Origin: an uncultured bacterium
GTDB lineage: Bacteria > Patescibacteriota > Minisyncoccia > Phycocordibacterales > GCA-2401445
Length of the DNA stretch: 64,000 nt
Direction of reading: 5' to 3'
Assembly (NCBI GenBank): GCA_937952265.1
Contig: CALFYW010000055.1
Span: 149,030 to 213,029 of the forward strand
This document shows, piece by piece, positions 1 through 64,000 of the stretch (position 1 is the first letter of the stretch; each line of letters starts with the position of its first letter). The notes beneath the pieces are model-generated. The model was not told the origin of the DNA. It made no database searches and saw only the letters and a program-made list of their open reading frames with translations. The position numbers and the translations under genes were made by a program.

Positions 1-855
1 AAAGAGCCCGATAATCACCAACGAACCGATAAATCCGAATTCTTCTGCGGCTACCGCGAAAATGGAATCTCCGACTGGTTCGGGAAGAAAGTTAAACTTT
101 TGAACTCCTTGTCCAAATCCCCTACCCCACAAACCTCCAGAACCGATCGCAATAAGCGACTGCTGAATTTGATACCCTGAGCCGTGTGGATCTGCTTCAG
201 GATTAAGGAAGGTCGAGAAACGATCGAGAATATAAGGTTTTGAGATAAGAAGAACGCCACTCGCGATGATTCCGATGAGGAGGATGATTGCTATATCTCG
301 CATGCGAGCTCCGGCAGTTAAAAACATTCCGAGCGCGGCAAACGATATGATTAAGAGAGTTCCCACATCTGGTTGGAGCGCGAGCATTCCCCCTACTATG
401 GCCAAGAGAATCACGATAGGGAGTAATCCAAAAGACATCTTTTGAATCTTTTCTCGTATACCTGAAAGCCATGCCGCAAGATAAATCACAAATCCAAATT
501 TGAGAAACTCGGCTGGCTGAAAGGTAAATCCGAATATTCCAACCCACCGCTGTGCCCCATTATGTTCGATACCAATCCCGGGTATGAATACGAGTCCGGT
601 AAGCATGAGCGCGCCTAGAAAAATGTAAAATGCGTGCTTTCGCCAAAATCGATAGGGTATGTTGGAAGTGATAATGAGCGCAATGGCCCCAAGTATAAGG
701 CCAATGAAAGTCTGTCGAAGAAGAATTGATGAAAAGGATGCTCCATCACGGGCATGGAGTCCCATAGATGCTGAAATAAAAATTAAGAATCCAGCAAAAA
801 GAATCGTGATAATGCAAATCAGGAATGGTTTGTCAACCGTACTTTTTCTTCGCAT
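1..855 (-). CDS. ftsW: SEDS-family peptidoglycan polymerase FtsW/RodA, N-terminal part; gene continues beyond the window start
   Basis: Minus-strand translation from ATG at 855 gives MRRKSTVDKPFLICIITILFAGF...PGIGIEHNGAQRW...AEEFGFIGSL, with hallmark SEDS motifs. It starts 7 nt after the mraY stop. It is absent from the ORF track because it is truncated by the window edge. Confidence 0.8.
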   Translation of the reverse strand, partial: MRRKSTVDKPFLICIITILFAGFLIFISASMGLHARDGASFSSILLRQTFIGLILGAIALIITSNIPYRFWRKHAFYIFLGALMLTGLVFIPGIGIEHNGAQRWVGIFGFTFQPAEFLKFGFVIYLAAWLSGIREKIQKMSFGLLPIVILLAIVGGMLALQPDVGTLLIISFAALGMFLTAGARMRDIAIILLIGIIASGVLLISKPYILDRFSTFLNPEADPHGSGYQIQQSLIAIGSGGLWGRGFGQGVQKFNFLPEPVGDSIFAVAAEEFGFIGSLVIIGLF

Positions 856-861
856 GTCTTC

Positions 862-1917
862 TTATCCAATAAGCGCGATAATGAGTCCAACCATAGCGAA
901 AATAACCGTAAGAATCCAAAATCGCATGGTAACTTTATAACCCGGCCATCCTAAGGCTTCAAAGTGGTGATGGATTGGGGCGATGAGAAACAGCTTCCTT
1001 CCAAGGAATTTCTTTGAAGCAATTTGCAAAATGACTGAAAATGAAACTGCAAAAAGCGGGAACGCAATAATCGGCAACACCGCCACCTGTTCAGTAAGGA
1101 ATGCGACTACGGTAAGGCTTGTGGTGAGGCCAAGCACGCCGGTCTCTGACATATAGAATCGTGCCGGTGGAATATTAAACCAGAGGAATGCGAGTATTCC
1201 TCCTACCACTACCGCGCAGAATGCCGCAAGGTCAATTTGGTTCTGAAAGAAAGAGATTACCCCATAGGCTGAAAAAATAATCGCCATGACCCCTCCTGCA
1301 AGGCCGTCAATGCCATCAATCACTCCTCCCGAAAATACCGCAATCATAATCAATACAAAAGTAGGTATAAATAACCAACCAAGCGCGAGTGGGCCTGAAA
1401 AAGGAATGATGATTGATGCCACCTCAAGCTTATCAAAGAACCACCATGCACCAATAAGACCAATGATTCCAACAACGAGAATCCTAATGCTTAATGGAAT
1501 TCCTCCCGCGATGTATCCGCCTTTACCGCCAACGGTAAGGAAGTCATCGATAAGCCCCAGTATTGAGGCGCTGATAAGGGTAAAGAGCGGAAGCCAGGTT
1601 TGGTTTCGACTCAGGAAATCGAGCTTGCTTGTAATTTCTCCCGGAAAGAAAAATGAAATAATCCAAATACAAGCAATCGTCAATATCACACTTCCCCAAA
1701 TAACGATTCCGCCCATACGAGGGGTATTTACCTCTTTATCTTTATGGAGTTTATTGAAAAGCGGAGTCTCTCCTCCGCCGAGTGCCTGTGTACGCGCTTT
1801 CTTTTTCCACATTTTGTGGGCGTAGAGATAGTGCGTAATGATAGGGGTAATCGCAACACCAATGGTAAACGAAATGGTTAAAGGAAAAAATACCTTAACT
1901 ACATCAATGATCATCAT
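862..1917 (-). CDS. mraY: Phospho-N-acetylmuramoyl-pentapeptide transferase
   Basis: 351 aa polytopic membrane protein with DGIDGLAGG and PIHHHFE motifs typical of MraY. dcw-cluster context next to ftsW. Confidence 0.95.
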   Translation of the reverse strand: MMIIDVVKVFFPLTISFTIGVAITPIITHYLYAHKMWKKKARTQALGGGETPLFNKLHKDKEVNTPRMGGIVIWGSVILTIACIWIISFFFPGEITSKLDFLSRNQTWLPLFTLISASILGLIDDFLTVGGKGGYIAGGIPLSIRILVVGIIGLIGAWWFFDKLEVASIIIPFSGPLALGWLFIPTFVLIMIAVFSGGVIDGIDGLAGGVMAIIFSAYGVISFFQNQIDLAAFCAVVVGGILAFLWFNIPPARFYMSETGVLGLTTSLTVVAFLTEQVAVLPIIAFPLFAVSFSVILQIASKKFLGRKLFLIAPIHHHFEALGWPGYKVTMRFWILTVIFAMVGLIIALIG

Positions 1918-2906
1918 AGTGTGTTATCTCTCTCAAGAATTTGATCCTCGTACGCAAGATACTCAAGGGCAGCCCATACCAGTTTCTCCACATCTTTAAA
2001 GCGGTCTTCATACGTTGAGCCAAGTGCCACTACCACGATGGGGTGTCCAATACCCGCGTCAAATATAACCGCGAGATTTCCTCCCGCAAGCGCGGTAAAA
2101 CCGGTTTTTGAACCCAAGAGCCCAGGAATCTGGTTTACCGATTCATTCGTATTCGTCAATTCATGGGAGAGTTCACTTAATGAGGTGATCGTGAGGTTTT
2201 GATAGCGGGTCGCATCGAGAATGTAGGGATAATGTTCTAAAATATAGGAGAATAGCATTCCTACATCTCGAGCAGATCCATAGGCGCCAGAGAGCGTATC
2301 CGTAACATCAAGCCCCGATTCATTGATGAAGTAGGTTTGCGTTAAACCAAGTTCTTTTGCAACCGTATTCATTGCATCGATAAAGTGAATGGTGCTCGAA
2401 GTGGCGGTAGTCCTGTTTTCCGGTTTCTTGGTGATAAACGCGCTACCCACGGACGCGATCGCCGACGCGCCGTCGTTTGAGGAAGTAACAAGCGTATAAT
2501 CAAGCAAATCTTTTACATCCCATTCTTCGTGCATATAAAGCCCTGTGTCTCCCTCCGCGCGTAGGTCGTCGGCTGATATCGTGATGGTGTTGTAGAGCGG
2601 AATTTTTTCAGCAGCCACCAGCGCGGTCATTGCTTTGGTTATGGATGCGAGTGGGACTTGCAGTTCTGCATTATGCGCGTAAAGAACCTTCTGCTCTCTC
2701 ACGTCGTAGACATAGGAAGCGTTAGCCATAAGCTCAAGGGATTCAAAGGGGTTTGCAAGTTGCGGTTTTTCATTTCCCGCGTCTGGTTTTTGTGCCTGAC
2801 CTACTGGTTTGGTGTTTGGAGTAAATGCGGGAATGAAAGAGAGCGTAATGATTGCCCCCATGAGGAGTGAGATCGCAAAAAATTGTCGTTGTGTTTCTGT
2901 GGTCAT
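1914..2906 (-). CDS. D-alanyl-D-alanine carboxypeptidase (S11 penicillin-binding protein, DacA-like). ORF track start is 2984; internal Met at 2906 is preferred because it avoids overlap with scpB.
   Basis: SxxK (SITKAM), SxN (SSNDGAS) and KTG (GSKTGFT) active-site motifs. N-terminal transmembrane segment. Confidence 0.85.
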   Translation of the reverse strand: MTTETQRQFFAISLLMGAIITLSFIPAFTPNTKPVGQAQKPDAGNEKPQLANPFESLELMANASYVYDVREQKVLYAHNAELQVPLASITKAMTALVAAEKIPLYNTITISADDLRAEGDTGLYMHEEWDVKDLLDYTLVTSSNDGASAIASVGSAFITKKPENRTTATSSTIHFIDAMNTVAKELGLTQTYFINESGLDVTDTLSGAYGSARDVGMLFSYILEHYPYILDATRYQNLTITSLSELSHELTNTNESVNQIPGLLGSKTGFTALAGGNLAVIFDAGIGHPIVVVALGSTYEDRFKDVEKLVWAALEYLAYEDQILERDNTL

Positions 2907-2913
2907 ATATTGT

Positions 2914-3468
2914 TTATCGTGGTGCTTCTTGACCCTCCTCTTCTTGGTGTTGAATGCGCTCGATCTCATTTTTGATATTTTCAAACTGAGGGAGCGCTTC
3001 TCTTGACTCTACGCCCAAGAATGAAAGCAGTTCAATGGTTGCCTGATAAAGAAAACCTCGTTGGTCATGTGGATTGTTAATTTTCTCAATTAAACCTCGA
3101 ATCAAAAGATTGCGAAGAATAAACGATGAGTTGACTCCGCGGATATAATCGATTTGCGATCGGGTAACAGGGCCCTGGTAGAGAATAATTGAAAGTGTTT
3201 CGAGCCCAGCACGGCCAATATCTTTTTCCAGTTCTTCTTTAGTAAGCTTCTCTATAATACCAGAAACAAGGGGTGCTGTGGCAAGCGAAACAGATTCGTT
3301 GTTCTCGATAAGCCGTATTCCCCGCTCCTGAAGTTCTTTACGCAGTGTTTCAAGAGCTTCTTTTATTTCACTAGTATTGCTCGAGAGAATTTCTGCAAGC
3401 TCGGAGATCTTCATTGGTTCCCCCTTCCAAAACAATACCCCTTCAATTTTTGCAATGAGCGTATGCAT
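2914..3468 (-). CDS. scpB: Segregation and condensation protein B
   Basis: 184 aa with tandem winged-helix ScpB pattern (ISELAEIL...TLSIILYQGPVTRSQIDYIRG). Immediately downstream of scpA. Confidence 0.9.
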   Translation of the reverse strand: MHTLIAKIEGVLFWKGEPMKISELAEILSSNTSEIKEALETLRKELQERGIRLIENNESVSLATAPLVSGIIEKLTKEELEKDIGRAGLETLSIILYQGPVTRSQIDYIRGVNSSFILRNLLIRGLIEKINNPHDQRGFLYQATIELLSFLGVESREALPQFENIKNEIERIQHQEEEGQEAPR

Positions 3469-3473
3469 GTCTT

Positions 3474-4205
3474 TTAATAACGCGGAGTTTGAACCTCCTT
3501 GCTTTCAATGTGGATATCATCAAAATCTCGATGTTGGGTAACGAGAATTATTCCTCTTTTGACCAATTCAAGCATTGCGAGGAAGCTTACGATCACGGTC
3601 TTTTTGTCGGATTCGTGGTGTGATTTCGAAAAATCTCGAAACGTGAGTTGCATCTGTTGTTGCATTTTTTCTCCCAATCGAGTAATCATTTCCTCAAGAC
3701 TGATTACTTTCTCTACCACTGTCTTTGGGAGGGTTTCCTTTTTAGGGATACGAGAAAGAAGCATCTTTATTGCCCCTTCAAGGGTCTCTTGAGTAATATC
3801 ATTTCCTGGAGTGAAGTATATGTCTTGCTGAGAGAGAATTCTCTGCCGTGGGAATAGTACTGAGGTTCCAAATTTTGATTTAATCTCTCGAGAGACATCC
3901 CTGATGCACTGATAGATCGCAAGGCGTTGCTCGAGATCTTTAATGTCAGTTTGCTCTTCTTCCGTAAGAGAGAGCGTGGGAAGCAGTGATTTTGATTTAA
4001 TGAGGAGGAGCGTTGAAGCAATAAGAATAAACTGCGCAGTATCCGCAGTAGGAAAATCATTGTGTGTTTCGATATAGGTAATAAAATCATCCGTCACTTG
4101 GGCAAGGGAAACATCATTAATGAGCAAACGCCGTTTCTCGATCAAGTTTAAGAGGAGCTCAAGTGGCCCTTCGAAGACGGATGTTTTTACGGTGTACGTT
4201 TGCAT
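3474..4205 (-). CDS. scpA: Segregation and condensation protein A (kleisin)
   Basis: 243 aa; N-terminal FEGPLELLLNLIEKRRL is typical of ScpA. scpA-scpB gene pair. Confidence 0.9.
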   Translation of the reverse strand: MQTYTVKTSVFEGPLELLLNLIEKRRLLINDVSLAQVTDDFITYIETHNDFPTADTAQFILIASTLLLIKSKSLLPTLSLTEEEQTDIKDLEQRLAIYQCIRDVSREIKSKFGTSVLFPRQRILSQQDIYFTPGNDITQETLEGAIKMLLSRIPKKETLPKTVVEKVISLEEMITRLGEKMQQQMQLTFRDFSKSHHESDKKTVIVSFLAMLELVKRGIILVTQHRDFDDIHIESKEVQTPRY

Positions 4206-4207
4206 AA

Positions 4208-5536
4208 TTACGAATGAAGTAAGGTGTCAATACGATGTATATCACGTGGAAAAAGAGACGCCTCTTTTACGTTTTCGATTCCGAGTAAGCGCGCCGTGAG
4301 GCGCTCCAAACCAGTGCCGAATCCTCCATGTGGAGGCATGCCGTATTTAAATGCCTGAAGGTAGAATGAGAATTTCTGAGGATCAAGTTTTTTCTTTTCC
4401 ATCGACCTGAGTAGTTGCTCATAATCATGGATCCGCTGCCCACCAGTAGTGATTTCAAGCCCTCGGAAAAGTAAATCAAAACCTCCCGCGTATCCAGGAT
4501 CATGAGGATCTTCATAGGTATACATCGGCCGTTTTGACAACGGGAAATGGGTAATAAAGATAAAATCCGAATTTAATTTTTCTTTTGCGTAGGTGCCAAT
4601 CCAGCGCTCATGCTGAGGTTCGAGATCGGGTTCATTGCTGATGTTTTGCCCAGTTTCTTTTTCGATCAATGCTTGTGCTTCGCGCAGTTTCATTTGAGGA
4701 ATTTGCTTCGGAATATCGGGGAGTGTTGCGTTAAGGAGTTTGAGTTCGCGCGCGACGTGTTTTTCTAAATAGGTATTGAGGTGGTGTAAGAATTGGGTTT
4801 TGATGTTTGTGATATCCGTGTAGTCACTGATAAAACCCATCTCTGCGTCGAGGCTGGTGTACTCATTGAGATGCCTACTGGTACTGTGGAGTTCAGCACG
4901 GTAGACATTACCAATCGCGAATACTCGCTCATACACGCCGACCATAATCTGTTTATAGAACTGCGGGCTTTGCGCGAGGCTCGCCTGATAGCCAAAATAT
5001 TCTGTTTTGAAAGTCTGTGCTCCACCTTCTGCGTCTTCCCCAATGATTTTTGGCGCTTGTATTTCAGTAAAGAGATTGTGATTAAAAAACTCACGAAATG
5101 CTTGCACGATCGTAGCCTGAATTTTAAAAATAGCCCGAGGGCGTTCAGCCCGTAAGGTAAATGGAAGATGGTCGAGGTATGTTTCTATACCGACATCAGC
5201 GCCTCGCTCGAATGGCAACTCCTGGGCTTTTGATAGGATGGTGATTTCTTCTGCTTCAAGCTCGAGAGTGCCATTCTGCTCACCTTCTTTAACCATCGCT
5301 CTCGGGCGCTCATGAACGGTCCCGAGTACTTGCACGCTCCACTCGGGGCGAATTGTTTGTGCTATCTGATGTACTTCTGGATGTGAAGGAAGGATAACGA
5401 CTTGGAGTTTCCCCGTGAGATCTCGTATTTCAAAAAAGATGAGTTTCCCGTGGTCCCGTCGAATGTTAATTGAGCCCATAATGAGCACCTTCTTTTCAAT
5501 GTGATTTTCTAAATCAGTGAGTAGTATTCGTTCCAT
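4208..5536 (-). CDS. aspS: Aspartate--tRNA ligase, archaeal/eukaryal-type class IIb, probably non-discriminating
   Basis: 442 aa with OB-fold N-terminus. Class II motif 3: YGMPPHGGFGTGLERL, GGQR. The size fits short AspRS2. gatB is present in the window, consistent with an indirect Asn-tRNA pathway. Confidence 0.8.
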   Translation of the reverse strand: MERILLTDLENHIEKKVLIMGSINIRRDHGKLIFFEIRDLTGKLQVVILPSHPEVHQIAQTIRPEWSVQVLGTVHERPRAMVKEGEQNGTLELEAEEITILSKAQELPFERGADVGIETYLDHLPFTLRAERPRAIFKIQATIVQAFREFFNHNLFTEIQAPKIIGEDAEGGAQTFKTEYFGYQASLAQSPQFYKQIMVGVYERVFAIGNVYRAELHSTSRHLNEYTSLDAEMGFISDYTDITNIKTQFLHHLNTYLEKHVARELKLLNATLPDIPKQIPQMKLREAQALIEKETGQNISNEPDLEPQHERWIGTYAKEKLNSDFIFITHFPLSKRPMYTYEDPHDPGYAGGFDLLFRGLEITTGGQRIHDYEQLLRSMEKKKLDPQKFSFYLQAFKYGMPPHGGFGTGLERLTARLLGIENVKEASLFPRDIHRIDTLLHS

Positions 5537-5545
5537 AGAAATATA

Positions 5546-6535
5546 TTAAGCTAATGTAACCCCAATCTTTTTTCGGATAATAGACATGGTCTTTTCTGCT
5601 TGTATTTGAGCTTTTTGAGCGCCTTTATTGAGTATGTCTTCTACTGCCCTCTTTTCTTTTTCGAGCTCACTTCGGCGCGTTCGAAGCGGAGCAATAAATT
5701 TTTCAATGTGCGCTATAAGCATTTCTTTTGATTCATGGTATCCAATATCCCCTTCTTGGTATCGCTTTCGGAGTTCATCGAGTGTTTCGGGTGGGAGGAA
5801 TAGCTTGTGGAGCGAGAAAATAGTACATGTTTCAGGATCTTTAGGCTCAGTTTTCCCTTTTGAGTCAGTAGGAATACTCATAACACCTTTTTCTATTTCT
5901 TCTGGCGAAGCGAAAAGCGGAATCGTGTTTTGGTAGCTCTTACTCATTTTCCGTCCGTCAGTCCCTGGCACGGTTTTTACGTTATCGAGAATAACTGGCT
6001 CAGGAACTGAGAATGTTTCTCCAAATGTTCGATTAAACTCGAGCGTGGTATTTCGTGCAATCTCGATATGTTGTTTCTGATCGCTTCCCACGGGAACATG
6101 GTCCGCGTTATAAAGCAGAATATCTGCGGCCATCAAAATGGGATAGGTAAACGTGCCGACATTAATCTCCTTATTTTTTTCTTTCGCGTCTTTGTATGCG
6201 TGCGCCCGCATCAAATACGGCATGGTAGTAATACAACTAAAAATCCATGCCAGCTCAGCGTGTTGAGAAACACTCGATTGTTTAAAAATCGTAGCCTGTG
6301 TTGGATCAATGCCGACCGCCAGATAATCGAGAGTGATGTCAATAATATTTTTTCTTAGTTCACTCGGGTCATGGAGGGTGGTGAGGGCATGGTAATCCGC
6401 AATGAAGATAAAAGTCTCGTAGCGTTTTTGAAGGTCCACGAGTTGCTTAATCGCACCAAAATAATTCCCAATATGTATTCGCCCGGTTGGTTTTATACCC
6501 GAAAGAAGCCTTTCCCTTTTCATGCTAAAAAGCAT
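5546..6535 (-). CDS. trpS: Tryptophan--tRNA ligase
   Basis: 329 aa class I synthetase. HIGH-type motif (KPTGRIHIGNY) and KMSKS present. Size and motifs match TrpRS rather than TyrRS. Confidence 0.9.
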   Translation of the reverse strand: MLFSMKRERLLSGIKPTGRIHIGNYFGAIKQLVDLQKRYETFIFIADYHALTTLHDPSELRKNIIDITLDYLAVGIDPTQATIFKQSSVSQHAELAWIFSCITTMPYLMRAHAYKDAKEKNKEINVGTFTYPILMAADILLYNADHVPVGSDQKQHIEIARNTTLEFNRTFGETFSVPEPVILDNVKTVPGTDGRKMSKSYQNTIPLFASPEEIEKGVMSIPTDSKGKTEPKDPETCTIFSLHKLFLPPETLDELRKRYQEGDIGYHESKEMLIAHIEKFIAPLRTRRSELEKEKRAVEDILNKGAQKAQIQAEKTMSIIRKKIGVTLA

Positions 6536-6536
6536 A

Positions 6537-6562
6537 GCAAAATTGGGCTAAAGTGGAAAGTG
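6537..6562. repeat. Copy 1 of a 26-bp perfect direct repeat, caaaattgggctaaagtggaaagtgg, with imperfect extension
   Basis: Identical 26-mer recurs at 9211-9236. Both copies lie in intergenic DNA and flank a 2.7 kb segment. Confidence 0.7.
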
Positions 6563-6739
6563 GGACTGTGGGTGGATTATGGAATTCCTCCATCTGATTA
6601 TAAAATCACAAGGTCGGTCACATCCCTTTTAAGTTTTTCGTGGTGTAATTTAATTTATCTTGGTTTATCATAATTTCGTTATCCGTTTTCTATATTGTGA
6701 GTCTTCCTATCGAATCCCCATCAGTAAGGATGACAGATA

Positions 6740-6776
6740 AGAAGAAAACCACCAGTTCATCGGGTGGTTTTTGTCT
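6740..6776 (-). terminator. Putative bidirectional intrinsic terminator
   Basis: Hairpin aaaccacc-agttcatcg-ggtggttt flanked by an A tract on one side and a T tract on the other. Lies immediately downstream of the minus-strand ORF 6787-7515. Confidence 0.5.
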
Positions 6777-6786
6777 TTTTGAATAT

Positions 6787-7515
6787 TTATAACAAGAAAA
6801 AGGCGATAAATAAAAATATTAAAATGAATGTAACTAATTTTATGAAATTAAACAAACATTGTTTCTTTCTATAAATCATACAGAGCTCATTTCCTTCGCG
6901 AACCATTTTCTGTGTAAATTTACCCTTTTTATTATGAAATATATCAATAAAAGTTTCAAGGAACACGAGCCTTTTTCTGAGGTTATACCGGTGAGAATCA
7001 AGGAATACCAAATCATTTGGAACAATGTCTCTAATCACCAATACGGGCGTTGGTGTCCGAAGGGGATACCAATTCTCATTATGTAAGCTCGGCGCTTGAC
7101 TTGTCGGATAAAGAGCTCCTAACATGAGTGCGTGTTGAACACAGTACTCCTTATTATTGAATTGTAGTTCTAGCAACTTCTCAATATCAAATTGTTTAGG
7201 AAACAGGATAATAATGGCTCCAAAATCGTCATTATCTTTTCGTGAAGAGATATAAAATTCAACACATTCTGTAATCAGTCTTGTACAATCCTGCATCGTG
7301 GCGTCCTCGGCAATTGCGGTAAAAAAGATACGTCGCTTCTTTAATGCCGCATGTACAAAAGGGCAAACTTTTCCTTCCCGAAAAGGATGGTCTGCACAGA
7401 GAAATTGCTGTACATACGGTAACACTTCTTTGTACAATGACGTCACGGAATCAGACGTATATTCCTGACCAAAAGTTTCAACTGTCCAGAAATTTGATAC
7501 TGGATCATGTTTCAT
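6787..7515 (-). CDS. Hypothetical protein, 242 aa, with Cys/His-rich segment CADHPFREGKVCPFVH and a hydrophobic C-terminal tail
   Basis: Long ORF with normal codon usage and a terminator downstream. No family recognised from sequence alone. Lies inside the direct-repeat-flanked segment. Confidence 0.55.
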   Translation of the reverse strand: MKHDPVSNFWTVETFGQEYTSDSVTSLYKEVLPYVQQFLCADHPFREGKVCPFVHAALKKRRIFFTAIAEDATMQDCTRLITECVEFYISSRKDNDDFGAIIILFPKQFDIEKLLELQFNNKEYCVQHALMLGALYPTSQAPSLHNENWYPLRTPTPVLVIRDIVPNDLVFLDSHRYNLRKRLVFLETFIDIFHNKKGKFTQKMVREGNELCMIYRKKQCLFNFIKLVTFILIFLFIAFFLL

Positions 7516-7566
7516 AGTTATCCTTTCTCGTGATATGTTAAAGAGCCGTCTCTTTTTTTGTTAAAA

Positions 7567-7600
7567 TCCCCTGAACATATGCAGGCATATGTTCAGGGGA
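7567..7600. promoter_or_regulatory. Near-perfect 34-bp palindrome (16-nt arms tcccctgaacatatgc/gcatatgttcagggga) in a divergent intergenic region
   Basis: Located between divergent genes 6787-7515 (minus) and 8007-9209 (plus). Dyad symmetry is typical of a dimeric transcription-factor operator; it could also fold as a 14-bp RNA hairpin. Confidence 0.4.
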
Positions 7601-8006
7601 TTAACATGTAAGATTGGTTATTTATATTTAAGTACTATAAGTACTACCATTTCCAACCTACGTTATGTGATTGACCCACGCAGAACCAAGAAAAAAATCG
7701 TTTGAAAAAATTTTTCTTGCGCCAGTATCGGTCGGTAAGAACATCGTCTTGTTTGTGTGGGGTAACAAATATGACAGATTTTGGATCAGCGAATTCTGAT
7801 GGCATTAATTTATCCTCCGGGTTCATATATTTTCGCTCCATCTCGTCTCTCACAGACTACGCATTTACATTATCTGTCTGTAAAGATACCAAACAAAATA
7901 AAGACTTTTTTAAATGCTAATTCTATGATAGACTCTAATCTGTATCCTGTCAATAGAAACATTAGGTACACTTTTTACAGGATCTTTTTATATTTAAAAA
8001 TGTTTT

Positions 8007-9209
8007 ATGACAAATTTGGAAAAAGCAAGACATAATGTTCTGAGAGAAAATCCGGATTTACCCATGACGCTTAGGTTTGAAGTTTCCCCATCGGAAACCG
8101 TTAACAGACTTTTATCAGTTGTGGATCTTACCCTAGATGACGAAATTAATAACAAAGAGAAAAATATAATTGGTCAAATATACAACCAAATTCTTGTAAA
8201 ATTACGAGAATATAGATTTCCTAACATTACAATTATACGCGGAAACCCTATAGTTAGTGTCGAAGATAATTTTGATAACCTTTTGTTTTCTCCCGGAAAT
8301 CCGGGCAGATCATCAACATATACGCGCTATACTGATGAAGATCATGTATTGAGAACTCATACTTCCGCACTTGTGCCGAGTACATTCAGAAAATTGCAAA
8401 ATAAGCAGAACCCAATGACATTTGTTTTTCCGGGGTTAGTGTATAGGCGCGATGTAATAGACCCCAAGCATCTAGACGTGTTTCATCAACTTGATGTATG
8501 GACTTTACAAGAAAATAAAACGTACGGCACCGCTAATAGAAAGGATTTACTAAGATTGGCAAAGGCTATATTTGAAGCCGCTTGTCCGGGCGCCACAATG
8601 ATAGTATATGAAGCACAACACCCGTACACTATTGATGGTATTGAGGTATATGCGGAAGTAGAAGGACAAAAAATAGAAGTTCTTGAAGCGGGGCTTGCTC
8701 ATCCTGGGGTCTTAAAAAAAGCAGGCATTGATCCACAGCAATACTCAGGACTTGCACTCGGTATGGGGATTGAAAGACTAATCATGGCAAGAAAAGTTTT
8801 GCCGGATATTAGGTTAATTCGTTCAGCTGATCCGCGCATTGTTAAACAAATGACCAATATGGAGAAGTTTGTTTCGGTGTCCAATCAGCCAGCTATGACC
8901 AGGGACATGTCTTATTGTGTTGACAGAAATGATACTGAGGAAGATATTTGTGAAGCAATTAAGGATGCATTTGGAGAAAATAGAGACCTTCTAGAGCAAG
9001 TAGAAGTATTAGAAAGAACGCCTTTTCAGGAGTTAAATTCAGCAGCAAGAAACAGGTTAGGAGCAAATGAAAATCAAGATAATATTTTGGTGAGAATCAC
9101 TTTACGTCACCCTGACAAATCACTTACCAAAGAACAGGCTGCGATATTGTATACTGAGGTGTATCCCAAAATCCATCAAGGAACAACGGAAGGATATCGA
9201 GTTAAATAA
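8007..9209 (+). CDS. Monomeric mitochondrial-type phenylalanyl-tRNA synthetase-like protein (PheS-like class II core fused to C-terminal FDX-ACB anticodon-binding domain)
   Basis: Motif 2 (FPGLVYRRDV...FHQLDVW) and motif 3 (GLALGMGIERLIMARKVLPDIRLI) align to PheS of this same window ([43 protein letters not shown]). C-terminal 100 aa (QPAMTRDMSYCV...ILVRITLRHPDKSLTKEQA) parallels the FDX-ACB domain at the PheT C-terminus (YPFVVRDIAIFV...YAFRLIFQDYAKTLSDAEV). The 400-aa length matches FARS2-type monomeric PheRS. Confidence 0.75.
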   Translation: MTNLEKARHNVLRENPDLPMTLRFEVSPSETVNRLLSVVDLTLDDEINNKEKNIIGQIYNQILVKLREYRFPNITIIRGNPIVSVEDNFDNLLFSPGNPGRSSTYTRYTDEDHVLRTHTSALVPSTFRKLQNKQNPMTFVFPGLVYRRDVIDPKHLDVFHQLDVWTLQENKTYGTANRKDLLRLAKAIFEAACPGATMIVYEAQHPYTIDGIEVYAEVEGQKIEVLEAGLAHPGVLKKAGIDPQQYSGLALGMGIERLIMARKVLPDIRLIRSADPRIVKQMTNMEKFVSVSNQPAMTRDMSYCVDRNDTEEDICEAIKDAFGENRDLLEQVEVLERTPFQELNSAARNRLGANENQDNILVRITLRHPDKSLTKEQAAILYTEVYPKIHQGTTEGYRVK

Positions 9210-9210
9210 C

Positions 9211-9236
9211 AAAATTGGGCTAAAGTGGAAAGTGGA
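9211..9236. repeat. Copy 2 of the 26-bp direct repeat caaaattgggctaaagtggaaagtgg
   Basis: Identical to 6537-6562. Lies immediately after the stop of the PheRS-like gene. Confidence 0.7.
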
Positions 9237-9254
9237 GATTGGGAGAGCTTCAAA

Positions 9255-10853
9255 CTACTCTGTCGTTTGGAGTTCTACAATGAAAGAAGAACCTTTCCCT
9301 TCCCCTTCCGATTCAGCCCATACTTTACCTTTATGTGCCTCAACAAGTTGGCGCGCAACATAGAGTCCGAGCCCTGTTCCAAGTACATTTACCTTGTTTG
9401 CGTTATATGCCCTGCTGAATTTTTCAAATAACACGGCAATCGTTTCTTTAGACATGCCAATTCCTGTGTCTTTGATCGTAACACGGATTTTCTGCCCCAT
9501 TCGCTTGATAGTTACTACCACTTCCCCATGAGGAGTGTATTTAATTGCATTATCAATCAGATTACCAATCACTTGCTTCATCTTTCCCATATCAGCATGT
9601 ACAAAAAACCTCGATGCTTCAGGTGGGTTAAAGTAGATTTTAATCCCTGCCCGCTTTGCGGTTGGATCGCTCTCTTTTATCACTTCATCGATAAGCTCTT
9701 TCATATCAAAGCGAGAAAAATGAAATTTCATTGTTCCTTGTTCAATACGAGATACGTCCAAAAAATCATTAACCACAAACGTGAGAGAGTTTGCTGATTG
9801 GAAAATACGATTGATAGCTTCCCGTATTTTTTCTTGAGCTATTTCTCCAAACGAGCCCTCGAGGAGGAGCGAAGAATAGCCCTTGATAGCGGTAAGCGGT
9901 GCCCTAATCTGATGTGTTGCAATGGATATGAATTCTGATTTTTGCTTATCCAATTCCCGCAATTTGCTATTGGTAGTTTTCAAATCATCTGCCAAAGACT
10001 CAATCTTCTCTCTTGAGTCTACTTCTCGATAGACCCCCTTTATGAGTAAATAACTAAAGATTGTGATTGCGATAAGAATCAAAGCCTTTATTAAGATGTT
10101 TGTTGGTGATTCTTCAATAAATATTTCAACAAAAAGTACGGTGATAATAATAATTGAAAAAAGCTCTGTAACAAGAACTTTTATATTAAATAAATGGTAT
10201 TTTAAAATAGCGATAAAAATAGCAGAAACTAGAATTACTGAAAATAGAGGACCAACCCATGTGAATTCAAAAATTTTAAATACTGGCAAAATTAAATTTG
10301 TAAAGAGTGCCAAAGAAGAAGAGATTATTAATCCTATAGAGATTAATCTGATCTGATCTTTTGATTTTTGAGATGCGTTTTCGTGTTGTTTTAAAAGTAG
10401 AAGATAAGCACCAAAGAAATAAAATATTACTAAAAGCTGATACAAGGGATATCCATTTTTTAGTTCATAGGTAGCAGTGGTTGCCTCCATCGGAGGAGCA
10501 ATGATTGAGTCAGTTAGGAATAGGAAAAATAACATTACACAAAATGGTATAAGTACAGAAAAATAAAATAATCTTCCGGAGAATATTTTATTAGGGAAAA
10601 TATTAGAAAATAAGAAAACAATTAATCCTGTAAATAACGCTGTCGAGTGTGTCCATGCCAGCCATTCAATGTCTAAAAGATAGCTTCTAGAGTAAAACCC
10701 TACAATGCTTACACACCAACCAGCCACTCCTAGAGATAAAAAACCGAACAAAATATTGAAAGAATTTCTCAGCCCACGTGAGAGAATGATAACAGAAAGT
10801 ATTATGTTTATAACAACAGTTATAAGTAGTAGTGGTATGATGATTTCTTGCAT
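9255..10853 (-). CDS. Sensor histidine kinase with multi-pass N-terminal membrane domain (HisKA + HATPase_c)
   Basis: At least 8 predicted TM helices, then H-box ATHQIRAPLTAIKGY, N-box and G-boxes (DTGIGM...GTGLGLYVARQLVEAH). No response regulator is adjacent in the window. Confidence 0.9.
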   Translation of the reverse strand: MQEIIIPLLLITVVINIILSVIILSRGLRNSFNILFGFLSLGVAGWCVSIVGFYSRSYLLDIEWLAWTHSTALFTGLIVFLFSNIFPNKIFSGRLFYFSVLIPFCVMLFFLFLTDSIIAPPMEATTATYELKNGYPLYQLLVIFYFFGAYLLLLKQHENASQKSKDQIRLISIGLIISSSLALFTNLILPVFKIFEFTWVGPLFSVILVSAIFIAILKYHLFNIKVLVTELFSIIIITVLFVEIFIEESPTNILIKALILIAITIFSYLLIKGVYREVDSREKIESLADDLKTTNSKLRELDKQKSEFISIATHQIRAPLTAIKGYSSLLLEGSFGEIAQEKIREAINRIFQSANSLTFVVNDFLDVSRIEQGTMKFHFSRFDMKELIDEVIKESDPTAKRAGIKIYFNPPEASRFFVHADMGKMKQVIGNLIDNAIKYTPHGEVVVTIKRMGQKIRVTIKDTGIGMSKETIAVLFEKFSRAYNANKVNVLGTGLGLYVARQLVEAHKGKVWAESEGEGKGSSFIVELQTTE

Positions 10854-10857
10854 AAAA

Positions 10858-11562
10858 TTATTTTAAAGCAGTGTTTAGAACAGCTTGCTTGGCGTAAAGA
10901 TATTCAGGTTTGGAAATCTTCTGAAACCCAGCTGATCTTAAGAGTGACTCTTGTTTTTGCGCACTTAGAAAGGCGTAATTTTTATTCCTGTTTTCTTTTC
11001 TTATAAGATAATTGTAATAAAAAATTCTTATAGTAGGAAGAAGTAGTCGTGTTACCTGAATAATAGTTTTTAGGGTTCCATGTTTTTTTCTCATCTTTTT
11101 TAAATGTTCCAGATATATTTTTTTAGGAGAAAATCCGTCTTGTATATTACTAAGAATGATTTTTCCCTTTGGGCGTAAGATTCTGTAGAATTCCAACAAA
11201 ACCATTTTCTGTTTCTCGGAGGAGATTGTGTAAAGTGTATTGTTTGAAATGATTTTATCAAAAGAATTGTCTTTAAAAGGAAGTCTCTTTGTTAAGTCAC
11301 CTAAAATAATTACTGCTTCAGGGTCTTTTTGTTGGTGTAGACGAGTTCCTTGGGGGGAAAAATCAAAAGAGGTGACTTTTGCACGAGTTTCTCTTAATCT
11401 AACAGAGAGATTCCCTGTTCCTGATCCTGCATCTAAAATAAGTTCTCCTTCTTTTGGATCGGCAACGTTTGTTATTTTTTCTATTAATTCCGAATACGGA
11501 ATAAGATTATTTAATAAATCGTAATCTTGAAAATATTTTTCCCAAAATTTTTCAGTTAACAT
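10858..11562 (-). CDS. Class I SAM-dependent methyltransferase
   Basis: Motif I ILDAGSGTGNLS, acidic motif II and motif III. 234 aa. Confidence 0.85.
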   Translation of the reverse strand: MLTEKFWEKYFQDYDLLNNLIPYSELIEKITNVADPKEGELILDAGSGTGNLSVRLRETRAKVTSFDFSPQGTRLHQQKDPEAVIILGDLTKRLPFKDNSFDKIISNNTLYTISSEKQKMVLLEFYRILRPKGKIILSNIQDGFSPKKIYLEHLKKMRKKHGTLKTIIQVTRLLLPTIRIFYYNYLIRKENRNKNYAFLSAQKQESLLRSAGFQKISKPEYLYAKQAVLNTALK

Positions 11563-11574
11563 AAAAGTTCATCC

Positions 11575-12336
11575 TTACTTAATAACTCCAAGCATTCTTA
11601 AGAAATGGGTATAAGGGTTTGATTTCAATCGAAATTCCCTTCCAGAGTTTTCTTTCTCAAAGATCAACTTATTGTCTGTAACTTTTGATAAATATTTTTT
11701 ATATTCTTGGGTTAGAAAGTAGAATGGGGCGACTGTGTCTGTTGGTTGATAGAAATATTTACTAAGTTTTGCATTTTTGGGATACAAAAGTGCGTAATTA
11801 TTTATAGGATGAAGAGGAAATTTTAACTTTTCCATTTTTGTCTCTAGACTATTTTTTAGAAAGAAATAACCTCCCTGTATATTATTTTCCTCGCTGTATT
11901 TCATCAGAGAATCAAGAATAAATAACATTGTTAAGTTTCGAGGTAGGAATTCACCAATTTCCTCATGTGTGGGTTTTATGACAAACCTACTTAATTCAGC
12001 GATTGACCCACTTTTTTTTAGTTCTTTTATTTGATCCGGTTCGTCAAATTTAAAAAATTTTTCAGTTGGTAATGGGTTTGTTTTAATCAAACGAATTGTT
12101 CCAAAAATTTTTTTATTAACACAGGCTATGAAATAAATACAAGAACCGTCTTCATCAAAAGAGTCTTTCTCAGATTCGTCTGGAAAATCTTTCTGATCAA
12201 TATATTCTTTTTTTAAATAGATTTGATATCTTAACCTATGGACACTTTCCTGCTCTTGTTTTTGGTCTGCTATTCCGAAGGTTAGGATATGCTCTTTGTT
12301 TTTTATTTCTAAGGTTAATGATGTGCTGACTTTCAT
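11575..12336 (-). CDS. GNAT-fold N-acyltransferase of the OlsB / N-acyl amino acid synthase family (lyso-aminolipid synthase candidate)
   Basis: N-terminal pattern LRYQIYLKKEYID...DSFDEDGSCIYFIA...IFGTIRLI...IAELSRFVI matches the Acetyltransf_5/OlsB-FeeM family signature. Adjacent to a PlsC-like O-acyltransferase. Confidence 0.6.
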   Translation of the reverse strand: MKVSTSLTLEIKNKEHILTFGIADQKQEQESVHRLRYQIYLKKEYIDQKDFPDESEKDSFDEDGSCIYFIACVNKKIFGTIRLIKTNPLPTEKFFKFDEPDQIKELKKSGSIAELSRFVIKPTHEEIGEFLPRNLTMLFILDSLMKYSEENNIQGGYFFLKNSLETKMEKLKFPLHPINNYALLYPKNAKLSKYFYQPTDTVAPFYFLTQEYKKYLSKVTDNKLIFEKENSGREFRLKSNPYTHFLRMLGVIK

Positions 12337-12354
12337 CTATATATTTTAGTGTTA

Positions 12355-13035
12355 TTACACAGACTTTGTCTCTTTGAGAGAATAAACCGCGTTCATAATT
12401 TTTTCTGCAATTTTGTGTAGGGCTTCAACGGATTGGTTACTATCTTCAGTGAATTCCATTTTTTTACCAAAAGAAACAATGGTCTTTTTTTTACCAGAAT
12501 TTTTTTCTCTCGTGTGGTGAATGTGAACAGGTATGACAGGTGTCTTTGTGTACGTTGCTAGAAACGCAACACCTCCGTGCACAATGGTTGCCCTTTCTGC
12601 TTCTGGTTTATTAAATTTCCCTTCAGGAAAGATACATAAATTATAACCCAATTTAAGAATTTGAATATGGTCTTGAAGCGACCATTTATAATCTTTCTTT
12701 CCAGGGTGTGTCGCGTATCCGCCAACAACCTCAAAGAATTTTCCACCATAAAAATAAGATCGGATGCCAAATCTTTCTGATGATTGGTAATTTTTTTTCG
12801 GAAGCGCGACAAAATAAAATGGAGAGAAACGAGAAAAGATCGGGAGTGCCGCTCGAATAAGGATCGGGTCAAGTTCAGTCGTATGATTGGCAGCAAAAAT
12901 CGCATTGGACCTCATCTCCGAGAGGTTTTCCATCCCCTTTACTTGAAAGCCTCGAGTAAGTGAGATGACTATTTTAGTGGAGATGAAAAAAAAGGGCTGA
13001 AGGAGTAAAGGCATCCAGTATAAAATTTTTTTCAT
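12355..13035 (-). CDS. Lysophospholipid acyltransferase (PlsC family; OlsA-like O-acyltransferase candidate)
   Basis: HX4D motif (NHTTELDP) and FPEG motif (CIFPEGKF). N-terminal membrane anchor. Confidence 0.75.
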   Translation of the reverse strand: MKKILYWMPLLLQPFFFISTKIVISLTRGFQVKGMENLSEMRSNAIFAANHTTELDPILIRAALPIFSRFSPFYFVALPKKNYQSSERFGIRSYFYGGKFFEVVGGYATHPGKKDYKWSLQDHIQILKLGYNLCIFPEGKFNKPEAERATIVHGGVAFLATYTKTPVIPVHIHHTREKNSGKKKTIVSFGKKMEFTEDSNQSVEALHKIAEKIMNAVYSLKETKSV

Positions 13036-13195
13036 AATGTTACTTTCCTATTTTATACCACGTCTCTCACATCCTGAACAGTTCTGGTGCAATATTTAGA
13101 CACCGGAGGCAACTATTTTTTTAACCATTTTCTTTGGCCATATGAATTTTTTTTACCTCTTGTATATCCCACTGTGTTCATTTTTACCGTATGGT

Positions 13196-13804
13196 TCAAA
13201 TTTTAACACAAATTGGAACTGTTAAATCTTTTGGTGAGACGGGAACTGAAAATAAAACCCTCGTCTTTCTATTTGAAACGTACTCTTTATTTGTTTTCTT
13301 TTTGAAATCTGAACCAGAGACAATATGTATATATCCATCTTTAAATTTCGAAGGACCATTAATAAATCCAAGAGAGATCGAAAGTTTAATTGGTCGAGAT
13401 TTGGGAGTATGCACTGAAGCTCCTCCGGACTCTCGAATATCCAAGATTGCCAGAAAGATTGCGTAATTAGGGTCATCTGTTGCGTATACGAGATTCAGTG
13501 ATTCCTTCTTCCCGTCTTGATCTACGGATGTATTTGGTTCCAACATAGTAAGCATGTTCGTCGATCCGTGAAAGAGGATGGTGCTCGATACAAATTTAGG
13601 TAATATGCAATTGTTTTTTTCGCAAAAAACATAGAATCTCTGAAGATGTCTCTTTTGTTGAATATGGAAAAGAAACTCAACCGTGCTTGAAAGTTTATTT
13701 TGTTTTTTGAAATCCTGTAATAAATTTTTGGAGATTAACGTGTTGTTTTGCATAGAGAATATAATATCAGGAAACGAAGACCCTAAAAAGAGAAGGGAAA
13801 GCAT
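13196..13804 (-). CDS. Hypothetical protein (202 aa)
   Basis: ORF only; no family recognised. Confidence 0.45.
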   Translation of the reverse strand: MLSLLFLGSSFPDIIFSMQNNTLISKNLLQDFKKQNKLSSTVEFLFHIQQKRHLQRFYVFCEKNNCILPKFVSSTILFHGSTNMLTMLEPNTSVDQDGKKESLNLVYATDDPNYAIFLAILDIRESGGASVHTPKSRPIKLSISLGFINGPSKFKDGYIHIVSGSDFKKKTNKEYVSNRKTRVLFSVPVSPKDLTVPICVKI

Positions 13805-14028
13805 TTTGCTTTCCCTTCTGTGATTTTAATATGTACTCTTCTGACTAGGTTTTACCGTATTTCCCCCAACCTTTGTCCCACCCTTTCTGCCAGTTCATAA
13901 GATTAGCAGATCGCGGCTCAGAGATTTTTATGTTACTGTCACGTTCTTGTTCTAGATCATAAGCCCTTTGGGAGAGCTCCTCGAGACTTTCTTTTTGTCT
14001 CGCAATTCGTTCCTCCAGTATTTTTTTT

Positions 14029-14394
14029 TCATAAACGGTTCTTTTGATTAGGTATTTTTTGATTCGAGTTCCTGAAGAATGCGCACCAGTATTCATTGAT
14101 AAGTGTTGCATTGGTTTGAATAGCGTGTTGTACAAGACCTTTTTCACGCAAATCTTCAAATGGAATAATGAGTTTCTTGAGATATGCCAGACCGCAAGCC
14201 AAGGGTTCCCCGGCATGCCATATGAGCTCAACACCATTGTCAAGCATGCCTATATCTTGAGCAATCCTTTCTGCTATGTGTAGTGACATTCTCCGATTTT
14301 TATCTCGATCTGGGAGGTAACAGTAACTACAGTTAAGATTGCAGAGTTGAGTTGGCTGCATGACTAGCCGTTCAATAGAAAATTTAATGTTCAC
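14029..14394 (-). pseudogene. Disrupted radical-SAM/SPASM maturase gene (anSME-like); only the N-terminal ~120 aa with intact CxxxCxxC remain in frame
   Basis: Translation QPTQLCNLNCSYCYLPDRD...IWHAGEPLACG...IQTNATLINEYWCAFF tracks the N-terminus of anaerobic sulfatase-maturase-type enzymes. Homology is lost exactly where the frame ends; homologs are about 370 aa. An overlapping ORF, 13845-14243, lies in another frame, and its C-terminus is not radical-SAM-like. Confidence 0.5.
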
Positions 14395-14573
14395 AACAAC
14401 ATCCTTTATGTTAGGAGACTCAAATAACAGATTATTTTAGTTTGTCAATTGATGCATACAAAATCGTTCTGACATAATAATAGTATATATAGAAAAACCA
14501 GTCAATAGTTTGTGGTTTAGATTATTCTAATGTGTTAGAATGAGAATTATTTATTTTAAGAAGTGTATACGAT

Positions 14574-15311
14574 ATGGAATCAGAGAAAAAAGAGAGTTCA
14601 TTATCAGTGCCTATCGCAATTATTGTTTCAGGGATTATTATTGCGGGTGCGGTGTTTTTGACCCGAAACCCGATTGCCTCTGAATTAACGGGCGCGAATG
14701 TGGGCCAAGCAGTTCCTCCGGTTGATGTTCCCGCAATTTCGAGTGATGATCACATTCTAGGTAATCCAGATGCTCCACTCGTATTTATCGAATATTCTGA
14801 TACCGAGTGTCCTTTCTGTAAAGATTTCCATGCCACCATGCTTGAAATCATGGATGAATTTGGTCCTACAGGAGAAGTAGCTTGGGTATATCGACATTTT
14901 CCGCTTGATGAGCTTCATCCAAGGGCTTCACGCGAAGCGGCAGCAACTGAGTGTGCTCGAGAACTTGGAGGTGCGAGTGCTTTTTGGGAGTTCACGAACA
15001 AGCTTTTTGAAATGAAGCCGGTTGAAACGGCAGGATTTGCGCATCTTACTGATCTTGCGGGAGAAGTTGGTGTTGGCGGAGTGGCGTTTGAAACCTGTCT
15101 TTCAAGTGGAAAATATGATGCTCAAATTGAGGAAAGTCGCGCTGAAGCAGAAAGAGCAGGCGGGCAAGGAACTCCATTTACCGTTATCCGTACCGCGGAA
15201 GATGATTTTCCGCTCGGTGGCGCCTATCCATATGAGACCGTTCGTGAAATTGTGGTGTCTTACCTTGAACAACAAAGAACACAAGGAGAGGCTCCCGCAG
15301 TTGTTGAATAG
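14574..15311 (+). CDS. DsbA-family thiol:disulfide oxidoreductase, membrane-anchored
   Basis: N-terminal TM helix. Thioredoxin-fold active site CPFC (YSDTECPFCKDFH). 245 aa. Confidence 0.85.
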   Translation: MESEKKESSLSVPIAIIVSGIIIAGAVFLTRNPIASELTGANVGQAVPPVDVPAISSDDHILGNPDAPLVFIEYSDTECPFCKDFHATMLEIMDEFGPTGEVAWVYRHFPLDELHPRASREAAATECARELGGASAFWEFTNKLFEMKPVETAGFAHLTDLAGEVGVGGVAFETCLSSGKYDAQIEESRAEAERAGGQGTPFTVIRTAEDDFPLGGAYPYETVREIVVSYLEQQRTQGEAPAVVE

Positions 15312-15316
15312 TCTTT

Positions 15317-18304
15317 TTATTTAAGATGCTCGCTCAATTTGCAGAACTCGCAATGGCGATTTGTGCAGTGGGTGTTCCAGAATGAAAGCGTGTAGATATT
15401 CTCTACAATATCTTGCAATTCTCTTTTGAAGGTCGCCACTTGATCCACCGTAATATCAAAAGACTCCTTGCGGTATCGGCCTTTCGCATCAGGCTCAACG
15501 AAATCAATTTCTCCGGTGGTCATGTTAAAACTTCTTCCCGGAAGACTATCGAGTAATAGTTTGTAGAACAACAGTTGTCGAAATATTCCCCCATCTGATG
15601 TTTTAGTCTTACCTAAGATTACATTACGGCTCTTTGGTGTCCCTGTTTTGTAATCAACCACTGTCACGTGGTTCATCTCATCGTGTTCAATTTTGTCGAT
15701 CTTTCCCCTAAGCGGAAGCTCTCTTTTCCCTCCTGGAGCTTTAAAAGAGAGAGTTACCCCATTGACGGTAAATTCATTAAGGATGTTTCGGCTCCAGTGT
15801 AGGTGGTACTGCGCTAGATACCCACCGAGTGAGTGTTTCCCTCGTTTCCGATAAGCTCGCATTTCGTTTTGGGTGAGGTATGTGTTTGAAAGATGTTTTT
15901 GAAATTGAGAAAGGAGATAGTTTTTTGGAGTCGATCTTTTTTGTTGATAGGCATCAAAAAAATCACGTAATGCTGAATGTATTGCTGTTCCGTATTGTTG
16001 GTGCGGTGTCTGAAATCGAGGAATACGCAATAGGTTAGTAAAAAAATACTCCCACGGACATCGCAGAAAATTATTGATTGCGGTAACCGAAATACCTTGT
16101 TCAATGAATTGCTTCTGCAAAAATAGACGTTCCGCTTCTTCTATTTCCTTGGGCTTCCTTTTGCTCTGCGGAGGTTCTCCTAATTCTTTCTGATCCCCTT
16201 CTTCCCGGTATGAGGTCGGAATTTCATCAAGAAAGATTGATGGGAGCAGGAGGCGCCCGTCAGCTGATTGCTCTGCGTGAGTAATGGTTACGGATTCTTC
16301 TGCTCTGGTAAGCGCGACGAAGAATAGGCGTCGCTCATCGTAGAGATCCTCATCATCTGTCTTTTCTGCTGAACCATATATAGGTAACTCGAAAAATGAT
16401 TGTTTGCGTTGGTTACCCCATGTTCCATCAACGAGGTTTGTAATAATGACATGTTTGAATTCAAGCCCTTTTGATTTGTGTGCGGTAAGGAGATGAACTC
16501 GTCCCACCCCATTTTCTACTGACCGTGATTTTAATGAAAGATTGTGAGAGATCGCACCTTCAATATAGTTTAGGAAATCCTTGAGTGTATATGAATGATT
16601 CTGCACCGAGATATTTTTTGCATAAGAAAGCAGGGAGTGCATGAGTGCTATTTTCTCAAACTTCTTTTCATGGGTAAGTAGTTTCGTAATAAACCCTGAA
16701 TCGTAAGCAATATGTTCAATGGTATCGGTAACCCCGTTATTTTTTGCATGACGATGCCACCTTTTAAGTTTCTGGTAAGTTTCGGTAAGCTGTGAGGGTC
16801 TAATAAAGGAACTGTATTGAGGGGAGACATGGTGTAATTGTTGGTAAAGACTCTTTTGTCCACCTTTTTTAGGGCGTAGTAGTTCGTAGATATCTAATTG
16901 TTCTAGGTCTAGAAAATCAAAAAATAATATCTTAGAAAGATAGCTGTCTTCTCCAAAGTATTCTATTGCTCGTAGAAGATCTAAAAATTTTTGAATGTCC
17001 GTATCCTTGAGGAGTTCGTAATCTCGGTGCGCGTAGGTGTCTATTTGATACCGGTTTAGAGTTCGCTCAATTTCATCAAGCTCCCGGTTGTTTCGATAGA
17101 TTATTGCAATCTGAGAAGGAGAAACTCCGTTCTTGAGCATACCCTGAATCTGTTCCACGGTATATGCCAATTCTTCATCGTGTGAAGCGAGCTTCGTGGT
17201 GGTAATCTTTCTTCCTTTTTGATGTTTATACGAACGTAGAGAGATATACGGCGTTCCGTCTTTTTTATTATTGTGTTGGATAACTGCATGTGATGCGTCG
17301 AGTATTGTCTGAGTAGATCGATAGTTTTTCTCAAGAATGATTATTCTCTCTTGGGGGAATCGATTCATAAAGAAAAGGAAATTTTTTAAAGATGCCCCTT
17401 GGAAACGGAAGATCGCCTGTTTTTCATCCCCTACGATAAAAAGGTTTGGTGATTCGTGGAAATTCGTTAAAAGTTCGAGGAGTTCATTTTGAGCTCGGTT
17501 TGCATCTTGATGTTCATCCGCAAGCACGTACTGGAACGTCTCCTGGAGTTCGAGAGAAATCTCCCGATTTTTTCGAAGCAGGCGCACTACCTCAATAATC
17601 ATGTCCTCGTAATCATACCAGTGTTTTTCTTCTAGCTGTGTTTGATAGAGTGAATAGATACGAGCTAATTCTCTACTCGCTTCTATTCTTCGAAGCACTC
17701 GAGCAAATTGCGCTCGAATTTTCCCTTTAAATGCACCGGTATCGTGGTGTAATTGAGGATTATGTTTTATAGCATCCCTTTTTTTGTTTAATAACTTTTT
17801 AAATTGTGGTGGATCAATATCCTCTCTTTTTAATTCTTGTATTGCTTTAAGGATAGGTTTTACGTAGTACCTTGGGTTTCCGGGTGGACGAAGGTTCGTA
17901 TCTTTAAGCGTGCTGAGGCACTGTTCAATAATGCTGATTTGATCTATTTCAGTAATGTGATGGGCGCCAATAATGCGCTTGAAGGCATGTGGAAACCTGC
18001 GGATAATCTCATTTGAAAAACTGTGGAATGTATGAATGTTGATCCGGTATGCAGTCGGGCCGATGTAGGTAAGGAGTTTCTCTCTCATTGAGTGAACTCC
18101 TGACTCAGTAAAGGTCAAGGCAAGAATGTTCCCCGGTTGTGTGTCGGTCCTCTTTAGAATCTCTACGATTCGGAGCGTAAGGATGGTAGTCTTCCCTGTT
18201 CCTGGGCCCGCAATAACCATCACAGGACCCTCAATAGTATCTACTGCTTCCTTTTGTTTTTTATCTAGTTGCTGATACGCTTTTTCAAATTTTTCTCTAC
18301 TCAT
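15317..18304 (-). CDS. UvrD/PcrA-family ATP-dependent DNA helicase fused to a C-terminal PD-(D/E)xK (RecB/Cas4-like) nuclease domain with a Cys cluster
   Basis: Walker A AGPGTGKTT near the N-terminus, then helicase motifs. C-terminal VVDYKTG plus Cys residues (RCPWEYFF...HCTNRHCEFC) are typical of AddB/Cas4-type Fe-S nucleases. 995 aa. Confidence 0.85.
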   Translation of the reverse strand: MSREKFEKAYQQLDKKQKEAVDTIEGPVMVIAGPGTGKTTILTLRIVEILKRTDTQPGNILALTFTESGVHSMREKLLTYIGPTAYRINIHTFHSFSNEIIRRFPHAFKRIIGAHHITEIDQISIIEQCLSTLKDTNLRPPGNPRYYVKPILKAIQELKREDIDPPQFKKLLNKKRDAIKHNPQLHHDTGAFKGKIRAQFARVLRRIEASRELARIYSLYQTQLEEKHWYDYEDMIIEVVRLLRKNREISLELQETFQYVLADEHQDANRAQNELLELLTNFHESPNLFIVGDEKQAIFRFQGASLKNFLFFMNRFPQERIIILEKNYRSTQTILDASHAVIQHNNKKDGTPYISLRSYKHQKGRKITTTKLASHDEELAYTVEQIQGMLKNGVSPSQIAIIYRNNRELDEIERTLNRYQIDTYAHRDYELLKDTDIQKFLDLLRAIEYFGEDSYLSKILFFDFLDLEQLDIYELLRPKKGGQKSLYQQLHHVSPQYSSFIRPSQLTETYQKLKRWHRHAKNNGVTDTIEHIAYDSGFITKLLTHEKKFEKIALMHSLLSYAKNISVQNHSYTLKDFLNYIEGAISHNLSLKSRSVENGVGRVHLLTAHKSKGLEFKHVIITNLVDGTWGNQRKQSFFELPIYGSAEKTDDEDLYDERRLFFVALTRAEESVTITHAEQSADGRLLLPSIFLDEIPTSYREEGDQKELGEPPQSKRKPKEIEEAERLFLQKQFIEQGISVTAINNFLRCPWEYFFTNLLRIPRFQTPHQQYGTAIHSALRDFFDAYQQKRSTPKNYLLSQFQKHLSNTYLTQNEMRAYRKRGKHSLGGYLAQYHLHWSRNILNEFTVNGVTLSFKAPGGKRELPLRGKIDKIEHDEMNHVTVVDYKTGTPKSRNVILGKTKTSDGGIFRQLLFYKLLLDSLPGRSFNMTTGEIDFVEPDAKGRYRKESFDITVDQVATFKRELQDIVENIYTLSFWNTHCTNRHCEFCKLSEHLK

Positions 18305-18320
18305 ATCGAGTAGCAGGAGG

Positions 18321-19589
18321 TTAATAGTTTTTCAGTTGATTTGATTCTTCGTGTTGCCGAATTTTCTCGTGAGCCTTCGCTTCAATCTGTCGGATTCTTT
18401 CTCGAGTCACCCCGAACTCTTTCCCTACTTCTTCCAATGTGTGGGTGATTCCGTCATGCAATCCATTTCGCATTTCAAGAATACGTCGTTCTTTCGGGGA
18501 AAGATCATCAAGAATATTTCGAATTTGATCAGCAAGAATACGCCGTGAGGATTCCTGGTCTGGAGAAAGAATTTTATCATCAGGGATAAAGTCTTTGAGT
18601 GTTGATTTACCGTCATCACCATCATCCCCTACGGGGCTCTCGAGAGAGACCGTGTCCTGATTTATTTTTTCAATGGTATGTATTTTTTCCACATCTACTC
18701 CCATTTCGACCGCGATCTCTTCAGGTAGTGGGTCTCGGCCAAGATCCTGGCTTAATCGTCGTACCACCTGCTTATATTTTGCGATCGTCTCCACCATGTG
18801 TACTGGTATGCGGATGGTTCTTGATTGATCGGCGAGCGCTCGTGTGATTGCTTGTCTGATCCACCATGTCGCATAGGTTGAAAATTTATATCCTTTTGTC
18901 CAATCAAATTTATCAACTGCTTTAAACAGTCCTAGGTTTCCTTCTTGGATTAGATCAAGAAGGGTGAGGTCTGGACTTCGTCCAACATATTTCTTTGCAA
19001 TTGAGACCACCAGTCGCAAGTTTGCTCGCGCCAGGAGGTTTGTTGCTTCAGTATCTCCCGCAATAATTCGCTGTGCCAACTCTCTTTCTTGTGCCGCGTT
19101 GAGGAGCGGGTATTGGCCAATCCCTTTTAGATACATTTGGATTGAGTCGTAATGATTATCACCGCCACTGTAGAGATATTTATTATTCCCTTCTGGACTG
19201 AGAGTATCAAGTTCGAGCATATTACCTCCTTCAAGCACATCAACGCCAGCAGTATTAAGTTTCTCGTAAATCTCCTCGAGGAAAATAATATCTTCTTCAA
19301 TATGTGGAAATTCTTTTAAAATTTCATCATACGTGACAAACCCACGTTCTTTTCCTTTAGTAAGAAGTCGATTGAGCCGAGCTTCTCGATCGGATGCAGA
19401 TTTCTTTCTTTTTGATGTTTTTGACGCTCGAGGACTTTTCTTCGACGCTATTTTCTTGGTCGATTTTTTTTGTTTTGAGTTTTGTTTTTTTGTAGTCCTC
19501 GATGTTCGGCTCGCTTTCTTCTTTTTTGATGATGATGTTGAGACTTTTTTCTTTGCAGTCGATTTTTTTGTTGATTTAGATTTTGGCAT
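18321..19589 (-). CDS. rpoD: RNA polymerase sigma-70 factor RpoD with lysine-rich N-terminal extension
   Basis: Region 2 ([24 protein letters not shown]) and region 4 ([23 protein letters not shown]). Directly downstream of dnaG. Confidence 0.9.
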
Positions 19590-19695
19590 AGAGATAGTGC
19601 TATTTTTGTTAGGCTTTTTTATTTTTTAAGTGGTGTTAGCGAGAGAATACCAGGCATTTTTTTGAGCCTGATCTGAAAGGTTATATTATATCATG

Positions 19696-21426
19696 TCAGG
19701 TAGCATGTAAATATTTTTGAGAAGAGAGCTGTTCTGCCGCATGATGGTATGCTTTAAGCGCTTCAGTAATCCTCTCTTCATCACCCGAGTGCTCAGCTTG
19801 GCGCAGTGCAACCGCGGCCTGCTCTTTTTCTCTAAGTAACACCTCTTTTTTCAACTCAAAAAGCAAGTCTTCCATTTCTTTCTCAAATTGTTCGGGGTCT
19901 TTGAGGCGGAGTTTTGCTTCAATTTGTGCCCGTGGAGTATCAATTTTTAATGCGCTAATTCTTTCAAATTCATCTTCTTGGGTAATTTTCTTCAACATAT
20001 CCTCCATTCGTTTTCTGTCGAATATTTTTTGGGGGAGATATTCTGCGATATGCATGAGTCTTCCGATTTGCCTTTCGACACGCTCTTTTCTTGTTCGTGA
20101 TTCTTTTGTTCTCTCTTGATTTTTTGCTCCCTCGGAGTGAGGAAGTGCTCGGGATTGAGACTCTTCGTAGTCACGCAATTCTTTTTCAAAGGTGGAGAGA
20201 TTAAGGTCAAGTTTTCGAACAATATCTCGCATAAACTCTTCTTGCACCATTCGATGAGGTATTTCCGCGACCAAGGGAATCAATCGTGCCCCGACTTCTT
20301 TTATTTGCTCATGTCGGTTATCAGCATAACGCTGAACCACTTTATCAAGAAAAAAATGAATGATTGGTTTTGGCTTTGAAAGGAGTGCTTCCCATTGCGA
20401 TGGGTCGGCTTTGATGATGGACGCGGGATCATTTCCGTTTGGTAAATCGCATACTAAAACATCAAAACCTTCTCGAAGCGCGCGAGCTCCGTTTGAAAAG
20501 AGTGAACGCTCTCCCGCGCCATCTGCGTCAAGCGCGAAATATATTTTTTGAGCTAAACGTTTAAGTATTTTGAATTGAGGATCGCTTAGGGCTGTTCCTG
20601 AGAGCGCAATCGTATTTTGCGTACCTGCTTGATGTGCCAATACCATATCGAGTTGTCCTTCTACGATGATTACCTCCTTGGTGTTTCGGATCGCTTGTTT
20701 CGCTTTGTCGTATCCATAAAGCGCATGTGACTTGTTGAAGAGAGGAGTCTCGGGGCTATTGATATATTTTGCTGATGCCGCGCTGTCTTTTGCGTCTGGC
20801 AATATTCTGCCAGAAAACGCGATGGTTCTCCCCGACGCGTCACAGATAGGAAACATGATTCTCTCACGAAATGTATCGTAGAAACCTCGCTGGCCTGATT
20901 TGCTTAATCCAACATGGAGAATATCTTGAGCTCGATGTTTTCTTTTTTGAGTGAGCCATTCATAGAGAGACTGCCACGAGGCAGGCGCAAAACCGATACG
21001 AAATTTTTTAGCGACTTCCTCCGTTACTCCCCGCTCTAGAAGATAGGCGCGCGCTCGGTCTGATTTGGTAAGAAGGAAGGCGTAGAAGCGTGTTGCATCC
21101 TCCATAATGTCAAAGAGTGTCTCTTGGTTATCTCGGTTCTGGTATTGATTGGTGAGTGTGATTCCTGCGCGTTCCGCGAGCATCCGAAGGGACCCCTTGA
21201 AATCAATACCTTCCATCTCTTGAATAAAGGTAAAGATATCACCTCCTTTTTGAGTAGAAAAACAGTAGTAGACATTCTCTTCAGGAGAGACAAAGAAAGA
21301 CGGTGTTTTTTCTTGCGAGAATGGGGATATGCCTTTATAGTTTTTTCCAGCTTTTTTAAGCGAAACGTAATCTGAGACCACGTCGACAATGCTAACCGCT
21401 TGTTTTATTCGGTCGATGTCATTCAT
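19696..21426 (-). CDS. dnaG: DNA primase
   Basis: TOPRIM motifs (EGQLDMV, YFALDADGAGE) and RNA-polymerase-like core. The N-terminal zinc-binding region is present but the canonical Cys/His ligands are replaced (SPFS...YYCFSTQ). Confidence 0.9.
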   Translation of the reverse strand: MNDIDRIKQAVSIVDVVSDYVSLKKAGKNYKGISPFSQEKTPSFFVSPEENVYYCFSTQKGGDIFTFIQEMEGIDFKGSLRMLAERAGITLTNQYQNRDNQETLFDIMEDATRFYAFLLTKSDRARAYLLERGVTEEVAKKFRIGFAPASWQSLYEWLTQKRKHRAQDILHVGLSKSGQRGFYDTFRERIMFPICDASGRTIAFSGRILPDAKDSAASAKYINSPETPLFNKSHALYGYDKAKQAIRNTKEVIIVEGQLDMVLAHQAGTQNTIALSGTALSDPQFKILKRLAQKIYFALDADGAGERSLFSNGARALREGFDVLVCDLPNGNDPASIIKADPSQWEALLSKPKPIIHFFLDKVVQRYADNRHEQIKEVGARLIPLVAEIPHRMVQEEFMRDIVRKLDLNLSTFEKELRDYEESQSRALPHSEGAKNQERTKESRTRKERVERQIGRLMHIAEYLPQKIFDRKRMEDMLKKITQEDEFERISALKIDTPRAQIEAKLRLKDPEQFEKEMEDLLFELKKEVLLREKEQAAVALRQAEHSGDEERITEALKAYHHAAEQLSSQKYLHAT

Positions 21427-21447
21427 GTGTCGTGATGACGAGAATAA

Positions 21448-24400
21448 CTAATTTTCCGCGTGCTTGCTGTGATTGTGTTCGGAAGATTCAAAGTCGCGAA
21501 CCGTTTGCACCATTTCATGTTTGGGGCTTCCGTGATATCCGGTTCCTGCGGGAATAAGGCGTCCGATAATGACGTTCTCCATAAGTCCTTTGAGTTGGTC
21601 AATACTCCCTCGAATCGCCGCGTTTATCAATACCTTAGTGGTGTGTTGGAAGGATGCCGCGGAGAGGAAGCTTGATCGGGTCAATGATACTTCTGAGATT
21701 CCAAGCACTAAGAGGTCTCCTTTTGCTTCTTCTCCGCCAGATTCTTTGGCCATTCGATTCTTTTCTTGGAGTTCTCCAAATTCGACAATATCACCAACTG
21801 AGAGATCGGTATCACCCGGATCAGTAACCTTTCGTCGGGAAAACATCTGGCGTACGATAACCTCAATGTGTTTTCGAGACATCGCTCCTCCTTGAAGTTC
21901 GTAAATCTTGCTAATTTCTTGAATGATATAGTTTTGCGCTTTCTCAATACCTGCGTACTTAAAGAGGTCTTGGATATCCGCTGATCCGTCAGTTAAGAGA
22001 TCTCCCCGTTTAACGGTATCTCCTTCTTTTACGGTAGTAATTCTCCTAAAGTGCACCTGGTATTCAGCAGGTTTTTTTATCTTGCTTCCTGCTTCAGGAC
22101 TTACGACAATCACTTTTTCTTTTCCTTCGTCCTTGATTTCAGAGACGATACCATCGATCGTGGCAATGACTGCTGGGTTTCTTGGGAGTCGGCGTTCAAA
22201 CACTTCTTCAACACGAGGCAGACCCGCGGTAATATCTCCACCTACCGTTGCGGTACCTCCTGAATGGAACGTACGCATAGTAAGCTGCGTTCCTGGTTCC
22301 CCAATAGCTTGTGCCGCAATAGTTCCAACCGCTTCTCCAACATCAACCACTTCGTTATTTCCAAGGTCTTGTCCATAACAGGTTTGGCAGATTCCCCGGA
22401 GTGTTTCGCATGAGAGCGGTGTACGCACTCGAACCGAATCAACCCCCGCATTCTCAATTGTTTTTGAGTCTTGTTTGGTAATGAAGTGTCCCTTCTTGAA
22501 TAATTTATTACCTTGAGCGTCTTTAATTTCTTCCGCAAGGAATCGTCCTCGGATTGCTTTTGCGAGAGAAAGTTCCATACCTGAAATATTTTCTTTCCTG
22601 ATGAGTGTCGACTGCTTAGTACCGCAATCTTTTTCGGAAATGATTGCGTCTTGCGCAACAACGAAAAGACGACGTGTTAAGTAACCTGCTTTCGCGGTGT
22701 TAAGTGCGGTATCCGCGAGACCTTTTCGCGATCCGTGAGTAGTGGTGAAGTATTCAATAGGAGTAAGACCTTCTTTTGAGGATGAAATTACTGGATACTC
22801 AATGACGTTTCCTGAGGTACTCGCAATAAGTCCCTTCATTCCCGCCATTTGGGTAATATTTCCAATGGTACCTCTTGCACCTGAGGTAATCATGTCGAAG
22901 ACCGAACCATTTGGATCTAGGGTTCCGGGAAGCATCTTCTCTACCTGATCTTTAGCAGAAAGCCAAATTTCAATATTTTTTCGATAACGCTCTTCTTCAG
23001 AAAGGAGTCCTTCGTTGTACTGTGCAAAAATTTCTTCAGAACGTGTTCGTGCGGCGCTGATTACTTCTCCTTTCTTCTCAGGTACTTTAATATCATCAAT
23101 ACCCCATGTGATTCCGGATCGGGTAATATAGTGGAAACCGAATGATTTGATTTTATCAAGGATTGGAGGAACCGCGTCAATGCCGTAACGGTTAATTAAG
23201 TCATCAACCAATGCTGACATCCCTTCCTTGTTGATTTCTTTATTGAGGAAGGGGTAATCATTTGGAAGCACGCTGTTGAAAAGAAGGCGTCCAACGGTTG
23301 TTTCAAAAACATTCCCTTCAAACTCTTTGTACTTTTCATTATTTGTTGGTAATACTTTAATCACCGCACGAAAACCAACAACGCCAAAATCGTATGCCGT
23401 AATCGCGTTATTTGGTGATGGGAAAATCTTTCCTTCGCCAATCTCTCCAGGGACGAGTTTGGTCATCCAGTAACAGCCGAGCACAATATCAAGTTTCGCA
23501 GAGACAATTGCCTCGCCATTACCCGGCCCTAAAAGATTTTTATTCGATGCCATGATCTCTTGCGCTTCTTTCTGCGCGGCACGAGAAAGGGGCACGTGCA
23601 CAGCCATTTGGTCGCCATCGAAATCCGCATTAAACGCGGTACAGATCAATGGGTGTACTTGTATCGCATTCCCTTCGATTAAGAGTGGCTTGAACGCTTG
23701 GATACCAAGACGGTGAAGTGTAGGGGCTCGGTTGAGCAGTACGTGCTTGTCTTTTATGACTTCTTCAAGTATTTCCCATACTTCTTCACGACCCTCATCA
23801 ATTAAACGTCCCGCGCCACGAATGTTGTACGCAAGCTGTCGTTTCAAGAGTTCCGCAATAATGAATGGTCTAAACAATTCTAGTGCCATGTGTTTTGGAA
23901 GGCCACATTCATTAAGTTTTAATTCTGGGCCTACCACAATCACTGATCGTCCAGAATAGTCAACGCGCTTACCCAGAAGGTTCTGACGAAGAATACCTGG
24001 CTTTCCTTTGAGATTATCGGAGAGTGATTTAAGCGGTCGACGTTGCGCTTGACTGATTGCCGAGAATGGCGCATTTCCGTGTCGAATTGAGTTATCAATG
24101 AGAGCATCAACTGCTTCTTGGAGAATTCTTTTTTCGTTTCGCAAAATAACATCAGGTGCGTTGATTTCAAGCAGTTTTTTCAAACGATTATTTCGGTTTA
24201 TCACTCGACGATAAAGGTCGTTTACGTCTGAAGTAGCATGGCGACCACCAACAAGCGCTACCATAGGCCGAAGGCCAGGAGGAATCACTGGTATGGTGTT
24301 CAGAAACATCCACTCAGGTCGAATTTGCGCGTTTATCATGCCTGAAATTAACGAGAGTCTTTTGTTGAGACGAACACGGTCTACCGCGTTTGCCTTTTCA

Positions 24401-25137
24401 AGCGCAACGATAATTTTTTCTTTGAGATTCTCTAAATCAATCTTTTTAAGGAGATCAAAAATAGCTTCACCTCCGATGCCCGCTTCAAACATGGTGCCAA
24501 ACTTCACTGAAAAACGGTGATAGGTTACCTCATCAAAAATAGCACCATCTCGAATACTCCCAACTTCTTTTTTGGTATGAAGCATGAGCTCTTTGAGTTT
24601 TTCCCGAGAACGTTCGTCATTGAGGTTCTTTGATTTGGTTCGGTATTCGTTGTCGATTTCCTTGAGGATTCGGTTTTTCTCACTCTCAACTACTTTGGTA
24701 ACAATGTAGCCAGCAAAATAAATCACCCGCTCAAGATCAGAGACATTAATACCGAGCAGTAAACCAATTCGTGAAGGAATACCGCGAAGAAACCAAATGT
24801 GTGCTACAGGCGTTGCAAGCTCGATATGCCCCATTCGTTCTCGACGAACAATTGATCGAGTAATCTCTACACCACATTTTTCACACACAATACCTCGATA
24901 GCGAATACCGCGATATTTTCCACAATAACATTCAAAATCTTTTTCTGGTCCAAAGATTTTTTCATCAAAGAGCCCGCCTTTCTCACTTCGCTGAGTACGA
25001 TAATTGATCGTTTCTGGTTTAACTACTTCCCCAAAAGACCATTCTTTAATACGTTCTGGAGAGGCAAGCTTAAGCGTGAGCATATTAAACTCTTCTTGAG
25101 CCACGTTTTTTGATTTTTTATGTGTTGATGTTTCCAT
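21448..25137 (-). CDS. rpoC: DNA-directed RNA polymerase subunit beta prime
   Basis: 1229 aa. NADFDGD catalytic motif, trigger loop and bridge helix regions. Follows rpoB. Confidence 0.97.
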   Translation of the reverse strand: METSTHKKSKNVAQEEFNMLTLKLASPERIKEWSFGEVVKPETINYRTQRSEKGGLFDEKIFGPEKDFECYCGKYRGIRYRGIVCEKCGVEITRSIVRRERMGHIELATPVAHIWFLRGIPSRIGLLLGINVSDLERVIYFAGYIVTKVVESEKNRILKEIDNEYRTKSKNLNDERSREKLKELMLHTKKEVGSIRDGAIFDEVTYHRFSVKFGTMFEAGIGGEAIFDLLKKIDLENLKEKIIVALEKANAVDRVRLNKRLSLISGMINAQIRPEWMFLNTIPVIPPGLRPMVALVGGRHATSDVNDLYRRVINRNNRLKKLLEINAPDVILRNEKRILQEAVDALIDNSIRHGNAPFSAISQAQRRPLKSLSDNLKGKPGILRQNLLGKRVDYSGRSVIVVGPELKLNECGLPKHMALELFRPFIIAELLKRQLAYNIRGAGRLIDEGREEVWEILEEVIKDKHVLLNRAPTLHRLGIQAFKPLLIEGNAIQVHPLICTAFNADFDGDQMAVHVPLSRAAQKEAQEIMASNKNLLGPGNGEAIVSAKLDIVLGCYWMTKLVPGEIGEGKIFPSPNNAITAYDFGVVGFRAVIKVLPTNNEKYKEFEGNVFETTVGRLLFNSVLPNDYPFLNKEINKEGMSALVDDLINRYGIDAVPPILDKIKSFGFHYITRSGITWGIDDIKVPEKKGEVISAARTRSEEIFAQYNEGLLSEEERYRKNIEIWLSAKDQVEKMLPGTLDPNGSVFDMITSGARGTIGNITQMAGMKGLIASTSGNVIEYPVISSSKEGLTPIEYFTTTHGSRKGLADTALNTAKAGYLTRRLFVVAQDAIISEKDCGTKQSTLIRKENISGMELSLAKAIRGRFLAEEIKDAQGNKLFKKGHFITKQDSKTIENAGVDSVRVRTPLSCETLRGICQTCYGQDLGNNEVVDVGEAVGTIAAQAIGEPGTQLTMRTFHSGGTATVGGDITAGLPRVEEVFERRLPRNPAVIATIDGIVSEIKDEGKEKVIVVSPEAGSKIKKPAEYQVHFRRITTVKEGDTVKRGDLLTDGSADIQDLFKYAGIEKAQNYIIQEISKIYELQGGAMSRKHIEVIVRQMFSRRKVTDPGDTDLSVGDIVEFGELQEKNRMAKESGGEEAKGDLLVLGISEVSLTRSSFLSAASFQHTTKVLINAAIRGSIDQLKGLMENVIIGRLIPAGTGYHGSPKHEMVQTVRDFESSEHNHSKHAEN

Positions 25138-25147
25138 ACGTATATGT

Positions 25148-28100
25148 TTAATTCTTTTGAGTAAAATCTTCTTTCGTCAACTGCACATCAAGCGCTAAGC
25201 CACGCAAATTGTTCAATAAGATATTGAAGGATGCAGGGGTACGAGGCTCTTCGATTGGAGCGCCTTTAACGATTGAGTCAAATGCTTGTGATCGGCCTAC
25301 AATATCATCCGATTTAATCGTAAGGATTTCGCGTAAAGTGTGGGCGGCACCATAACCAAGCAATGCCCAGACTTCCATTTCTCCAAATCGTTGTCCTCCA
25401 TTCTGTGCCTTTCCTCCAAGTGGCTGTTGGGTGATGAGCGAATAAGGGCCAATTGATCGCATGTGGATCTTATCTTCAACCATGTGGTGCAATTTCAGGA
25501 TGTACATGTATCCAATTGCGCTTTTTTGTTCAAAAGGAACCCCCGTTCTTCCGTCTAGGAGTTGGACCTTTCCGTCTTCTGGAAATCCCGCTTTCTTTAA
25601 CTCCTCTTTTATTTCCTCATCAGTTGCACCCGCAAACGGAGGCACGATCGCCTGGTAATTAAGGGTGTGAGCCGCAAGACCCAAGTGCATTTCAAGAATT
25701 TGCCCGAGGTTCATTCGAGAAGGAACACCAAGCGGAGTAAGGATCACGTCGATAGGAGTTCCGTCTGCCATATACGGCATATCTTCTTCTGGAAGGATTT
25801 TTGAAATAACGCCCTTGTTTCCGTGTCGCCCGGCGAGTTTGTCACCGACTGAGATATTTCGGAGTTGAGCAACCGTGATGTAGATGCGCTTTATGACTCC
25901 TGAATCAAGCGAGTCTCCGTGTTCACGGGAGAATATTTTTACCCCAATCACGCGTCCTTCTTTTCCGTTTGGCATGCGAAGTGACGTGTCTTTAACATCA
26001 CGAGCTTTTTCACCGAAAATAGAGCGCAATAGGCGTTCTTCCGGAGTAAGTTGTGTTTCCCCTTTTGGAGTAATTTTTCCTACTAAAATATCTCCGGCAC
26101 GTACTTCGGATCCAATGCGCACGACACCCTCTTCATCCAAGTTCTTGAGTTTTAACTCGCCAATATTCGGAATATCGTGTGTGGTTACTTCAGGGCCAAG
26201 TTTGGTATCATGCACATCAACACTAAACTCATCGATATGGATGTTTGCAAATTTGTTATTTTTAACTAATCGATCTGAAATGATGATCGCATCTTCGTAG
26301 TTAGACCCTGACCATGACATAAAGGCAACCAACACATTCTGACCAAGCGCTATTTCACCTCGATCGCTTGAAGACGTATCGGCAATAACTGTTCCCTTCT
26401 TTACCTTGTCATTGAGCGACACAATAGGTCGCTGGTGGAAAGAAGTAAAACCGTTTGTCCTGGTAAAGGTAACCATAGGGTAGTGTACTTCTTTACCCTT
26501 GGTATTTTTTATACTAATTCCTCGGGCATCAACTTTAGAGACAGTCCCTTCTTCTGTAGCAACAATGACACGTCCCGTATCAATAGCCGCGTCAGCCTCT
26601 ATCCCTGTTGCAACGAGTGGTTTTTCTGGGATAAGACATGGTGTGGCCTGTTTTTGCATGTTTGAACCCATGAGCGCGCGGTTCGCATCATCATGATTCA
26701 AGAAAGGAATCATTGATGTTGCGACTGAAAATGCCTGATTAGGAGCGACATCAATGAAATCAACCTCATTCTTTGATACGAATGCGCGGTCTCCCTTTGT
26801 TCGAACTTCAACCTGATCCTCAAGGATTTTTCCGTTCCCATCTCGTTCAATCGCTGAGTGCGCAATTGCGTACTGCTCTTCTTCCAAAGCATTTAAATAG
26901 ACAATTTCATTGGTGATATTTCCTGATTTAACTCGAGCATACGGCGTTTCAATAATTCCGAAATCATTAATGCGCGCGTAGATAGAGAGGTGAAGGATAA
27001 GCCCGATGTTCGGACCTTCAGGAGTGTGAGTAGGACACACTCGACCGTAGTGAGAAGGGTGTACGTCGCGCACCTCAATTCCCGCCCGTTCTCTCTCAAG
27101 ACCTCCCGGACCAAGAGCAGAAAATGTTCGGAGGTGTTCAACCTCTGCCAAGATATTTTCTTGGTTCATGAATTGCGAGAGTTGGTTCGTGGTGAAGAAT
27201 TCTTTAATACGCGCTTGAAGCGGACGAGGGTTTATAAACTGAACCGGAAGCGTTGCGTCGACATCGATCGTAGACATTCGGTCTTGAATGTTTCGCTTCA
27301 TATGAGACATTCCTACTCGGAATTTCTGCTGCATCATCTCTCCCATATAGCGAACTCGGCGTGATCCCAAGTGATCAATGTCATCAGGCATTGATTTTGG
27401 ATCTTTAGCCAGTACCGTAATATGTTTAATAATACTCAATACATCCTCAAGAGAAATAGTGCGGCGTTCGAGCTCTTCTTTTTCAAGACTTTTCTCAAAC
27501 CGTTTGTTAAAGCGAAAACGTCCTACATTAGAAAGGTCATAACGTTCCGGACCAAGAATCGACTGAATGAACTCTTTCGCGTTTTCAGGAGTTGCCAAAT
27601 CTCCGTCACGAAGGCGCTTGTGAATCTCTACGTATGCGTCACTCACGGTCTTTGCGGGATCTTTCGCGAGAGTTTCTTTAAGAACTGTAGCCACCTCTTC
27701 ATCTTTTTTGCCCAATGCAAGAATTGCCTCATCGGTTTCAGCGCCGAGGACTCTTAAAAGTGAAGTGATAGGAAACTTTCGTTTTCGGTCGATTCGAACA
27801 TGCAGTGTCGCGTCGGTATCTGATTCAATTTCAATCCACGCTCCTCGCGAAGGGATAATTTTTGCTCCAAAACAGCGTTTTCCTCGAAGTTCCTGCAAGG
27901 TAAAGGAAACACCAAATGAGCGGATAAGTTGCGGCACAATCACGCGCTCTACCCCGTTGATGATAAAGGTGCCATGCGGAGTCATGAGTGGAAAATCAGC
28001 TAAAAAGATTTTCTGGCTCTTTCGGGTACCTCGAGTTTTATTGTAAAGAGATATCTCCGCTTTTAACGGAATTTCATAGGTAAGCTTATTTGCTTTCGCG

Positions 28101-28360
28101 TAATGTTCATCGTATTTGGGCTCATCAAGCTCAAAATTTTTAAAAGAAAGTTCAAATTTTTTCCCCGCATAGTCAGTAATAGGAGAAAATTCTTTGAAGA
28201 TTTCACCGAGCCCTGTTTTTAAGAGGAGTTCGAAAGATTTTGTTTGGTTTTCAACCAAATCTGGAAGCGCGGTCAATGGCGGTTTAAAGTGTTTGAAATA
28301 CTTTTTTTCTGTTTTTATCATAAATTTAAGTTTTAAATTAAATGATGCAATTTTGCCCAA
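25148..28360 (-). CDS. rpoB: DNA-directed RNA polymerase subunit beta (alternative start 28321)
   Basis: 1070 aa with conserved beta subunit blocks throughout (GEMEVWAL, rifampicin-binding region and others). Confidence 0.97.
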   Translation of the reverse strand: MGKIASFNLKLKFMIKTEKKYFKHFKPPLTALPDLVENQTKSFELLLKTGLGEIFKEFSPITDYAGKKFELSFKNFELDEPKYDEHYAKANKLTYEIPLKAEISLYNKTRGTRKSQKIFLADFPLMTPHGTFIINGVERVIVPQLIRSFGVSFTLQELRGKRCFGAKIIPSRGAWIEIESDTDATLHVRIDRKRKFPITSLLRVLGAETDEAILALGKKDEEVATVLKETLAKDPAKTVSDAYVEIHKRLRDGDLATPENAKEFIQSILGPERYDLSNVGRFRFNKRFEKSLEKEELERRTISLEDVLSIIKHITVLAKDPKSMPDDIDHLGSRRVRYMGEMMQQKFRVGMSHMKRNIQDRMSTIDVDATLPVQFINPRPLQARIKEFFTTNQLSQFMNQENILAEVEHLRTFSALGPGGLERERAGIEVRDVHPSHYGRVCPTHTPEGPNIGLILHLSIYARINDFGIIETPYARVKSGNITNEIVYLNALEEEQYAIAHSAIERDGNGKILEDQVEVRTKGDRAFVSKNEVDFIDVAPNQAFSVATSMIPFLNHDDANRALMGSNMQKQATPCLIPEKPLVATGIEADAAIDTGRVIVATEEGTVSKVDARGISIKNTKGKEVHYPMVTFTRTNGFTSFHQRPIVSLNDKVKKGTVIADTSSSDRGEIALGQNVLVAFMSWSGSNYEDAIIISDRLVKNNKFANIHIDEFSVDVHDTKLGPEVTTHDIPNIGELKLKNLDEEGVVRIGSEVRAGDILVGKITPKGETQLTPEERLLRSIFGEKARDVKDTSLRMPNGKEGRVIGVKIFSREHGDSLDSGVIKRIYITVAQLRNISVGDKLAGRHGNKGVISKILPEEDMPYMADGTPIDVILTPLGVPSRMNLGQILEMHLGLAAHTLNYQAIVPPFAGATDEEIKEELKKAGFPEDGKVQLLDGRTGVPFEQKSAIGYMYILKLHHMVEDKIHMRSIGPYSLITQQPLGGKAQNGGQRFGEMEVWALLGYGAAHTLREILTIKSDDIVGRSQAFDSIVKGAPIEEPRTPASFNILLNNLRGLALDVQLTKEDFTQKN

Positions 28361-28569
28361 ACACAGAGAAAAAATGCCTTTTTAGCGAAGAGGCATTTTC
28401 TGGAGGCGTTTAGTTAGCATTGCTGCAACAACATTATGATTTATTAAAAAAGACACTAACGCCTGCGTTATTCCACCACAACTCAATCTTTCCCCAGACG
28501 GGGGAAAGTATACACGTCAGTAAATAATTGTCAAGATATACCTGTGGATAATGGATAACAAAGGTTCTT

Positions 28570-29229
28570 TTATTTTCTACTTTTTTTATGTTTTATGCGC
28601 CAGGATTCGATATCCTTATGATTTCCAGAACGAAGTATTTTAGGGACTCGGTACTTTTTTCCTTCAAAGACGAGTGTCTCAGGCCTGGTATATACGTCAG
28701 CTGAGGCAGTGCGATTCTCCTCAAGCGAAAGAGGATTTCCTAATACGCCAGGTATTTGGCGAACTATTGCATCGACAATTACAAGTGAGGGTACCTCACC
28801 GCCGGTAAGCGTGTACGGGCCAATAGAGATTTCTTGCGCGCGCAGTGCTTTACGGACTCGCGCGTCAATGCCTTCATAATGCCCCGCGATTAAAATAATA
28901 TGAGAGTGTAATTTTGCAAATTTCTTGGCGTGAGTTCGATTGAACTCAATACCTTGTGGCGCGGTAATGAGCACTTTTGCTTTTGAATATTTTTTCTTTA
29001 TTTTCTTGACCACACTAAGGATGGGCCCTGCTTTTAATACCATCCCAGGGCCTCCACCATAGGGCTTATCATCCGCTTTCCGATGTATATCAGTAGTGAA
29101 ATCACGTGGGTTGTATACTACCACTCGAATTTTTTTCTGTTTTTGGGCACGCAAAAGCATTGAGGTAGTAAGATACGGAGTCACAACCTCTGGGAATAGC
29201 GTAATAATATGAAAAGTAATCATATTCAA
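28570..29229 (-). CDS. trmD: tRNA (guanine37-N1)-methyltransferase
   Basis: SPOUT fold. HIITLFPE start, AGHYEGIDARV motif. 219 aa. Confidence 0.92.
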   Translation of the reverse strand: MNMITFHIITLFPEVVTPYLTTSMLLRAQKQKKIRVVVYNPRDFTTDIHRKADDKPYGGGPGMVLKAGPILSVVKKIKKKYSKAKVLITAPQGIEFNRTHAKKFAKLHSHIILIAGHYEGIDARVRKALRAQEISIGPYTLTGGEVPSLVIVDAIVRQIPGVLGNPLSLEENRTASADVYTRPETLVFEGKKYRVPKILRSGNHKDIESWRIKHKKSRK

Positions 29230-29291
29230 ATAAAAAATCTGTAGTATGTTTATACCACAGATTTTCTATTTTGTCATTTTATGGAGATACG

Positions 29292-29615
29292 CTAGATTTT
29301 GAGGTCATCCATTGCTTCATCAACACTCTTGCTTGCATGAGAAGTGCTTGCATGGCGTGTTCCTCCTGCAGGCTCATTGATCTTGAGGTTAACTCGAGCG
29401 TTATTCTTCATACCTACTACTCGTAGCAAGGTGCGGATTGCTTTTGCGGTATTTCCTGAACGCCCAATGATTTTTCCCATGTCCTCAGGATTTACATCAA
29501 GCGTGATCAAGACTCCCATTTCATCGACAACACGATTAATCTTTACTTCGTCCGGGTGGTCAACAAGTGACTTTACCACATACTCAAGAAACACACTGTC
29601 CTGTTCTTTTTCCAT
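29292..29615 (-). CDS. KH-domain RNA-binding protein (YlqC/UPF0109-like)
   Basis: GKIIGRSGNTAKAIRTL KH core. Position between rpsP and trmD as in Firmicutes operons. Confidence 0.8.
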   Translation of the reverse strand: MEKEQDSVFLEYVVKSLVDHPDEVKINRVVDEMGVLITLDVNPEDMGKIIGRSGNTAKAIRTLLRVVGMKNNARVNLKINEPAGGTRHASTSHASKSVDEAMDDLKI

Positions 29616-29720
29616 GATTTGCGTAGAATTACACTAAGAAATAAATCGGACACAGACATTGACCTTTTCTGCCGTTCCGTAACTATATACTATAACGACC
29701 AAGAAAGATCAGTCAATAAT

Positions 29721-30143
29721 TTATTGGGGATTCTCTACTGGCTTCTCTTCCTTTTTTACTTCTTCTTTTTGCTCACTTTCTGTAGCAGATGCGTCCTCCG
29801 TTTTAGGCGCTTCTGCTTCAGTAGCAGGGGCACTGTCATTCTTTTCTTCTTCAGCACCCTCTTTCTTTATAGGGGTTTTTCTTGGTAGCACGTTTTTCTT
29901 TTTTCCAGAAATAACTTTTTCACTTACTAAGATATTATGAAGCGTATCTGATGTTTGGGCTCCTTTTTCGATTAGTGACAAGATTCGCTCTTTATTGAGT
30001 GTTTGTTTTCCACTACGCGCATCGTAGGAACCAAGAACTTCGAGAAATTTTCCGCTCTTTGGGCCGTTGTGTGAGTCAGTTAAAACCACCCGAAATGAAG
30101 GGTCGTGCTTTCTTCCAACACGTTGTAGTCTGATTTTTAGCAT
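29721..30143 (-). CDS. rpsP: 30S ribosomal protein S16 with acidic/lysine-rich C-terminal extension
   Basis: MLKIRLQRVGRKHDPSFRVV is a canonical bS16 start. Confidence 0.9.
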   Translation of the reverse strand: MLKIRLQRVGRKHDPSFRVVLTDSHNGPKSGKFLEVLGSYDARSGKQTLNKERILSLIEKGAQTSDTLHNILVSEKVISGKKKNVLPRKTPIKKEGAEEEKNDSAPATEAEAPKTEDASATESEQKEEVKKEEKPVENPQ

Positions 30144-30200
30144 GCGGACATAGTAGCAGAATACTTGTTATCGGTCAATAAATGCCGTATTGTCTTAATT

Positions 30201-32147
30201 ATGAAGAGAAAGCGTACATCAAAGCCAAACTCACGGGTTGTTACGGGTACTATCTGGATCAGTCGTCGTGGGGTTGGCTTCTTAAAAGATCCACAGGGTG
30301 GAGAGGATATTCTCATTGAGCGAGATATGCTTACCACCGCATTTCCGGGAGACGAGGTGCGAGTGGCATTGCTTCCCCATCGTGATGGAAAACGGGGTGA
30401 GGTACTCGAGGTGCTTCGTCGGGCGCGGACCTCATTTGTCGGAACCTTAGTAAAAAAGGAAGGAGGGATCGTTCTCATCCCTGATAATCAAAAAATACAG
30501 ACACACTTTATTCTTGAGCCTTTGGGAAATCAGGCTGAGGTAGGCGATAAAGTATTTATTCGTTTTATTTCTTGGAAAGAAAATGCCCGCTACCCTCTTG
30601 GAAAAATAGAAGGAGTTTTAGGAAAATCAGGAGAACATAATACAGAAATGAACTCAATCCTACTGGATCGTGGATTTAAGGCGGAGTTTTCATCTGAAGT
30701 AGAAAAAGAAGCCAGTCGTATCGTGGAGAAAGAAGATAGAGAAGAGATGAATCAGAGGCGAGACTTTCGAGATGTACCCACATTTACCATTGATCCGGAG
30801 AATGCCAAAGATTTTGATGATGCGCTTTCTTTTCGAAAAATAGCAGAAGATCGATTTGAGCTCGGCGTACATATTGCGGATGTGTCGCACTATGTCTCTC
30901 CTGAATCCCTCCTTGATCAAGAAGCCCGAGAGCGAGGGTTTAGCGTGTACTTAGTTGACCGCACCATCCCTATGCTTCCAGAAGCACTGTCGAATAATCT
31001 CGCGAGTCTTTCCCCTAACGAAGAAAAACGAGCCTTTTCAGCAGTGTTTGAAATAGGAATAAATGGAGAGGTATATAATGAGTGGTTTGGTAAAACTCGT
31101 ATTATTTCAAGAAAGAGGTTTACCTACGAGGAAGCGCAAGAGGTTATTAATAACCATGAAGGGTCTCATGCGAATGAACTGATGCTTCTAACAAAGATCA
31201 CGAGCGCCTTGCGAAAGAAGCGTTTCTTCGAAGGTGCTATTAATTTTCAAGAGAATGATATTTCAATATCACTCGATGCTTCAGGTAAACCCGTCGATAT
31301 TAAACGAAAACCTCATCTCGGTACTCACGAACTTATTGAGGAATGCATGCTTCTTGCAAATCGGCGCGTTGCGCATTTCTTCTTTCATCATGTACAAAGA
31401 AAGACAAAAGAGAAGTCGCTCCCGCCCCCCTTTATTTACCGAATCCACGATGAACCTGATTATGAAAAATTAACCGTGCTTTTTGAATTCCTTAAAACGC
31501 TCAATCTTCCTCTTCCAAAATTCAACAAGCGTGTGAGTGCAAAAGAGATAAATGCCGTATTGCAGGCTATTGAAGGGCACGCCACTGAATCTTTGGTAAA
31601 AAATGCCACGGTTCGGTCGATGGCAAAAGCCCTTTATACCACTAAAAATATTGGTCATTTTGGGCTTGCGTTTAAATATTACACGCACTTCACCTCCCCT
31701 ATTCGACGGTACCCCGATCTTTTGGTACATCGACTTCTCTTCTCCGCGCTTCAAGGGAAACCTATTGGAGCAGACGAAATCGATGCGTATGAGGGGTATG
31801 CTCGTGAAGCATCAGGGAAAGAAGTTCGAGCCGCGGACGCTGAGCGGGCCTCAATCAAATACAAACAAGTGGAATATATGGAGGCTAAAAAGGGTGAGAT
31901 ATTTAACGGGATCATCTCTGGAGTTACTGAATGGGGACTTTATGTTGAAGAAAAAGAAAGTCGATCTGAGGGGATGGTGCATATCAGCACCTTGCCGGGC
32001 AATGATTTCTACCATTTTAATGAAAAGACTTACAGTCTGGTTGGAGAAAAAAGCAAGCGCACCTTTACCTTAGGAGACGAGGTTCGAGTATCAGTTGTAG
32101 GAACCGATTTGGCACAACGAACCATTTCTTATGAATTAGTGGTATAG
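30201..32147 (+). CDS. rnr: Ribonuclease R (RNB family 3'-5' exoribonuclease). ORF track start is 30165; Met at 30201 is preferred.
   Basis: Cold-shock/OB domains, RNB catalytic domain (FTIDPENAKDFDDALS...HIADVSHYV) and C-terminal S1 domain. Starting at 30201 leaves room for divergent promoters with rpsP. Confidence 0.9.
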   Translation: MKRKRTSKPNSRVVTGTIWISRRGVGFLKDPQGGEDILIERDMLTTAFPGDEVRVALLPHRDGKRGEVLEVLRRARTSFVGTLVKKEGGIVLIPDNQKIQTHFILEPLGNQAEVGDKVFIRFISWKENARYPLGKIEGVLGKSGEHNTEMNSILLDRGFKAEFSSEVEKEASRIVEKEDREEMNQRRDFRDVPTFTIDPENAKDFDDALSFRKIAEDRFELGVHIADVSHYVSPESLLDQEARERGFSVYLVDRTIPMLPEALSNNLASLSPNEEKRAFSAVFEIGINGEVYNEWFGKTRIISRKRFTYEEAQEVINNHEGSHANELMLLTKITSALRKKRFFEGAINFQENDISISLDASGKPVDIKRKPHLGTHELIEECMLLANRRVAHFFFHHVQRKTKEKSLPPPFIYRIHDEPDYEKLTVLFEFLKTLNLPLPKFNKRVSAKEINAVLQAIEGHATESLVKNATVRSMAKALYTTKNIGHFGLAFKYYTHFTSPIRRYPDLLVHRLLFSALQGKPIGADEIDAYEGYAREASGKEVRAADAERASIKYKQVEYMEAKKGEIFNGIISGVTEWGLYVEEKESRSEGMVHISTLPGNDFYHFNEKTYSLVGEKSKRTFTLGDEVRVSVVGTDLAQRTISYELVV

Positions 32148-32152
32148 AAAAA

Positions 32153-32190
32153 CCGCTTCTCTCGTTGTAAATAGAGAGAAGCGGTGTGCT
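32153..32190. terminator. Bidirectional intrinsic terminator between convergent rnr and ORF 32211-32666
   Basis: Perfect 11-bp stem ccgcttctctc/gagagaagcgg with 10-nt loop. T tract on the minus-strand side (tttttctatac); weaker U-run on the plus side. Confidence 0.6.
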
Positions 32191-32210
32191 GGTTGTCTGG
32201 TGGGAGGAAA

Positions 32211-32666
32211 CTAGTATCTCCTCGAAAGGAAATAACGAGCCGCGACTACCCATAGCATGGTTTGATACCGGTGTGGGAGACGTGATCGCAACCCAAAGTA
32301 CCCGCATTTCTCAAGCTCGTCATCTTCGCAGACCTCATCAAGCCAATAAATGGCAACGTGAAAGTCCTGACCCGTAACAAACCTGAGAATACAGAATGTA
32401 TCCACATTCTTAGGATCATTCGCACTTGATGTATCAAAAGATTCGTACCACGGTCGCCAAATGAGCGAGCGTGCCCACAAGTTCTCGAAGAGCTTGATAC
32501 CATTTAAAACCTCTTGTTCTAAGGCATCAAGCTCATCGGTGGTTCCGATCCGTGACAATGAGGGAACCTGGCTTCGAGTCTCTTGAAATTCTTGTAGAAG
32601 ATCTTCTTCCCATTCGACAGAGGATGATTTCCTTCTCTTAAAATCTGAAATACGAGCCGTTATCAT
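32211..32666 (-). CDS. Hypothetical acidic protein (151 aa)
   Basis: ORF with a good terminator downstream. No family recognised. Confidence 0.45.
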   Translation of the reverse strand: MITARISDFKRRKSSSVEWEEDLLQEFQETRSQVPSLSRIGTTDELDALEQEVLNGIKLFENLWARSLIWRPWYESFDTSSANDPKNVDTFCILRFVTGQDFHVAIYWLDEVCEDDELEKCGYFGLRSRLPHRYQTMLWVVAARYFLSRRY

Positions 32667-32746
32667 TCAATATCCTTTGGTTAGAATTTTTCTGTTTCTA
32701 GGATGCATTATATCACGCTTTTCTAAAAACGCAAGTGCGCTTTCCC

Positions 32747-35008
32747 CTATTTTGCCACCTGTACCGCCTCATCAAATTTCACCGAGAGTAGTCGTGAGGT
32801 TCCGTCAGATCCCATCGTTACACCGTATAACACTCCTGCTCGACTCATGGTCTCACGATTATGAGTAATTAAAATAAGTTGCGAGTCTTTTGAAAGGTTC
32901 TCAACCATATCTCCATATTTTTTTGAATTGGCCTCATCAAGCGCGGCATCGGTCTCATCGAGAATAATGAATGGCGGAGGATTGACTTGAGAGATCGCAA
33001 AAAGGAGGGCGATTGAGGTGAGTGCTCGCTCACCTCCCGAGAGCATCATTAATCCCTTTGTTTTCTTATGAGGAAGGGAAACATTCACTTCAATTCCTTG
33101 TTCTTGCTCAGGTTCTTCATCAAAGCTATTTCCTGATTTCTCTTCGAGATCTTGAAGTAACCCAGCTGATTTCTTCACTCGCTTCTCGGTGGCTTCAACT
33201 CGAATACCTGCATTTCCTCCTCCAAACATTAAGGTAAAGAATTTCTGAAACTCAGTATTTATTTTTAAGATTCCTTGTTTAAATTCTCGGTCAAGTTCTT
33301 CTTCTAAATCCTTGATAATTTTTTCAAGTGTTTCTCGGGCTTGGGTCAAATCAGTAATTTCTTTCTCAAAGAAGGCATCTCGTTCAGTAGCGTTTTGGTA
33401 CTCTTTTAGTGTCTCATCAATACCTCCCGTTCCAAGGTCTTCAAGTTTAATTTTGATACGCTCGATCTCTTTTCGTCGAATTTCTTGCTTTTCTCGAGCT
33501 TCATCTAAAGCGCCCTCCGGAGTTGGGGTTTGTTCATAGCTGAAAACCGCGCGTCCAATCAATATCGCTCCTTCCCGCTCCTCTTCTTCAAAACTCGTCT
33601 TTAACCGCACCAGGGTTTCTTTGCGCTGGTTTAGCCTTGCTTGTTTTAGCATCAGTTCATTTCGAGCCTCCAGTGTCTGTAGAAGTCCTTGTTCAATTTC
33701 CTCTACGCCTGATCCTTGGTTTTTGATGAGAGTCTCTATTTCTTGTCGTTCTTTTTCCAAATGACCCTCTTTTTCTTTTATCGATAACAGCTTATTTTCA
33801 ACCTCGCTCTTTTTTTCAAGCAACCCCTTCTTTTCTTCCTCGTGCTTTAATTGAGCACTCTGTGGATTATCCGTAAGATACATGCCGTGGAAATCTCTGA
33901 TCACTTCAGAAACACGGAGTAATATTTTTTTTATGATGGAAACATCTTCTTCCGTAAGCGCCTCTTGTATCTGCTCACCTATGTCTTTGTTGAATTTCTC
34001 AACCTGTTTTTGAGGAACGCTACCCATATGACTCTTGCTTTCTCCTTTTTCGTATACCTGAAACATTCCTTCGATCTTCCCAAGCTCACGTTCTGCTTCA
34101 TTTTTTTCGCGCGCAAGAAGAGAGAGCGCGTCATTTATTTCTGAAATTTTTTCAGAGCGTGCTTTTTCTAAAGAATTCCTCTCTCCGTGATTTATTTTCT
34201 CTCGAATCGCATTAACCTGCCCTTCAATACGATCGAGAGATTCTTTAAGTGGTCCTTCTTCATTTTTTATACTCTCTTCTTCGTGGGAAATAAATGCCTG
34301 TTCTCGGACCAGGTATTCTTTTAACAGGTCAGAGAGTGTCTTGCGAAGTTCTTCCGCCTTATGGATCTTATCCACCTGTTTTTTTAAATACTTAATATGG
34401 GGAGCAATTTCTCTTCGTAGAGACGCAATTGACTCGATATTCTCTTCCGTCTTTGAAAGTTTCCTCTCGCTTTCTTTGCGTTTATATTGGTAGATTTTTA
34501 GTCCGAGCGCGTCCTCGATCATTTCTCGCCGCTCTTTATTATTCGCATTTAAAATTCTGTCTGCTTCACCTTGAGAAATAATATGGTGTCCCGAAGCTCC
34601 AATATGCGCACCAGCAAGGAGCTCTCCAATATCACGCAGGCGCACTGAGCTTCCATTTATAAAATATTCATTAATACCGTCTCGATGCACGATTCGTTCA
34701 AACGTAACCTCATCAAAATCAAGGTTCAAAAGGCGCGATTGGTTATTAAAGGTAAGCTTTACACTTGCCCGATTTGCTCGAGGCTCAATTCGAGATCCAT
34801 TAAAAATGAGGTCTTCTCCTTTTTTTCCACGAAGTGTTTTGATCGACTGTTCTCCAAGCGCAAACCGAAACGCTTCCGCAACATTCGATTTTCCTGAACC
34901 ATTAGGCCCCACAATCGCGGTAATTGAAGTACTAAATGAAAGTACAGTCTTTTTTGCAAACGATTTAAAACCTGAAATAGTAAGCTCCTTCAAGTACATA
35001 CGAATCAA
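32747..35008 (-). CDS. smc: SMC-family chromosome segregation ATPase, short form with no recognisable hinge domain
   Basis: N-terminal Walker A head (FKSFAKKTVL...GPNGSGKSNVAEAFRFALGEQS...LIFNGS), long coiled-coil, C-terminal signature LSGGERALTSIALLFAISQ and Walker B ILDETDAALD. Classic rnc-smc adjacency. Confidence 0.85.
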   Translation of the reverse strand: MIRMYLKELTISGFKSFAKKTVLSFSTSITAIVGPNGSGKSNVAEAFRFALGEQSIKTLRGKKGEDLIFNGSRIEPRANRASVKLTFNNQSRLLNLDFDEVTFERIVHRDGINEYFINGSSVRLRDIGELLAGAHIGASGHHIISQGEADRILNANNKERREMIEDALGLKIYQYKRKESERKLSKTEENIESIASLRREIAPHIKYLKKQVDKIHKAEELRKTLSDLLKEYLVREQAFISHEEESIKNEEGPLKESLDRIEGQVNAIREKINHGERNSLEKARSEKISEINDALSLLAREKNEAERELGKIEGMFQVYEKGESKSHMGSVPQKQVEKFNKDIGEQIQEALTEEDVSIIKKILLRVSEVIRDFHGMYLTDNPQSAQLKHEEEKKGLLEKKSEVENKLLSIKEKEGHLEKERQEIETLIKNQGSGVEEIEQGLLQTLEARNELMLKQARLNQRKETLVRLKTSFEEEEREGAILIGRAVFSYEQTPTPEGALDEAREKQEIRRKEIERIKIKLEDLGTGGIDETLKEYQNATERDAFFEKEITDLTQARETLEKIIKDLEEELDREFKQGILKINTEFQKFFTLMFGGGNAGIRVEATEKRVKKSAGLLQDLEEKSGNSFDEEPEQEQGIEVNVSLPHKKTKGLMMLSGGERALTSIALLFAISQVNPPPFIILDETDAALDEANSKKYGDMVENLSKDSQLILITHNRETMSRAGVLYGVTMGSDGTSRLLSVKFDEAVQVAK

Positions 35009-35704
35009 CTAATCCCACTTTTTTTCAAGCAGTGCTTGGCGAGCTGCTTCTTGTTCAGCTTCCTGTTTTGACTTTCCTTTTCCATACCCTATGATCTCAT
35101 CTTCAAGTAGCACCCCCACTCGAAACTCTTTATCATGGTCAGGGCCAATTTCTTCAATGACCTTATACGCGGGAGTAATTCCCGTTTTCTCTTGCGCGCA
35201 TTCTTGAAACTTACTCTTTGCATCCTGCCAAAGCCCTTGCGAGAGAATCTCTTCGAGTCGTGGAAAGAGAAAACGAGAGACGAGTTTCTCTGCGGCACCA
35301 TAGCCTTGATCAAGATACACCGCGCCAATGATTGCCTCGAAAGTATTGGCAAGAATAAATTGCCGCGCTCTTCCAATATCCCGGGATTCTCCACGTGAGA
35401 GCAGAAGATACATGTTCACATCCAAAGTCTCTGCCACATTTGCAAGAGAGATTGTGTTTACTAGCGCAGATCGATACGCCGTTAATTCCCCTTCGTTTTT
35501 TTCTGGATACTTCTTAAAAAGGAAGACTGTGGTGATGAGTTCAAGTACTGCATCGCCCAAAAACTCGAGACGTTCATTGTGTGAGCCTGAAGTGAGTGCT
35601 CCTCGAGTTTCGTTTAGATATGAACGATGGGTAAATGCTTGTTTGAGAAGATCTTGATCACGAAAAGTAACATCGATTTTTTTTTCAAATTCACGCAAGT
35701 CCAT
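35009..35704 (-). CDS. rnc: Ribonuclease III
   Basis: RNase III signature ERLEFLGDAVLEL and a C-terminal dsRBD. Confidence 0.92.
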   Translation of the reverse strand: MDLREFEKKIDVTFRDQDLLKQAFTHRSYLNETRGALTSGSHNERLEFLGDAVLELITTVFLFKKYPEKNEGELTAYRSALVNTISLANVAETLDVNMYLLLSRGESRDIGRARQFILANTFEAIIGAVYLDQGYGAAEKLVSRFLFPRLEEILSQGLWQDAKSKFQECAQEKTGITPAYKVIEEIGPDHDKEFRVGVLLEDEIIGYGKGKSKQEAEQEAARQALLEKKWD

Positions 35705-35706
35705 AA

Positions 35707-36666
35707 TTATTGATTTGATTTAATGCTGATCTTTTCAACCGCTTTAGTAACAATCGGGAGAATGTCATCATAAAAATTGAGATCTTCGAGCTCTGCCATT
35801 GAAAACCACGAAGCGGCATCAAGACCTCCTGATTCTTTGAGAGAGAGTTTCTGATGCTTTGCCTGAGCTAGAAAATAGATGACCTGTTTTCTTAATTTTC
35901 CTTTTTCTGGATGGGATGCAACATATTCATTCTTTCCTATTTCTTCTTCAACGGTGATAGGGAGTTTTATTTCTTCCATAACCACTCGAGATACACCCTC
36001 TTTTGCATCTTCTTTTTCTTCTAAATGACCCTTGGAGAGGGTCCAGTGGCCAAAGACATCATGCACGAGCGCGAAGAAAATTTTTTTTTCATCATGCGCG
36101 TAAATGACCGCCCCTACCAAACGCTCAATGGGCATCTTCTCGAAAGGAACTTCAGGAGGGGCGCCTTTTTTCCCTGCTTGAGCTTTTGATTGTTCGTGTT
36201 TTCCAGGTTCTCCTATTTCCTTATAAATAGCTCCTAATACTCCATTTACAAAACGCCCGCTCGTCTCTCCTCCAAAAGTTTTTGCGAGCTCTACAGCCTC
36301 ATTGATGGCTACTTTTGCGGGAACTTGTGAGCGATCTCCAAAGAGGAGCTCGTAAAGACCGATACGAAGCACGTTTCGATCAACCACTGATATTTTCTTG
36401 AGTGGCCATTCAGGAGCGGCTTTCTCAATAATCTGATCAAGATCCTCTCTTTTCTCAACAATGTGTTTAAGCAACAGCAACGCAAAAGATCGATCCGTGA
36501 TACCAGGAGCAAATTCTTCAATATTGGCGTCAAAAATTGCTTCGTGGGAAGACTTTTGTTCATTGAAGTCCCACTCGAAAAGTGTTTGAAGAACTATTGA
36601 TCTGGACAGGTGTCGGTTTGCCATTTGATTGTAAAAAAACGAAAAGAAACGTTTAGAGAACCGCAC
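35707..36666 (-). CDS. nusB: NusB-like antitermination factor fused to a C-terminal Nudix-fold domain with a partly degenerate Nudix box
   Basis: N-terminus matches NusB (LSRSIVLQTLFEWDF...AINEAVELAKTFGGETSGRFVNGVLG). C-terminus has the Nudix pattern GHWTLSKGHLEEKEDAKEGVSRVVMEEIKL (GX5EX7R-UXEEX-U, with the RE glutamate replaced by V). Confidence 0.75.
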   Translation of the reverse strand: MRFSKRFFSFFYNQMANRHLSRSIVLQTLFEWDFNEQKSSHEAIFDANIEEFAPGITDRSFALLLLKHIVEKREDLDQIIEKAAPEWPLKKISVVDRNVLRIGLYELLFGDRSQVPAKVAINEAVELAKTFGGETSGRFVNGVLGAIYKEIGEPGKHEQSKAQAGKKGAPPEVPFEKMPIERLVGAVIYAHDEKKIFFALVHDVFGHWTLSKGHLEEKEDAKEGVSRVVMEEIKLPITVEEEIGKNEYVASHPEKGKLRKQVIYFLAQAKHQKLSLKESGGLDAASWFSMAELEDLNFYDDILPIVTKAVEKISIKSNQ

Positions 36667-36689
36667 CCTCCCTTTAAGAACCCGGTGGT

Positions 36690-36941
36690 TTATTTAGAGC
36701 TGGGAGGAGTATTTTCTTTTTGCGTACGCTTCTTTTTCCGTTCTAACTTTTTTGCAGATATTTGAGCAATATCAACCACTACTTTTCCCCGATAGCGGCC
36801 AGTAATTGGAGAGACACGATGACGGAGAGACGGAGTCGATCCCTCTCCCTCTTTATCTTTTGAGAGACGCGGCAAAGTTAAGCCGTGATGTGATCTACGG
36901 TTTCGAGTATGCGCTCGCGTATGTCTCATTCGTACAGTCAT
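36690..36941 (-). CDS. rpmF: 50S ribosomal protein L32, cysteine-less form with a basic C-terminal extension
   Basis: RRSHHGLTLPRL...HRVSPITGRYRGKVVV matches the bL32 core. Confidence 0.8.
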   Translation of the reverse strand: MTVRMRHTRAHTRNRRSHHGLTLPRLSKDKEGEGSTPSLRHRVSPITGRYRGKVVVDIAQISAKKLERKKKRTQKENTPPSSK

Positions 36942-36963
36942 AGTGCCAGTATACTGTTCATTT

Positions 36964-37554
36964 CTATTTTGGCAAGTACACCTTCTTTAGAAAGGAAACG
37001 CGGTGCTCGGGGGTAATTCCGTGTTTTTTAATTTCTTCAATATGCCCGCTGGTGCCATAGCCTTTATGGCGTGAGAAAGAAAATTCTGGATAACGTATTT
37101 CATACCTCGATATTCGCCGATCACGAAGCACCTTCGCGGCAATTGACGCGAGAGCGATAATGGGTTCTTTCGCGTCACCACTAATGATTGTTTGTTGGTT
37201 TAAGTATACGAGCGGAGCTCGTAATGACCCATCGAGAAGCACGCGCGCAAGAGGTGCAACGCGGTTTCTTTTAAGGAGACGCGCGATAAGCGTACGCAGT
37301 GAGTTTCCTATTCCATACCGATCAATACTCCGAGCTTCTACATATGCCACATCAAAAATAAGTTCTGATTTCGGCATTTCCTGTATCTTTTGAAACCAGT
37401 AGGAGCGCCCTACTTTTGTAAGCGCTTTTGAATCTTTTACGCCAGAGAAAATTTTAAGTATCTGAGGATCTCGTACCGCGCACATGCCTACGGCTACGGG
37501 ACCAGCGATAGAACCACGGCCTACTTCATCAAGGCCAATTATCCGGTATGTCAT
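36964..37554 (-). CDS. rnhB: Ribonuclease HII
   Basis: IIGLDEVGRGSIAGPVAV N-terminal catalytic motif. 196 aa. Confidence 0.92.
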   Translation of the reverse strand: MTYRIIGLDEVGRGSIAGPVAVGMCAVRDPQILKIFSGVKDSKALTKVGRSYWFQKIQEMPKSELIFDVAYVEARSIDRYGIGNSLRTLIARLLKRNRVAPLARVLLDGSLRAPLVYLNQQTIISGDAKEPIIALASIAAKVLRDRRISRYEIRYPEFSFSRHKGYGTSGHIEEIKKHGITPEHRVSFLKKVYLPK

Positions 37555-37583
37555 GTAAAGAAAGGGTGACTTTCAGGTACCAA

Positions 37584-38120
37584 TTATCGACGCGGGCCAA
37601 GTAAACAATAGTCCCATGCACCCTGGTCTGAAGACGGTAAATTAAAGGTGCTTACTTCTGAGAAAAATTGTAGAACGTACTCATAGTCGTTAATGGAGAT
37701 CTGGCCTCCGTCACACGTCCACCCTGATCCAACTTGTCGAGAATATTCAAAACAACGGTTTGAGAGAGGGTCCTGCGGAAGTGTATCCATATAGCCTCCG
37801 CTCACTAATGGAGCAAAAACTTCGTCAAATCCTTGGCCGGGGTATTGTGTATAACCACACGGATTAGGATCATCATTAGGTCTACTTGAGTAATGCCCAT
37901 TAGTAGCTCCTGGGGGATATTGACCCGTGCTTGCATGGTATACATGTAATGCCGATTGGAGTTGTTTTAATTCACTAATTCTTTTCGTATCACGAGCCTT
38001 GGCACGAGCCGTATCTAAACCAGTAAGCACGATTGAGGAAAGCAGACCAATAATTGCAACAACTACTAAAAGTTCGATGAGTGTAAAACCTGATTTTTTT
38101 TTCTGAACAAAAATCGTCAT
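37584..38120 (-). CDS. Type IV pilin / pseudopilin-like protein with prepilin N-terminal methylation motif. ORF track start is 38213; Met at 38120 is preferred.
   Basis: KKKSGFTLIELLVVVAIIGLL class III signal peptide and hydrophobic helix. Confidence 0.8.
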   Translation of the reverse strand: MTIFVQKKKSGFTLIELLVVVAIIGLLSSIVLTGLDTARAKARDTKRISELKQLQSALHVYHASTGQYPPGATNGHYSSRPNDDPNPCGYTQYPGQGFDEVFAPLVSGGYMDTLPQDPLSNRCFEYSRQVGSGWTCDGGQISINDYEYVLQFFSEVSTFNLPSSDQGAWDYCLLGPRR

Positions 38121-38136
38121 AGGTATGTATTTATAA

Positions 38137-38397
38137 TTATAATACGGGAAGCCCAGGATCAGAAATCTGTTGAGGTTTTGAGCTAGCAGGATCTTCCCCC
38201 CCAAACCCCACAAAAAAAGTAGTTACAATCATGACCATTGCTAACCCAATGAGTATGATATTCGCCTGTGAATTTGTTTTCGCAAGCTTTGCTTTAATGA
38301 GCCATTGCACCATTCTAGGTGCTTTAGCGGATGGTTCAATTCGGCTATAGAGAATCTTCCGCTCACTACTTTCTCCTTCAAATTGTACGTCTACCAT
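38137..38397 (-). CDS. Small single-pass membrane protein, paralog A (MVDVQFEG family)
   Basis: 86 aa with a C-terminal TM. Shares its N-terminal motif and about 28 nt of DNA at the start region with the adjacent ORF. Confidence 0.5.
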   Translation of the reverse strand: MVDVQFEGESSERKILYSRIEPSAKAPRMVQWLIKAKLAKTNSQANIILIGLAMVMIVTTFFVGFGGEDPASSKPQQISDPGLPVL

Positions 38398-38414
38398 AAA
38401 AAATATTTACTAGA

Positions 38415-38657
38415 CTAATAAATTAAATATATATTTTTTGAAATCCAATACAGTATCATCCCTCCCATCGCCACAAGCATTAACATAGAAAATCTGAAAA
38501 GAATTTGCTTTGCTTTTTTTTCATTTTGAGCAAGGCGCAACTTCAACAGGTACTTTACCAAGACGGGCGTACGATCTAGGACATCCGCGACATCACGTAA
38601 AAACTCACCCTCTTGTTCAAATTTTCTATTCTTTCCTTCAAATTGTACGTTTACCAT
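38415..38657 (-). CDS. Small single-pass membrane protein, paralog B (MVNVQFEG family)
   Basis: 80 aa; tandem duplicate of 38137-38397. Confidence 0.5.
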   Translation of the reverse strand: MVNVQFEGKNRKFEQEGEFLRDVADVLDRTPVLVKYLLKLRLAQNEKKAKQILFRFSMLMLVAMGGMILYWISKNIYLIY

Positions 38658-38725
38658 AAAAATGATCTGATGCGCGTCCCCTCATAGCCTGTTATAATGC
38701 CATAACGCTTACCATTAATTCTACT

Positions 38726-41700
38726 ATGCCGTCTCATTTTGTACATCTACATGTCCACACCCACTATAGCCTCCTGGGCGCGCTTCCCAAAATCCCCGAA
38801 TTAGTTAAAAAGGCAAAAGAATACGGCATGTCCTCCCTTGCGATCACTGATAACGGAAACTTATACGGAGCAATTGAATTCTATAAAGAGTGTAGGAAGG
38901 CCGATATTAAACCTATTATCGGTGTTGACGCGTATGTGGCAGCACGTACGCGCCATGACAAACAAACCGGTATTGATAATCGAAGAACCAGAGTGGTGCT
39001 TCTTGCAAAAGATCTTGAAGGATACCGTAATCTAATCTCTCTTATTACCAAAGCGAATCTTGAAGGTTTTTACTATAAACCACGAATTGATCTTGAATTG
39101 CTCGCATCACATCGAAGTGGCTTAATTGCAATTATTCCTGCTTCAAACAGCACTCTTTCCATAGCAGTTGAACAGAATGATCGCCAGGAGATCGAGCGGA
39201 TTACCACGTGGTATCAAAAGTATTTTCGAGAAAAGGTATATGTAGAGATCACCCATCACCCACATATTGAAGGACATACTGAGAAGATGGAGCGTCTCTA
39301 TAAAATTGCACAGGAGGCTAGCATTCCTGTCGTTGCATCGCAAAACGTCTTTTATCTTAACAAAGACGATCAAAAAGCCTGGGAAACGCTTCTTTCTGTA
39401 CAAACCAATCAAGCAAGCCAGGATCGGCAATTCGAAGCACAGGATGACTTCTCTTTTATTTCCGGAGAAACCATTGAATCTTTCTTCAAAGAAAATCCGA
39501 AGGCGGTTGAAAATAGTGCAATAATTGCAGAGCAGTGCAATCTCGACCTCTCTCTCGGTTCATGGGTATTCCCTCAATATGTCACCGAAAAAGGCCAATC
39601 GTACGAATCAGCATTAAGGAGTCTGGTTGAGAAGGGGTTGGTTGAACGATCTATTACAAACACCAAGGAAGTGAGTGATCGAATTGATTATGAACTTGAT
39701 ATTATTAATCGAAAAGGATACGCCCCCTATTTCTTGGTTGTTTCAGATCTCTTGCAATACGCTCGAAAGAATAAGATTTTTAGCACTACCCGTGGATCAG
39801 CTGCTGGCTCACTTGTCTCATATTTAACTTTTATTACCACCGTAAATCCGCTCGAGTACAAACTCCCCTTTGAACGATTTCTCAATCCACATCGCCCATC
39901 ACCTCCAGATATTGATATGGACATCGCGGATAATCGCCGTGACGAAATGATTGAGTATGTACGTAACCGATATGGCGACGATAAAGTTGCCCAGATTGGA
40001 ACATTTGGAACTATGATGGCCCGGGGATCAGTGCGCGATGTTGCTCGGGCACTAGGATTCCCTTATGAGGTAGGAGACCGTATTGCCAAATTAATCCCTA
40101 TGGGATCGCAAGGGTTTCCTATGACGCTTGATATTGCCCTTGAGAAGATCCCTGAATTGGCATCGATGTACAAAAAAGACGCACCAACAAAGCAAATTAT
40201 TGATATGGCAAAGAAGATTGAAGGATGTGCGCGCCATATCTCAGTGCACGCAGCGGGTGTCGTCATTGCCCCAAAGCCACTTACTGATTTTGTACCCCTC
40301 CAACTCGACCCTAAAGGAGAAAATAAAGTTATTACTCAATACGACATGCATGCTGTTGAGGATGCGGGTTTGCTTAAATTCGACTTTCTTGGAATCCGAA
40401 ATCTCTCTATTCTCGCGGATGCCGTTGAAAAAGTAGCATTACTCGAAGGAAAAGAGATCGATATTGAGAATATTCCGCTTGATGATAAAGCTACGTTTAA
40501 CCTTCTTGCGCAAGGAGAGACGACGGGGATTTTTCAGCTTAATGGGTCGGGTATGACGCGCCATCTTAAAGAGCTCCAACCAAGCACGATTCATGACATC
40601 AATGCAATGGTTGCGCTCTATCGCCCAGGACCTATGGAGGTAATCCCTGAATATATTCGCCGGAAAAACAATAAAGCGCTCGTCTCATACCTTGACCCAC
40701 GAATGAAGCGCTACCTCGAAGAATCCTATGGTCTGATTGTCTATCAGGATGACCTTCTCTTTTCCGCCGTTGAACTTGCAGGGTATAGTTGGGCTGAAGC
40801 AGATAAATTTCGAAAAGCAGTTGGGAAAAAAATTCCCGCGGAAATGGCAGCTCAAAAAGAAAAATTCAGCAAAGGAATTGTTGAAAATGGACAAACAAAA
40901 GAATTTGCTGAAAAACTCTGGAAACTGTTTGAGCCTTTTCAAGCCTATGGTTTCAACAAAGCCCATGCCGCAAGCTATGGCCGTGTTGCCTACCAAACCG
41001 CATACATGAAAGCAAATTATCCGGCAATCTACATGGCTTCAATACTCACCGCGGAATCTGGAGACGTTGAAAAAATCGGTGAAGTCGTTGCAGAGTGTAG
41101 TCGAATGAATATCCCCGTACTTCCACCAAGCATCAATGAAAGTTTTGAAGGGTTCACCGTGGTTAAAGGAGACATCGATAGTATTCGATTCGGGCTCACG
41201 ACAATTAAAAATTTTGGCGAGGGTATCGCGCACGTTATCATACAAGAAAGAGAACAACACGGACGTTTCAAATCACTCATGGATTTCCTCGAACGTATTA
41301 CAGACCGAAATCTCAATAAGAAATCACTTGAATCTTTAATTAAAGCTGGGGCTCTCGATGATTTTGAAGATCGTGGCCGCCTTCTCGGAAATCTCGATCT
41401 CTTGCTTGCATTTAACCGTGAGAAAATTAAACAAGACCAAAACCAAAACTCCCTATTTTCGACCTCATCCGAGAGTGGGCTCACTCTAAGTGCTACTAAT
41501 CCCATACCTGCTATTGAACGGCTCCAATGGGAAAAAGAGCTTCTCGGCCTTTATATTTCTGGACACCCGCTTGAATCCTACCAAAAATCACTTCATGGTA
41601 TTCCAAGCATTGATCAGGTAAAGAGTAATCTTCGTGAAGGCGTTACAGGTGTTGTTGCAGGTATTGTGGAAGAAGTGCGAATGGTCTACACCAAAAAAAA

Positions 41701-41911
41701 TGAGGCGATGGGTTTTGTTCGCATTTCTGACACTTCCTCAGGGATTGAGATGGTATTTTTCCCTAAAGTTTATCAAGAATATCAAGAGCACCTCTCTCCA
41801 GGAAATGCAATTAAGATACAAGGGCGACTCTCTAACCGAAATGGAACCCAAAGCATTATTGTTGAGAAACTAAAACCGCTTGAAAGAGACACCGAGCGCA
41901 CGAGCGTGTAA
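38726..41911 (+). CDS. dnaE: DNA polymerase III alpha subunit
   Basis: N-terminal PHP domain (HLHVHTHYSLL), polymerase core and OB domain. 1061 aa. Confidence 0.95.
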   Translation: MPSHFVHLHVHTHYSLLGALPKIPELVKKAKEYGMSSLAITDNGNLYGAIEFYKECRKADIKPIIGVDAYVAARTRHDKQTGIDNRRTRVVLLAKDLEGYRNLISLITKANLEGFYYKPRIDLELLASHRSGLIAIIPASNSTLSIAVEQNDRQEIERITTWYQKYFREKVYVEITHHPHIEGHTEKMERLYKIAQEASIPVVASQNVFYLNKDDQKAWETLLSVQTNQASQDRQFEAQDDFSFISGETIESFFKENPKAVENSAIIAEQCNLDLSLGSWVFPQYVTEKGQSYESALRSLVEKGLVERSITNTKEVSDRIDYELDIINRKGYAPYFLVVSDLLQYARKNKIFSTTRGSAAGSLVSYLTFITTVNPLEYKLPFERFLNPHRPSPPDIDMDIADNRRDEMIEYVRNRYGDDKVAQIGTFGTMMARGSVRDVARALGFPYEVGDRIAKLIPMGSQGFPMTLDIALEKIPELASMYKKDAPTKQIIDMAKKIEGCARHISVHAAGVVIAPKPLTDFVPLQLDPKGENKVITQYDMHAVEDAGLLKFDFLGIRNLSILADAVEKVALLEGKEIDIENIPLDDKATFNLLAQGETTGIFQLNGSGMTRHLKELQPSTIHDINAMVALYRPGPMEVIPEYIRRKNNKALVSYLDPRMKRYLEESYGLIVYQDDLLFSAVELAGYSWAEADKFRKAVGKKIPAEMAAQKEKFSKGIVENGQTKEFAEKLWKLFEPFQAYGFNKAHAASYGRVAYQTAYMKANYPAIYMASILTAESGDVEKIGEVVAECSRMNIPVLPPSINESFEGFTVVKGDIDSIRFGLTTIKNFGEGIAHVIIQEREQHGRFKSLMDFLERITDRNLNKKSLESLIKAGALDDFEDRGRLLGNLDLLLAFNREKIKQDQNQNSLFSTSSESGLTLSATNPIPAIERLQWEKELLGLYISGHPLESYQKSLHGIPSIDQVKSNLREGVTGVVAGIVEEVRMVYTKKNEAMGFVRISDTSSGIEMVFFPKVYQEYQEHLSPGNAIKIQGRLSNRNGTQSIIVEKLKPLERDTERTSV

Positions 41912-41920
41912 TTGACCAGC

Positions 41921-41952
41921 ATAAAAAAACGCCCAGAGAGGGCGATTTTTTA
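41921..41952. terminator. Bidirectional intrinsic terminator after dnaE, overlapping the stop of the convergent ORF
   Basis: aaaaaaacgccc-agaga-gggcg-atttttta: GC stem flanked by an A tract and a T tract. Confidence 0.5.
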
Positions 41953-42501
41953 TGCGTAACGCTTTAGTTGCATTTTTCTAAATCGAATCATTCGAGCTGA
42001 TTGGAGAACTTTCTTTCCTTTCTTTATAACAAGCGCGCTTAAAAGCAAAATGATGCTTCCGAGCACCGCATGAGAGGTGGTCAGCGTATATCCGGTATAC
42101 GGAATTTGGGTAAGCGGAACTCCTGTTATTAAAGCACTCGTAACTATTTGGCTTGTGTGAATATTACTCGTAACAATACCACTCGTTACGATTCCGCTTG
42201 TTACGATATTTCCGGCAGTAATTCCGCTACTCGTAATGGATCCATGAGGAGAAACCCTACTCGTTTTAATATGGCTTGTTTTGATATTTCCCGGAATAGA
42301 GCTTCCCGTTCCAGGAGAAGAAGTAATAATACCGGAACCTAACACACCGCTCGTATAGACACGTTCCTGAGGATCAATTTCTCCTACACGAATAGCACTC
42401 GTATAGATACAAGAAATACGGCAAGCCTCTGAAGAAGCCCCGCTTATTCCCGGGAAGAGTAGGATAAGCACGATGAGTGTCGAGAGAATAATTTTTTTCA
42501 T
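41950..42501 (-). CDS. Secreted repeat-containing surface protein; candidate sortase substrate (signal peptide, TS-rich tandem repeats, C-terminal IPYTG-like motif, TM and basic tail)
   Basis: N-terminal signal peptide MKKIILSTLIVLILLFPGISGA. Repeats ITSSGITAGNIVTSGIVTSGIVTSNIHTSQIVTS. C-terminus ...IPYTGYTL...LGSIILLLSALVIKKGKK resembles a cell-wall sorting signal. Translationally coupled to the sortase gene. Confidence 0.6.
   Translation of the reverse strand: MKKIILSTLIVLILLFPGISGASSEACRISCIYTSAIRVGEIDPQERVYTSGVLGSGIITSSPGTGSSIPGNIKTSHIKTSRVSPHGSITSSGITAGNIVTSGIVTSGIVTSNIHTSQIVTSALITGVPLTQIPYTGYTLTTSHAVLGSIILLLSALVIKKGKKVLQSARMIRFRKMQLKRYA
42130..42300. repeat. Intragenic tandem DNA repeats (units about 15-18 nt, such as actcgtaac/actcgttacgat) encoding the TSGIV peptide repeats
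   Basis: Repeated actcgt(a/t)ac motifs visible at about 42137, 42166, 42181, 42196, 42226 and 42258. Confidence 0.5.
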
Positions 42502-42504
42502 AGA

Positions 42505-43092
42505 TTAATTTTTTGGATATACCTTAATGAGCACCCCTTCAACAATATACCGGTCATTTTTATCCCCTAACGAATTACACGTTACGAGAGTAAGATCGAT
42601 ATCTTTCTCTGAAAAATCAATGTAACTGTCTTCTACCTTAGAGAGCGACACTCGCTTCACGGAGTATTCATAAACATGAGTTTGAGAAGAGATGATGATT
42701 TGCGCTCCTGTTTTCAAGTGATTAATACCATTGAATGCTTTATAGTTTTGGTTATAGACCACAGGAAGATGGCTAGTGTGCCCAAAGATAAGCATATTGC
42801 CATCCTCTCCCAAAAGCGGAGAGTGGGGGTAGCGTACCGCTCCTCGGGTAAGCGCTTGGTCAAGTACCGCGATATTCTGCTCAACTGGATTCTCTATTGA
42901 AACTGAGATTCCTTGTGAAGGAATAGAGAGACGCAACGGAAGCGCTGAGAGAGAATCAAAATCCTGAGTAGAGATATTTTTGGAGGTTGCGGGCGCTACG
43001 AAAAAGAAAAGAAAGGAGAAAAGCGCCACGAAAAACATCCAGAGCAAAAGAAGCCCTGTTTTTCGGCACAGATTTTTAATAACATTATTCAT
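42505..43092 (-). CDS. Sortase (class A/E-like transpeptidase). ORF track start is 43161; Met at 43092 is preferred because a consensus promoter lies immediately upstream.
   Basis: Catalytic His (LIFGHTSH), Cys (LTLVTCNS) and Arg (DRYIVEGVL). N-terminal TM anchor. Confidence 0.8.
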   Translation of the reverse strand: MNNVIKNLCRKTGLLLLWMFFVALFSFLFFFVAPATSKNISTQDFDSLSALPLRLSIPSQGISVSIENPVEQNIAVLDQALTRGAVRYPHSPLLGEDGNMLIFGHTSHLPVVYNQNYKAFNGINHLKTGAQIIISSQTHVYEYSVKRVSLSKVEDSYIDFSEKDIDLTLVTCNSLGDKNDRYIVEGVLIKVYPKN

Positions 43093-43098
43093 ATATAT

Positions 43099-43127
43099 AT
43101 TATACACTATATATATGGATATGTCAA
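43099..43127 (-). promoter_or_regulatory. Consensus sigma-70 promoter for the sortase operon, producing a leaderless or near-leaderless mRNA
   Basis: Minus strand reads TTGACA, then a 17-nt spacer, then TATAAT, then atatat, then the sortase ATG. Confidence 0.55.
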
Positions 43128-43184
43128 TTATTAGGTAGTGGTTTACCACCCTAATAAACACACGGCTTGCTTAGTAACTAAATC

Positions 43185-43245
43185 CCCTCCCCACCAGTCA
43201 ACCTGCCAGGTTGACTGGTGGGGAGGGCTTATTTGCTGGTTTTTA
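43185..43245. terminator. 43-bp GC-rich perfect palindrome (21-bp arms around a single C) followed by a T run; strong bidirectional terminator-like element at the left edge of the GC-rich island
   Basis: ccctccccaccagtcaacctg c caggttgactggtggggaggg, then cttatttgctggttttt. Confidence 0.6.
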
Positions 43246-43282
43246 AAGTATGCCCGAGGTCAAATCTCAGGCAGGATGCTAA

Positions 43283-43311
43283 TTGACACTATTATAATAA
43301 TCTTGTAGTAT
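43283..43311 (+). promoter_or_regulatory. Putative sigma-70 promoter driving the GC-rich gene
   Basis: TTGACA, then 17 nt, then TAGTAT. It sits in AT-rich DNA immediately before the base composition switches to GC-rich at about 43320. Confidence 0.4.
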
Positions 43312-43319
43312 TTTTTTAG

Positions 43320-43463
43320 TTACGCACCTTGTAAGAAGCAAAGTATCTGCCATAGCAGAAAGTGTCTGATTCCTCGGGCCTTTTCTGCTATGGCAAACCT
43401 GCAATAAGCAGTCAGGCCCACTGGCAAAAATCGCGACTTTCTGTCGCAGAAGAGGAGACTACC
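43320..43463 (+). ncRNA. Structured 5' leader of the GC-rich gene: 13-bp long-range inverted repeat gccatagcagaaa/tttctgctatggc plus smaller stem-loops, ending in a strong Shine-Dalgarno AGGAG
   Basis: Inverted repeats at 43340-43352 and 43383-43395. ctgcaataagcag mini-hairpin. AGGAG sits 6 nt before the ATG at 43464. Class unknown; possible riboregulator or attenuator. Confidence 0.3.
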
Positions 43464-44036
43464 ATGAGTGAGGTTACTCTCGATGTCGGCCTGGCTTACA
43501 AGATTAAGCAAGCTCTTTCCCGCAACGGAATCCCCGACGTTGCCGACCTTGATTGGCTGGTAACTGGCGACAACATCGCCAAGATGCGTCGGGTGCGACT
43601 CGGCCACGCCGAAATCGTCATCACCGAGCATGTGATCGACTGCGACGCCGAGCCGCTCATCCCGGACCGCTGGTATGTCGAGGAGCACCAGAAAGGCGGT
43701 GCATTCAAGTGGAGCGCCGAAGGCGTGACGCTCTATCTCGACAAGAGGCAGAAAAACGGAAAGTGGATCGATGGAAACGAACTCCGCCAAGCGCTGGCAA
43801 TGAAGCCAGTACTGAACGCCAATGTTCTCGATTACCTGCTCGCCCATCCGCACCTCATTCCCGAGGAGTGGAAGGACAAGGCCGTTTTCTTTTGGGGAAC
43901 GATCTACCGCGAGTGGAACGGCGACCCCTACGTCCGTTACCTCGACTGGTACGGCGATAGGTGGGGCTGGAGCGCCCGCTTGCTCGACGGCGACTGGAGC
44001 GATGTCTACAACACCGCCGCGGTTCCTGCAAGCTGA
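43464..44036 (+). CDS. Hypothetical Trp-rich protein (190 aa) encoded in a GC-rich (55-67% GC), compositionally foreign segment
   Basis: Strong RBS and ATG. ORF MSEVTLDVGLAYKIKQALSRNGIPDVADLDWLVTGDN...YLDWYGDRWGWSARLLDGDWSDVY. Followed by a canonical intrinsic terminator. No family recognised. Confidence 0.6.
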   Translation: MSEVTLDVGLAYKIKQALSRNGIPDVADLDWLVTGDNIAKMRRVRLGHAEIVITEHVIDCDAEPLIPDRWYVEEHQKGGAFKWSAEGVTLYLDKRQKNGKWIDGNELRQALAMKPVLNANVLDYLLAHPHLIPEEWKDKAVFFWGTIYREWNGDPYVRYLDWYGDRWGWSARLLDGDWSDVYNTAAVPAS

Positions 44037-44074
44037 ACTCGACTTTGGATTTTTGAGTTGTTGCACTTGAATCC

Positions 44075-44104
44075 TTTGTCCTTGGCTCCGCGCTTCGCGC
44101 GGGG
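44075..44104 (+). terminator. Intrinsic terminator of the GC-rich gene
   Basis: 10-bp GC stem ggctccgcgc / gcgcggggcc with a ttc(g) loop, followed by TTTTTT. Confidence 0.65.
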
Positions 44105-44116
44105 CCTTTTTTGAAG

Positions 44117-46171
<2,055 letters not shown>

Positions 46172-46233
46172 TCACTGAAAATATCAGTATTGGTCTCCCC
46201 AGTATACCAAAAATAGGTCTTTAATTCAACCAA

Positions 46234-48180
46234 TTATCGCACCTGCCAACCGCTTATTTCTTCTACTTTCTGGCTTATTTTCCCCATACAATCATTGACT
46301 TCAGCATCAGAAAGTGTCTTCGCGTAATCTTGGAATATAAGGCGAAAAGCATAAGAGACGCGGTCATCCTTTTTGAACGTGTCAAAAATATAGAGCTTCT
46401 GAAGCCGCACCCCGGCATGCTCCATGATGAGTTTGGAAACATGAGAGGAGGTTACTTCTTCTGGTACAAAGATAGCGATATCGCGAACCACAAACGGATA
46501 TACTGAAGGCTTGCGATAGACTACCCCCTCTTTTCCTGCCGGGAGCATACTGAGTAATTGATCGGGCGACTCTTCCAACTGTAGAGGAGCCTCTTTCGGT
46601 GCCTCCGTAAGCGAAAACTTATAGATGAGAATGCCATCCTTCACGGTGCTCTCTTTTTCAATTGGAGGTAATACCATTGAAAATGTATTTTCGATCGCGC
46701 CCCGAACTTGGTGAAGAATACTATCCGTATTGAGTTTATTATTTTTTATTCCCGATATCGCAAGCGCAACCGATGTATGTTCTCCTTCTTTTGGGAATAC
46801 CGTTCCAATCTCGAAAGCGTGTATCGCTTCCACGCCAAGAAGATCCTGATTGTGCACGTTCCGAACCATCGCCTCAAAGAGGGTGTCTTTAAGCGAAGCG
46901 CGTAGAAAGGCTCGGTCCTTTGCGATTGGGTTTAATAATTTCTGCACCCCTTCTGGAGCAAATGAGCTTGTGTAAAGCTCAGAAAATCCTTGTTGGATAA
47001 GAAAAACTTTTAAACGATTCTCATAGGAAAAATGAAAATCGAGTGGCATATCTCCTTTTTCTTTTTTAGGAAGCACTCCTTTCACATGCTCGTATCCATA
47101 GATACGCCCAACTTCATCTATAATATCTTCGGCGATCACAACATCAGCCCGTTCTGGAGGAGGGTTACTCACCACAAAACCATTATCAATGCGCGGTTCC
47201 ATCTCTAATTGAGTTAGAATTCCGAGAATTTCTTCTTCACGAAGCGAAATACCGAGCACCTCTTCAAAGAGAGTAAGTGAAGTTTTTACGCTGACCTGGG
47301 AAGGTTTTGAAGGAAACCAGTCATATCGAGATCCAAAACGCGCGTCAGGAAAAAAGTGGTGTATATATGAGATGAACTGATCAATACCTTTCTCCGCGCG
47401 AAACGGATTAACCTTGTTTTCAAAACGTTTTGCCGCGTCACTTAAAAGATTCAATCGGCGCGCTGTCTTTCTAATAGCCACTGAATCAAAATTTGCAGAT
47501 TCAATAATCACCGCATTTGTCGATGACGTAACTGCCGCACGTGCTCCTCCTTTAATCCCCGCAATGGCGAGTACTCCTTTTTTATCAGCAATCACTACAT
47601 CACTCTCTCCGAGCTCTCTTGGGCTTTCTTCACCAATTAGTAGAACTTCTTCCCCGTGAGAGGCAAAACGAATTACCAACTCACCATCCACCTTATCCGC
47701 GTCAAAGACATGGAGCGGTTGCCCCATATCAAACATGATGTAATTCGCCATATCAACTAAGGGATGAATTGATCGCTCATTGATACTCTGAAGCCTCTGC
47801 AGTATTTCAGTAAGGTCTGCTTTTAAAGGGAGCGCTATTCCTTCGACACGCTGAGCAATATAGCGCGTGGCCGGCACCCCATCCCGAACTGAAACCCGGA
47901 CTTCAGAAACCTCGTGGCTAATTGTTGGGGTTTTTAAAACACGCTCATGATAGGGAGTATTAAAGATTGCGTGAAGTTCATACGCGACGCCTTTATGGCA
48001 CAGCGCGTAGGAAGCACGGTCCGGAAGAATAGAGATATCAAAAATAGTATCTGTTTCTCCTTTTCTCACTTTTTCAATTTCAAAAGATCGGCGATTGAGA
48101 AAATCCGCAACCTCTTCTGCCTTGGGTAAAGGTTCTTTAAAAAATGAAGAAAGCCATTGATATGAATACGATGCCAGCAT
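46234..48180 (-). CDS. pheT: Phenylalanine--tRNA ligase beta subunit (short form)
   Basis: B3/B4 and B5 domains and C-terminal FDX-ACB domain. Translationally coupled downstream of pheS. Confidence 0.9.
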   Translation of the reverse strand: MLASYSYQWLSSFFKEPLPKAEEVADFLNRRSFEIEKVRKGETDTIFDISILPDRASYALCHKGVAYELHAIFNTPYHERVLKTPTISHEVSEVRVSVRDGVPATRYIAQRVEGIALPLKADLTEILQRLQSINERSIHPLVDMANYIMFDMGQPLHVFDADKVDGELVIRFASHGEEVLLIGEESPRELGESDVVIADKKGVLAIAGIKGGARAAVTSSTNAVIIESANFDSVAIRKTARRLNLLSDAAKRFENKVNPFRAEKGIDQFISYIHHFFPDARFGSRYDWFPSKPSQVSVKTSLTLFEEVLGISLREEEILGILTQLEMEPRIDNGFVVSNPPPERADVVIAEDIIDEVGRIYGYEHVKGVLPKKEKGDMPLDFHFSYENRLKVFLIQQGFSELYTSSFAPEGVQKLLNPIAKDRAFLRASLKDTLFEAMVRNVHNQDLLGVEAIHAFEIGTVFPKEGEHTSVALAISGIKNNKLNTDSILHQVRGAIENTFSMVLPPIEKESTVKDGILIYKFSLTEAPKEAPLQLEESPDQLLSMLPAGKEGVVYRKPSVYPFVVRDIAIFVPEEVTSSHVSKLIMEHAGVRLQKLYIFDTFKKDDRVSYAFRLIFQDYAKTLSDAEVNDCMGKISQKVEEISGWQVR

Positions 48181-48181
48181 A

Positions 48182-48874
48182 TTAAAATTGAGTTACGAGG
48201 CGGAGGTCTCCATTGTAGAATGCCCGAATATCATCGACGCCATACTTAAGCATGGTAAGCCGGTCGATACCGACTCCAAAGGCAAAACCTCTCCACGTAC
48301 CTGGATCAATACCCGCATTTTTTAATACTTGAGGGTGCACCATGCCCGCGCCAAGCACTTCAATCCATGGGCCACCATCACGCGAGACATCGATTTCTAC
48401 CCCCGGCTCAACGAAAGAAAAATAGCTTGGACGAAGGCGTAACGTAATATCAGTATCAAAAAACACACGCATAAAATACTCCAGAGTTCCGATAAGTTGA
48501 GGGAGTGAGGCGTCCTTACTAACTACCAACCCTTCAACTTGATGGAACTGCGCTTCGTGCGTACGGTCACTTGCCTCTTGTCGAAAAACTTTTCCAGGTG
48601 CAATAATTCGAAATGGCGGTTTATGTTTTTCCATAAAATGCATCTGCACCGAGGAAGTATGCGTGCGAAGTAGTTTTTCAGGCCCAAGCCAAAAAGTATC
48701 TTGAAGATCACGAGCCGGATGGTCCTTCGGAATATTGAGCGCGTCAAAGTTGTAGTACGGGGTTTCAAGCTCCGGACCGCGGGCAACACCAAATCCATGT
48801 TCATGGAAAATACGATACACATCAAAAATAACCTGGGTAATTGGATGAAGGTGCCCTTGTTCTTTACTCGCCAT
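48182..48874 (-). CDS. pheS: Phenylalanine--tRNA ligase alpha subunit (catalytic core only, no N-terminal coiled-coil)
   Basis: Class II motifs FRQEASDRTHEAQFHQVEG and GFAFGVGIDRLTMLKYGVDDIRAF. 230 aa. Confidence 0.9.
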   Translation of the reverse strand: MASKEQGHLHPITQVIFDVYRIFHEHGFGVARGPELETPYYNFDALNIPKDHPARDLQDTFWLGPEKLLRTHTSSVQMHFMEKHKPPFRIIAPGKVFRQEASDRTHEAQFHQVEGLVVSKDASLPQLIGTLEYFMRVFFDTDITLRLRPSYFSFVEPGVEIDVSRDGGPWIEVLGAGMVHPQVLKNAGIDPGTWRGFAFGVGIDRLTMLKYGVDDIRAFYNGDLRLVTQF

Positions 48875-48918
48875 GTAGGGGATTATATCAAAAAGTCTTG
48901 TCTCACCGAAATCTCTAG

Positions 48919-48991
48919 AGCCACCTGTCAGGCTTGAACTGACGACCTACGGTTTACAAAACCGTTGCTCTACCAACTGAGCTAAGGTGGC
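48919..48991 (-). tRNA. tRNA-Thr (anticodon UGU); CCA not encoded
   Basis: Minus-strand GCCACCTTAGCTCAGTTGGTAGAGCAACGGTTTTGTAAACCGTAGGTCGTCAGTTCAAGCCTGACAGGTGGCT. 7-bp acceptor stem, D arm, anticodon loop TTTGTAA, TTCAAGC T-loop. Confidence 0.85.
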
Positions 48992-49022
48992 ACGTAATCT
49001 GAAATCTTGCTCCAAATACACC

Positions 49023-49415
49023 CTACTCTTTTCTGTCTCCTAAATCACGCAAGGTCTGTTTGTATTCAGACACATTTTGAAGGAAAAAAGAAGCAGAACC
49101 TTTTTTCTTAAGACTTCCTTTCCCTCGAATAAGATCGAGAACACGTACCAATTTCTTCTCAAGAAAGATACGTACCTGTTGAATAATGTGCCAAAAGAGG
49201 TTAACTGACTGCGTTAATATCATTGAGAGGGAACGCTCAAAAAAATAGTATCCACTCCGTATAAGACGCATGCTACCTCGCTTAATAAAGCGGTCGAGTT
49301 GTTCCCTTTTCTCTCCAAGAAACTTTACCCCCTTTCGGTTTTCCCACCAACGGAAAAAAGACAAAGAGATGATTCCCAAAAATGAAATCACAAAAAAAGA
49401 AAAAGCAATTCCCAT
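49023..49415 (-). CDS. Hypothetical membrane protein (N-terminal TM, basic C-terminal region)
   Basis: ORF only. Confidence 0.45.
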   Translation of the reverse strand: MGIAFSFFVISFLGIISLSFFRWWENRKGVKFLGEKREQLDRFIKRGSMRLIRSGYYFFERSLSMILTQSVNLFWHIIQQVRIFLEKKLVRVLDLIRGKGSLKKKGSASFFLQNVSEYKQTLRDLGDRKE

Positions 49416-49436
49416 ATATTTTTAATTATGACAGAA

Positions 49437-49997
49437 CTACTGTCCAATTGAAAGGCGCACGAAACGGCTTACTTTAATGCGTTCTCCGAATTTTTGGATT
49501 GCGCGCTCAATAAGGTCCGCGACGCGTAAATCTGGATGCTTGATGGTCGATTGTTCGAGCAGAATATGCTGTTTTAAGATCGATTCAACTTTCTCTTCAA
49601 GAGCTTCTCCTTTCTCTGATAGTGATTCCCGAATCTTTAAAACTTCTTCCTCAGGAACCTCAGATCGATCGATAAATTTAGGGTTCATCGCCGCAACCTG
49701 CATTGCAATCTCATGCGCGAGTTCTTTAAAATCCTCATTACGCGCCACGAAATCAGTTTCTGAAGAGAGTTCTACGAGCGCACCAAGCGCTCCATTCTGA
49801 TGCACATAAGATTCGATAATTCCTGCTCCCAAATCTCGATCTGCTTTCTTCGCGGCAAGCTCGCTCCCACGACTTAAAAGCACCGCGAGTGCCTTCTCTA
49901 TATCTCCACCAGTCTCCTCGAGTGCCTTTTTGCACTGCATCACCGATACTCCAGTCTGATCACGCAATTTTTTTATATCTTCAATACGCGGTTCCAT
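49437..49997 (-). CDS. tsf: Elongation factor Ts (short form)
   Basis: UBA-like N-terminus (IKKLRDQTGVSVMQCKKALEETGGDIEKA) and EF-Ts core (ALVELSSETDFVARNE). Downstream of rpsB. Confidence 0.85.
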   Translation of the reverse strand: MEPRIEDIKKLRDQTGVSVMQCKKALEETGGDIEKALAVLLSRGSELAAKKADRDLGAGIIESYVHQNGALGALVELSSETDFVARNEDFKELAHEIAMQVAAMNPKFIDRSEVPEEEVLKIRESLSEKGEALEEKVESILKQHILLEQSTIKHPDLRVADLIERAIQKFGERIKVSRFVRLSIGQ

Positions 49998-50011
49998 AAC
50001 CCTACACACGC

Positions 50012-50719
50012 TTATGCTGGCGTCTTTTCACCATGCTGATAAGCATTAACCAAATAACCAAGTACCAATGCGATACTCTGTCGAGATGCATCATTACCAA
50101 TAACCGGATACGTAATGGTGGAGAGATTGCAGTCAGAGTTTGCAAGGGCGACAATAGGAATTTTCTTTTGTAGCGCTTCACGAACGGCTATAGACTCGTA
50201 ATCTGGATCAACCACAACGAGTGCCGCTGGCATATCCTTCATTAAAAGCAAGCCGGAAAAATGCTCTCCCAGCTCTTCAATTTCCCGATCAAGTAAAAGC
50301 TGTTCTCGTTTCGTATATTTTCGAGCAAGTTCTCCATTAGCTTTTTGTTCGCGCAACATGGTGAGTCGTTCCACCCGTTTTTTAATTTCAGAAAAATTAG
50401 TAAGCGTTCCTCCAAGCCATCGCGTTGCTACAAAAGGCATACCGAGCTTCTCTGCGCTCGCGCTAATTGCGTGCCGTGCTTCGTGTTTTCCCCCAACAAA
50501 AAGAACCTGCTTTTTCTTCTGTCCTAAAGAAAAAAGAAATTCGGATGCTTTTTGAAGATGCTTTTGGGTTGCCTCTAGATTTATGATTTCAGTTCTATTT
50601 TTGACTCCAAAAATGAAAGGCGTCGTACTTGGGTGCCGTCGTGATTTCAAATTGCCAAAATGAACCCCCGCCTCAAAAAGGGATTTCAACTCATTTTCTA
50701 CTGTCTCTTGTTTTTCCAT
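50012..50719 (-). CDS. rpsB: 30S ribosomal protein S2
   Basis: GVHFGNLKSRRHP...IFVGGKHEA matches the uS2 pattern. Confidence 0.92.
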   Translation of the reverse strand: MEKQETVENELKSLFEAGVHFGNLKSRRHPSTTPFIFGVKNRTEIINLEATQKHLQKASEFLFSLGQKKKQVLFVGGKHEARHAISASAEKLGMPFVATRWLGGTLTNFSEIKKRVERLTMLREQKANGELARKYTKREQLLLDREIEELGEHFSGLLLMKDMPAALVVVDPDYESIAVREALQKKIPIVALANSDCNLSTITYPVIGNDASRQSIALVLGYLVNAYQHGEKTPA

Positions 50720-50742
50720 GTGATAGAGAGTTTAACACACTA

Positions 50743-51714
50743 TTACGGTGTACGCAATTCATCGCCAGCGTCTTTATAGCTAAGGATCGCTTCAATGACA
50801 GGGTCTAATTTACCCCCCAAAATAGCCTCGATATTATGCCATGTCTTTTTTATTCGATGGTCAGTTACGCGGTCTTGAAGCACATTATAGGTTCTGATCT
50901 TCTCTGATCGGCTTCCAGTTCCAATCTGATCTCGACGCTCTTTCGCAAGAGAGGCTTGTTCTTTCTCTTGTATTTCCCGTGTAAGTTTTGCGGAGAGAAT
51001 TTGCAGTGCTTTCTCCCGATTTTTCTGCTGACTGCGCTCAGACGTACAACGAACATCAATACCTGAAGGCTTATGAATAATGCGAACCGCGGTTTCTACC
51101 TTATTCACATTTTGACCTCCCGCACCTCCAGATCGAGAAAACTCAATCTCTAAATCTTGTGGGTTAATGGTTATTTCGCTCTTTTCATGCAAAGGCAAAA
51201 TAGCGACTGATGCGGTAGAGGTATGCACACGACCTGATTTTTCAGTAGCGGGAACACGCTGAATTCGATGCACTCCGGTTTCGTATTGGAGACGAGCATA
51301 GACCTCCGCACCTGTAATTTCAAGCACAACTTCTTTGGCTCCTCCTAACGCGCTTAACGATTCGTTCACAAGACTTACTCCCCAACCCATTGATTCAGCA
51401 TACCGCTCATACATTTCCCGAAGTGTGTGCGCAAAGAAAGCGGCCTCCTCACCTCCTGCTCCGGCACGTATCTCCATGATAATCTTCTTTACTCCCGTAC
51501 CGGTAACATCTGCTTCTCCTTTTAGAATCTTGTCCATCTGCTCAATAAGCAAGTTCTTATCCCGCTCAACAATCTGGATCTCCTCTTGAGCAAGCTCATT
51601 AAAGCCTGATTCTTTTGACAAGAGTTTCAGTTCTTCTTCTTTTTTCATTAACGCTTCAAGTTGTGTCGCGAGAAAACTTGTTCGTTTATCTTTCTTATAT
51701 GCACTAATGTCCAT
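50743..51714 (-). CDS. prfA: Peptide chain release factor 1
   Basis: GGQ motif ([11 protein letters not shown]) and PAT tripeptide ([14 protein letters not shown]), which indicates RF1 rather than RF2. Confidence 0.88.
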
Positions 51715-51750
51715 AAAAACTCTCCCAGATCACTGGAAGTCATAAGGAGT

Positions 51751-52038
51751 TTATTCAGAAACTTTGGATGATTTTTTCTTTGGAGTACGTACCGCTTGCT
51801 TCGCGCGCATTTTGAATTTTTCAACACGACCCGCACGATCAAGCACTTTATCGGTCCCTGTGTAAAAAGGGTGGGAAGCAGCAGAAACCTCAACCCGATA
51901 CAATGGATATTCTTCTCCATCAGTCCAGGTGCCTTTTTCCTCGGTCTCAATAGTTGAATGCAGTAAAAAACGCTCATCACTTGCATTATCAACAAATATC
52001 ACGGGGCGATAATTTTTTGGATGGATCTCCTTTTTCAT
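51751..52038 (-). CDS. rpmE: 50S ribosomal protein L31, type B (non-zinc)
   Basis: MKKEIHPKNY...HPFYTG. Confidence 0.88.
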   Translation of the reverse strand: MKKEIHPKNYRPVIFVDNASDERFLLHSTIETEEKGTWTDGEEYPLYRVEVSAASHPFYTGTDKVLDRAGRVEKFKMRAKQAVRTPKKKSSKVSE

Positions 52039-52084
52039 AAAAAAATAGTATACCAGCGTAACCCCCTGTTTGCAACCTTACGCG

Positions 52085-53434
52085 CTAAAAGAGTTCAAGC
52101 GGATCAATCATCTCCTCTTGTATACGTTGGGCAATTTTCATCACCCCTTCCCCATAGAAAGAATTACGCGGTGTCCGGTTATCACAGCTTCTCCCTGAAT
52201 AATACCTACACGCGGCATCTTTCTCCGCACTGTATGTTTTCGCATCTGCGCCAAGATCACTTAAATAAATGGCTGATGCGGTAATCGCATCAATTGGCTC
52301 CCAAGGGCTTGGTGGGTGGTGAGATGTTGCATTTGCAATTCTGTCTTGAAAAATCTCCCACGTAGAAGGAATGAACTGTGCGGGCCCCATAGCACCTCCC
52401 CACCCATTTCCCCATGGACACGAGAGCGGCATGGTATTCGGATCAAGCCCCAACCCTTTCGTAATACGTAAATAAGGTTCATGGTCTCGTGTTGGCTTCA
52501 TGATTTCTTTCCAGCTTTTAGACGGAGGGTCTCCCGGGCGATTACAGGTGCCAACATTCTCACCCAAATTTGATTCTTGTGTTAAAATCGCTAAGACAAA
52601 AGCTGGTCGCACTCCTGTTCTCTCTGAGGCTAATCGAGCAAATTCAAGCGCTTCTCCAAAAGGAATAGCTGCGGAATCGCGGAGCGCGAAAAGCGCGCTT
52701 CTAATTTCTGCGGCGCGAGCCTCGCGAGCCTCAAGTACTGATTTATACGTAGCCTCCTCTTTCTTATTCAACGAAAGAAGAGACTGTTTTTGTTTCTCGC
52801 TTGTCTCGATTTGTCGTTTCTTTGATTCAATTTCAACACGAGCATCAATTTCAGCACGTTGAGTAACCGCCAGTGATTCACGCTCTTGTTCGGTAAGTGA
52901 TCGGGTTGAAACAAGTTCTTCAAATAAATTTGAAAGAGAAGATTTAAGCGTTGCGAATGAATCAACGTCAACCAAAAAAGCAGAGAGGTTCTTGTTACTT
53001 AGGATGATTTCTGGAAGGGTAAATGATCCTAATTCATTCGTCTCTCTAATCAGGTGGGAGAGCGTTTCCTGGCCACGAAGCATTTTATCTTCAAGCTGAG
53101 TGATGGTCTCATTTTTAACCCCAATATCCTCTCCTAATTGATTGATTCTGATGTTTTTTGCTCGGATACTCAAACGAGCCTCACTAATTTGAGCATTTAA
53201 AATAGCGATGTCTCGTTCAATGGAAGCGGTTTCCCTCTGTTTGTTGTGCAGAATACCTAACTGCACTTCAATTTCTCTCTCAAGTGCTGCTAATTCATTC
53301 CTCAACTCTTGCTCTCGTTGAGATACTGCGTCGGACGCAGACTGTCCAAATACTTTAGTGTTAGAAAAAAAGGGGAAAAAGAGTAACCCTAAGAAACACA
53401 CAACAAAAAAAAGATTCGTTATTTTTCTTCCCAT
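52085..53434 (-). CDS. Secreted coiled-coil protein with C-terminal lytic transglycosylase (SLT-like) domain
   Basis: Signal peptide/TM, roughly 250 aa of heptad-rich coiled coil, then ILTQESNLGEN (catalytic ES) and GAMGPAQFIPSTW blocks typical of SLT/lysozyme-like folds. Confidence 0.7.
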   Translation of the reverse strand: MGRKITNLFFVVCFLGLLFFPFFSNTKVFGQSASDAVSQREQELRNELAALEREIEVQLGILHNKQRETASIERDIAILNAQISEARLSIRAKNIRINQLGEDIGVKNETITQLEDKMLRGQETLSHLIRETNELGSFTLPEIILSNKNLSAFLVDVDSFATLKSSLSNLFEELVSTRSLTEQERESLAVTQRAEIDARVEIESKKRQIETSEKQKQSLLSLNKKEEATYKSVLEAREARAAEIRSALFALRDSAAIPFGEALEFARLASERTGVRPAFVLAILTQESNLGENVGTCNRPGDPPSKSWKEIMKPTRDHEPYLRITKGLGLDPNTMPLSCPWGNGWGGAMGPAQFIPSTWEIFQDRIANATSHHPPSPWEPIDAITASAIYLSDLGADAKTYSAEKDAACRYYSGRSCDNRTPRNSFYGEGVMKIAQRIQEEMIDPLELF

Positions 53435-53472
53435 ATGGTAACGATTTTTTAGAACACCTTGTTCAAACCAAA

Positions 53473-54123
53473 CTATTTTGAATCCCCTTCGCTTTGAGCT
53501 TCTGGCGCAGATTCTTCCTTACCACGTTTCTCTACTTCAATTGAGGAAATATCTACCGGCTCAGCCTCTTCTTTCTCTTCTCGATATTCAGTTACTAATG
53601 CAACCACTTCTTCAGGGTCTTGAAGCGCGACAACGCCCGAAGGAAGCTTAATGTCTTTGATCAAGATACGACTTTCAAAGTTAATCAGTGTATCCACCGG
53701 AACGCTGATTTCATGAGGAAGTGCCATAGGATCAGCTTCTACTTCAAGTTCATGAATTACTTTTACTAACGTCCCCCCTAAATCTTTAACTGCTGGTGCG
53801 GTACCAGTAAACACCAACGGGGTCTCGATCCTTACTTTCTTTCCCTTCTCAATAACGTAAAAATCGACATGGCGCATTTCTTCAGTAACAGGGTCTCGAT
53901 CAATATCATGGATCAAAACTGGAATTTTCCGTTCTCCCGTATCAAGCGTAATCACCAAAGATTCACCCGCCTCTTTCCAAATTTTTAAAAAATCAGCAGA
54001 AGAAACCCCGATCGCTGTTGATGGTTCCACTCTGCCATAAAAAACCGCGGGCAACTGCCCTGATCCACGGAATGCCTTTAATTTACCCCTTACTTCTCGA
54101 GGCTGAACGGCTAACGTATACAT
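53473..54123 (-). CDS. rplY: 50S ribosomal protein L25 / general stress protein Ctc
   Basis: bL25 beta-barrel N-terminus (REVRGKLKAFRGSGQLPAVFYG) plus Ctc-type C-terminal domain and acidic tail. Confidence 0.85.
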   Translation of the reverse strand: MYTLAVQPREVRGKLKAFRGSGQLPAVFYGRVEPSTAIGVSSADFLKIWKEAGESLVITLDTGERKIPVLIHDIDRDPVTEEMRHVDFYVIEKGKKVRIETPLVFTGTAPAVKDLGGTLVKVIHELEVEADPMALPHEISVPVDTLINFESRILIKDIKLPSGVVALQDPEEVVALVTEYREEKEEAEPVDISSIEVEKRGKEESAPEAQSEGDSK

Positions 54124-54159
54124 GCCCTGAGTATACTAAAGATAGGTAAAAAATCAAGA

Positions 54160-55029
54160 TTAGGAAGATTGATTGAAAAGAGAAAGTCTCTCCTTTACTG
54201 CTTTTTGAACCGCTAATAAGGGGTTTTTTAAAATTCTATATGGAGCAATCTCGTCTGGATCATCTTGAAGAGATTTTTTGAGCGCGTCTCGATACGCAAC
54301 CCTGATTTCAGTATTAATGTGAACGATACTAATACCTGATTTAATTGCTTTCACAAAGTCATCGTCGGAAATCCCTGAACCGCCATGCAAAACGAGAGGA
54401 ACGCCGGCACTCTGGCGAATTTCTTGAATACGGGTTGTGTGTATCGCGGGGTTTTTTCCATGGGTAAGCATGCCATGTAGATTTCCTACTGCGGGAGCCA
54501 GAAGGTCAATTCCTGTCTTTTTTACAAAATCTTGGGCAACTTCTGGTTTCGTAAGTACCGAGTCCTCAAACTCGACTCCTTCGGGAATCTCTGAAAGCAA
54601 TTTTGAAGAATGACCGATATTCCCCAATTCAGCTTCAATCAAGATATCGGGGTTTACCTCTCGCGCGTAGGCGACCACTTTTTTTGTGATCTCTATATTT
54701 TCTTCAACCGAGATTTTGGTTCCATCAAAGATTACCGCGTCATATCCAGCATCAATTGCTTCTTTTGCCCGATCAAATGAATACGTATGGTCCGCATTAA
54801 GGAAAATCGGAAAATCAAACTCTTCTCGTAAGCTTTTTACAAGTGCTACTGCTTGACGCACTCCCACAAAATCTCGTTCTCCTTCTGAAGTACCAATAAT
54901 GACCGGAACTTTAAGTTCTTGTGCCGCGCGAAAGATCCCCCATAATGCCTCGAGGTTTGAGATATTAAAATGACCAACCGCTACCTTATTTGATTCCGCG
55001 TCTTTAATAATTTCTCGAAGTGTTTTCAT
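54160..55029 (-). CDS. fba: Class II fructose-bisphosphate aldolase
   Basis: VAVGHFNISNLE, LNADHTYSF and VLHGGSGISDDD metal-binding TIM-barrel motifs. Confidence 0.9.
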   Translation of the reverse strand: MKTLREIIKDAESNKVAVGHFNISNLEALWGIFRAAQELKVPVIIGTSEGERDFVGVRQAVALVKSLREEFDFPIFLNADHTYSFDRAKEAIDAGYDAVIFDGTKISVEENIEITKKVVAYAREVNPDILIEAELGNIGHSSKLLSEIPEGVEFEDSVLTKPEVAQDFVKKTGIDLLAPAVGNLHGMLTHGKNPAIHTTRIQEIRQSAGVPLVLHGGSGISDDDFVKAIKSGISIVHINTEIRVAYRDALKKSLQDDPDEIAPYRILKNPLLAVQKAVKERLSLFNQSS

Positions 55030-55114
55030 ACTGACATTGTAGCATAAAAACTAATTCGTGGAGCGAATATGTTATACTGGGTGCATTATCCTATTAACTA
55101 ACGACTCAAAAAAA

Positions 55115-56116
55115 ATGGAGCAAAAAGAAATTGACTTCCTTGCATTAGGAGACATTGTTACTGACGCGTTCATTCGTATTAAAGATGCAAAAGTCCATTG
55201 TGATGTAAATCGATCTAACTGCGAGCTTTGCGTACGCTTTGGAGACAAAATCCCTTATGAAGCCGTATACGAAGTGCGCGCGGTAGGTAATAGTCCGAAC
55301 GCAGCAGTATCCGCACACCGCCTTGGACTCAATGCGTCCCTTATCACTGATATTGGGAATGACCGCCATGGTGAAGAAATCATGGAACAACTCACCACCG
55401 AGGGAATTGATCTTACCTATGTCCGAAAACACGAGGACATGGAATCAAATTACCATTATGTACTCTGGTATGAAGAAGAGCGCACGATCTTGGTAAAACA
55501 CCAAACATACCCTTACCAATTTCCTTCCTTGGATAGAGAGGTTAAATGGCTCTATCTCAGCTCGCTTGCTGAAAACTCCCTGCCTTATCATGAAAAAATT
55601 GCTGATTTCCTTGAGGCTTCCCCTCATACCAAACTCGCATTTCAGCCGGGCACTTTCCAAATGAAGCTCGGCAAAGATAAACTGAAACGCTTATACCAGG
55701 CGTCCGAGATTTTCTTCTGTAACCGAGAGGAAGCAAAACGTATTCTTAAAACTGAAACTAACGAGATTAAAGATCTTTTAACTCAGATGCGTGACTTGGG
55801 CCCAAAAATAGTAGTGATTACTGATGGCCCTAAAGGTGCATATGTATTTGATGGAGAGACCATGCTCCATGGACCAATGTATCCTGACCCAAAACCACCG
55901 GTAGATCGAACTGGTGCGGGAGATTCATTTTCCTCCACCTTTACCGCAGCGCTCGCACTTGGAGAGACGCTTGAAACCGCGCTTCTATGGGGGCCGATTA
56001 ATTCAATGTCAGTCGTTCAAGAGGTTGGGGCACAAAAAGGACTCCTCTCACGAGAGAAACTTGAAAATTACCTTAAAGAAGCACCAAAAGACTACACTCC
56101 TAAAAATATTGGGTAA
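55115..56116 (+). CDS. PfkB-family carbohydrate/nucleoside kinase. ORF track start is 55058; Met at 55115 is preferred.
   Basis: Ribokinase-fold motifs LGDIVTD and the C-terminal DRTGAGDSF signature. Confidence 0.8.
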   Translation: MEQKEIDFLALGDIVTDAFIRIKDAKVHCDVNRSNCELCVRFGDKIPYEAVYEVRAVGNSPNAAVSAHRLGLNASLITDIGNDRHGEEIMEQLTTEGIDLTYVRKHEDMESNYHYVLWYEEERTILVKHQTYPYQFPSLDREVKWLYLSSLAENSLPYHEKIADFLEASPHTKLAFQPGTFQMKLGKDKLKRLYQASEIFFCNREEAKRILKTETNEIKDLLTQMRDLGPKIVVITDGPKGAYVFDGETMLHGPMYPDPKPPVDRTGAGDSFSSTFTAALALGETLETALLWGPINSMSVVQEVGAQKGLLSREKLENYLKEAPKDYTPKNIG

Positions 56117-56118
56117 TA

Positions 56119-56394
56119 TTAACTTTCCTTCTGCTTCCTCCTCACTTTACGAGTGTAATGGAGCCAGGAAGGACCTAGAGATATGCTGTCCTCAATATCT
56201 TTCCATTCTGAACGAGAGAAGGTGGCTTTAGTGTCTTTTTCTATTCGAGCTCCAATTTTTGCAACTGCTTTTTGAAGTTCAAAAAGAGATACAATCATGT
56301 GCGCGAGGACTTCATCACGTTGTTGATCTGACAATTCTTCATGGAGGATCTTCTGAAATCGAGCCACTTCCTTTTTTGAAATCGAGATCTTCAT
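56119..56394 (-). CDS. Hypothetical small protein (91 aa)
   Basis: ORF only; downstream of the transketolase C-terminal subunit. Confidence 0.4.
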   Translation of the reverse strand: MKISISKKEVARFQKILHEELSDQQRDEVLAHMIVSLFELQKAVAKIGARIEKDTKATFSRSEWKDIEDSISLGPSWLHYTRKVRRKQKES

Positions 56395-56400
56395 ACTTAC

Positions 56401-57390
56401 CTACGAAAGCACTCGCCGAACCGCATCGGTAATTCCTCTCTCATCCATACCATAGTGTGAGATTAATTCATCCGGAGTCCCTGATTGACCAAACACATCA
56501 CGAACTCCAACAAACTGGATTGGGGTGGGCAGATTTTCTACTAAACACTCCGCCACCGCACTTCCAAGCCCACCAGCAACCTGATGCTCCTCCACGGTAA
56601 CTAACCTTCGCGCATCACGCGCGAAGGAAATAATTCCTTTCTTATCAAGAGGTTTTATCGTAGAAACATTCAACACCGAGATTCTCACTCCTTCTTTCTC
56701 TAATGCTTGCGCTACCATGAGTGCTTGATATACCAGAGCGCCAGTAACAATAATACCTACTTCTGCTTTCCCTTCTCGAGGTTTAAAAAGGAGAGATGCC
56801 TTTCCGATCTCAAAAGGGGTTGCTTCAGTGGTAATGATTGGAGTTTTTTCACGCGCCAGTCGAATGTATGTTGGGTGAGGAGTTTTTGCGGCTTCCATAG
56901 TTGCCTTTTTTGCCTCAATAGCATCACAAGGAGAAATCACTGTCATTCGAGGGATGACTCTCATAATAGCCATATCCTCGATCGCCTGGTGCGTACCGCC
57001 ATCAGGCCCTACTGAAACTCCCGCGTGTGATCCCGCGATCTTCACCGGTTGATCGTTATAACATGCGGTTGTTCGGATCTGCTCCCAATTCCGACCAGGA
57101 GAAAACATGGCATAGGAGGTAATGAAAGGTATTTTCCCCATAGCCGCCATACCTGACGCCACTGCGGCTAAATTTTGCTCCGCGACACCAATCTGAACGA
57201 AACGATTGGGAAATTCCTTTGCAAAAAGATCTGTTTTAGTTGAACCAGTAAGATCCGCGCACAATGCAACGATACGCTCATCCACTCTCCCCGCCTCAAG
57301 GAGTCCTTTCCCATACCCTTCTCGAATTGGCGCTTGCTCAACATCAGTATCAAAAATTTTCGGATTTAATTTTAATTCTTGAGGAATCAT
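56401..57390 (-). CDS. Transketolase, C-terminal subunit (split transketolase). ORF track start is 57447; Met at 57390 is preferred.
   Basis: Pyrimidine-binding and C-terminal domains (RFVQIGVAEQNLAAVASGMAAMGKIPF...GPDGGTHQAIEDMAIMR). Confidence 0.88.
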   Translation of the reverse strand: MIPQELKLNPKIFDTDVEQAPIREGYGKGLLEAGRVDERIVALCADLTGSTKTDLFAKEFPNRFVQIGVAEQNLAAVASGMAAMGKIPFITSYAMFSPGRNWEQIRTTACYNDQPVKIAGSHAGVSVGPDGGTHQAIEDMAIMRVIPRMTVISPCDAIEAKKATMEAAKTPHPTYIRLAREKTPIITTEATPFEIGKASLLFKPREGKAEVGIIVTGALVYQALMVAQALEKEGVRISVLNVSTIKPLDKKGIISFARDARRLVTVEEHQVAGGLGSAVAECLVENLPTPIQFVGVRDVFGQSGTPDELISHYGMDERGITDAVRRVLS

Positions 57391-57400
57391 AACAACAAAG

Positions 57401-58276
57401 CTAGCTATTTTCACTAATAATTCTACCTTCGAGGCTACGGAGCGCATCGAGTGCTATTTTTGCTTCTTCGGTATTAGGTGGTTTTCCATGCCACTCATAT
57501 TTACGTTCAAAAGCAGGAACGCCTTTCCCGGGAATAGTATTCGCGAGAATCATTGTTGGACGGTTAAAGACAGCTTGCGCTTGTTCAACCGCGTCAACAA
57601 TTTCTTCAAAATTGTGACCATCAATTTCAAGTACGTGCCAATTCCACGCTTCCCATTTTGCCTTGAGTGGCTCAAGCGGCATTACATCCTCAGTGTACCC
57701 GTCGATCTGAATATTGTTGCGATCCATAATTGCAATTAAGTTATGGACTCCTTCTTTCCCCGCAAGCATTCCTGCCTCCCAAATATTTCCCGCATCCATC
57801 TCTCCGTCACTAACTAAGCAATAGAAGAATTTTGATGAAGACGTTCCGTGGTCAATACGATCCGCGAGTGCCATACCGAGAGCTTGCGAAAGCCCTGATC
57901 CAAGAGGACCCGAACTGGTCTCAATTCCGGGAAGCCATTCTCGATGCGGATGCCCTTGGAGTCGGGAAGAAAACTTACGCAACGTCATAAGCTCTTTAAC
58001 AGGAAAATAACCCGCATGTGCCATCGTTGCGTAAAGAACGGGGCAAATATGTCCATTTGAGAGAATTACGCGATCTCGATCCTCCCATTCAGGGTTTTTA
58101 GGATTGTGTTTTAAGATATGGAAATAGAGCGCCGTAAACACGTCCGCCATCCCAAGTGGACCTGCAGTGTGCCCAGACCCCGCCTCAAGAAGCATTTCTA
58201 TAATTGATTTCCTTATCTCGTTTGAAACATGGACTAACTTTTTCTTCTTTTCTTCATCAAGCATAAGTCTCTCCAA
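57401..58276 (-). CDS. Transketolase, N-terminal subunit (TPP-binding)
   Basis: SGHTAGPLGMADVFTAL TPP motif and GDG-type motif (VSDGEMDAGNIWEA). Confidence 0.9.
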   Translation of the reverse strand: MERLMLDEEKKKKLVHVSNEIRKSIIEMLLEAGSGHTAGPLGMADVFTALYFHILKHNPKNPEWEDRDRVILSNGHICPVLYATMAHAGYFPVKELMTLRKFSSRLQGHPHREWLPGIETSSGPLGSGLSQALGMALADRIDHGTSSSKFFYCLVSDGEMDAGNIWEAGMLAGKEGVHNLIAIMDRNNIQIDGYTEDVMPLEPLKAKWEAWNWHVLEIDGHNFEEIVDAVEQAQAVFNRPTMILANTIPGKGVPAFERKYEWHGKPPNTEEAKIALDALRSLEGRIISENS

Positions 58277-58946
58277 TAGTTTTAAATTGAGCTAATGTTT
58301 TTTCAAAATTACCACTATGAAGCAGTGCGGATCCCGAAACTAAGCGCCGTGCCCCAGCGTTAAGGAGTTTCTCTGCCGTACCCAAACTCACTCCTCCATC
58401 AACACTTATTATAAGTTCTGATCTGTGTTTTCGCAAAAGGTTGATCTGCTCCACTACTCGATCATCAAACGCTTCGCCTTGATATCCAATTCGAGCAATA
58501 CCCATACACTGAACAAAATCGATATCCTCAAGATACGGGACCACCTCATTCACTGAGGTATCAAGGCCAAGCGCAATTCCAATTTCAGTATCTGAACCCG
58601 ACTCTCGAATCATCTTCAAAATACTCCTCATCTCCTTGGTGCTTTCAATATGCACAATGATACGCTTCACCCCTAGCGCGAGCCAGAGGTCCATCACCTC
58701 TTCGGGTCTTTCAATCATGAGATCAATCTCGTAAGAGAGGCCTGCGTACAAAGGAAGTCTTTTTCCTTGATCAAGAAAATTTTTAAGGCCCTCTCCGGTA
58801 TATGGCCAACTCACCGAAGGAGTAAAACGTCCATCTACCACATCAATCTGCATTACTGAGACTGACCCGCTAACCTGTTTTGCAATACGGGCAATCGTCT
58901 CAAAAGAGTTAGGGATCACGGCTGGAATAATTTCAATGCTACCCAT
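58257..58946 (-). CDS. rpe: Ribulose-phosphate 3-epimerase
   Basis: MQIDVVDGRFTPSVSW, plus a TIM barrel with its metal-binding His/Asp pattern. Confidence 0.88.
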   Translation of the reverse strand: MGSIEIIPAVIPNSFETIARIAKQVSGSVSVMQIDVVDGRFTPSVSWPYTGEGLKNFLDQGKRLPLYAGLSYEIDLMIERPEEVMDLWLALGVKRIIVHIESTKEMRSILKMIRESGSDTEIGIALGLDTSVNEVVPYLEDIDFVQCMGIARIGYQGEAFDDRVVEQINLLRKHRSELIISVDGGVSLGTAEKLLNAGARRLVSGSALLHSGNFEKTLAQFKTIGETYA

Positions 58947-59409
58947 ACCGTTCTATCTTTTTTATACGACGAATATGGCGTTCTTCTTCTGAAAATGGTG
59001 TTTGGAGCCAGATCTGAAGCGCTTCTTTGGCATCCGCTTCATCCAAGAAACGAGCTCCCAAAGAAAGAATGTTTGCATTATTGTGCTCTCGAGATACCAC
59101 TATCTCATGAGGCACACTACGCCCATCTTTAGGTTCATACTGTCCATTAAATACTACCGCTCGAATTCCCGAGATCCGATTTGCGGCAATGGCTTCTCCT
59201 TGACCAGAACCGCCGATCACCACACCTCGTGATGAAGCATCAGAGGAAACGGCGTTGGCGGTTGGAAAAATAAAATCGGGATAATCATCTTCTGGATCAT
59301 ACTCATGAGCGCCATGATCTTCTACTTCATGTCCCATCTCTTTAAGGAAAGGGATCAGTTTTTCTTTCAGCTCAAAGCCAGCATGGTCAGCACCAATATG
59401 TATCTTCAT
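58939..59409 (-). CDS. rpiB: Ribose-5-phosphate isomerase B
   Basis: MKIHIGADHAGFELKE and VIGGSGQGEAIAANR match the RpiB/LacAB family. Confidence 0.9.
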   Translation of the reverse strand: MKIHIGADHAGFELKEKLIPFLKEMGHEVEDHGAHEYDPEDDYPDFIFPTANAVSSDASSRGVVIGGSGQGEAIAANRISGIRAVVFNGQYEPKDGRSVPHEIVVSREHNNANILSLGARFLDEADAKEALQIWLQTPFSEEERHIRRIKKIERYG

Positions 59410-59441
59410 ACCACTATTTTACTATGAAGTATGGTAAGCGT

Positions 59442-60875
59442 CTACCCTCCCAATTTTTCTCTTAACAAGGTTTGCAATTTTTGAGGATTTGCGCTTCCCT
59501 TGCTTGCTTTCATTCCCTGTCCAACAAGAAACTGAAGGGAGGCGTCTTTACCTGTCCGATAACTTTCGGCGACCTCTTTATGTGTTTCGAGTATTTCTTC
59601 AACCAACTCTTCAAGTTTATCTGAGTCATTCTCCTGTAGAAGAGATGATTCTCTCGCAATAAGTTCAGGATATCCTCCTTGCTCATACATAATTTTCAAA
59701 ATATCTTTCGCTCCCCGAGAAGAAATCTCTCCATGAAGCGCCATGTGAATCAACTGAGCAAATGATTCGGAAGAAATTGTATTTGGTAAATCAAAATCAT
59801 CTTCCCCCGCTCTTTCTCGGAGCATTCCGAAAAGATCACTCACCATATAATTGACTGCGGTGCGAACAAAATCTTTTTGATCCTCTTTTCCTTCCCAGAC
59901 TTTCTCAAGAAAATCAGAAAAAATTTTATTACGTACCAAGATCTCACTCTGCTCAAGAGATATGCCGAGTTTCTGATACCGCGATCGCCGTTCCTCTGGA
60001 AGCTCCGGAATTGTCTTTTTTATGGAATTAATATCGAACTCTTTTATGTCCCCAAATACAATACGAGGGAGATCAGGATCCGGGAAATAGCGATAATCTT
60101 CAGAACTCTCTTTTTTTCGTTGCGCGATAGTCTTCTGCTTCGCTTCATCCCATCCACGCGTCTCTTGCACTACCAATTCTCCTCCCTCGAGTAATGATTC
60201 CTGGCGTTTCTGCTCAAACGCTATCGCGCGTTCAACCGCTCGGAATGAATTTAAGTTTTTCACCTCAACCTTAGTGCCTAATACATTCTTCTGAGAAGAA
60301 AGTGAGATATTTGCCTCAATACGCATCTCGCCCTTCTCCATGTTCGCATCACTAATTCCAAGATAACGCAACAATAACTGGAGCTCTTTCGCAAAATAGA
60401 CTGCCTGTTGAGAGGAAGTGATGACTGGCTCAGTTACAAGCTCCATGAGAGGAACTCCAGCACGATTAAAATCGACGAGACTTGACCCATCGCCCACATG
60501 AAGAGAGCGCGCCGTATCTTCCTCAAGGTGAATACGAGTGATAGCAACACCCGCAAGCAATCCCTCTGATACAAGCGGGTATGCATACTGGCTAATTTGA
60601 TATCCTTTAGGGATATCTGGATAAAAATAATTCTTCCTTTCGAAATAAGTTTCAGGCGCAATTTTACCTTTAACCGCACACCCTATGGCAAGAACACTCG
60701 CCACTGCTTTTTTATTGATGGTGGGAAGCGTCCCCGGATGCGCCATACATATGGGACAAATATGAATATTGGGTTCTTGTTCATGGGGGTTATTGCGAGA
60801 TGCGCAAAACATTTTTGTGTTTGTTTTGAGTTCCGCGTGAATTTCAAGACCAATAGTGGTGTAATAGGTAGTCAT
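59442..60875 (-). CDS. gatB: Asp-tRNA(Asn)/Glu-tRNA(Gln) amidotransferase subunit B
   Basis: IGLEIHAELKTNTKMFC N-terminus and conserved GatB core. 477 aa. Confidence 0.93.
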   Translation of the reverse strand: MTTYYTTIGLEIHAELKTNTKMFCASRNNPHEQEPNIHICPICMAHPGTLPTINKKAVASVLAIGCAVKGKIAPETYFERKNYFYPDIPKGYQISQYAYPLVSEGLLAGVAITRIHLEEDTARSLHVGDGSSLVDFNRAGVPLMELVTEPVITSSQQAVYFAKELQLLLRYLGISDANMEKGEMRIEANISLSSQKNVLGTKVEVKNLNSFRAVERAIAFEQKRQESLLEGGELVVQETRGWDEAKQKTIAQRKKESSEDYRYFPDPDLPRIVFGDIKEFDINSIKKTIPELPEERRSRYQKLGISLEQSEILVRNKIFSDFLEKVWEGKEDQKDFVRTAVNYMVSDLFGMLRERAGEDDFDLPNTISSESFAQLIHMALHGEISSRGAKDILKIMYEQGGYPELIARESSLLQENDSDKLEELVEEILETHKEVAESYRTGKDASLQFLVGQGMKASKGSANPQKLQTLLREKLGG

Positions 60876-60878
60876 GAA

Positions 60879-61799
60879 TTAATGATGATTTAATGCAAGC
60901 GCTTTTTGAGCAAGCAATATCGCTCCCTCGCGAGATCGGGCAGCAGCACGAAACCGCTTATTGTGGCAAAATACCGCATCCGAAACCCCGCTAATATCCG
61001 CAAGTTCCGCATCTCGTTTTCCCGCCCATGTTACTGGAAAAGGGTGACGATGATCAAATGAACGGGGTTCCGTTCTTACTGCCGCAATCTTCCAATAACC
61101 TGTTTTGCCTAGATCGGGTTGAATAACATAAAGCGGTTCAAGTTTTGAGGAAAGCACTCGTTCCCATGGAAAATTTTTTTCAAGAATAATGATCCTTTTG
61201 TCAGGAGTACGCTCATATGCCTCAATCACGTACTGCTCTGCTTTATGACTTGCGTTGGTATGGAGAATTTCACGATCGAGCACTAGTTTTGCAAGCTCAA
61301 GAGCTTTCATAAATGCTCGATCATAATCCTCATCACTTTTCGCCTCTTCCCAGGTAGGGCGCAAGATATACATAATATCTTGAATAAGATACGGGTAAAG
61401 GTCCTCATTCATTGACTCAAAGATACTCACTCCATTATCGAGCGCGTCAATAGGCTGTATTAGTTCACGATCAAGTTCTTGAGCTACTTTTTGGGAACCG
61501 GTTCGAATGGCTCCATAATGTTTCCAAACCAATCCAAATGATGCATAAGGAATCCCATTCTCACGAGCTCCCGCACCTGCTTCTTGGTGGTGGTCAAAAC
61601 GATTCTTCTCTGGGTCATATACCGCTCCTACATCGACCACCATGTCTCCTTTTTGAATATGGTGAGGATCTCTGGTTCGTATAATCTCTACTTGATTCTC
61701 TCCGAGGCGCTCAATATCAGGAAGAGAAAGCAGTACTGCTACCGCAAAGACGTCATCTGCATGAAAAACACCGCTATGAGTAATAATGGTTTTTTTCAT
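60879..61799 (-). CDS. MYG1/UPF0160-family metal-dependent hydrolase
   Basis: The N-terminal ITHSGVFHADDVFAV motif is characteristic of the MYG1 family. Confidence 0.75.
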   Translation of the reverse strand: MKKTIITHSGVFHADDVFAVAVLLSLPDIERLGENQVEIIRTRDPHHIQKGDMVVDVGAVYDPEKNRFDHHQEAGAGARENGIPYASFGLVWKHYGAIRTGSQKVAQELDRELIQPIDALDNGVSIFESMNEDLYPYLIQDIMYILRPTWEEAKSDEDYDRAFMKALELAKLVLDREILHTNASHKAEQYVIEAYERTPDKRIIILEKNFPWERVLSSKLEPLYVIQPDLGKTGYWKIAAVRTEPRSFDHRHPFPVTWAGKRDAELADISGVSDAVFCHNKRFRAAARSREGAILLAQKALALNHH

Positions 61800-61800
61800 A

Positions 61801-62175
61801 CTAATAGTAATGAATTACGGAGGATCTATCTTGAGTACGTTGTATAAATTTGTCCCCTAGCCACTTCACTACTGACACGAACAATGCTCCGAGAAAAGCG
61901 GATCCAAAACCACTTACCAAGAATCCTTCTACGAACGAAGCCACAAACCAAAAAAGGAGTGCGTTAATCACGAGTGTAAAGAGGCCGAGGGTTAAAATGG
62001 AGAGAGGTAGTGTGAGTAGTATAAATAATGGCCGAAGCGTGAGGTTAACGATACCTAAAATTATCGCGACAATGAGCGCAATATAAAAATTCACTACCTC
62101 AATTCCTGGTAGTACTGTTTGCGCTAAGAGAAGCGCGAGTGCCACAATAAACCATCGAGCAATAAGTGTTGCCAT
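61801..62175 (-). CDS. DUF360 / phage-holin-4-like four-TM membrane protein
   Basis: 124 aa, four hydrophobic helices. Pattern similar to YvlD/DUF360 proteins. Confidence 0.65.
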   Translation of the reverse strand: MATLIARWFIVALALLLAQTVLPGIEVVNFYIALIVAIILGIVNLTLRPLFILLTLPLSILTLGLFTLVINALLFWFVASFVEGFLVSGFGSAFLGALFVSVVKWLGDKFIQRTQDRSSVIHYY

Positions 62176-62200
62176 ATGTGTGATATATTAACAATCCTTT

Positions 62201-63985
62201 TTAGCGAATTCGCAAAGGGTAGCAGACATTACAGACACCGAAGACTTCGAGCTTTTCAAGAAATTTAATTACCGTTAACACGAACTCGGAATGGCTCCAC
62301 GTAAGTGGCGAGACAGATACTTGCTCACCCGTAAATGGATTAATTTGTTCCGAGAGCATTCCGCTTGAAAGTGCGTGTCGGAGAACCCAATCAAGCGTCT
62401 CGCGAACCTCTTCAAGCTCTTGAGGAGTCTCCGCTGACTGAATTTGATACTGTGCAACCCAGAGAGTCGTAATAAACCAAGGATTTCCAGGAATCCCTGA
62501 ACCCTGAGTAAAATAACGATCTCCTTGATATCGTGCAATCCCGCCCTCCTTAGTATGACAAGCGAGTTCTTTTTTGACAACCTTATATGCTTCTTTAAGT
62601 AATGGATCATGGTGGGTAAGCACTCCAAACCGAAATACCCCATAAAAACTAGACGTGTCAATTGTGGTGTCGTATCGCTTCTCTCCACGCGAATCCACAT
62701 TGATTAGTTTATAAAAATAGCCGGCTTCTTTATGTACTAAGTGTTTTAAAATCGCTTCTTTTATGGTACTGCTCTCATGCCGATACCGATCGCGATCTTC
62801 TTCTTTTCCCAAGAGATCAGCAAAACGAGCAGCGGCCTCAAGTCCCCCGTAGACCGAACATGCGGTATAAGTGCTTATACCGTATTTTTCTTCCCACAAA
62901 TCATAACTTGGAGCAGGCAACTTGGTATGAGGTTCTCGGTATACGACAAGAAAATCAGCAACCTTTTGAATCAAGCTATTATAGATGCTCTCAATAAACT
63001 CAAGATCCTTCGTGACTAAATAATGCTCCCAGAGTGTTACCAAAATTAACGCGGTCTCATCTTCTTGAATGGCAAGTTGCTTTCTTCCCTCTTTATCAAC
63101 CCAAGGATGCCATGAACTGCCGAGAGAGAAATCCGCTCGATACTTATGAAGCAAATATCCTTCAGGAGTTAAAACGGTATTGATAAACTTATAGAATCGG
63201 GCCGCAAGGTCAAAATAACCCGCCTTATCTAATGCGAGCGCAATATAAGCTCCGTCACGAGGCCAGAGATATCCGTATGTATCAAGCCCATATTGAAAAA
63301 TATCCGAATCCCCCGAAGCAATAAGCGCCCCGTGATTATCAGCATGGGCCCGAATAATAAAGAGGGATTTTTTAAATAACGCTTCGATTTCAGGGGAAAG
63401 ATATTTGAAGACGAAATTCCTTTTATTTACCCACGCATGCCAGAAATCACTAGTGGTTTTAATAAGATGCGCGGGGGTTTTACTCAGAATATAATTATTG
63501 AGTTCGCATACATCTTGAATAAGTTCTGCGCTGAGAACCCAATAATAAAATTCCCATGTACCACCAGGAGAAAGAGACTCACTGAAACCGATGGTCGAAT
63601 CAACGGACCCATGCTCAATTGGATTCCTTGAGAGTGCTCCTGTCTCTGCTTCCTTCCACGTACCTTCTTTCCCATGAGCATGCATAATGCCAACACTGAA
63701 TTCATCGATGTGCTTCTCTCCATTCATGCCAGAAACCAAAAATACCCGCCTGCCTTTATAATGCACGACTGCGTGGCGATCAGGGTCATAGTATGCGGTT
63801 AATGCGGAACTTGTCTCACTAATACGAAATTGTTGATTGAAAAAGATTTTAATATCTCGCTTCTCTTTCGCTAAATTCTTTACACGGACATTTCGTATAA
63901 AAATATTGCTTTCATTATATACGGCATCAGTAAAAGAGAGTGCTAATTGCAACTTCTCATTGTGCGCATGAATATCGCCCACCAT
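62201..63985 (-). CDS. Glycoside hydrolase family 15 (glucoamylase/glucodextranase-like); the reading frame stays open to the window end, so the true N-terminus may lie beyond 64000
   Basis: (alpha/alpha)6 catalytic-domain motifs (GYLWPRDGAYIALAL, LWEE...GISTYT). Translation upstream of Met-63985 remains open to position 64000. Confidence 0.85.
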   Translation of the reverse strand: MVGDIHAHNEKLQLALSFTDAVYNESNIFIRNVRVKNLAKEKRDIKIFFNQQFRISETSSALTAYYDPDRHAVVHYKGRRVFLVSGMNGEKHIDEFSVGIMHAHGKEGTWKEAETGALSRNPIEHGSVDSTIGFSESLSPGGTWEFYYWVLSAELIQDVCELNNYILSKTPAHLIKTTSDFWHAWVNKRNFVFKYLSPEIEALFKKSLFIIRAHADNHGALIASGDSDIFQYGLDTYGYLWPRDGAYIALALDKAGYFDLAARFYKFINTVLTPEGYLLHKYRADFSLGSSWHPWVDKEGRKQLAIQEDETALILVTLWEHYLVTKDLEFIESIYNSLIQKVADFLVVYREPHTKLPAPSYDLWEEKYGISTYTACSVYGGLEAAARFADLLGKEEDRDRYRHESSTIKEAILKHLVHKEAGYFYKLINVDSRGEKRYDTTIDTSSFYGVFRFGVLTHHDPLLKEAYKVVKKELACHTKEGGIARYQGDRYFTQGSGIPGNPWFITTLWVAQYQIQSAETPQELEEVRETLDWVLRHALSSGMLSEQINPFTGEQVSVSPLTWSHSEFVLTVIKFLEKLEVFGVCNVCYPLRIR

Positions 63986-64000
63986 TGTCTCAGGGGCATA

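Follow-up and report, generated by a model that had tools for sequence, protein, structure and literature searches.

We suggest that a small genomic islet, which carries a DUF6875 gene and the PheS-related gene srmL, was inserted into the spacer that holds the trpS promoter and that 26 bp were duplicated in this event. This is probably the best explanation of the locus. The islet is real but fairly ordinary, and it has an unusual cargo. Within the window, that is, the whole stretch of 64 kb of DNA analysed here, an exact 26-mer, CAAAATTGGGCTAAAGTGGAAAGTGG on the plus strand, is present in two copies (6538–6563 and 9210–9235), and the repeat is confirmed. The features at the junctions are as follows, with loci of relatives given by L numbers.

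6538–6563, minus strand: direct repeat copy 1, reads CCACTTTCCACTTTAGCCCAATTTTG, exact match
9210–9235, minus strand: direct repeat copy 2, 26 nt, exact match
6564–9209, no strand: proposed inserted segment, 2,646 bp, from synteny with L182/L183, L184, L009 and L014 and from GC content
5546–6523, minus strand: trpS (Pfam, NCBIfam TIGR00233), likely start ATG 6523 versus an ORF annotated from 6535
6531–6536, minus strand: predicted -10 hexamer TATGCT of the trpS promoter, from sequence, conserved in L182, L184, L009, L014 and L006
9236–9254, minus strand: host spacer of 19 nt from the kinase stop to copy 2, from sequence
9255–10853, minus strand: sensor histidine kinase (HK) with a 7TM N-terminal domain, ortholog of the kinase upstream of trpS in relatives

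The chance expectation for an exact direct repeat of 26 nt in 64 kb is about 5e-7, and a shuffled-sequence control gave 0 matches in 100 shuffles. Both copies are present in the Logan assemblies of SRR7515932 and SRR7515933, while the assembly of SRR7515930 has two contigs with one copy on each; all are 100% identical to the window. The first-pass annotation was correct that the pair is real and exact, but its coordinates were one base off (+1 for the first copy, -1 for the second), and the imperfect extension that it described shares only TGGG and is not significant. Extended leftwards, the repeat reaches 30 nt with one mismatch (ATAG/ATAA). No third copy is found in the window with up to three mismatches allowed, and sub-motif and blastn-short searches of the window returned no degenerate one. 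Thus, the repeat is a pair unique in the window and, over these 64 kb, not a common intergenic motif. The exact 26-mer has 0 matches in the GTDB representatives and JGI metagenomes, neither of which seems to include this genome. The end of copy 1 lies at a distance of 2 nt from the ATG annotated for trpS and of 14 nt from position 6523, the probable true start by comparison of the N-terminus with relatives. Copy 2 starts directly after the TAA stop of srmL. RNA folding gave no secondary structure in either repeat context, which rules out a terminator or REP hairpin as the identity of the repeat. A riboswitch, T-box or leader is ruled out at 6300–9500, where there is no Rfam match at the gathering threshold and none at E<=1. 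A native flank of srmL is also ruled out, because conservation of the 26-mer in the 3' flanks of 49 homolog loci is no better than random.

Judged by its sequence, the repeat is the predicted core of the trpS promoter and not an arbitrary target, a point overlooked in the first-pass annotation. On the minus strand, copy 1 supplies a -35 box TTTCCA (6559–6554), a 16-nt spacer and the TG of an extended -10 element. The exact repeat stops just short of the hexamer TATGCT, which is 7 nt away from the ATG at 6523–6521, and because of this short distance the trpS mRNA is probably leaderless. In the alignment with relatives, a conserved TTTTTG[C/G]TAT[T/G]AT is found immediately before the trpS start codon. 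Across six genomes, the conserved extended -10 promoter region of trpS is in register with the 26-mer, and TTTCCA recurs in L006, where the spacer is 17 nt. This alignment with the trpS promoter in relatives marks the repeat as host-derived. The pheS gene in the window has the same promoter geometry (TTTTTGATATAAT, then 7 nt, then ATG), and the 26-mer is not shared by the other promoters of the window. Between the copies, identity is lost at the -10 hexamer or within it. Downstream of the HK stop, copy 2 comes after 19 nt. It points antisense into srmL and is followed by TATTTA, and so is without the conserved last T of the -10 box. There is no minus-strand ORF behind copy 2, and it reads as an orphan promoter fragment.

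The insertion itself is well supported by comparison with the gene order of relatives. An orthologous HK stands directly upstream of trpS, 32–59 nt away, in four independent relatives, so that the trpS–HK junction is unoccupied at the level of gene order. The order is HK, 59 nt, trpS, aspS, scpA, scpB, S11 peptidase and GT4 in L182/L183 (TrpRS 65% identical); HK, 32 nt and trpS in L184 (TrpRS 63% identical); HK, 32 nt, trpS, aspS, scpA and scpB in L009; and HK, 41 nt and trpS in L014. The HK of the window is 39% identical to that of L182 over 499 aa (E 3e-113) and 38% identical to that of L014 over 394 aa, so the orthology extends along almost the whole protein. When the insert and one repeat copy are removed, the HK stop and the trpS ATG are 19+26+14 = 59 nt apart, which equals the spacer of L182, the closest relative. 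The empty-site comparison applies only at the gene-order level, since even the closest TrpRS anywhere is just 66% identical. Other relatives have varying genes upstream of trpS, so that four or five lineages are the basis for the ancestral state. The GC content of the insert is 0.368 versus 0.42–0.46 in core genes (core-gene mean 0.427). On its own, GC is uninformative as a marker of the insert, since HK and the neighbouring block up to about 14 kb are lower still. The sequences expected before insertion and in an excised form would be the following.

Minus strand, reconstructed empty site: ...GAAGCTCTCCCAATCT-CCACTTTCCACTTTAGCCCAATTTTG-CTATGCTTTTTAGCATGAAAAGG
Plus strand, hypothetical circle junction: ...GGATATCGAGTTAAATAA-CAAAATTGGGCTAAAGTGGAAAGTGG-GACTGTGGGTGGATTATGG

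The cargo consists of two divergent genes and the spacer between them, with these features.

6739–6771, minus strand: hairpin resembling an intrinsic terminator, immediately behind the DUF6875 stop, with a CCACC/GGUGG stem and then UUUUCUUCUU
6787–7515, minus strand: DUF6875 / cytochrome P422 family gene, 242 aa (Pfam PF21780, 109 bits versus a cut-off of 24.5)
7565–7602, no strand: perfect inverted repeat with 18-nt arms and a 2-nt loop, between the 69-aa ORF and DUF6875
7644–7853, minus strand: 69-aa ORF, no family match, gene call present in the Logan annotation
7925–7953, minus strand: sigma-70-like promoter match TTGACA-17-TATCAT, 11/12, from a consensus scan only
7974–8001, plus strand: promoter-like site TTTACA-16-AAAAAT, from a consensus scan only, ending 5 nt before the srmL ATG
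8007–9209, plus strand: srmL, PheS-related 'mystery ligase', 400 aa (NCBIfam NF051887; Pfam tRNA-synt_2d + FDX-ACB; PDB sequence matches)

The segment encloses a 242-aa minus-strand ORF and a plus-strand PheRS-like ORF, as first described, now assigned to DUF6875 and to tRNA-synt_2d + FDX-ACB. The AT-rich spacer, put at 490 bp before, measures 491 nt (7516–8006) with a GC content of 0.34. Its palindrome is indeed perfectly complementary, but it spans 38 nt and not 34 bp, with two 18-nt arms (7565–7582 and 7585–7602) and 2 nt between them. The inverted repeat folds at -29.3 kcal/mol (z -9.1) and may be a terminator or an operator, and the hairpin behind DUF6875 folds at -14.5 kcal/mol (z -4.1). 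The promoter match at 7925–7953 is the best in the divergent spacer and faces the 69-aa ORF and DUF6875.

The DUF6875 protein has the sequence REGKVCP, which fits the haem-thiolate motif RxGxVCP as defined for cytochrome P422 (bioRxiv 10.64898/2025.12.11.692455), and a substrate motif RDIVPNDLVF. By these motifs and its Pfam match, it belongs to the P422 family and is a predicted tryptophan-modifying haem enzyme. Only 49 homologs were detected, and they are taxonomically patchy; the gene is plasmid-borne in Moraxella, Rhizobium and Streptomyces and very rare in Patescibacteria. In Peribacteria, DUF6875 adjoins the true pheS. A 252-aa neighbour in L087 was considered as a DUF6875 homolog and rejected.

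SrmL scores 377.1 bits against NF051887, where the curated equivalog cut-off is 300, and it lies below the cut-offs for pheS (107 versus 237) and pheS_mito (124 versus 258). It fails TIGR00468 and is not a canonical PheRS alpha. Because canonical pheST is present at 46–49 kb (true pheS, 291.5 bits, 48182–48874; pheT, 46234–48180), SrmL is an extra PheS paralog. Its C-terminus (...GYRVK) matches homologs and is complete, which places the right edge of the insert exactly at the natural srmL stop codon. Several inspected homolog 3' flanks have a hairpin directly after the stop, whereas there is none here. The gene is detached from its usual cluster, and the usual partners (a second SrmL paralog, a PLP decarboxylase and a GFO/IDH/MocA oxidoreductase) are absent from the window. 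In 83 loci the usual srmL context is a different gene cluster, and in none is trpS nearby. The divergent DUF6875–SrmL pair recurs in one other lineage, L136.

Direct repeats of at least 20 nt are present in 15 of 68 srmL loci versus 0 of 13 Patescibacteria trpS loci, and in L105, L115 and L087 duplications of 41–88 nt of host gene 3' ends are found around srmL segments. Repeats that bracket srmL specifically were observed in 6 loci, compared with 4.6 +/- 1.35 under random placement, which is not significant; only the overall repeat enrichment in srmL loci stands. The locus described here and the repeat-rich srmL loci elsewhere together suggest that srmL resides in recombination-prone regions of Patescibacteria genomes. 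A literature search on 'SrmL' and on monomeric PheRS in Patescibacteria found nothing relevant.

The segment had been proposed to be an att-like insertion, or a cassette captured by recombination, that brought the aminoacyl-tRNA synthetase paralog as a mobile module. The insertion relative to the ancestral HK–trpS adjacency in four relatives and the accessory nature of the cargo agree with this, but an integrase, a transposase and similarity to plasmids or phages were not found, and both 'att-like site-specific insertion' and 'mobile module' are interpretations. Pfam scans of ORFs of at least 150 aa returned no integrase, recombinase or transposase in the 64-kb window, nor is there a Cas1 in it. 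The search for an integrase nearby thus came back empty. No terminal inverted repeats link 6564–6600 with 9170–9209, and the segment has no nucleotide similarity to known plasmids and phages. The segment does not fit a DDE transposon or IS, because there are no terminal inverted repeats, no transposase in the window and a duplication of 26 bp where about 2–14 bp would be usual. Features of an integron cassette are likewise absent, with no structured element after the srmL stop and no integrase in the window by Pfam scans. Among the contigs on record there is no empty-site or alternative arrangement; all are clonal, occupied and identical, and exact look-ups of the TrpRS, HK and SrmL proteins returned only this arrangement. 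Because no integrase or transposase was found in the window, and no terminal inverted repeats, excision or empty-site variant either, the insertion is well supported whereas any mechanism or present-day mobility is conjectural. The element appears to be non-autonomous and fixed in the sampled population.

We propose the following history. The ancestral order would have been HK, a short spacer with the trpS promoter, and trpS-aspS-scpA-scpB, all on one strand. Foreign DNA of lower GC content and 2,646 bp would then have entered the HK–trpS spacer, bringing the divergent DUF6875/SrmL pair together with promoters of its own and a terminator behind DUF6875. At both junctions, 26 bp of host sequence (-35 box, spacer and TG of the extended -10) would have been left. 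Because the trpS-side copy still abuts the -10 hexamer, the promoter of the essential trpS-aspS-scpAB operon would be complete, and this may be why the insertion was tolerated. The distal copy would be an orphan half-promoter that reads antisense into srmL. As to how the duplication arose, our best guess is that a circular DNA with about 26–30 bp in common with the spacer was integrated by a single crossover (Campbell-type). The catalyst could be a recombinase encoded elsewhere or RecA, since the shortest homology on which RecA recombination works in E. coli is reportedly close to 26 bp. Alternatively, the duplication could come from fill-in of a long staggered break.

Other explanations of the repeat have been weighed against this insertion. 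An origin by chance or as an artefact of assembly has almost no probability, since the expectation and the shuffles given above and the identical arrangement in assemblies of three runs refute it, and since the repeat is shorter than the assembly k-mers. Instead, the genome could use the 26-mer several times over, as a promoter or other regulatory module or in the manner of a REP-like element, and the two copies would then flank the segment by a coincidence of function. It is promoter sequence after all, and on the Patescibacteria contig L102/L103 three different genes in a stretch of 8 kb each have a near-identical promoter module of ~26 nt in front. In L102, however, the identity spans the -10 box up to the gene ATG. 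In the present window it ends at the -10 box, and copy 2 runs into TATTTA with no ORF in that orientation. With just two copies in 64 kb even at three mismatches, other promoters in the window without the 26-mer, no secondary structure, no Rfam match and a synteny break that a module leaves unexplained, we consider this quite improbable.

It is also improbable that the DUF6875–srmL segment is ancestral and that the relatives with adjacent HK and trpS lost it by recombination between the repeats. Such recombination would yield exactly the reconstructed single-copy spacer, and in L125 and L132 an HK lies a few kb from srmL. But independent precise losses would be needed in at least four lineages with TrpRS only 51–65% identical, and at such divergence one would not expect non-coding DNA to have kept 26/26 identity. 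The usual srmL context, the rarity of DUF6875 in the phylum and the GC content of the insert below the core value also speak against it. Target-site duplication by a transposase- or casposase-like integrase with a 26-nt stagger would account for a host-derived duplicated sequence with sharp edges. Long target duplications occur with Cas1-family integrases: casposons duplicate 14–15 bp, and Cas1-Cas2 duplicates a whole CRISPR repeat. Bacterial transposons, however, normally duplicate about 2–14 bp, which 26 bp exceeds, the window has no transposase or Cas1, and the insert has no terminal inverted repeats and ends at an exact stop codon instead of a recognisable element end. This, too, we hold to be improbable. 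Insertion of the islet with duplication of the promoter core is therefore our preferred reading.

This locus offers a clean gene gain, dated by synteny, in a reduced Patescibacteria genome, and it indicates that an essential gene can tolerate an insertion in its promoter when the promoter core is duplicated. The position of SrmL beside a P422-type enzyme and trpS is a concrete lead to the SrmL substrate. A broader reading, which we regard as unlikely, is that P422 and SrmL form a functional pair in a repeat-bounded unit and that srmL segments spread in Patescibacteria by an unrecognised, integrase-independent insertion. The leads to it are the pair in L136, the DUF6875–pheS neighbourhood in Peribacteria, the repeat-rich srmL loci and the duplications in L105, L115 and L087. 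If it were true, the product of the P422 enzyme would be a modified aromatic amino acid such as a hydroxy-tryptophan, SrmL (with an HPY pocket versus FPF in PheS) would ligate this product to tRNA or another acceptor, and the insertion process would duplicate tens of bp of host promoters or gene ends.

Among known systems, transposon and IS target-site duplications share with this locus a short host sequence duplicated on both sides of an insert. They differ in length (about 2–14 bp versus 26 bp) and in having terminal inverted repeats and a transposase. Islets bounded by attL/attR and integrative mobilizable elements have more in common with it: a foreign segment of lower GC content, accessory cargo, a perfect host-derived direct repeat, a site unoccupied in relatives and a duplicated sequence that preserves host function at the target. 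Here, in contrast, the segment measures just 2.6 kb and has no integrase inside it or close by, its target is a promoter and not a tRNA or the 3' end of a gene, and the contigs on record are all occupied. The SrmL ligase (NF051887) has a class II core with the motif 2/3 arginines (PGLVYRRD, GMGIERL) and a C-terminal FDX-ACB domain like that of monomeric mitochondrial PheRS. Its pocket differs from that of PheS (HPYTIDG for FPFTEPS, GLALG for GFAFG). It is paired here with DUF6875, whereas at many other loci the partner is a second SrmL paralog, a PLP decarboxylase or an oxidoreductase. Patescibacteria are not among the phyla listed for cytochrome P422, and the SBR2 motif Dx2(Q/H)x3K of that family is not clearly present in the DUF6875 protein (bioRxiv 10.64898/2025.12.11.692455), which has no redox partner or biosynthetic cluster nearby. 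It does share with cytochrome P422 the Pfam family, the RxGxVCP motif and an SBR1-like motif, and its gene adjoins a tryptophan-related gene, trpS.

The 26-mer CAAAATTGGGCTAAAGTGGAAAGTGG occurs exactly twice in the 64-kb window, both times on the plus strand, at 6538-6563 beside trpS (copy 1) and at 9210-9235 directly after the srmL stop (copy 2). Leftward, the repeat extends to 30 nt with 1 mismatch. No third copy was found in the window with up to 3 mismatches allowed, sub-motif and blastn-short searches of the 64 kb gave no degenerate one, and shuffled sequences contained 0 occurrences. The exact 26-mer also has 0 matches in GTDB representatives and JGI metagenomes. Logan assemblies of the sequencing runs SRR7515932 and SRR7515933 each contain both copies, and in SRR7515930 two contigs carry one copy apiece, all 100% identical to the window. 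Since the repeat is shorter than the assembly k-mers, it is not an assembly artefact. The pair described in the first-pass annotation is thus borne out. Its account of the interior holds for the enclosed genes, the AT-rich spacer (491 nt) and the hairpin, and fails on the palindrome, which was given as 34 bp; the arms are 18 nt with a 2-nt loop, 38 nt in all (7565-7602).

We consider it likely, and well supported, that an accessory two-gene segment was inserted here and is bounded by duplicated host sequence. On the minus strand, the order is HK (sensor histidine kinase gene, 9255-10853), copy 2, insert (6564-9209), copy 1, trpS, aspS, scpA, scpB, S11 peptidase and GT4. The trpS-HK junction of relatives, proposed earlier as a check, is found without the insert in the following loci of other genomes (L-numbers).

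Junctions without insert
L182/L183 (closest relatives with context, TrpRS 65%): HK, 59 nt, trpS, aspS, scpA, scpB, S11 peptidase, GT4, FtsW, MurG
L184 (TrpRS 63%): HK, 32 nt, trpS
L009: HK, 32 nt, trpS, aspS, scpA, scpB
L014: HK, 41 nt, trpS

In L186 and L008 the HK lies a few genes distant from trpS, and further relatives have other genes upstream of trpS. The window kinase is 39% identical to the L182 HK (499/532 residues aligned, membrane domain included) and 38% identical to the L014 HK over 394 residues; judged by sequence, it is the ortholog of the relatives' trpS-upstream HK. When 6564-9209 and one repeat copy are taken out, the HK stop and the trpS ATG (6523) are 19 + 26 + 14 = 59 nt apart, which is the spacer length of L182. 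The GC content of the insert is 0.368, against 0.427 +/- 0.04 for the window genes; since the block upstream of HK is even lower, GC alone is not decisive for insertion.

The window belongs to the core chromosome of a Paceibacteria-like member of the Patescibacteria and includes rpoBC, dnaE, dnaG, gyrB, smc, ribosomal protein genes and pheST. Among 5.8 billion proteins the closest TrpRS has only 66% identity, and the TrpRS of GTDB relatives reach at most 61%, so that an empty site is not findable at the nucleotide level. The low-GC block upstream of HK (9700-14500, 0.29-0.38) carries genes for a methyltransferase, a FeeM-like N-acyl amino acid synthase, an acyltransferase and two hypothetical proteins. 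It is missing from the relatives' HK-upstream regions and is a second variable region. In L184, a full-length HK meets an HK fragment just upstream of trpS, and their junction holds a perfect 55-nt direct repeat (3662-3716 and 3817-3871, 155 nt apart), a sign of local duplication at the same locus as the insertion. Elsewhere in the window, a 37-nt direct repeat (38366-38402 and 38626-38662, 89% identical, 260 nt apart) sits in the 512-nt gap from a pilin-like gene to dnaE. A hairpin with perfect 21-nt arms (43185-43227) adjoins a 0.56-GC stretch (z +3.3; 43185-44066), where ORFs overlap on both strands and have no Pfam match.

What was duplicated appears to be the core of the trpS promoter. 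In an alignment of the reconstructed window spacer with the spacers of L182, L184, L009, L014 and L006, a T-tract and TGnTAnnAT are conserved 6-12 nt before the trpS ATG, and form a predicted extended -10 promoter. The -35 box TTTCCA is common to L006, where the spacing is 17 nt, and the window. Similar sites precede three genes of the window.

Predicted promoters (T-tract, TGn and a -10 box ending 5-7 nt before the ATG)
6521-6563, minus strand: trpS, ATTTTG-C-TATGCT, 7 nt, ATG
7974-8009, plus strand: srmL, -10-like box ending 5 nt before the ATG
48875-48900: pheS, TTTTTG-A-TATAAT, 7 nt, ATG

These three starts are without a Shine-Dalgarno sequence, which suggests that mRNAs are leaderless in this organism, and the promoter geometry fits leaderless transcription. 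From the alignment, the minus-strand 26-mer spans the -35 box, spacer and TG of the predicted trpS promoter. The copies are identical as far as the -10 hexamer, where copy 1 runs into TATGCT and trpS, and copy 2 into TATTTA, without the conserved final T, and srmL antisense, with no ORF behind it. Neither copy forms an RNA structure on folding, and Rfam has no match over 6300-9500. The duplication leaves the promoter of an essential operon whole, a plausible reason for the insertion's survival.

The right edge of the insert is the natural stop of srmL, since the C-terminus (...GYRVK) agrees with homologs. A hairpin immediately past the stop, seen in several inspected homolog 3' flanks, is absent after the window srmL. 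Conservation of the 26-mer in these flanks is not above random expectation, and the repeat is therefore host sequence, not srmL flank. Inside, the insert has promoter-like sites in the divergent spacer and a terminator-like hairpin 3' of DUF6875, and so resembles a set of self-contained transcription units. The earlier idea of an att-like mobile module survives as far as insertion with duplicated host sequence; att-like site-specific recombination and present-day mobility stay conjectural. The integrase it called for did not appear: neither recombinase nor transposase was found among the window ORFs of at least 150 aa, the insert has no terminal inverted repeats, and nucleotide comparison with plasmids and phages found nothing similar to it. 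The mechanism may be a single crossover of circular DNA, via short homology or a recombinase, or the fill-in of a long staggered break.

Direct repeats of at least 20 nt occur in 15 of 68 srmL loci; TrpRS loci have them in 8 of 74 cases, and Patescibacteria TrpRS loci in 0 of 13. Repeats bracket srmL in 6 loci, against 4.6 +/- 1.35 for a randomly placed interval, which is no excess. On the metagenomic contigs L105, L115 and L087, 41-88-nt direct repeats flanking srmL segments are copies of a host gene 3' end and terminator.

Duplicated host gene 3' ends
L105, 1127-1210 and 3413-3495: ~88 nt
L115, 85-156 and 4192-4263: 72 nt
L087/L099, three copies (L087 1095-1135, 8471-8511 and 10004-10044): 41 nt

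L087 also has a duplicated His_Phos_1 gene (89% aa identity), and inside the segment there are an IS200-type Y1 transposase and an AbiEii gene.

The plus-strand gene of the insert, called PheRS-like before, falls in NCBIfam NF051887, 'PheS-related mystery ligase SrmL' (377 bits, cut-off 300), and its product is 65-73% identical to >100 Patescibacteria proteins. SrmL consists of a class II core and FDX-ACB, the same layout as mitochondrial PheRS. Its pocket differs from that of PheS (HPYTIDG for FPFTEPS, GLALG for GFAFG), and the arginines of motif 2 and 3 are retained. Because canonical pheS and pheT are also present, the genome has a normal PheRS and srmL is an extra paralog.

Canonical PheRS genes and preceding tRNA gene (minus strand)
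46234-48874: pheT (648 aa) and pheS (230 aa, N-terminally short; TIGR00468, 291 bits)
48918-48991: tRNA-Thr(TGT), preceding pheS/pheT

The usual srmL partners in many loci, none of which is in the window, are a second SrmL paralog (~370 aa, 40-46% identical), a PLP-dependent decarboxylase and a GFO/IDH/MocA oxidoreductase. This recurrent neighbourhood (L090 1-8185; L132 1-8206; L093 6001-8462; L102 4042-6864) also has two unknown proteins, and the SrmL paralogs in it frequently lie side by side in convergent orientation. SrmL-like genes (~37% identical, near full length) occur in LR745206.1, a 635-kb 'uncultured phage' record (613824-614906), and in L179, a 415-kb IMG/VR contig (7001-8086).

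The minus-strand gene (6787-7515) is DUF6875 (109 bits), lately renamed cytochrome P422, a thiolate-ligated, tryptophan-hydroxylating haem family (bioRxiv 10.64898/2025.12.11.692455; also PMC13307353). The RxGxVCP motif is present as REGKVCP. Homologs are few and patchy by taxon (49 matches; Peribacteria, Pseudomonas, Acinetobacter, Burkholderiales), and some are plasmid-borne. A bona fide DUF6875 gene divergently adjoins srmL in 1 of 83 srmL loci (L136, 536-2328; Pfam 67.5 bits, RSGKVCP), and in the Peribacteria L095 and L096 it adjoins a true pheS (L095 6001-8584). Counting the window (6787-9209), three Patescibacteria lineages have DUF6875/P422 beside a gene of the PheS family. Such pairs are rare but recur and, as a lead only, may reflect functional coupling. 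In L095, direct repeats spanning ~150-210 nt (5043-5191 and 9120-9249; 82-89% identical, composed of GC-rich hairpins) bracket a 4-kb block of phosphoribosyltransferase, DUF6875, pheS and a small ORF, and could be REP-like elements.

Promoter reuse or duplication occurs in this phylum, as L102 shows: three near-identical promoter modules (TTTTTTTTATGGCATAATTTAGGTATG; 1599-1630, 7000-7018, 9261-9286) lie within 8 kb, each up to the ATG of a different gene. The identity of the L102 modules reaches the gene ATG, whereas that in the window stops at the -10 box, and each L102 copy precedes a gene, whereas copy 2 of the window serves none. The feature adds a case to a known kind. Two things make it of interest: a promoter core is what was duplicated, and next to trpS the cargo brings SrmL together with a P422 enzyme.

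Follow-up and report, generated by a model that had tools for sequence, protein, structure and literature searches.

SrmL, a single-chain PheRS-derived protein with predicted ligase activity encoded beside canonical pheS and pheT in a CPR genome

The SrmL gene, its family and its domain architecture

The forward strand of the 64 kb window (the whole stretch of DNA analysed here) carries an open reading frame at positions 8007-9209 that begins with ATG and encodes a protein of 400 amino acids. Since conservation begins at residue 2 in an alignment of 120 homologues, the ATG at 8007 is supported as the start codon. The protein matches the NCBIfam model NF051887, "PheS-related mystery ligase SrmL", at 377.1 bits (E 8e-113) over positions 12-349 of the 349 in the profile, where the curated cut-off of this equivalog model is 300 bits; RefSeq gives the same product name to proteins of Kocuria sabuli, Microbacterium sp. 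and other organisms. In contrast, it scores only 123.7 bits against TIGR00469 (mitochondrial PheRS; cut-off 258.35) and 107 bits against TIGR00468 (PheS; cut-off 237.45), and no PylS or SepS model in NCBIfam matches it at E <= 0.01. All elements of the SrmL signature are present (YTRY, HQxDxW, HPYT..G, LE[AC]G and the A..RLG insertion of the C-terminal domain), each of which is conserved at >=80% or >=50% across 48 SrmL clusters. The family is therefore not new, having already been curated and named by NCBI, and the window protein is a CPR-type member of it; a literature search covering SrmL, PheS-like or PheRS paralogues and monomeric PheRS in CPR found no paper or biochemistry on the SrmL family.

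The class II catalytic core spans residues 53-285 (8163-8861, forward strand). Pfam PF01409 matches residues 41-282 (131 bits, E 6e-38), and BLAST aligns the protein with the PheS encoded at 48182-48874 at 29% identity (E 2e-26) over the whole of PheS, a similarity far beyond chance that includes motifs 2 and 3, as the first-pass annotation of this DNA had stated. The C-terminal domain (residues 292-392; 8880-9182, forward strand) is a modified FDX-ACB domain of ferredoxin fold. Profile searches placed the core in the SrmL family and not with PylS or SepS, yet left the C-terminal assignment narrowly short, given that PF03147 (FDX-ACB) reaches 29.7 bits (E 8.9e-7, residues 292-389) where the gathering score is 31.1; most SrmL family members do possess a precomputed PF03147 match. 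No significant BLAST match exists between the C-terminal part and the PheT of the window, and hhalign with a low-diversity CPR alignment (A1) returns a probability of 0.2%. The homology is visible only with a diverse alignment (A2): a profile of 44 diverse SrmL members aligns with PheT residues 555-646, its FDX-ACB domain, at a probability of 86% (E 4.8e-6), establishing that the two domains are homologous.

Structural comparison leads to the same architecture. The AlphaFold (AF2) model (pLDDT 89.6, pTM 0.86) has a ferredoxin-like C-terminal domain of beta-alpha-beta-(alpha)-beta-alpha order, and the top Foldseek matches are to full-length human mitochondrial PheRS (3cmq and 5mgh; TM 0.67-0.69), over 382-407 aligned columns that include the C-terminal domain. 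Two elements of the first-pass annotation are thus upheld: the combination of a PheS-like class II core with a C-terminal FDX-ACB-type domain, on which PF01409, hhalign and AF2/Foldseek agree, and the domain layout of mitochondrial PheRS, a single chain in which a class IIc core is followed by FDX-ACB (Pfam, hhalign, Foldseek). Preceding the core, an N-terminal extension (residues 1-50; 8007-8156, forward strand), delimited by conservation profile, alignments and model, is kept in the CPR form SrmL-A and missing from the ~370-residue Actinomycetota proteins and from SrmL-B; it is modelled as two short helices with a disordered loop at residues 46-49. Taken together, these features identify the gene product as a single-chain, PheRS-derived class IIc protein with predicted ligase activity.

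SrmL is encoded in addition to a canonical pheS/pheT pair (46234-48874, reverse strand), as had been noted previously. PheS (48182-48874; 230 aa) scores 291.5 bits against TIGR00468 (cut-off 237) and is without the N-terminal coiled coil, its profile match starting at position 67. PheT (46234-48180; 648 aa) comprises a B3/4 editing domain, B5, the catalytic-like module and a canonical FDX-ACB domain with the residues that read G34 (RDIA, FDTF and a C-terminal QVR). A tRNA-Thr gene at 48918-48991 lies directly upstream of pheS.

Retained chemistry and rebuilt specificity sites

The set of residues indicative of competence in class II aaRS (R147, D149, F159, Q161, D163, E224, R257) is complete in the window protein. 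Motif 2 (PGLVYRRDVIDPKHLDVFHQLDVWTLQ; 8430-8510, forward strand) keeps Arg147, Asp149, Phe159 and Gln161 in alignments, the strand EVLEAGLAHP (8676-8705, forward strand), which aligns with the window PheS without gaps, keeps Glu224, and motif 3 (GLALGMGIERL; 8748-8780, forward strand) keeps Arg257 together with Ala250, the equivalent of E. coli Ala294. Across 65 CPR members, Arg147, Asp149, Phe159, His160, Gln161, Glu224, Arg257 and H118-T-S are invariant, as are D163 (the acidic residue for the alpha-amino group) and the motif 3 pattern G-x-A-x-G-x-G-x-E-R; the loss of catalytic residues contemplated in the first-pass annotation is consequently not observed. An exception to this constancy lies outside the CPR, where the adenine-stacking Phe159, kept in SrmL-A, is Pro in most members. 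Residues binding ATP and Mg are kept, and the amino-acid-activating machinery is predicted to be intact. Furthermore, given that SrmL proteins from different CPR classes share 65-73% identity, the gene is under strong purifying selection in this group.

The sites that determine specificity present a different pattern. We compared 48 SrmL clusters (50% identity) with 17 clusters of mitochondrial-type proteins from the same search, and the phenylalanine pocket, the tRNA 3'-end gate and the G34-reading sites are unchanged in the latter, whereas all three carry another conserved set of residues in SrmL. The side-chain wall of the pocket, HPYTIDG (8619-8639, forward strand), stands where PheRS has F-P-F-[TV]-E-P-S according to alignments and conservation, and alignments to E. 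coli PheS and human mitochondrial PheRS place H205-P-Y207-T against F-P-[FY]-T; the roles of the wall residues are known for Tt Phe258, Phe260 and Val261 (PMC3275996). Within motif 2, D163-V164-W165 replaces E-G-L, such that W165 occupies a Leu position. The floor of the PheRS pocket is made up of 'invariant glycines' (PMC3275996), and Glu227 lies at what is probably one of these, the Gly of 'LGAG', which is Gly in all PheRS types and Glu in >=80% of SrmL clusters. From the alignment, both Glu227 and Trp165 would be expected to face the substrate pocket. Alignment to FARS2, suggested with a mitochondrial-type enzyme in mind, contrasts H-P-Y-T, L-E-A-G and Trp165 in SrmL with an F-P-[FY]-T wall and an LGxG floor. 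Other positions are less distinctive: Thr208 and Ala250, at the end of the pocket, are the same as E. coli Thr251 and Ala294, Asp163 and Tyr207 are also found in genuine mitochondrial-type PheRS, and cytosolic PheRS has Asn and Tyr in place of the two pocket Phe residues (PMC3275996). Given that some of the pocket changes occur in true PheRS, phenylalanine may still be the substrate of SrmL.

The gate for the tRNA 3' end, SPGNPGRSSTYTRY (8289-8330, forward strand), is similarly remodelled. By group consensus, PheS and mitochondrial-type PheRS have HP[AS]R..QDT[FY][WY] in this region; in SrmL, HPAR..QDTF becomes NPGR..TYTR, with 'YTRY' in place of 'DT[FY][YW]' and the histidine of HPAR lost. 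In Mtb PheRS, roles at the tRNA 3' end are described for alpha-His152, Gln158 and Asp159 (PMC8136816). Regarding the anticodon, R-D-x-S of PheRS contacts A35/A36, while D-x-[FY] and the terminal Arg read G34 in the Thermus and Mtb enzymes (PMC8136816). The C-terminal domain of SrmL keeps the former as R299-D300-x-S302, has E336-R337-T338 at the place of D-x-[FY], and ends in ...EGYRVK without the conserved Arg, the family consensus at that position being Glu. It also contains an SrmL-specific insertion, FQELNSAARNRLGANEN (9024-9074, forward strand), which includes a helix at residues 345-351 and the family motif 'A..RLG'; these 14 residues correspond to a 14-column gap in the hhalign alignment with PheT. 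Amino-acid pocket, 3'-end gate and anticodon-reading surface have thus all been re-specified across the family.

Distribution and gene neighbourhood

SrmL is common in CPR/Patescibacteria, near-ubiquitous in parts of this group, and scattered among Actinomycetota and further phyla, with members in taxa such as Kocuria, Microbacterium and Labedella. The survey of related genomes that had been proposed accordingly recovers it from different CPR classes at 65-73% identity, and the view that such a gene is unusual for this bacterium does not survive the finding of a large, NCBI-named family (NF051887) that is widespread in CPR and beyond. Some genomes encode two SrmL paralogues; a 370-aa PF01409 gene adjoining a cluster around a PLP-dependent enzyme, which we considered as a canonical pheS, is in fact such a second paralogue. 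True monomeric bacterial PheRS do exist, in locus L100 (7802-8962) and in Oligoflexia (P0209 and P0193), and their pocket, gate and G34-reading residues are canonical, the L100 protein reaching 243.7 bits against TIGR00469 (cut-off 258.35). Genuine mitochondrial-type PheRS recovered alongside SrmL by the same searches, whether bacterial or eukaryotic, keep F-P-[FY]-T, the Gly floor, HP[AS]R..DT[FY][YW] and D-x-[FY]. The label "mitochondrial-type PheRS" is consequently misplaced for SrmL, which scores 124 bits where 258 are needed and replaces the pocket, gate and G34-reading residues. For the same reasons, namely the failure of TIGR00469 and the replacement of all canonical specificity residues that genuine mitochondrial-type enzymes keep, we regard the "second PheRS" proposed in the first-pass annotation as the less likely reading.

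In the window, the divergent neighbour of SrmL is a cytochrome P422 (DUF6875) gene (6787-7515, reverse strand; PF21780, 109 bits) whose product contains REGKVCP as haem motif and RDIVPNDLVF, QFNNK and MLGAL as substrate motifs; the function of the P422 family (tryptophan-hydroxylase-type) and its motifs have been described (bioRxiv 10.64898/2025.12.11.692455). Just beyond it lies trpS (5546-6535, reverse strand), encoding a canonical TrpRS (TIGR00233, 315 bits against 177). P422 directly adjoins SrmL in three loci, those of this window, L036 and L083, and the three P422 proteins are mutually 27-30% identical. The 491 bp between the divergent genes (7516-8006) contain a perfect 14-bp inverted repeat (7568-7599) and otherwise only promoter-like sites. 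Neither this region nor the sequence preceding SrmL in 7 further loci contains a T-box or leader RNA at Rfam gathering scores, the matches at E < 5 being only meaningless ones to miRNA models. Likewise, ARAGORN searches of the window and 41 loci identified no dedicated or unusual tRNA gene as a consistent neighbour: tRNA-Phe adjoins SrmL in L038 only, and tRNA-Ala in L007 and L040.

SrmL neighbours are enriched in enzymes that transform amino acids, including PLP decarboxylase-like enzymes, aminotransferases, kinases and P422. The most frequent Pfam families among 149 neighbours (within two genes on either side) are Pyridoxal_deC (8), Aminotran_1_2 (7), GFO_IDH_MocA (5), APH (4) and DUF6875 (3). 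A CPR/DPANN-specific PLP decarboxylase-like gene occurs within 10 kb in 14 of 57 non-redundant SrmL-A loci (25%), in >=6 gene orders; when this 538-aa PLP family is taken as the starting point, an aromatic-type aaRS gene is found within two genes in 5 of 6 look-ups on distinct contigs (SrmL, a mitochondrial-like PheRS, pheST, and TyrRS twice). In L089 (4654-11125), RibA-like, Gfo/Idh/MocA, kinase-like, PLP and SrmL genes follow one another on one strand in an operon-like manner, and in L026 and L079 two SrmL paralogues flank the PLP/kinase/oxidoreductase cluster. A gene for a divergent PP-loop ATPase also recurs beside SrmL. Most SrmL genes, including the present one, nevertheless stand outside the PLP cluster, and none of its PLP, kinase and oxidoreductase genes occurs within this 64 kb window. 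In cultured Actinomycetota we found no conserved partner, SrmL being alone among unrelated genes. Downstream genes of OlsB/FeeM-like, PlsC-like and methyltransferase type in the window were rejected as partners because they are found in this genome only.

Possible functions and known relatives

From these observations we infer the enzymatic activity of SrmL, the class of its substrate and the nature of its acceptor. The activating chemistry is kept but the sites that choose amino acid and tRNA are rebuilt, suggesting that SrmL is probably not a spare PheRS. The reading that we favour, with about as much doubt as confidence, is an active ligase that acts on a substrate other than phenylalanine, probably a polar aromatic one, beside PheS/PheT. 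SrmL would bind ATP and an amino acid, form the aminoacyl-adenylate, and then hand the aminoacyl group on to an acceptor that the remodelled C-terminal domain helps to hold. The substrate would probably not be plain phenylalanine; our best guess is an aromatic amino acid of polar character, perhaps a hydroxylated one, potentially made or handled by the recurrent neighbours (P422, the PLP decarboxylase-like enzyme, aminotransferases). The acceptor would most likely be RNA or tRNA, read differently from tRNA-Phe(GAA), although the remodelled 3'-end gate means that it could be something other than tRNA. SrmL would thereby work alongside the canonical PheS/PheT rather than as its replacement. Two options listed in the first-pass annotation, a different substrate and an aminoacyl donor for other chemistry, seem to fit this evidence.

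A potential alternative is a true second PheRS of monomeric form, which would charge tRNA-Phe with phenylalanine and is without an editing domain; it might be a spare resistant to a PheRS inhibitor or toxic analogue, or an enzyme for special conditions. Architecture and fold equal to those of mitochondrial PheRS, adenylation residues that are all kept, Thr208 and Ala250 matching their E. coli counterparts, the polar residues known at two Phe positions in cytosolic PheRS and the retained R-D-x-S that contacts A35/A36 would all suit such an enzyme, as would the sporadic Actinomycetota distribution, which resembles that of resistance-type aaRS paralogues, the missing coiled coil of the window PheS and the tRNA-Phe gene adjoining SrmL in L038. 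However, TIGR00469 (124 against 258) and TIGR00468 (107 against 237) are missed widely, true monomeric bacterial PheRS keep the pocket, gate and G34 residues that SrmL changes consistently in all three places, and a Glu at the pocket-floor Gly is hard to square with a phenyl ring. Moreover, some genomes have two SrmL paralogues, and a canonical PheRS is present in the genome of the window, the sole genome where this is checkable. We therefore consider a second PheRS unlikely.

Doubtful to a similar degree is a tRNA-independent ligase, which would acylate a small molecule or protein in the manner of MshC, PoxA/EpmA or AsnA, with its C-terminal domain repurposed, and would partner the cluster of PLP enzyme, kinase, Gfo/Idh/MocA oxidoreductase and aminotransferase. 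The remodelling of both the 3'-end gate and the G34-reading residues is consistent with this, together with Pro for the adenine-stacking Phe159 in most non-CPR members, operon-like linkage to small-molecule enzymes (e.g. L089), the paralogues flanking the cluster in L026 and L079, and the recurrence of the PP-loop ATPase. Yet the ferredoxin-fold domain is kept family-wide at 30% identity, with several conserved arginines and R-D-x-S, the motif 2 loop is like that of mitochondrial PheRS, and most SrmL genes, this one too, lie away from the PLP genes. The PLP family also adjoins ordinary pheST and TyrRS genes, and proximity to this family is therefore no indication that the acceptor is a small molecule. 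A non-catalytic paralogue, acting as a subunit with a regulatory or structural role as HisZ and the PheT catalytic-like module do, has precedent among aaRS paralogues and could accommodate the non-CPR members without the adenine-stacking Phe, but we judge it highly improbable: residues binding ATP, Mg and the alpha-amino group are all invariant in CPR members, and pocket residues are strongly conserved family-wide, as for a substrate-binding enzyme.

A bolder version of the favoured reading, in which SrmL is an active ligase for a polar aromatic substrate, is that it represents a fourth specificity of the PheRS scaffold, after PheRS, PylRS and SepRS, attaching a non-canonical polar aromatic amino acid to an RNA or tRNA recognised in a new manner. 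We regard this as something of a long shot. Its substrate may be hydroxylated Trp from the adjacent P422, or a product of the PLP enzyme, aminotransferase or kinase; if true, it would imply a new aminoacyl-RNA-dependent pathway in CPR and some Actinomycetota, feeding translation, a metabolite or a cell-envelope component. Paralogues of aaRS have repeatedly shown unexpected chemistry, including pyrrolysine and phosphoserine insertion, EF-P modification and mycothiol synthesis. SrmL, a large and strongly conserved family flagged as a mystery by its curators, is especially common in CPR, where reduced genomes seldom retain dispensable genes, and its association with enzymes that transform aromatic amino acids, including a tryptophan-hydroxylase-type P422, narrows the candidate substrates. 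Should the substrate be new, SrmL would constitute a natural orthogonal ligase, of relevance to genetic-code expansion and CPR physiology.

Within the NF051887 family, the window protein shares the common signature; the CPR 'A' form is ~30 residues longer at its N-terminus and keeps Phe159 where other members mostly have Pro. Mitochondrial PheRS (FARS2; PDB 3CMQ, 3TUP) has the same single-chain layout and is the best structural match, and the bacterial proteins that resemble it (L100 7802-8962; Oligoflexia MBX7144632) share the class IIc core and FDX-ACB. SrmL and mitochondrial PheRS also have in common a 'YRRDxID' motif 2 loop, one residue longer than that of bacterial PheS. We do not take this as proof of common descent, because the loop is equally long in cytosolic and archaeal PheS and may consequently be ancestral. 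Differences from FARS2 include His205, Trp165 and Glu227 for Phe, Leu and Gly, the replaced gate and G34 readers, and the 14-residue insertion in the C-terminal domain. With respect to PheS/PheT (TIGR00468, TIGR00472), SrmL is homologous to the whole PheS core and the last PheT domain, but is without B3/4 editing, B5, the catalytic-like module and the N-terminal coiled coil; it differs in its specificity residues, and the canonical pair coexists in the same genome. PylRS and SepRS, class IIc enzymes of the PheRS lineage, provide a precedent for a new pocket combined with new tRNA reading, although SrmL belongs to neither by sequence and no dedicated tRNA was found nearby. Finally, MshC, EpmA/PoxA and AsnA are stand-alone, aaRS-derived, adenylate-forming ligases with non-tRNA acceptors and altered acceptor sites, and some paralogues of this type are linked with small-molecule biosynthetic genes; they derive from CysRS, LysRS and AspRS, respectively, whereas SrmL derives from PheRS.

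Family membership and domain layout of SrmL

The protein encoded at 8007-9209 (+) passes the NCBI model NF051887, 'PheS-related mystery ligase SrmL' (377 bits, cut-off 300), and is thus a new CPR (Patescibacteria) member of a family that is catalogued by NCBI but functionally uncharacterised; it fails the models for mitochondrial PheRS (124 vs 258 bits) and PheS (107 vs 237 bits). Among 8 million papers and preprints none contains the name SrmL, and searches on related terms also gave no match. Relatives at E <= 1e-5 number 1431; the best 120 are all approximately 400 aa long, 65-73% identical, and derived from Nomurabacteria, Jorgensenbacteria, Minisyncoccia, Paceibacterota and other Patescibacteria. 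When 1.8 billion cluster representatives were searched exhaustively, 94 clusters matched at E <= 1e-30, many of them 365-420 aa in length and 30-45% identical. A profile search with these clusters recovered RefSeq entries from Kocuria sabuli and Microbacterium that bear the SrmL name, and further members exist in Labedella, Kocuria aegyptia, and Longimicrobium and Kofleriaceae MAGs. A record labelled Bacillus subtilis (CP123773.1) contains an SrmL closely resembling the Microbacterium/Kocuria proteins beside TrwC-type relaxase genes; this is either a copy on a mobile element or the result of a genome having been mislabelled.

Some CPR genomes encode two paralogues, type A (~400 aa, the type in the window) and type B (~370 aa), both of which pass NF051887. 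Paired genes lie close together (comparison contigs L026, 1504-2616 and 7944-9203; L079, 197-1312 and 7773-9008; L009, 6015-7235 and 8809-9924), in L026 and L079 flanking a cluster of PLP (decarboxylase-like), kinase, oxidoreductase and RibA-like genes. Type B proteins possess R-V-L-S where the type A C-domain has R-D-M-S, and proline in place of the adenine-stacking Phe.

The ATG start of the 400-aa ORF is supported by conservation from residue 2 onwards in 120 homologues. The first-pass annotation had described a PheS-type core joined to a ferredoxin-fold anticodon-binding (FDX-ACB) domain, and this is borne out: PF01409, the class II core, matches residues 41-282 (131 bits) and PF03147 residues 292-389 (29.7 bits, E 9e-7, just below the gathering score of 31.1). 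The C-domain displays no similarity to the PheT of the window by BLAST, and a profile of 44 diverse relatives does align to PheT 555-646 (hhalign probability 86%, E 5e-6). The AlphaFold2 model, computed from 65 homologues, has high confidence (pLDDT 89.6, pTM 0.86); its top solved-structure matches are full-length human mitochondrial PheRS (3cmq and 5mgh, TM 0.67-0.69), the layout named at first pass, and bacterial PheS chains match the core only. The alignment with PheS noted at that stage also holds, running the full length of PheS with 29% identity (E 2e-26), and SrmL is indeed additional to canonical genes for pheS (48182-48874 (-), 230 aa) and pheT (46234-48180 (-), 648 aa), the latter retaining all canonical contacts (RDIA, FDTF and the terminal QVR). 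This PheS is without the N-terminal coiled-coil arm, for which tRNA-Thr at 48918-48991 leaves no space, and PheT matches its model from profile position 158 onward only, scoring below the NCBIfam cut-off (344 vs 403).

Catalytic and specificity sites

Residue roles were taken from published PheRS structures (PMC3275996, PMC8136816) and mapped via HMMER alignments of SrmL to E. coli PheS and human mitochondrial PheRS. All adenylate-formation residues are present in the window protein and invariant in CPR members, namely Arg147 and Asp149 of motif 2, Phe159, His160, Gln161, Asp163 (the acidic residue for the alpha-amino group), Glu224, Ala250 (E. coli Ala294) and Arg257 of motif 3, and an H-T-S motif. 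Judged from sequence, a dead paralogue is consequently unlikely.

The sites that confer specificity differ when 48 SrmL clusters are compared with 17 clusters of mito-type PheRS that the same search returned, the latter including a mitochondrial enzyme from locust and a protein from Oligoflexia. The pocket wall, F-P-[FY]-T..S in true PheRS, reads H205-P-Y207-T208..G211 in SrmL, G-L after the alpha-amino acid site is replaced by V164-W165, and the floor strand L-G-A-G by L-E227-[AC]-G. Asp163 and Tyr207 are also found in genuine mito-type enzymes, and cytosolic PheRS carry Asn and Tyr in place of the pocket's two Phe residues (PMC3275996), so that the SrmL-specific pocket changes are limited to His205, Trp165, Gly211 and Glu227, whose probable orientation in the pocket was taken from strand register rather than coordinates. 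The likeness to FARS2 stands for the catalytic residues, but not for the Phe pocket, which has become H-P-Y-T with W165 and E227. Additionally, the 3'-end gate of true PheRS, HP[AS]R...DT[FY][YW], in which Mtb His152, Gln158 and Asp159 hold A76 (PMC8136816), is ....R...Y-T-R107-Y in SrmL, without the histidine and with an arginine gained. In the C-domain the A35/A36 contact R-D-x-[SA] is kept, whereas the G34 stacking and reading elements (D-x-[FY], S-x-[AT] and the C-terminal Arg; G34 contacts from PMC8136816) are lost, and an insertion of ~14 residues with a conserved 'A..RLG' is present that true PheRS lack.

Genomic surroundings

Divergent from SrmL, and between it and trpS (5546-6535), lies a DUF6875 gene (6787-7515 (-), 109 bits). 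This family was renamed cytochrome P422 in a 2025 preprint, which shows its members to be haem enzymes with a thiolate ligand that either hydroxylate free L-tryptophan (at N1, C6 or C7) or create a C-S bond, and does not mention tRNA or synthetases (bioRxiv 10.64898/2025.12.11.692455). The window protein possesses the haem motif REGKVCP, recognisable versions of three substrate motifs and a predicted C-terminal membrane helix; its presence is unusual for a CPR genome. P422 genes (27-30% identical to that of the window) also directly adjoin SrmL (56-58% identical) in two comparison loci, L036 and L083, in differing orientations. Together, this recurrent pairing and the acidic, hydrogen-bonding pocket suggest that the SrmL substrate is an aromatic amino acid carrying a hydroxyl or other polar group.

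The P422-SrmL intergenic region contains a perfect 14-bp inverted repeat with a 4-nt loop (7568-7599, CCCCTGAACATATG-CAGG-CATATGTTCAGGGG), which gave only spurious matches to miRNA models and, since no T-run follows, is not a standard terminator. On the other side lies a low-GC block (9255-13035 (-), 31-38% vs a window mean of 42.4%) whose four genes encode a membrane histidine kinase, a class I methyltransferase, an N-acyl amino acid synthase resembling OlsB/FeeM and an acyltransferase resembling PlsC. The block has the look of a cassette for making aminolipids of the ornithine-lipid type, and this genome is the only one in which the set was observed. GC is below that of flanking housekeeping genes (44-47%) throughout 6800-13800, from P422 to the ORF at 13196-13804 and including SrmL (38.7%), and the region could be laterally acquired or less constrained.

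Genomes and metagenomes supplied 92 more SrmL loci, and clustering of all their neighbouring ORFs revealed poor overall synteny, as for many housekeeping genes. The standout neighbour is a 538-aa PLP-dependent protein of group II decarboxylase fold, weakly matching decarboxylases for tyrosine, diaminobutyrate and aspartate. It is located within 10 kb of SrmL in 14 of 57 groups (25%; SrmL collapsed at 90% identity) and is present in 8 of the 26 groups whose flanks both extend for 4 kb or more; six or more gene orders are represented. Kinase-like, Gfo/Idh/MocA oxidoreductase, RibA-like, HisC-like aminotransferase and IlvE genes frequently accompany it, and in L089 (PLP gene at 8177-9799) five genes including SrmL form a single tight same-strand array. 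Among 149 neighbours within two genes of SrmL, a Pfam census counted Pyridoxal_deC (8), Aminotran_1_2 (7), GFO_IDH_MocA and HATPase_c (5 each), APH, NUDIX and PP-loop (4 each) and DUF6875 (3). A divergent PP-loop ATPase (~400 aa, SGGxDS motif), with only weak TilS, TtcA and NadE similarity, directly adjoins SrmL in several loci (L019, 6812-7984; L031, 7777-8973; L037, 9245-10492).

A reciprocal test began from the PLP family itself (253 members of 520-580 aa, specific to CPR and DPANN), of which six loci were looked up. In five of the six contigs the PLP gene lies beside a synthetase-type gene: SrmL one gene away (L102), a mito-like PheRS directly upstream (L100), canonical pheS-pheT in the equivalent position (L101), or an adjacent TyrRS (L104, L105). 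A radical SAM/SPASM gene is beside it in three of the six, and in L103 is the only one of these neighbours. The PLP enzyme thus accompanies Phe- and Tyr-type synthetases generally, which gives SrmL a context of aromatic amino acids; the linkage is by itself no proof of a small-molecule pathway for SrmL. The mito-like PheRS of L100, a Moranbacteria contig (7802-8962, 386 aa, TIGR00469 244 bits), is monomeric with a canonical pocket and G34 readers and, upstream of PLP and radical SAM/SPASM genes, occupies the slot of pheS-pheT in the related L101 (5950-8995); it looks as if a heterotetrameric bacterial PheRS has been displaced by a monomeric one.

Candidate function and relation to mitochondrial PheRS

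We give roughly even odds to SrmL being an active ligase for an amino acid other than Phe, probably a polar aromatic one, with RNA as the most likely acceptor, working beside canonical PheRS. Under this proposal SrmL would form the adenylate and hand the amino acid over to an acceptor that the remodelled ferredoxin-fold domain helps to bind, most likely an RNA read otherwise than tRNA-Phe(GAA). A true second PheRS would share the architecture and the retained end of the pocket, yet all three PheRS-specific determinant sets are lost in coordination, whereas true monomeric bacterial PheRS retain them, and we consider this explanation improbable. We are similarly doubtful of a tRNA-independent ligase that would belong with the PLP, kinase and oxidoreductase genes: the changes in the 3'-end gate and the operon-like gene arrays speak for it, but the RNA-binding-type domain is retained and the PLP family is equally associated with ordinary synthetases. 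A non-catalytic subunit seems very improbable.

The family was already flagged by NCBI, and the new activity of the proposed RNA-directed ligase is our hypothesis. SrmL proteins nevertheless form a large, strongly conserved and unpublished family, for which this analysis offers specific substrate and acceptor hypotheses that are testable in cultured hosts. With mitochondrial PheRS, SrmL shares its layout, but it fails the family tests of HMM score, pocket and anticodon readers.

Follow-up and report, generated by a model that had tools for sequence, protein, structure and literature searches.

A candidate signal-synthase and receptor-kinase module in a Patescibacteria (CPR) bacterium

A gene for a LuxI/FeeM/OlsB-superfamily N-acyltransferase (NAS), a gene for a class I SAM-dependent methyltransferase (MT) and a gene for a membrane-embedded histidine kinase lie side by side in the genome of a Patescibacteria (CPR) bacterium. 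We propose that they constitute a swappable signal-synthase and receptor module that would serve as a cell-to-cell signalling unit of this organism, and we put the probability of this reading at roughly 0.55. The case for signalling is built on the architecture of the locus and on analogy with characterized systems, and it is from these that we infer the substrates, the methyl acceptor, the pairing of ligand with receptor and any quorum-sensing behaviour of the module. The adjacency of luxI-like and kinase genes in CPR bacteria was already published in 2020 (see below); what is new here is the constant methyltransferase partner, the gene fusions, a variable slot anchored by plsC, and a kinase sensor half that tracks the type of cassette.

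The locus and its predicted products

ORF analysis of the window (the whole 64-kb stretch of DNA that was analysed) identifies four tightly packed genes, plsC, NAS, MT and the kinase gene, all transcribed from the minus strand (Table 1). The intergenic gaps along them are 18, 12 and 4 bp, and the four genes thus resemble a single operon. A scan of the region for promoters and terminators performed no better than on shuffled sequence and was not used. The window also contains a pseudogene in which only the N-terminal part of a radical SAM peptide maturase of the cyclophane type is left, its product matching the AmcB model over residues 4–111 only; when the intact radical SAM enzyme of a related locus (L001) was searched against the window by tblastn, only its residues 17–111 matched. 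No receiver domain or response regulator was found among the ORFs of at least 50 aa throughout the window, and a response regulator is likewise missing near NAS in most of the relatives' loci. Separately, we note that distant non-CPR relatives of NAS (L029, L042) lie near sigma-54-type response regulators.

Table 1. Features of the plsC–NAS–MT–kinase region, in window coordinates.
Feature	Coordinates	Strand	Remarks
PlsC-family acyltransferase	12355-13035	-	226 aa; operon gene 1; PF01553 49 bits
LuxI/FeeM/OlsB-superfamily N-acyltransferase (NAS)	11575-12336	-	253 aa; FeeM 50 bits
Class I SAM-dependent methyltransferase (MT)	10858-11562	-	234 aa; Methyltransf_11 63.7 bits
Histidine kinase	9255-10853	-	532 aa; HisKA 59 bits, HATPase_c 99 bits
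Kinase membrane sensor half	9984-10853	-	residues 1-290; 8-9 TM helices by hydropathy; predicted ligand-binding part
Kinase catalytic half (DHp + CA domains)	9255-9983	-	HisKA, HATPase_c; H, N, G1 and G2 boxes
Cyclophane-type radical SAM peptide maturase, N-terminal remnant (pseudogene)	14029-14394	-	AmcB model, 144 bits
tRNA-synt_1b	5546-6535	-	Pfam; backbone gene, far edge of variable slot
tRNA-synt_2	4208-5536	-	Pfam; backbone gene, far edge of variable slot

The original prediction for this locus described three adjacent same-strand genes for an OlsA-like acyltransferase, an OlsB-like acyltransferase and a class I methyltransferase, followed by a multi-TM kinase with no response regulator nearby. 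As a description of the genes this is accurate: the three ORFs and the downstream kinase gene are in place, the sequence motifs quoted for PlsC and NAS are all present, and the methyltransferase call is borne out both by its profile match (Table 1) and by the SAM motif ILDAGSGTG at residue 42. The pathway that it drew from these genes fares differently, as set out below.

The NAS product matches both of the OlsB/FeeM-type profiles, with FeeM (PF21926; 50 bits, cut-off 27) its best Pfam model ahead of PF13444 (31.7 bits, gathering cut-off 22.4). With the OlsB equivalog NF052554, whose cut-off is 350, it scores 19.4 bits, and it also falls below TIGR03694, the model for PEP-CTERM/exosortase-associated acyltransferases (55.7 bits against 111.95); unlike the latter proteins it has no exosortase context. 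Assignment to the wider N-acyl-amino-acid-synthase family consequently stands and the assignment to OlsB does not. The motifs RYQIY, FDEDG, GTIRLI and ELSRF lie at residues 36, 60, 79 and 114. The AlphaFold model (pLDDT 86, pTM 0.85) has a LuxI/GNAT fold; a Foldseek search with it places LasI first (E=6e-10), with BjaI, MesI, FeeM, RpaI, EsaI and TofI among the other matches, and the comparison with FeeM (2G0B) gives E=1.6e-7 and a target-normalised TM-score of 0.71. At the sequence level, a profile of the NAS clade finds only LuxI-type synthases among the PDB sequences (RpaI, BjaI, LasI, MesI, EsaI and TofI) and does not reach FeeM.

Word-indexed protein searches with NAS returned just 3–5 relatives, and it was an exhaustive search of representatives that revealed a large family, with 118 clusters at E<1e-30. 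Among 98 family representatives, conservation is at least 90% at R36, Y40, Y45, D58, D61, R82, E114 and R117; all of these but Y45 are 96–100% conserved in the same set and align with conserved residues of LasI. In LasI the conserved SAM-site and catalytic residues are R23, F27, W33, D44, D47, R70, E101 and R104 (PMC9654057 and general background). The NAS family has Y45/I46 at the position of W33, with no tryptophan, and carries a conserved C-terminal extension of ~80 residues that has no counterpart in LuxI proteins (~200 aa).

We predict that NAS makes an N-acyl amino acid or an AHL-like amide. A narrower reading is that it is a LuxI-type synthase of an ordinary acyl-homoserine lactone and that the MT substrate is unrelated to it. 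This is consistent with the name 'acyl-homoserine-lactone synthase' that NCBI gives to two relatives (P0003, P0050), with the scores of two clade members that pass the autoinducer-synthase model PF00765 (Autoind_synth; L004, 45.3 bits; L006, 34.1 bits), with the matches of the clade profile, and with the retention of conserved acidic and arginine residues in the N-terminal part of NAS. However, the window NAS itself falls below the PF00765 cut-off (19 bits against 24), the W33 tryptophan is lost, the C-terminal extension is foreign to LuxI proteins, and MT is fused to or lies strictly beside NAS (see below), which argues for one shared pathway. We consider an ordinary acyl-homoserine lactone synthase with an unrelated methyltransferase to be very unlikely.

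Conserved linkage of synthase, methyltransferase and kinase

Genome and metagenome scans recovered NAS orthologues in 12 distinct loci, including ones from Buchananbacteria, Uhrbacteria and a 'Patescibacteria group' MAG. An MT orthologue is adjacent in 11 of these, the twelfth (L008) being too short to tell, and a multi-TM kinase is adjacent or no more than ~4 kb away in all 12. The genes occur in three orders: NAS-MT-kinase, MT-NAS-kinase, and MT-NAS with a convergent kinase. Whichever the order, the MT orthologue (215–240 bits) directly adjoins NAS in each close relative whose sequence extends far enough. Moreover, the database contains predicted NAS/MT fusion proteins with either partner first (P0076, P0080 and P0154). 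One fusion was checked in the DNA, where a single uninterrupted ORF encodes it in both of two independent assemblies (L064 and L065), and the other two are database calls unchecked at that level. Strict adjacency together with gene fusion argues that NAS and MT act in one pathway, and by these comparisons MT is clearly coupled to the synthase, apparently as its obligate partner.

The chemistry of MT is less constrained by homology. Its best NCBIfam and PDB matches are generic class I methyltransferases (the DVU_1556 family, CpaM, UbiE/MenG, BioC, plant PMTs and CypM), and these extend over the SAM-binding core only and say nothing of what MT methylates. The methylation step that the original prediction likened to OlsG may be right in spirit, in that MT is coupled to the synthase, but none of these matches ties MT to OlsG.

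The nearest solved relatives of MT include the RiPP methyltransferases CypM and LahSB, and this bears on a second alternative, namely that NAS and MT make a bioactive N-acyl amino acid (an antibiotic or biosurfactant) or a lipidated and methylated ribosomal peptide, with the kinase regulating only production or immunity and not acting as the receptor of a communication signal. FeeM is the best Pfam model for NAS, and antibacterial compounds are among the FeeM-type products obtained from environmental DNA; to our knowledge such products are not established signals, which weighs against the signalling reading. Several neighbourhoods also fit: there is the radical SAM remnant in the window, and elsewhere the triad lies beside genes for a radical SAM/SPASM protein and a 54-aa ORF (L001), a radical SAM/SPASM protein and an ABC ATPase (L009), an MvdD ATP-grasp (L010), an M16 peptidase (L011), or MacB/HlyD export proteins (L012). 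However, different loci have different kinds of RiPP enzyme, and L002, L004, L006 and L064 have none, while the kinase is constant; the MT matches are confined to the SAM-binding core at 30–41 bits; and the sensor half of the kinase co-varies with the cassette, which is unexpected for a generic regulator. A bioactive product of this kind does not seem likely to us as the function of the locus.

The probably resident plsC gene and the proposed exchange of the kinase sensor half

The PlsC product contains H51-TTEL-D56 (the HX4D motif), FPEG at 136 and PVIP at 166, and its match to PF01553 is well above the cut-off of 23 bits (Table 1). It fails the AGPAT subfamily model TIGR00530 (36.4 bits against 102.95), and it has no sequence relative among solved structures. 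There are ~45 homologues at 30–50% identity, some of them from Paceibacterota and named lysophospholipid acyltransferase. The backbone around the PlsC orthologues places plsC after grpE-dnaK-dnaJ and before variable content, which is followed by a trpS/tyrS-type synthetase gene; the tRNA-synt_1b/tRNA-synt_2 pair of the window also follows the kinase gene in L060, and tRNA-synt_1b comes next in L056 and L063 too. The slot downstream of plsC elsewhere holds other cassettes with a kinase, or lacks the kinase. One example is L060, in which the slot encodes a BioF/Kbl/CqsA-like PLP acyltransferase and a 7TM kinase. In all, PlsC orthologues without a NAS partner occur in six contexts (L056, L058, L060, L061, L062 and L063).

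Conversely, PlsC adjoins NAS in 4 of 11 informative loci and is not adjacent in the other 7. On the synteny of PlsC we rejected it as a dedicated component of the module in all cases. It is probably a resident gene of the backbone and not a dedicated OlsA, and most likely the ordinary lysophospholipid acyltransferase of the cell, co-transcribed with the module yet not required by it. Among the five loci that have the window's gene order and enough upstream DNA, PlsC is adjacent in four (the window, L012, L057 and L064; not L002), so that a role for PlsC specific to this subtype is possible. Base composition shows the same boundary. GC3 is 0.24–0.27 in NAS, MT and the TM half of the kinase gene (0.255 in the last), and 0.36–0.39 in plsC (0.357), the kinase catalytic half (0.383) and housekeeping genes, such that the junction of plsC with NAS coincides with a step in GC3. 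Hydrophobic codons account for part of the low GC of the TM region, although GC3 drops likewise, and so do the soluble NAS and MT.

These observations bear directly on the aminolipid pathway of the original prediction, in which NAS would form a lyso-aminolipid, PlsC would act like OlsA in attaching the second acyl chain, and MT would methylate the head group in the manner of OlsG, giving a phosphorus-free lipid under control of the kinase. There is something to be said for this: NAS is above the PF13444 cut-off, plsC encodes an HX4D and FPEG protein 18 bp upstream of NAS in the same operon, the plsC-NAS-MT-kinase order is seen again in L012, L057 and L064/L065, and N-acylation followed by O-acylation with adjacent genes is the known logic of aminolipid synthesis (PMC11631085). 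On the other hand, the NAS score at the OlsB model falls far short, the kinase and MT are constant in the NAS loci where an adjacent PlsC is mostly missing, the same backbone carries PlsC orthologues without NAS, and the GC3 boundary separates the two acyltransferase genes. In addition, the O-acylation requires a 3-hydroxyacyl chain from FAS II, a pathway not apparent here, and we know of no ols, gls or glu locus linked to a co-varying multi-TM kinase. The OlsA-like label keeps its motif and family support, but the pathway is not supported: PlsC is a PF01553 protein that looks like a resident, and the local pairing of PlsC with NAS largely breaks down in relatives. We regard ornithine-lipid synthesis by an OlsB/OlsA pair as unlikely, and the locus is not good evidence for ornithine-type aminolipids in these bacteria.

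The kinase has H314 within the H-box (HQIRAP, at 314) as well as the N, G1 and G2 boxes, and hydropathy places its 8–9 hydrophobic segments within residues 1–271, with no large extracytoplasmic domain. Residues 1–290 have no match to PF16927 (HisKA_7TM) or to any other Pfam model at E<=1. Nevertheless, they match the TM halves of kinases adjoining NAS-MT cassettes at 219–240 bits, including (219–236 bits) those of L002, L057 and L064, kinases in which PF16927 is present. The two halves of the protein have different relationships. The catalytic halves of the L012, L056, L060 and L061 kinases are all 51–55% identical to that of the window kinase, whereas in the TM half L012, which has the same cassette, is 47% identical and those with other cassettes are 28% (L056), 23% (L060) and 18% (L061) identical. 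The L002 kinase has the reverse pattern, with 43% identity in the TM half and 29% in the catalytic half. The TM half of the kinase thus tracks the cassette type and the catalytic half does not. Mirror-tree correlations among NAS, MT and the kinase halves are suggestive only, being weak (rho 0.55 for NAS with the TM half and 0.61 for MT with the TM half) and derived from 28 non-independent pairs.

A polytopic kinase without a periplasmic domain, encoded beside its synthase, is the architecture of LuxN and CqsS; the window kinase fits it, and a multi-TM kinase lies near the synthase in all 12 loci. The original prediction suggested that the kinase could sense the envelope or phosphate for the cluster, and with its conservation alongside NAS and MT, it is better read, by analogy, as a putative receptor for their product.

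Proposed mechanism and relationship to known systems

In the signalling reading, NAS would take a fatty acyl chain from acyl-CoA or acyl-ACP and attach it to the amino nitrogen of an amino-acid-type acceptor. LuxI enzymes use SAM in this role and FeeM uses a free amino acid, and either could apply here. MT would then modify the NAS product or its precursor, and the simplest chemistry would be a carboxyl methyl ester, yielding an N-acyl amino acid methyl ester that would be neutral and able to pass through membranes. This lipophilic product would bind within the 8–9-helix membrane half of the kinase and alter its phosphorylation output. NAS, MT and the kinase sensor half would together form one exchangeable cassette, situated between the resident plsC and the conserved catalytic half. 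The CPR group is reputed to lack fatty-acid synthesis, and the source of the acyl donor is thus a point against the signalling reading. So are the lack of a response regulator in the window and near most relatives, the sub-threshold PF00765 score of NAS and the missing PF16927 match of the kinase TM half.

A proposal of this type has a precedent in CPR bacteria. Bernard et al. (2020, mSystems) report 18 cases of LuxI homologues encoded beside sensory kinases, propose that these form a complete quorum-sensing system, note that some of the kinases match the CqsS sensory-domain profile, and class PlsC-family proteins as 'HdtS AHL synthases' (PMC7567580). Their pairs share with the window module the organism group, the synthase superfamily and the adjacency of a membrane kinase; the text of that study and the supplements considered make no mention of a methyltransferase (PMC7567580).

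Among better-characterized systems, the closest in layout are LuxM/LuxN and CqsA/CqsS of Vibrio (LqsA/LqsS in Legionella), in which the synthase gene lies beside that of a polytopic kinase whose TM domain binds the lipophilic signal (PMC5007282, PMC3376566), LuxN and CqsS being membrane kinases that act as autoinducer receptors (PMC5007282). The window synthase gene similarly adjoins that of a polytopic kinase, and the L060 slot contains a CqsA/BioF-like enzyme. The differences are that LuxM and CqsA are not of the same enzyme family as NAS and have no methyltransferase, and that the hybrid kinases LuxN and CqsS signal into a characterized phosphorelay, while the window kinase has no receiver domain. 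With canonical LuxI proteins NAS shares a predicted GNAT-type fold and the aligned conserved residues other than the W33 tryptophan, and RpaI, BjaI and LasI are its closest PDB sequences; unlike LuxI/LuxR systems, the predicted receptor is a membrane kinase and not a LuxR-type protein, and NAS has a sub-threshold PF00765 score, an extended C-terminus and the MT partner.

A methyltransferase and a kinase are combined in Ralstonia, where PhcB makes a methyl-ester fatty-acid signal that the kinase PhcS detects (PMC8578825). As in the window there is a SAM methyltransferase and a sensor histidine kinase, a likeness taken from the published description; PhcB/PhcS differs in having no N-acyltransferase and in the partner regulators PhcR/PhcQ. 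OlsB/OlsA and their relatives GlsB/GlsA, GluB and OlsF combine a PF13444-superfamily N-acyltransferase with an adjoining PlsC-type O-acyltransferase (PMC11631085), which resembles the placement of NAS beside plsC; the window differs in that NAS is far below the OlsB model and in that MT and the kinase, not PlsC, are the conserved partners. FeeM and the other N-acyl amino acid synthases from environmental DNA resemble NAS in profile (FeeM being its best Pfam model) and in predicted fold (2G0B). Finally, N-acyl alanine methyl esters (NAMEs) of the Roseobacter group are analogues of AHLs; the genes for their synthases have yet to be found, and they reportedly play no part in AHL signalling (PMC11580390). 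NAMEs are from a different phylum, and they are the product class that would be expected if MT esterifies an N-acyl amino acid.

Partner recognition by CPR/Patescibacteria, which are uncultured and host-dependent, is an open question. The three genes described here form a compact module, with fusion evidence and a sensor half that follows the synthase type, and the analysis removes a tempting over-interpretation of the locus as an aminolipid cluster. A more speculative extension, which we offer tentatively, is that CPR bacteria carry a diversifying, pherotype-like locus in which a synthase and its matching TM sensor half are swapped as a unit in a fixed slot downstream of plsC, the synthase being LuxI/FeeM-like with MT, CqsA-like, or of another type. 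Were this so, the locus would provide the first genetic route to the compound class of its product, and would represent a private communication channel among ultra-small symbionts or with their hosts.

The four-gene operon and its N-acyltransferase

Four minus-strand genes separated by gaps of 18, 12 and 4 bp encode a PlsC-family acyltransferase, a LuxI/FeeM-superfamily N-acyltransferase (NAS), a class I SAM methyltransferase (MT) and a multi-TM histidine kinase (HK; see table). The kinase H, N, G1 and G2 boxes are all intact, and residues 1–271 contain 8–9 hydrophobic helices without a large loop. No receiver domain was found across the 64-kb window (ORFs ≥50 aa); the original prediction had remarked that no response regulator lies nearby. 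The gene cluster it described is confirmed, because the ORFs, Pfam domains (including PF13444 in the 253-aa protein), quoted sequence motifs (all found in the window proteins), kinase boxes and helices, and receiver absence agree.

Features of the window and of related loci (L0xx). GC3 is given for the operon genes.
Feature	Location	Strand	GC3	Details
tRNA-synt_2	window 4208-5536			far-edge pair, as in relatives
tRNA-synt_1b	window 5546-6535			far-edge pair, as in relatives
DUF6875	window 6787-7515
PheRS-like protein	window 8007-9209	+		400 aa, single-chain; tRNA-synt_2d core, FDX-ACB domain
HK	window 9255-10853	-	0.255 (TM half), 0.383 (catalytic half)	532 aa; HisKA, HATPase_c (Pfam)
MT	window 10858-11562	-	0.243	234 aa; Methyltransf_11, 63.7 bits (Pfam)
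NAS	window 11575-12336	-	0.268	253 aa; PF21926 FeeM, 50 bits; PF13444, 31.7 bits (Pfam)
PlsC	window 12355-13035	-	0.357	226 aa; PF01553 Acyltransferase, 49 bits (Pfam)
202-aa protein	window 13196-13804			no family match
Hairpin	window 13791-13819			perfect 13-bp stem
AmcB-like remnant	window 13845-14394	-		residues ~4-111 only
CheY-like regulators	L064 386-769, 5953-6327			flank PlsC/NAS-MT/HK
Tandem membrane proteins	L004 325-2424	+		three, ~224-230 aa
GC-richer segment	L002 1165-2618			~1.4 kb, no convincing ORF
Slot content	L056 5577-8069			Methyltransf_20-like protein, orthologous kinase
Slot content	L060 5702-9326			BioF/Kbl/CqsA-like PLP acyltransferase, ADC-like (acetoacetate-decarboxylase-like) protein, 7TM kinase
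Slot content	L061 5695-9423			129-aa and 557-aa proteins (no family), 7TM kinase

NAS falls far short of the OlsB equivalog model (19.4 vs 350 bits), and also scores under the cut-offs of PF00765 Autoind_synth (19 vs 24 bits) and the exosortase-associated model TIGR03694 (55.7 vs 112 bits). A confident AlphaFold model built from five sequences (pLDDT 86, pTM 0.85) has LasI, BjaI and MesI as its top PDB structure matches, next FeeM, and then RpaI, EsaI and TofI. Searched against PDB sequences, a profile of the clade reached only LuxI-type synthases (RpaI best, E=3.5e-8) and did not reach FeeM. The family comprises 118 clusters (50% identity) at E<1e-30 in an exhaustive search, and shares a conserved C-terminal extension of ~80 residues. 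Residues R36, Y40, Y45, D58, D61, R82, E114 and R117 are 90–100% conserved among 98 full-length representatives, and align with the conserved residues R23, F27, (W33), D44, D47, R70, E101 and R104 of LasI. The LasI residue list is drawn in part from PMC9654057. We place NAS in a clade of its own, intermediate between LuxI and FeeM; it is not an OlsB.

Genes that accompany the synthase

Genome and metagenome scans and contig look-ups provided 12 distinct loci with members of the NAS clade, whose six-frame ORFs were searched with the window proteins. An orthologous MT (215–240 bits) directly adjoins NAS in every locus with enough DNA, and a multi-TM kinase is adjacent to NAS or within ~4 kb in all twelve. 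The order is NAS-MT-HK in the window, L012, L002, L025, L057 and L064, and MT-NAS-HK in L011, L004 and L006; in L001 and L010 the kinase is convergent with MT-NAS. NAS-MT fusions are predicted in the database representatives P0076 and P0080, and the reverse order in P0154; P0080 is encoded by an uninterrupted ORF in L064 and again in L065, an independent assembly. These fusions contradict a plain AHL synthase paired with an unrelated methyltransferase. Two NAS relatives carry the NCBI name 'acyl-homoserine-lactone synthase'. Among the CPR triad (NAS, MT and HK) loci, response regulators occur only in L064/L065, and are single-domain, CheY-like and next to the kinase.

PlsC adjoins NAS in only four loci (window, L012, L057 and L064), and this together with the OlsB score tells against the OlsB-type, ornithine-lipid-like pathway originally proposed. 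An aminolipid pathway nonetheless keeps some weight, as PlsC lies within the operon and is seen in 4/5 loci that share the window order and have enough upstream DNA.

RiPP-type enzymes recur near the triad and suggest a role in bioactive lipid or RiPP tailoring, but they vary and are often missing. In the window, an AmcB-like peptide maturase of the cyclophane-type radical SAM/SPASM kind is present only as a remnant that has lost its C-terminal two thirds; intact enzymes are an rSAM/SPASM protein with a 54-aa ORF (L001) or an ABC ATPase (L009), an MvdD ATP-grasp (L010) and an M16 peptidase (L011).

Two loci have other features upstream of the synthase. In the Buchananbacteria contig L004, two of three tandem membrane proteins preceding MT-NAS-HK match HisKA_7TM and, because they stand alone, are kinase-less sensor domains. 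The upstream segment in L002 is visibly GC-richer than the module and may be an RNA gene region.

A variable slot next to plsC and a two-part kinase

There are ~45 PlsC homologues at 30–50% identity, some of them named lysophospholipid acyltransferase and from Paceibacterota. Their contexts have a grpE-dnaK-dnaJ-plsC backbone followed by a variable slot, with tRNA-synt_1b and tRNA-synt_2 genes at its far edge where present. In L056, L060 and L061 the slot carries other cassettes ahead of an orthologous kinase, and the slots of L058, L062 and L063 have no kinase. Backbone and edge are conserved while the slot changes, which suggests that PlsC is resident and that the variable content consists of the signalling genes. 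A predicted 617-aa protein, P0147 (representative library), joins the NAS family to a class I/II aminotransferase-fold domain (PF00155), a fusion that would connect both synthase types found in the slot.

GC content is ~0.31 over window 10–12.5 kb vs 0.42 for the whole window, housekeeping genes have GC3 of 0.35–0.39, and whole-gene GC of NAS and MT dips likewise in L012, L002, L001 and L004. The GC3 contrast between the kinase halves is matched by their identities. Catalytic and TM halves of the window kinase are respectively 55% and 47% identical to those of L012 and 29% and 43% to those of L002, both with NAS-MT cassettes. With other cassettes the values are 53% and 28% (L056), 55% and 23% (L060), and 51% and 18% (L061). 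These identities indicate that the kinase halves differ in what they track: the synthase cassette for the sensor half, the backbone for the catalytic half.

The 8 kb at window ~6500–14500 has lower GC (0.29–0.39 vs about 0.44), lies between backbone genes and looks like a variable island; it holds the DUF6875 and PheRS-like genes, the module, the 202-aa protein and the rSAM remnant. The PheRS-like gene is convergent with HK and has a mitochondrial-type domain architecture, and a similar 381-aa gene lies directly 3' of PlsC in L058. The hairpin (AGAAGGGAAAGCA...TGCTTTCCCTTCT) overlaps the 202-aa ORF start and is terminator-like on either strand.

A putative signalling module

The best-supported reading of the window operon is a signal-synthesis and signal-reception module, for which we infer the chemistry and the ligand-receptor link wholly. 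The LuxI/FeeM-type enzyme would produce an N-acyl amide, MT would modify it or its precursor, and the lipophilic product would be sensed within the membrane by the polytopic kinase. Family-model and PDB sequence searches did not reveal the methyl acceptor of MT by homology. LuxM/LuxN and CqsA/CqsS have an architecture parallel to the window synthase and kinase (PMC5007282, PMC3376566), and PhcB/PhcS offers a parallel for a signal that a methyltransferase produces and a kinase detects (PMC8578825).

For CPR, Bernard et al. 2020 (PMC7567580) had already reported LuxI homologues, 18 of which adjoin a sensory kinase, as well as PlsC-family 'HdtS' homologues; they do not mention a methyltransferase. 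New here are the obligate MT partner of NAS and the predicted NAS/MT fusions, the plsC-anchored variable slot, and a kinase whose sensor half tracks the cassette type.
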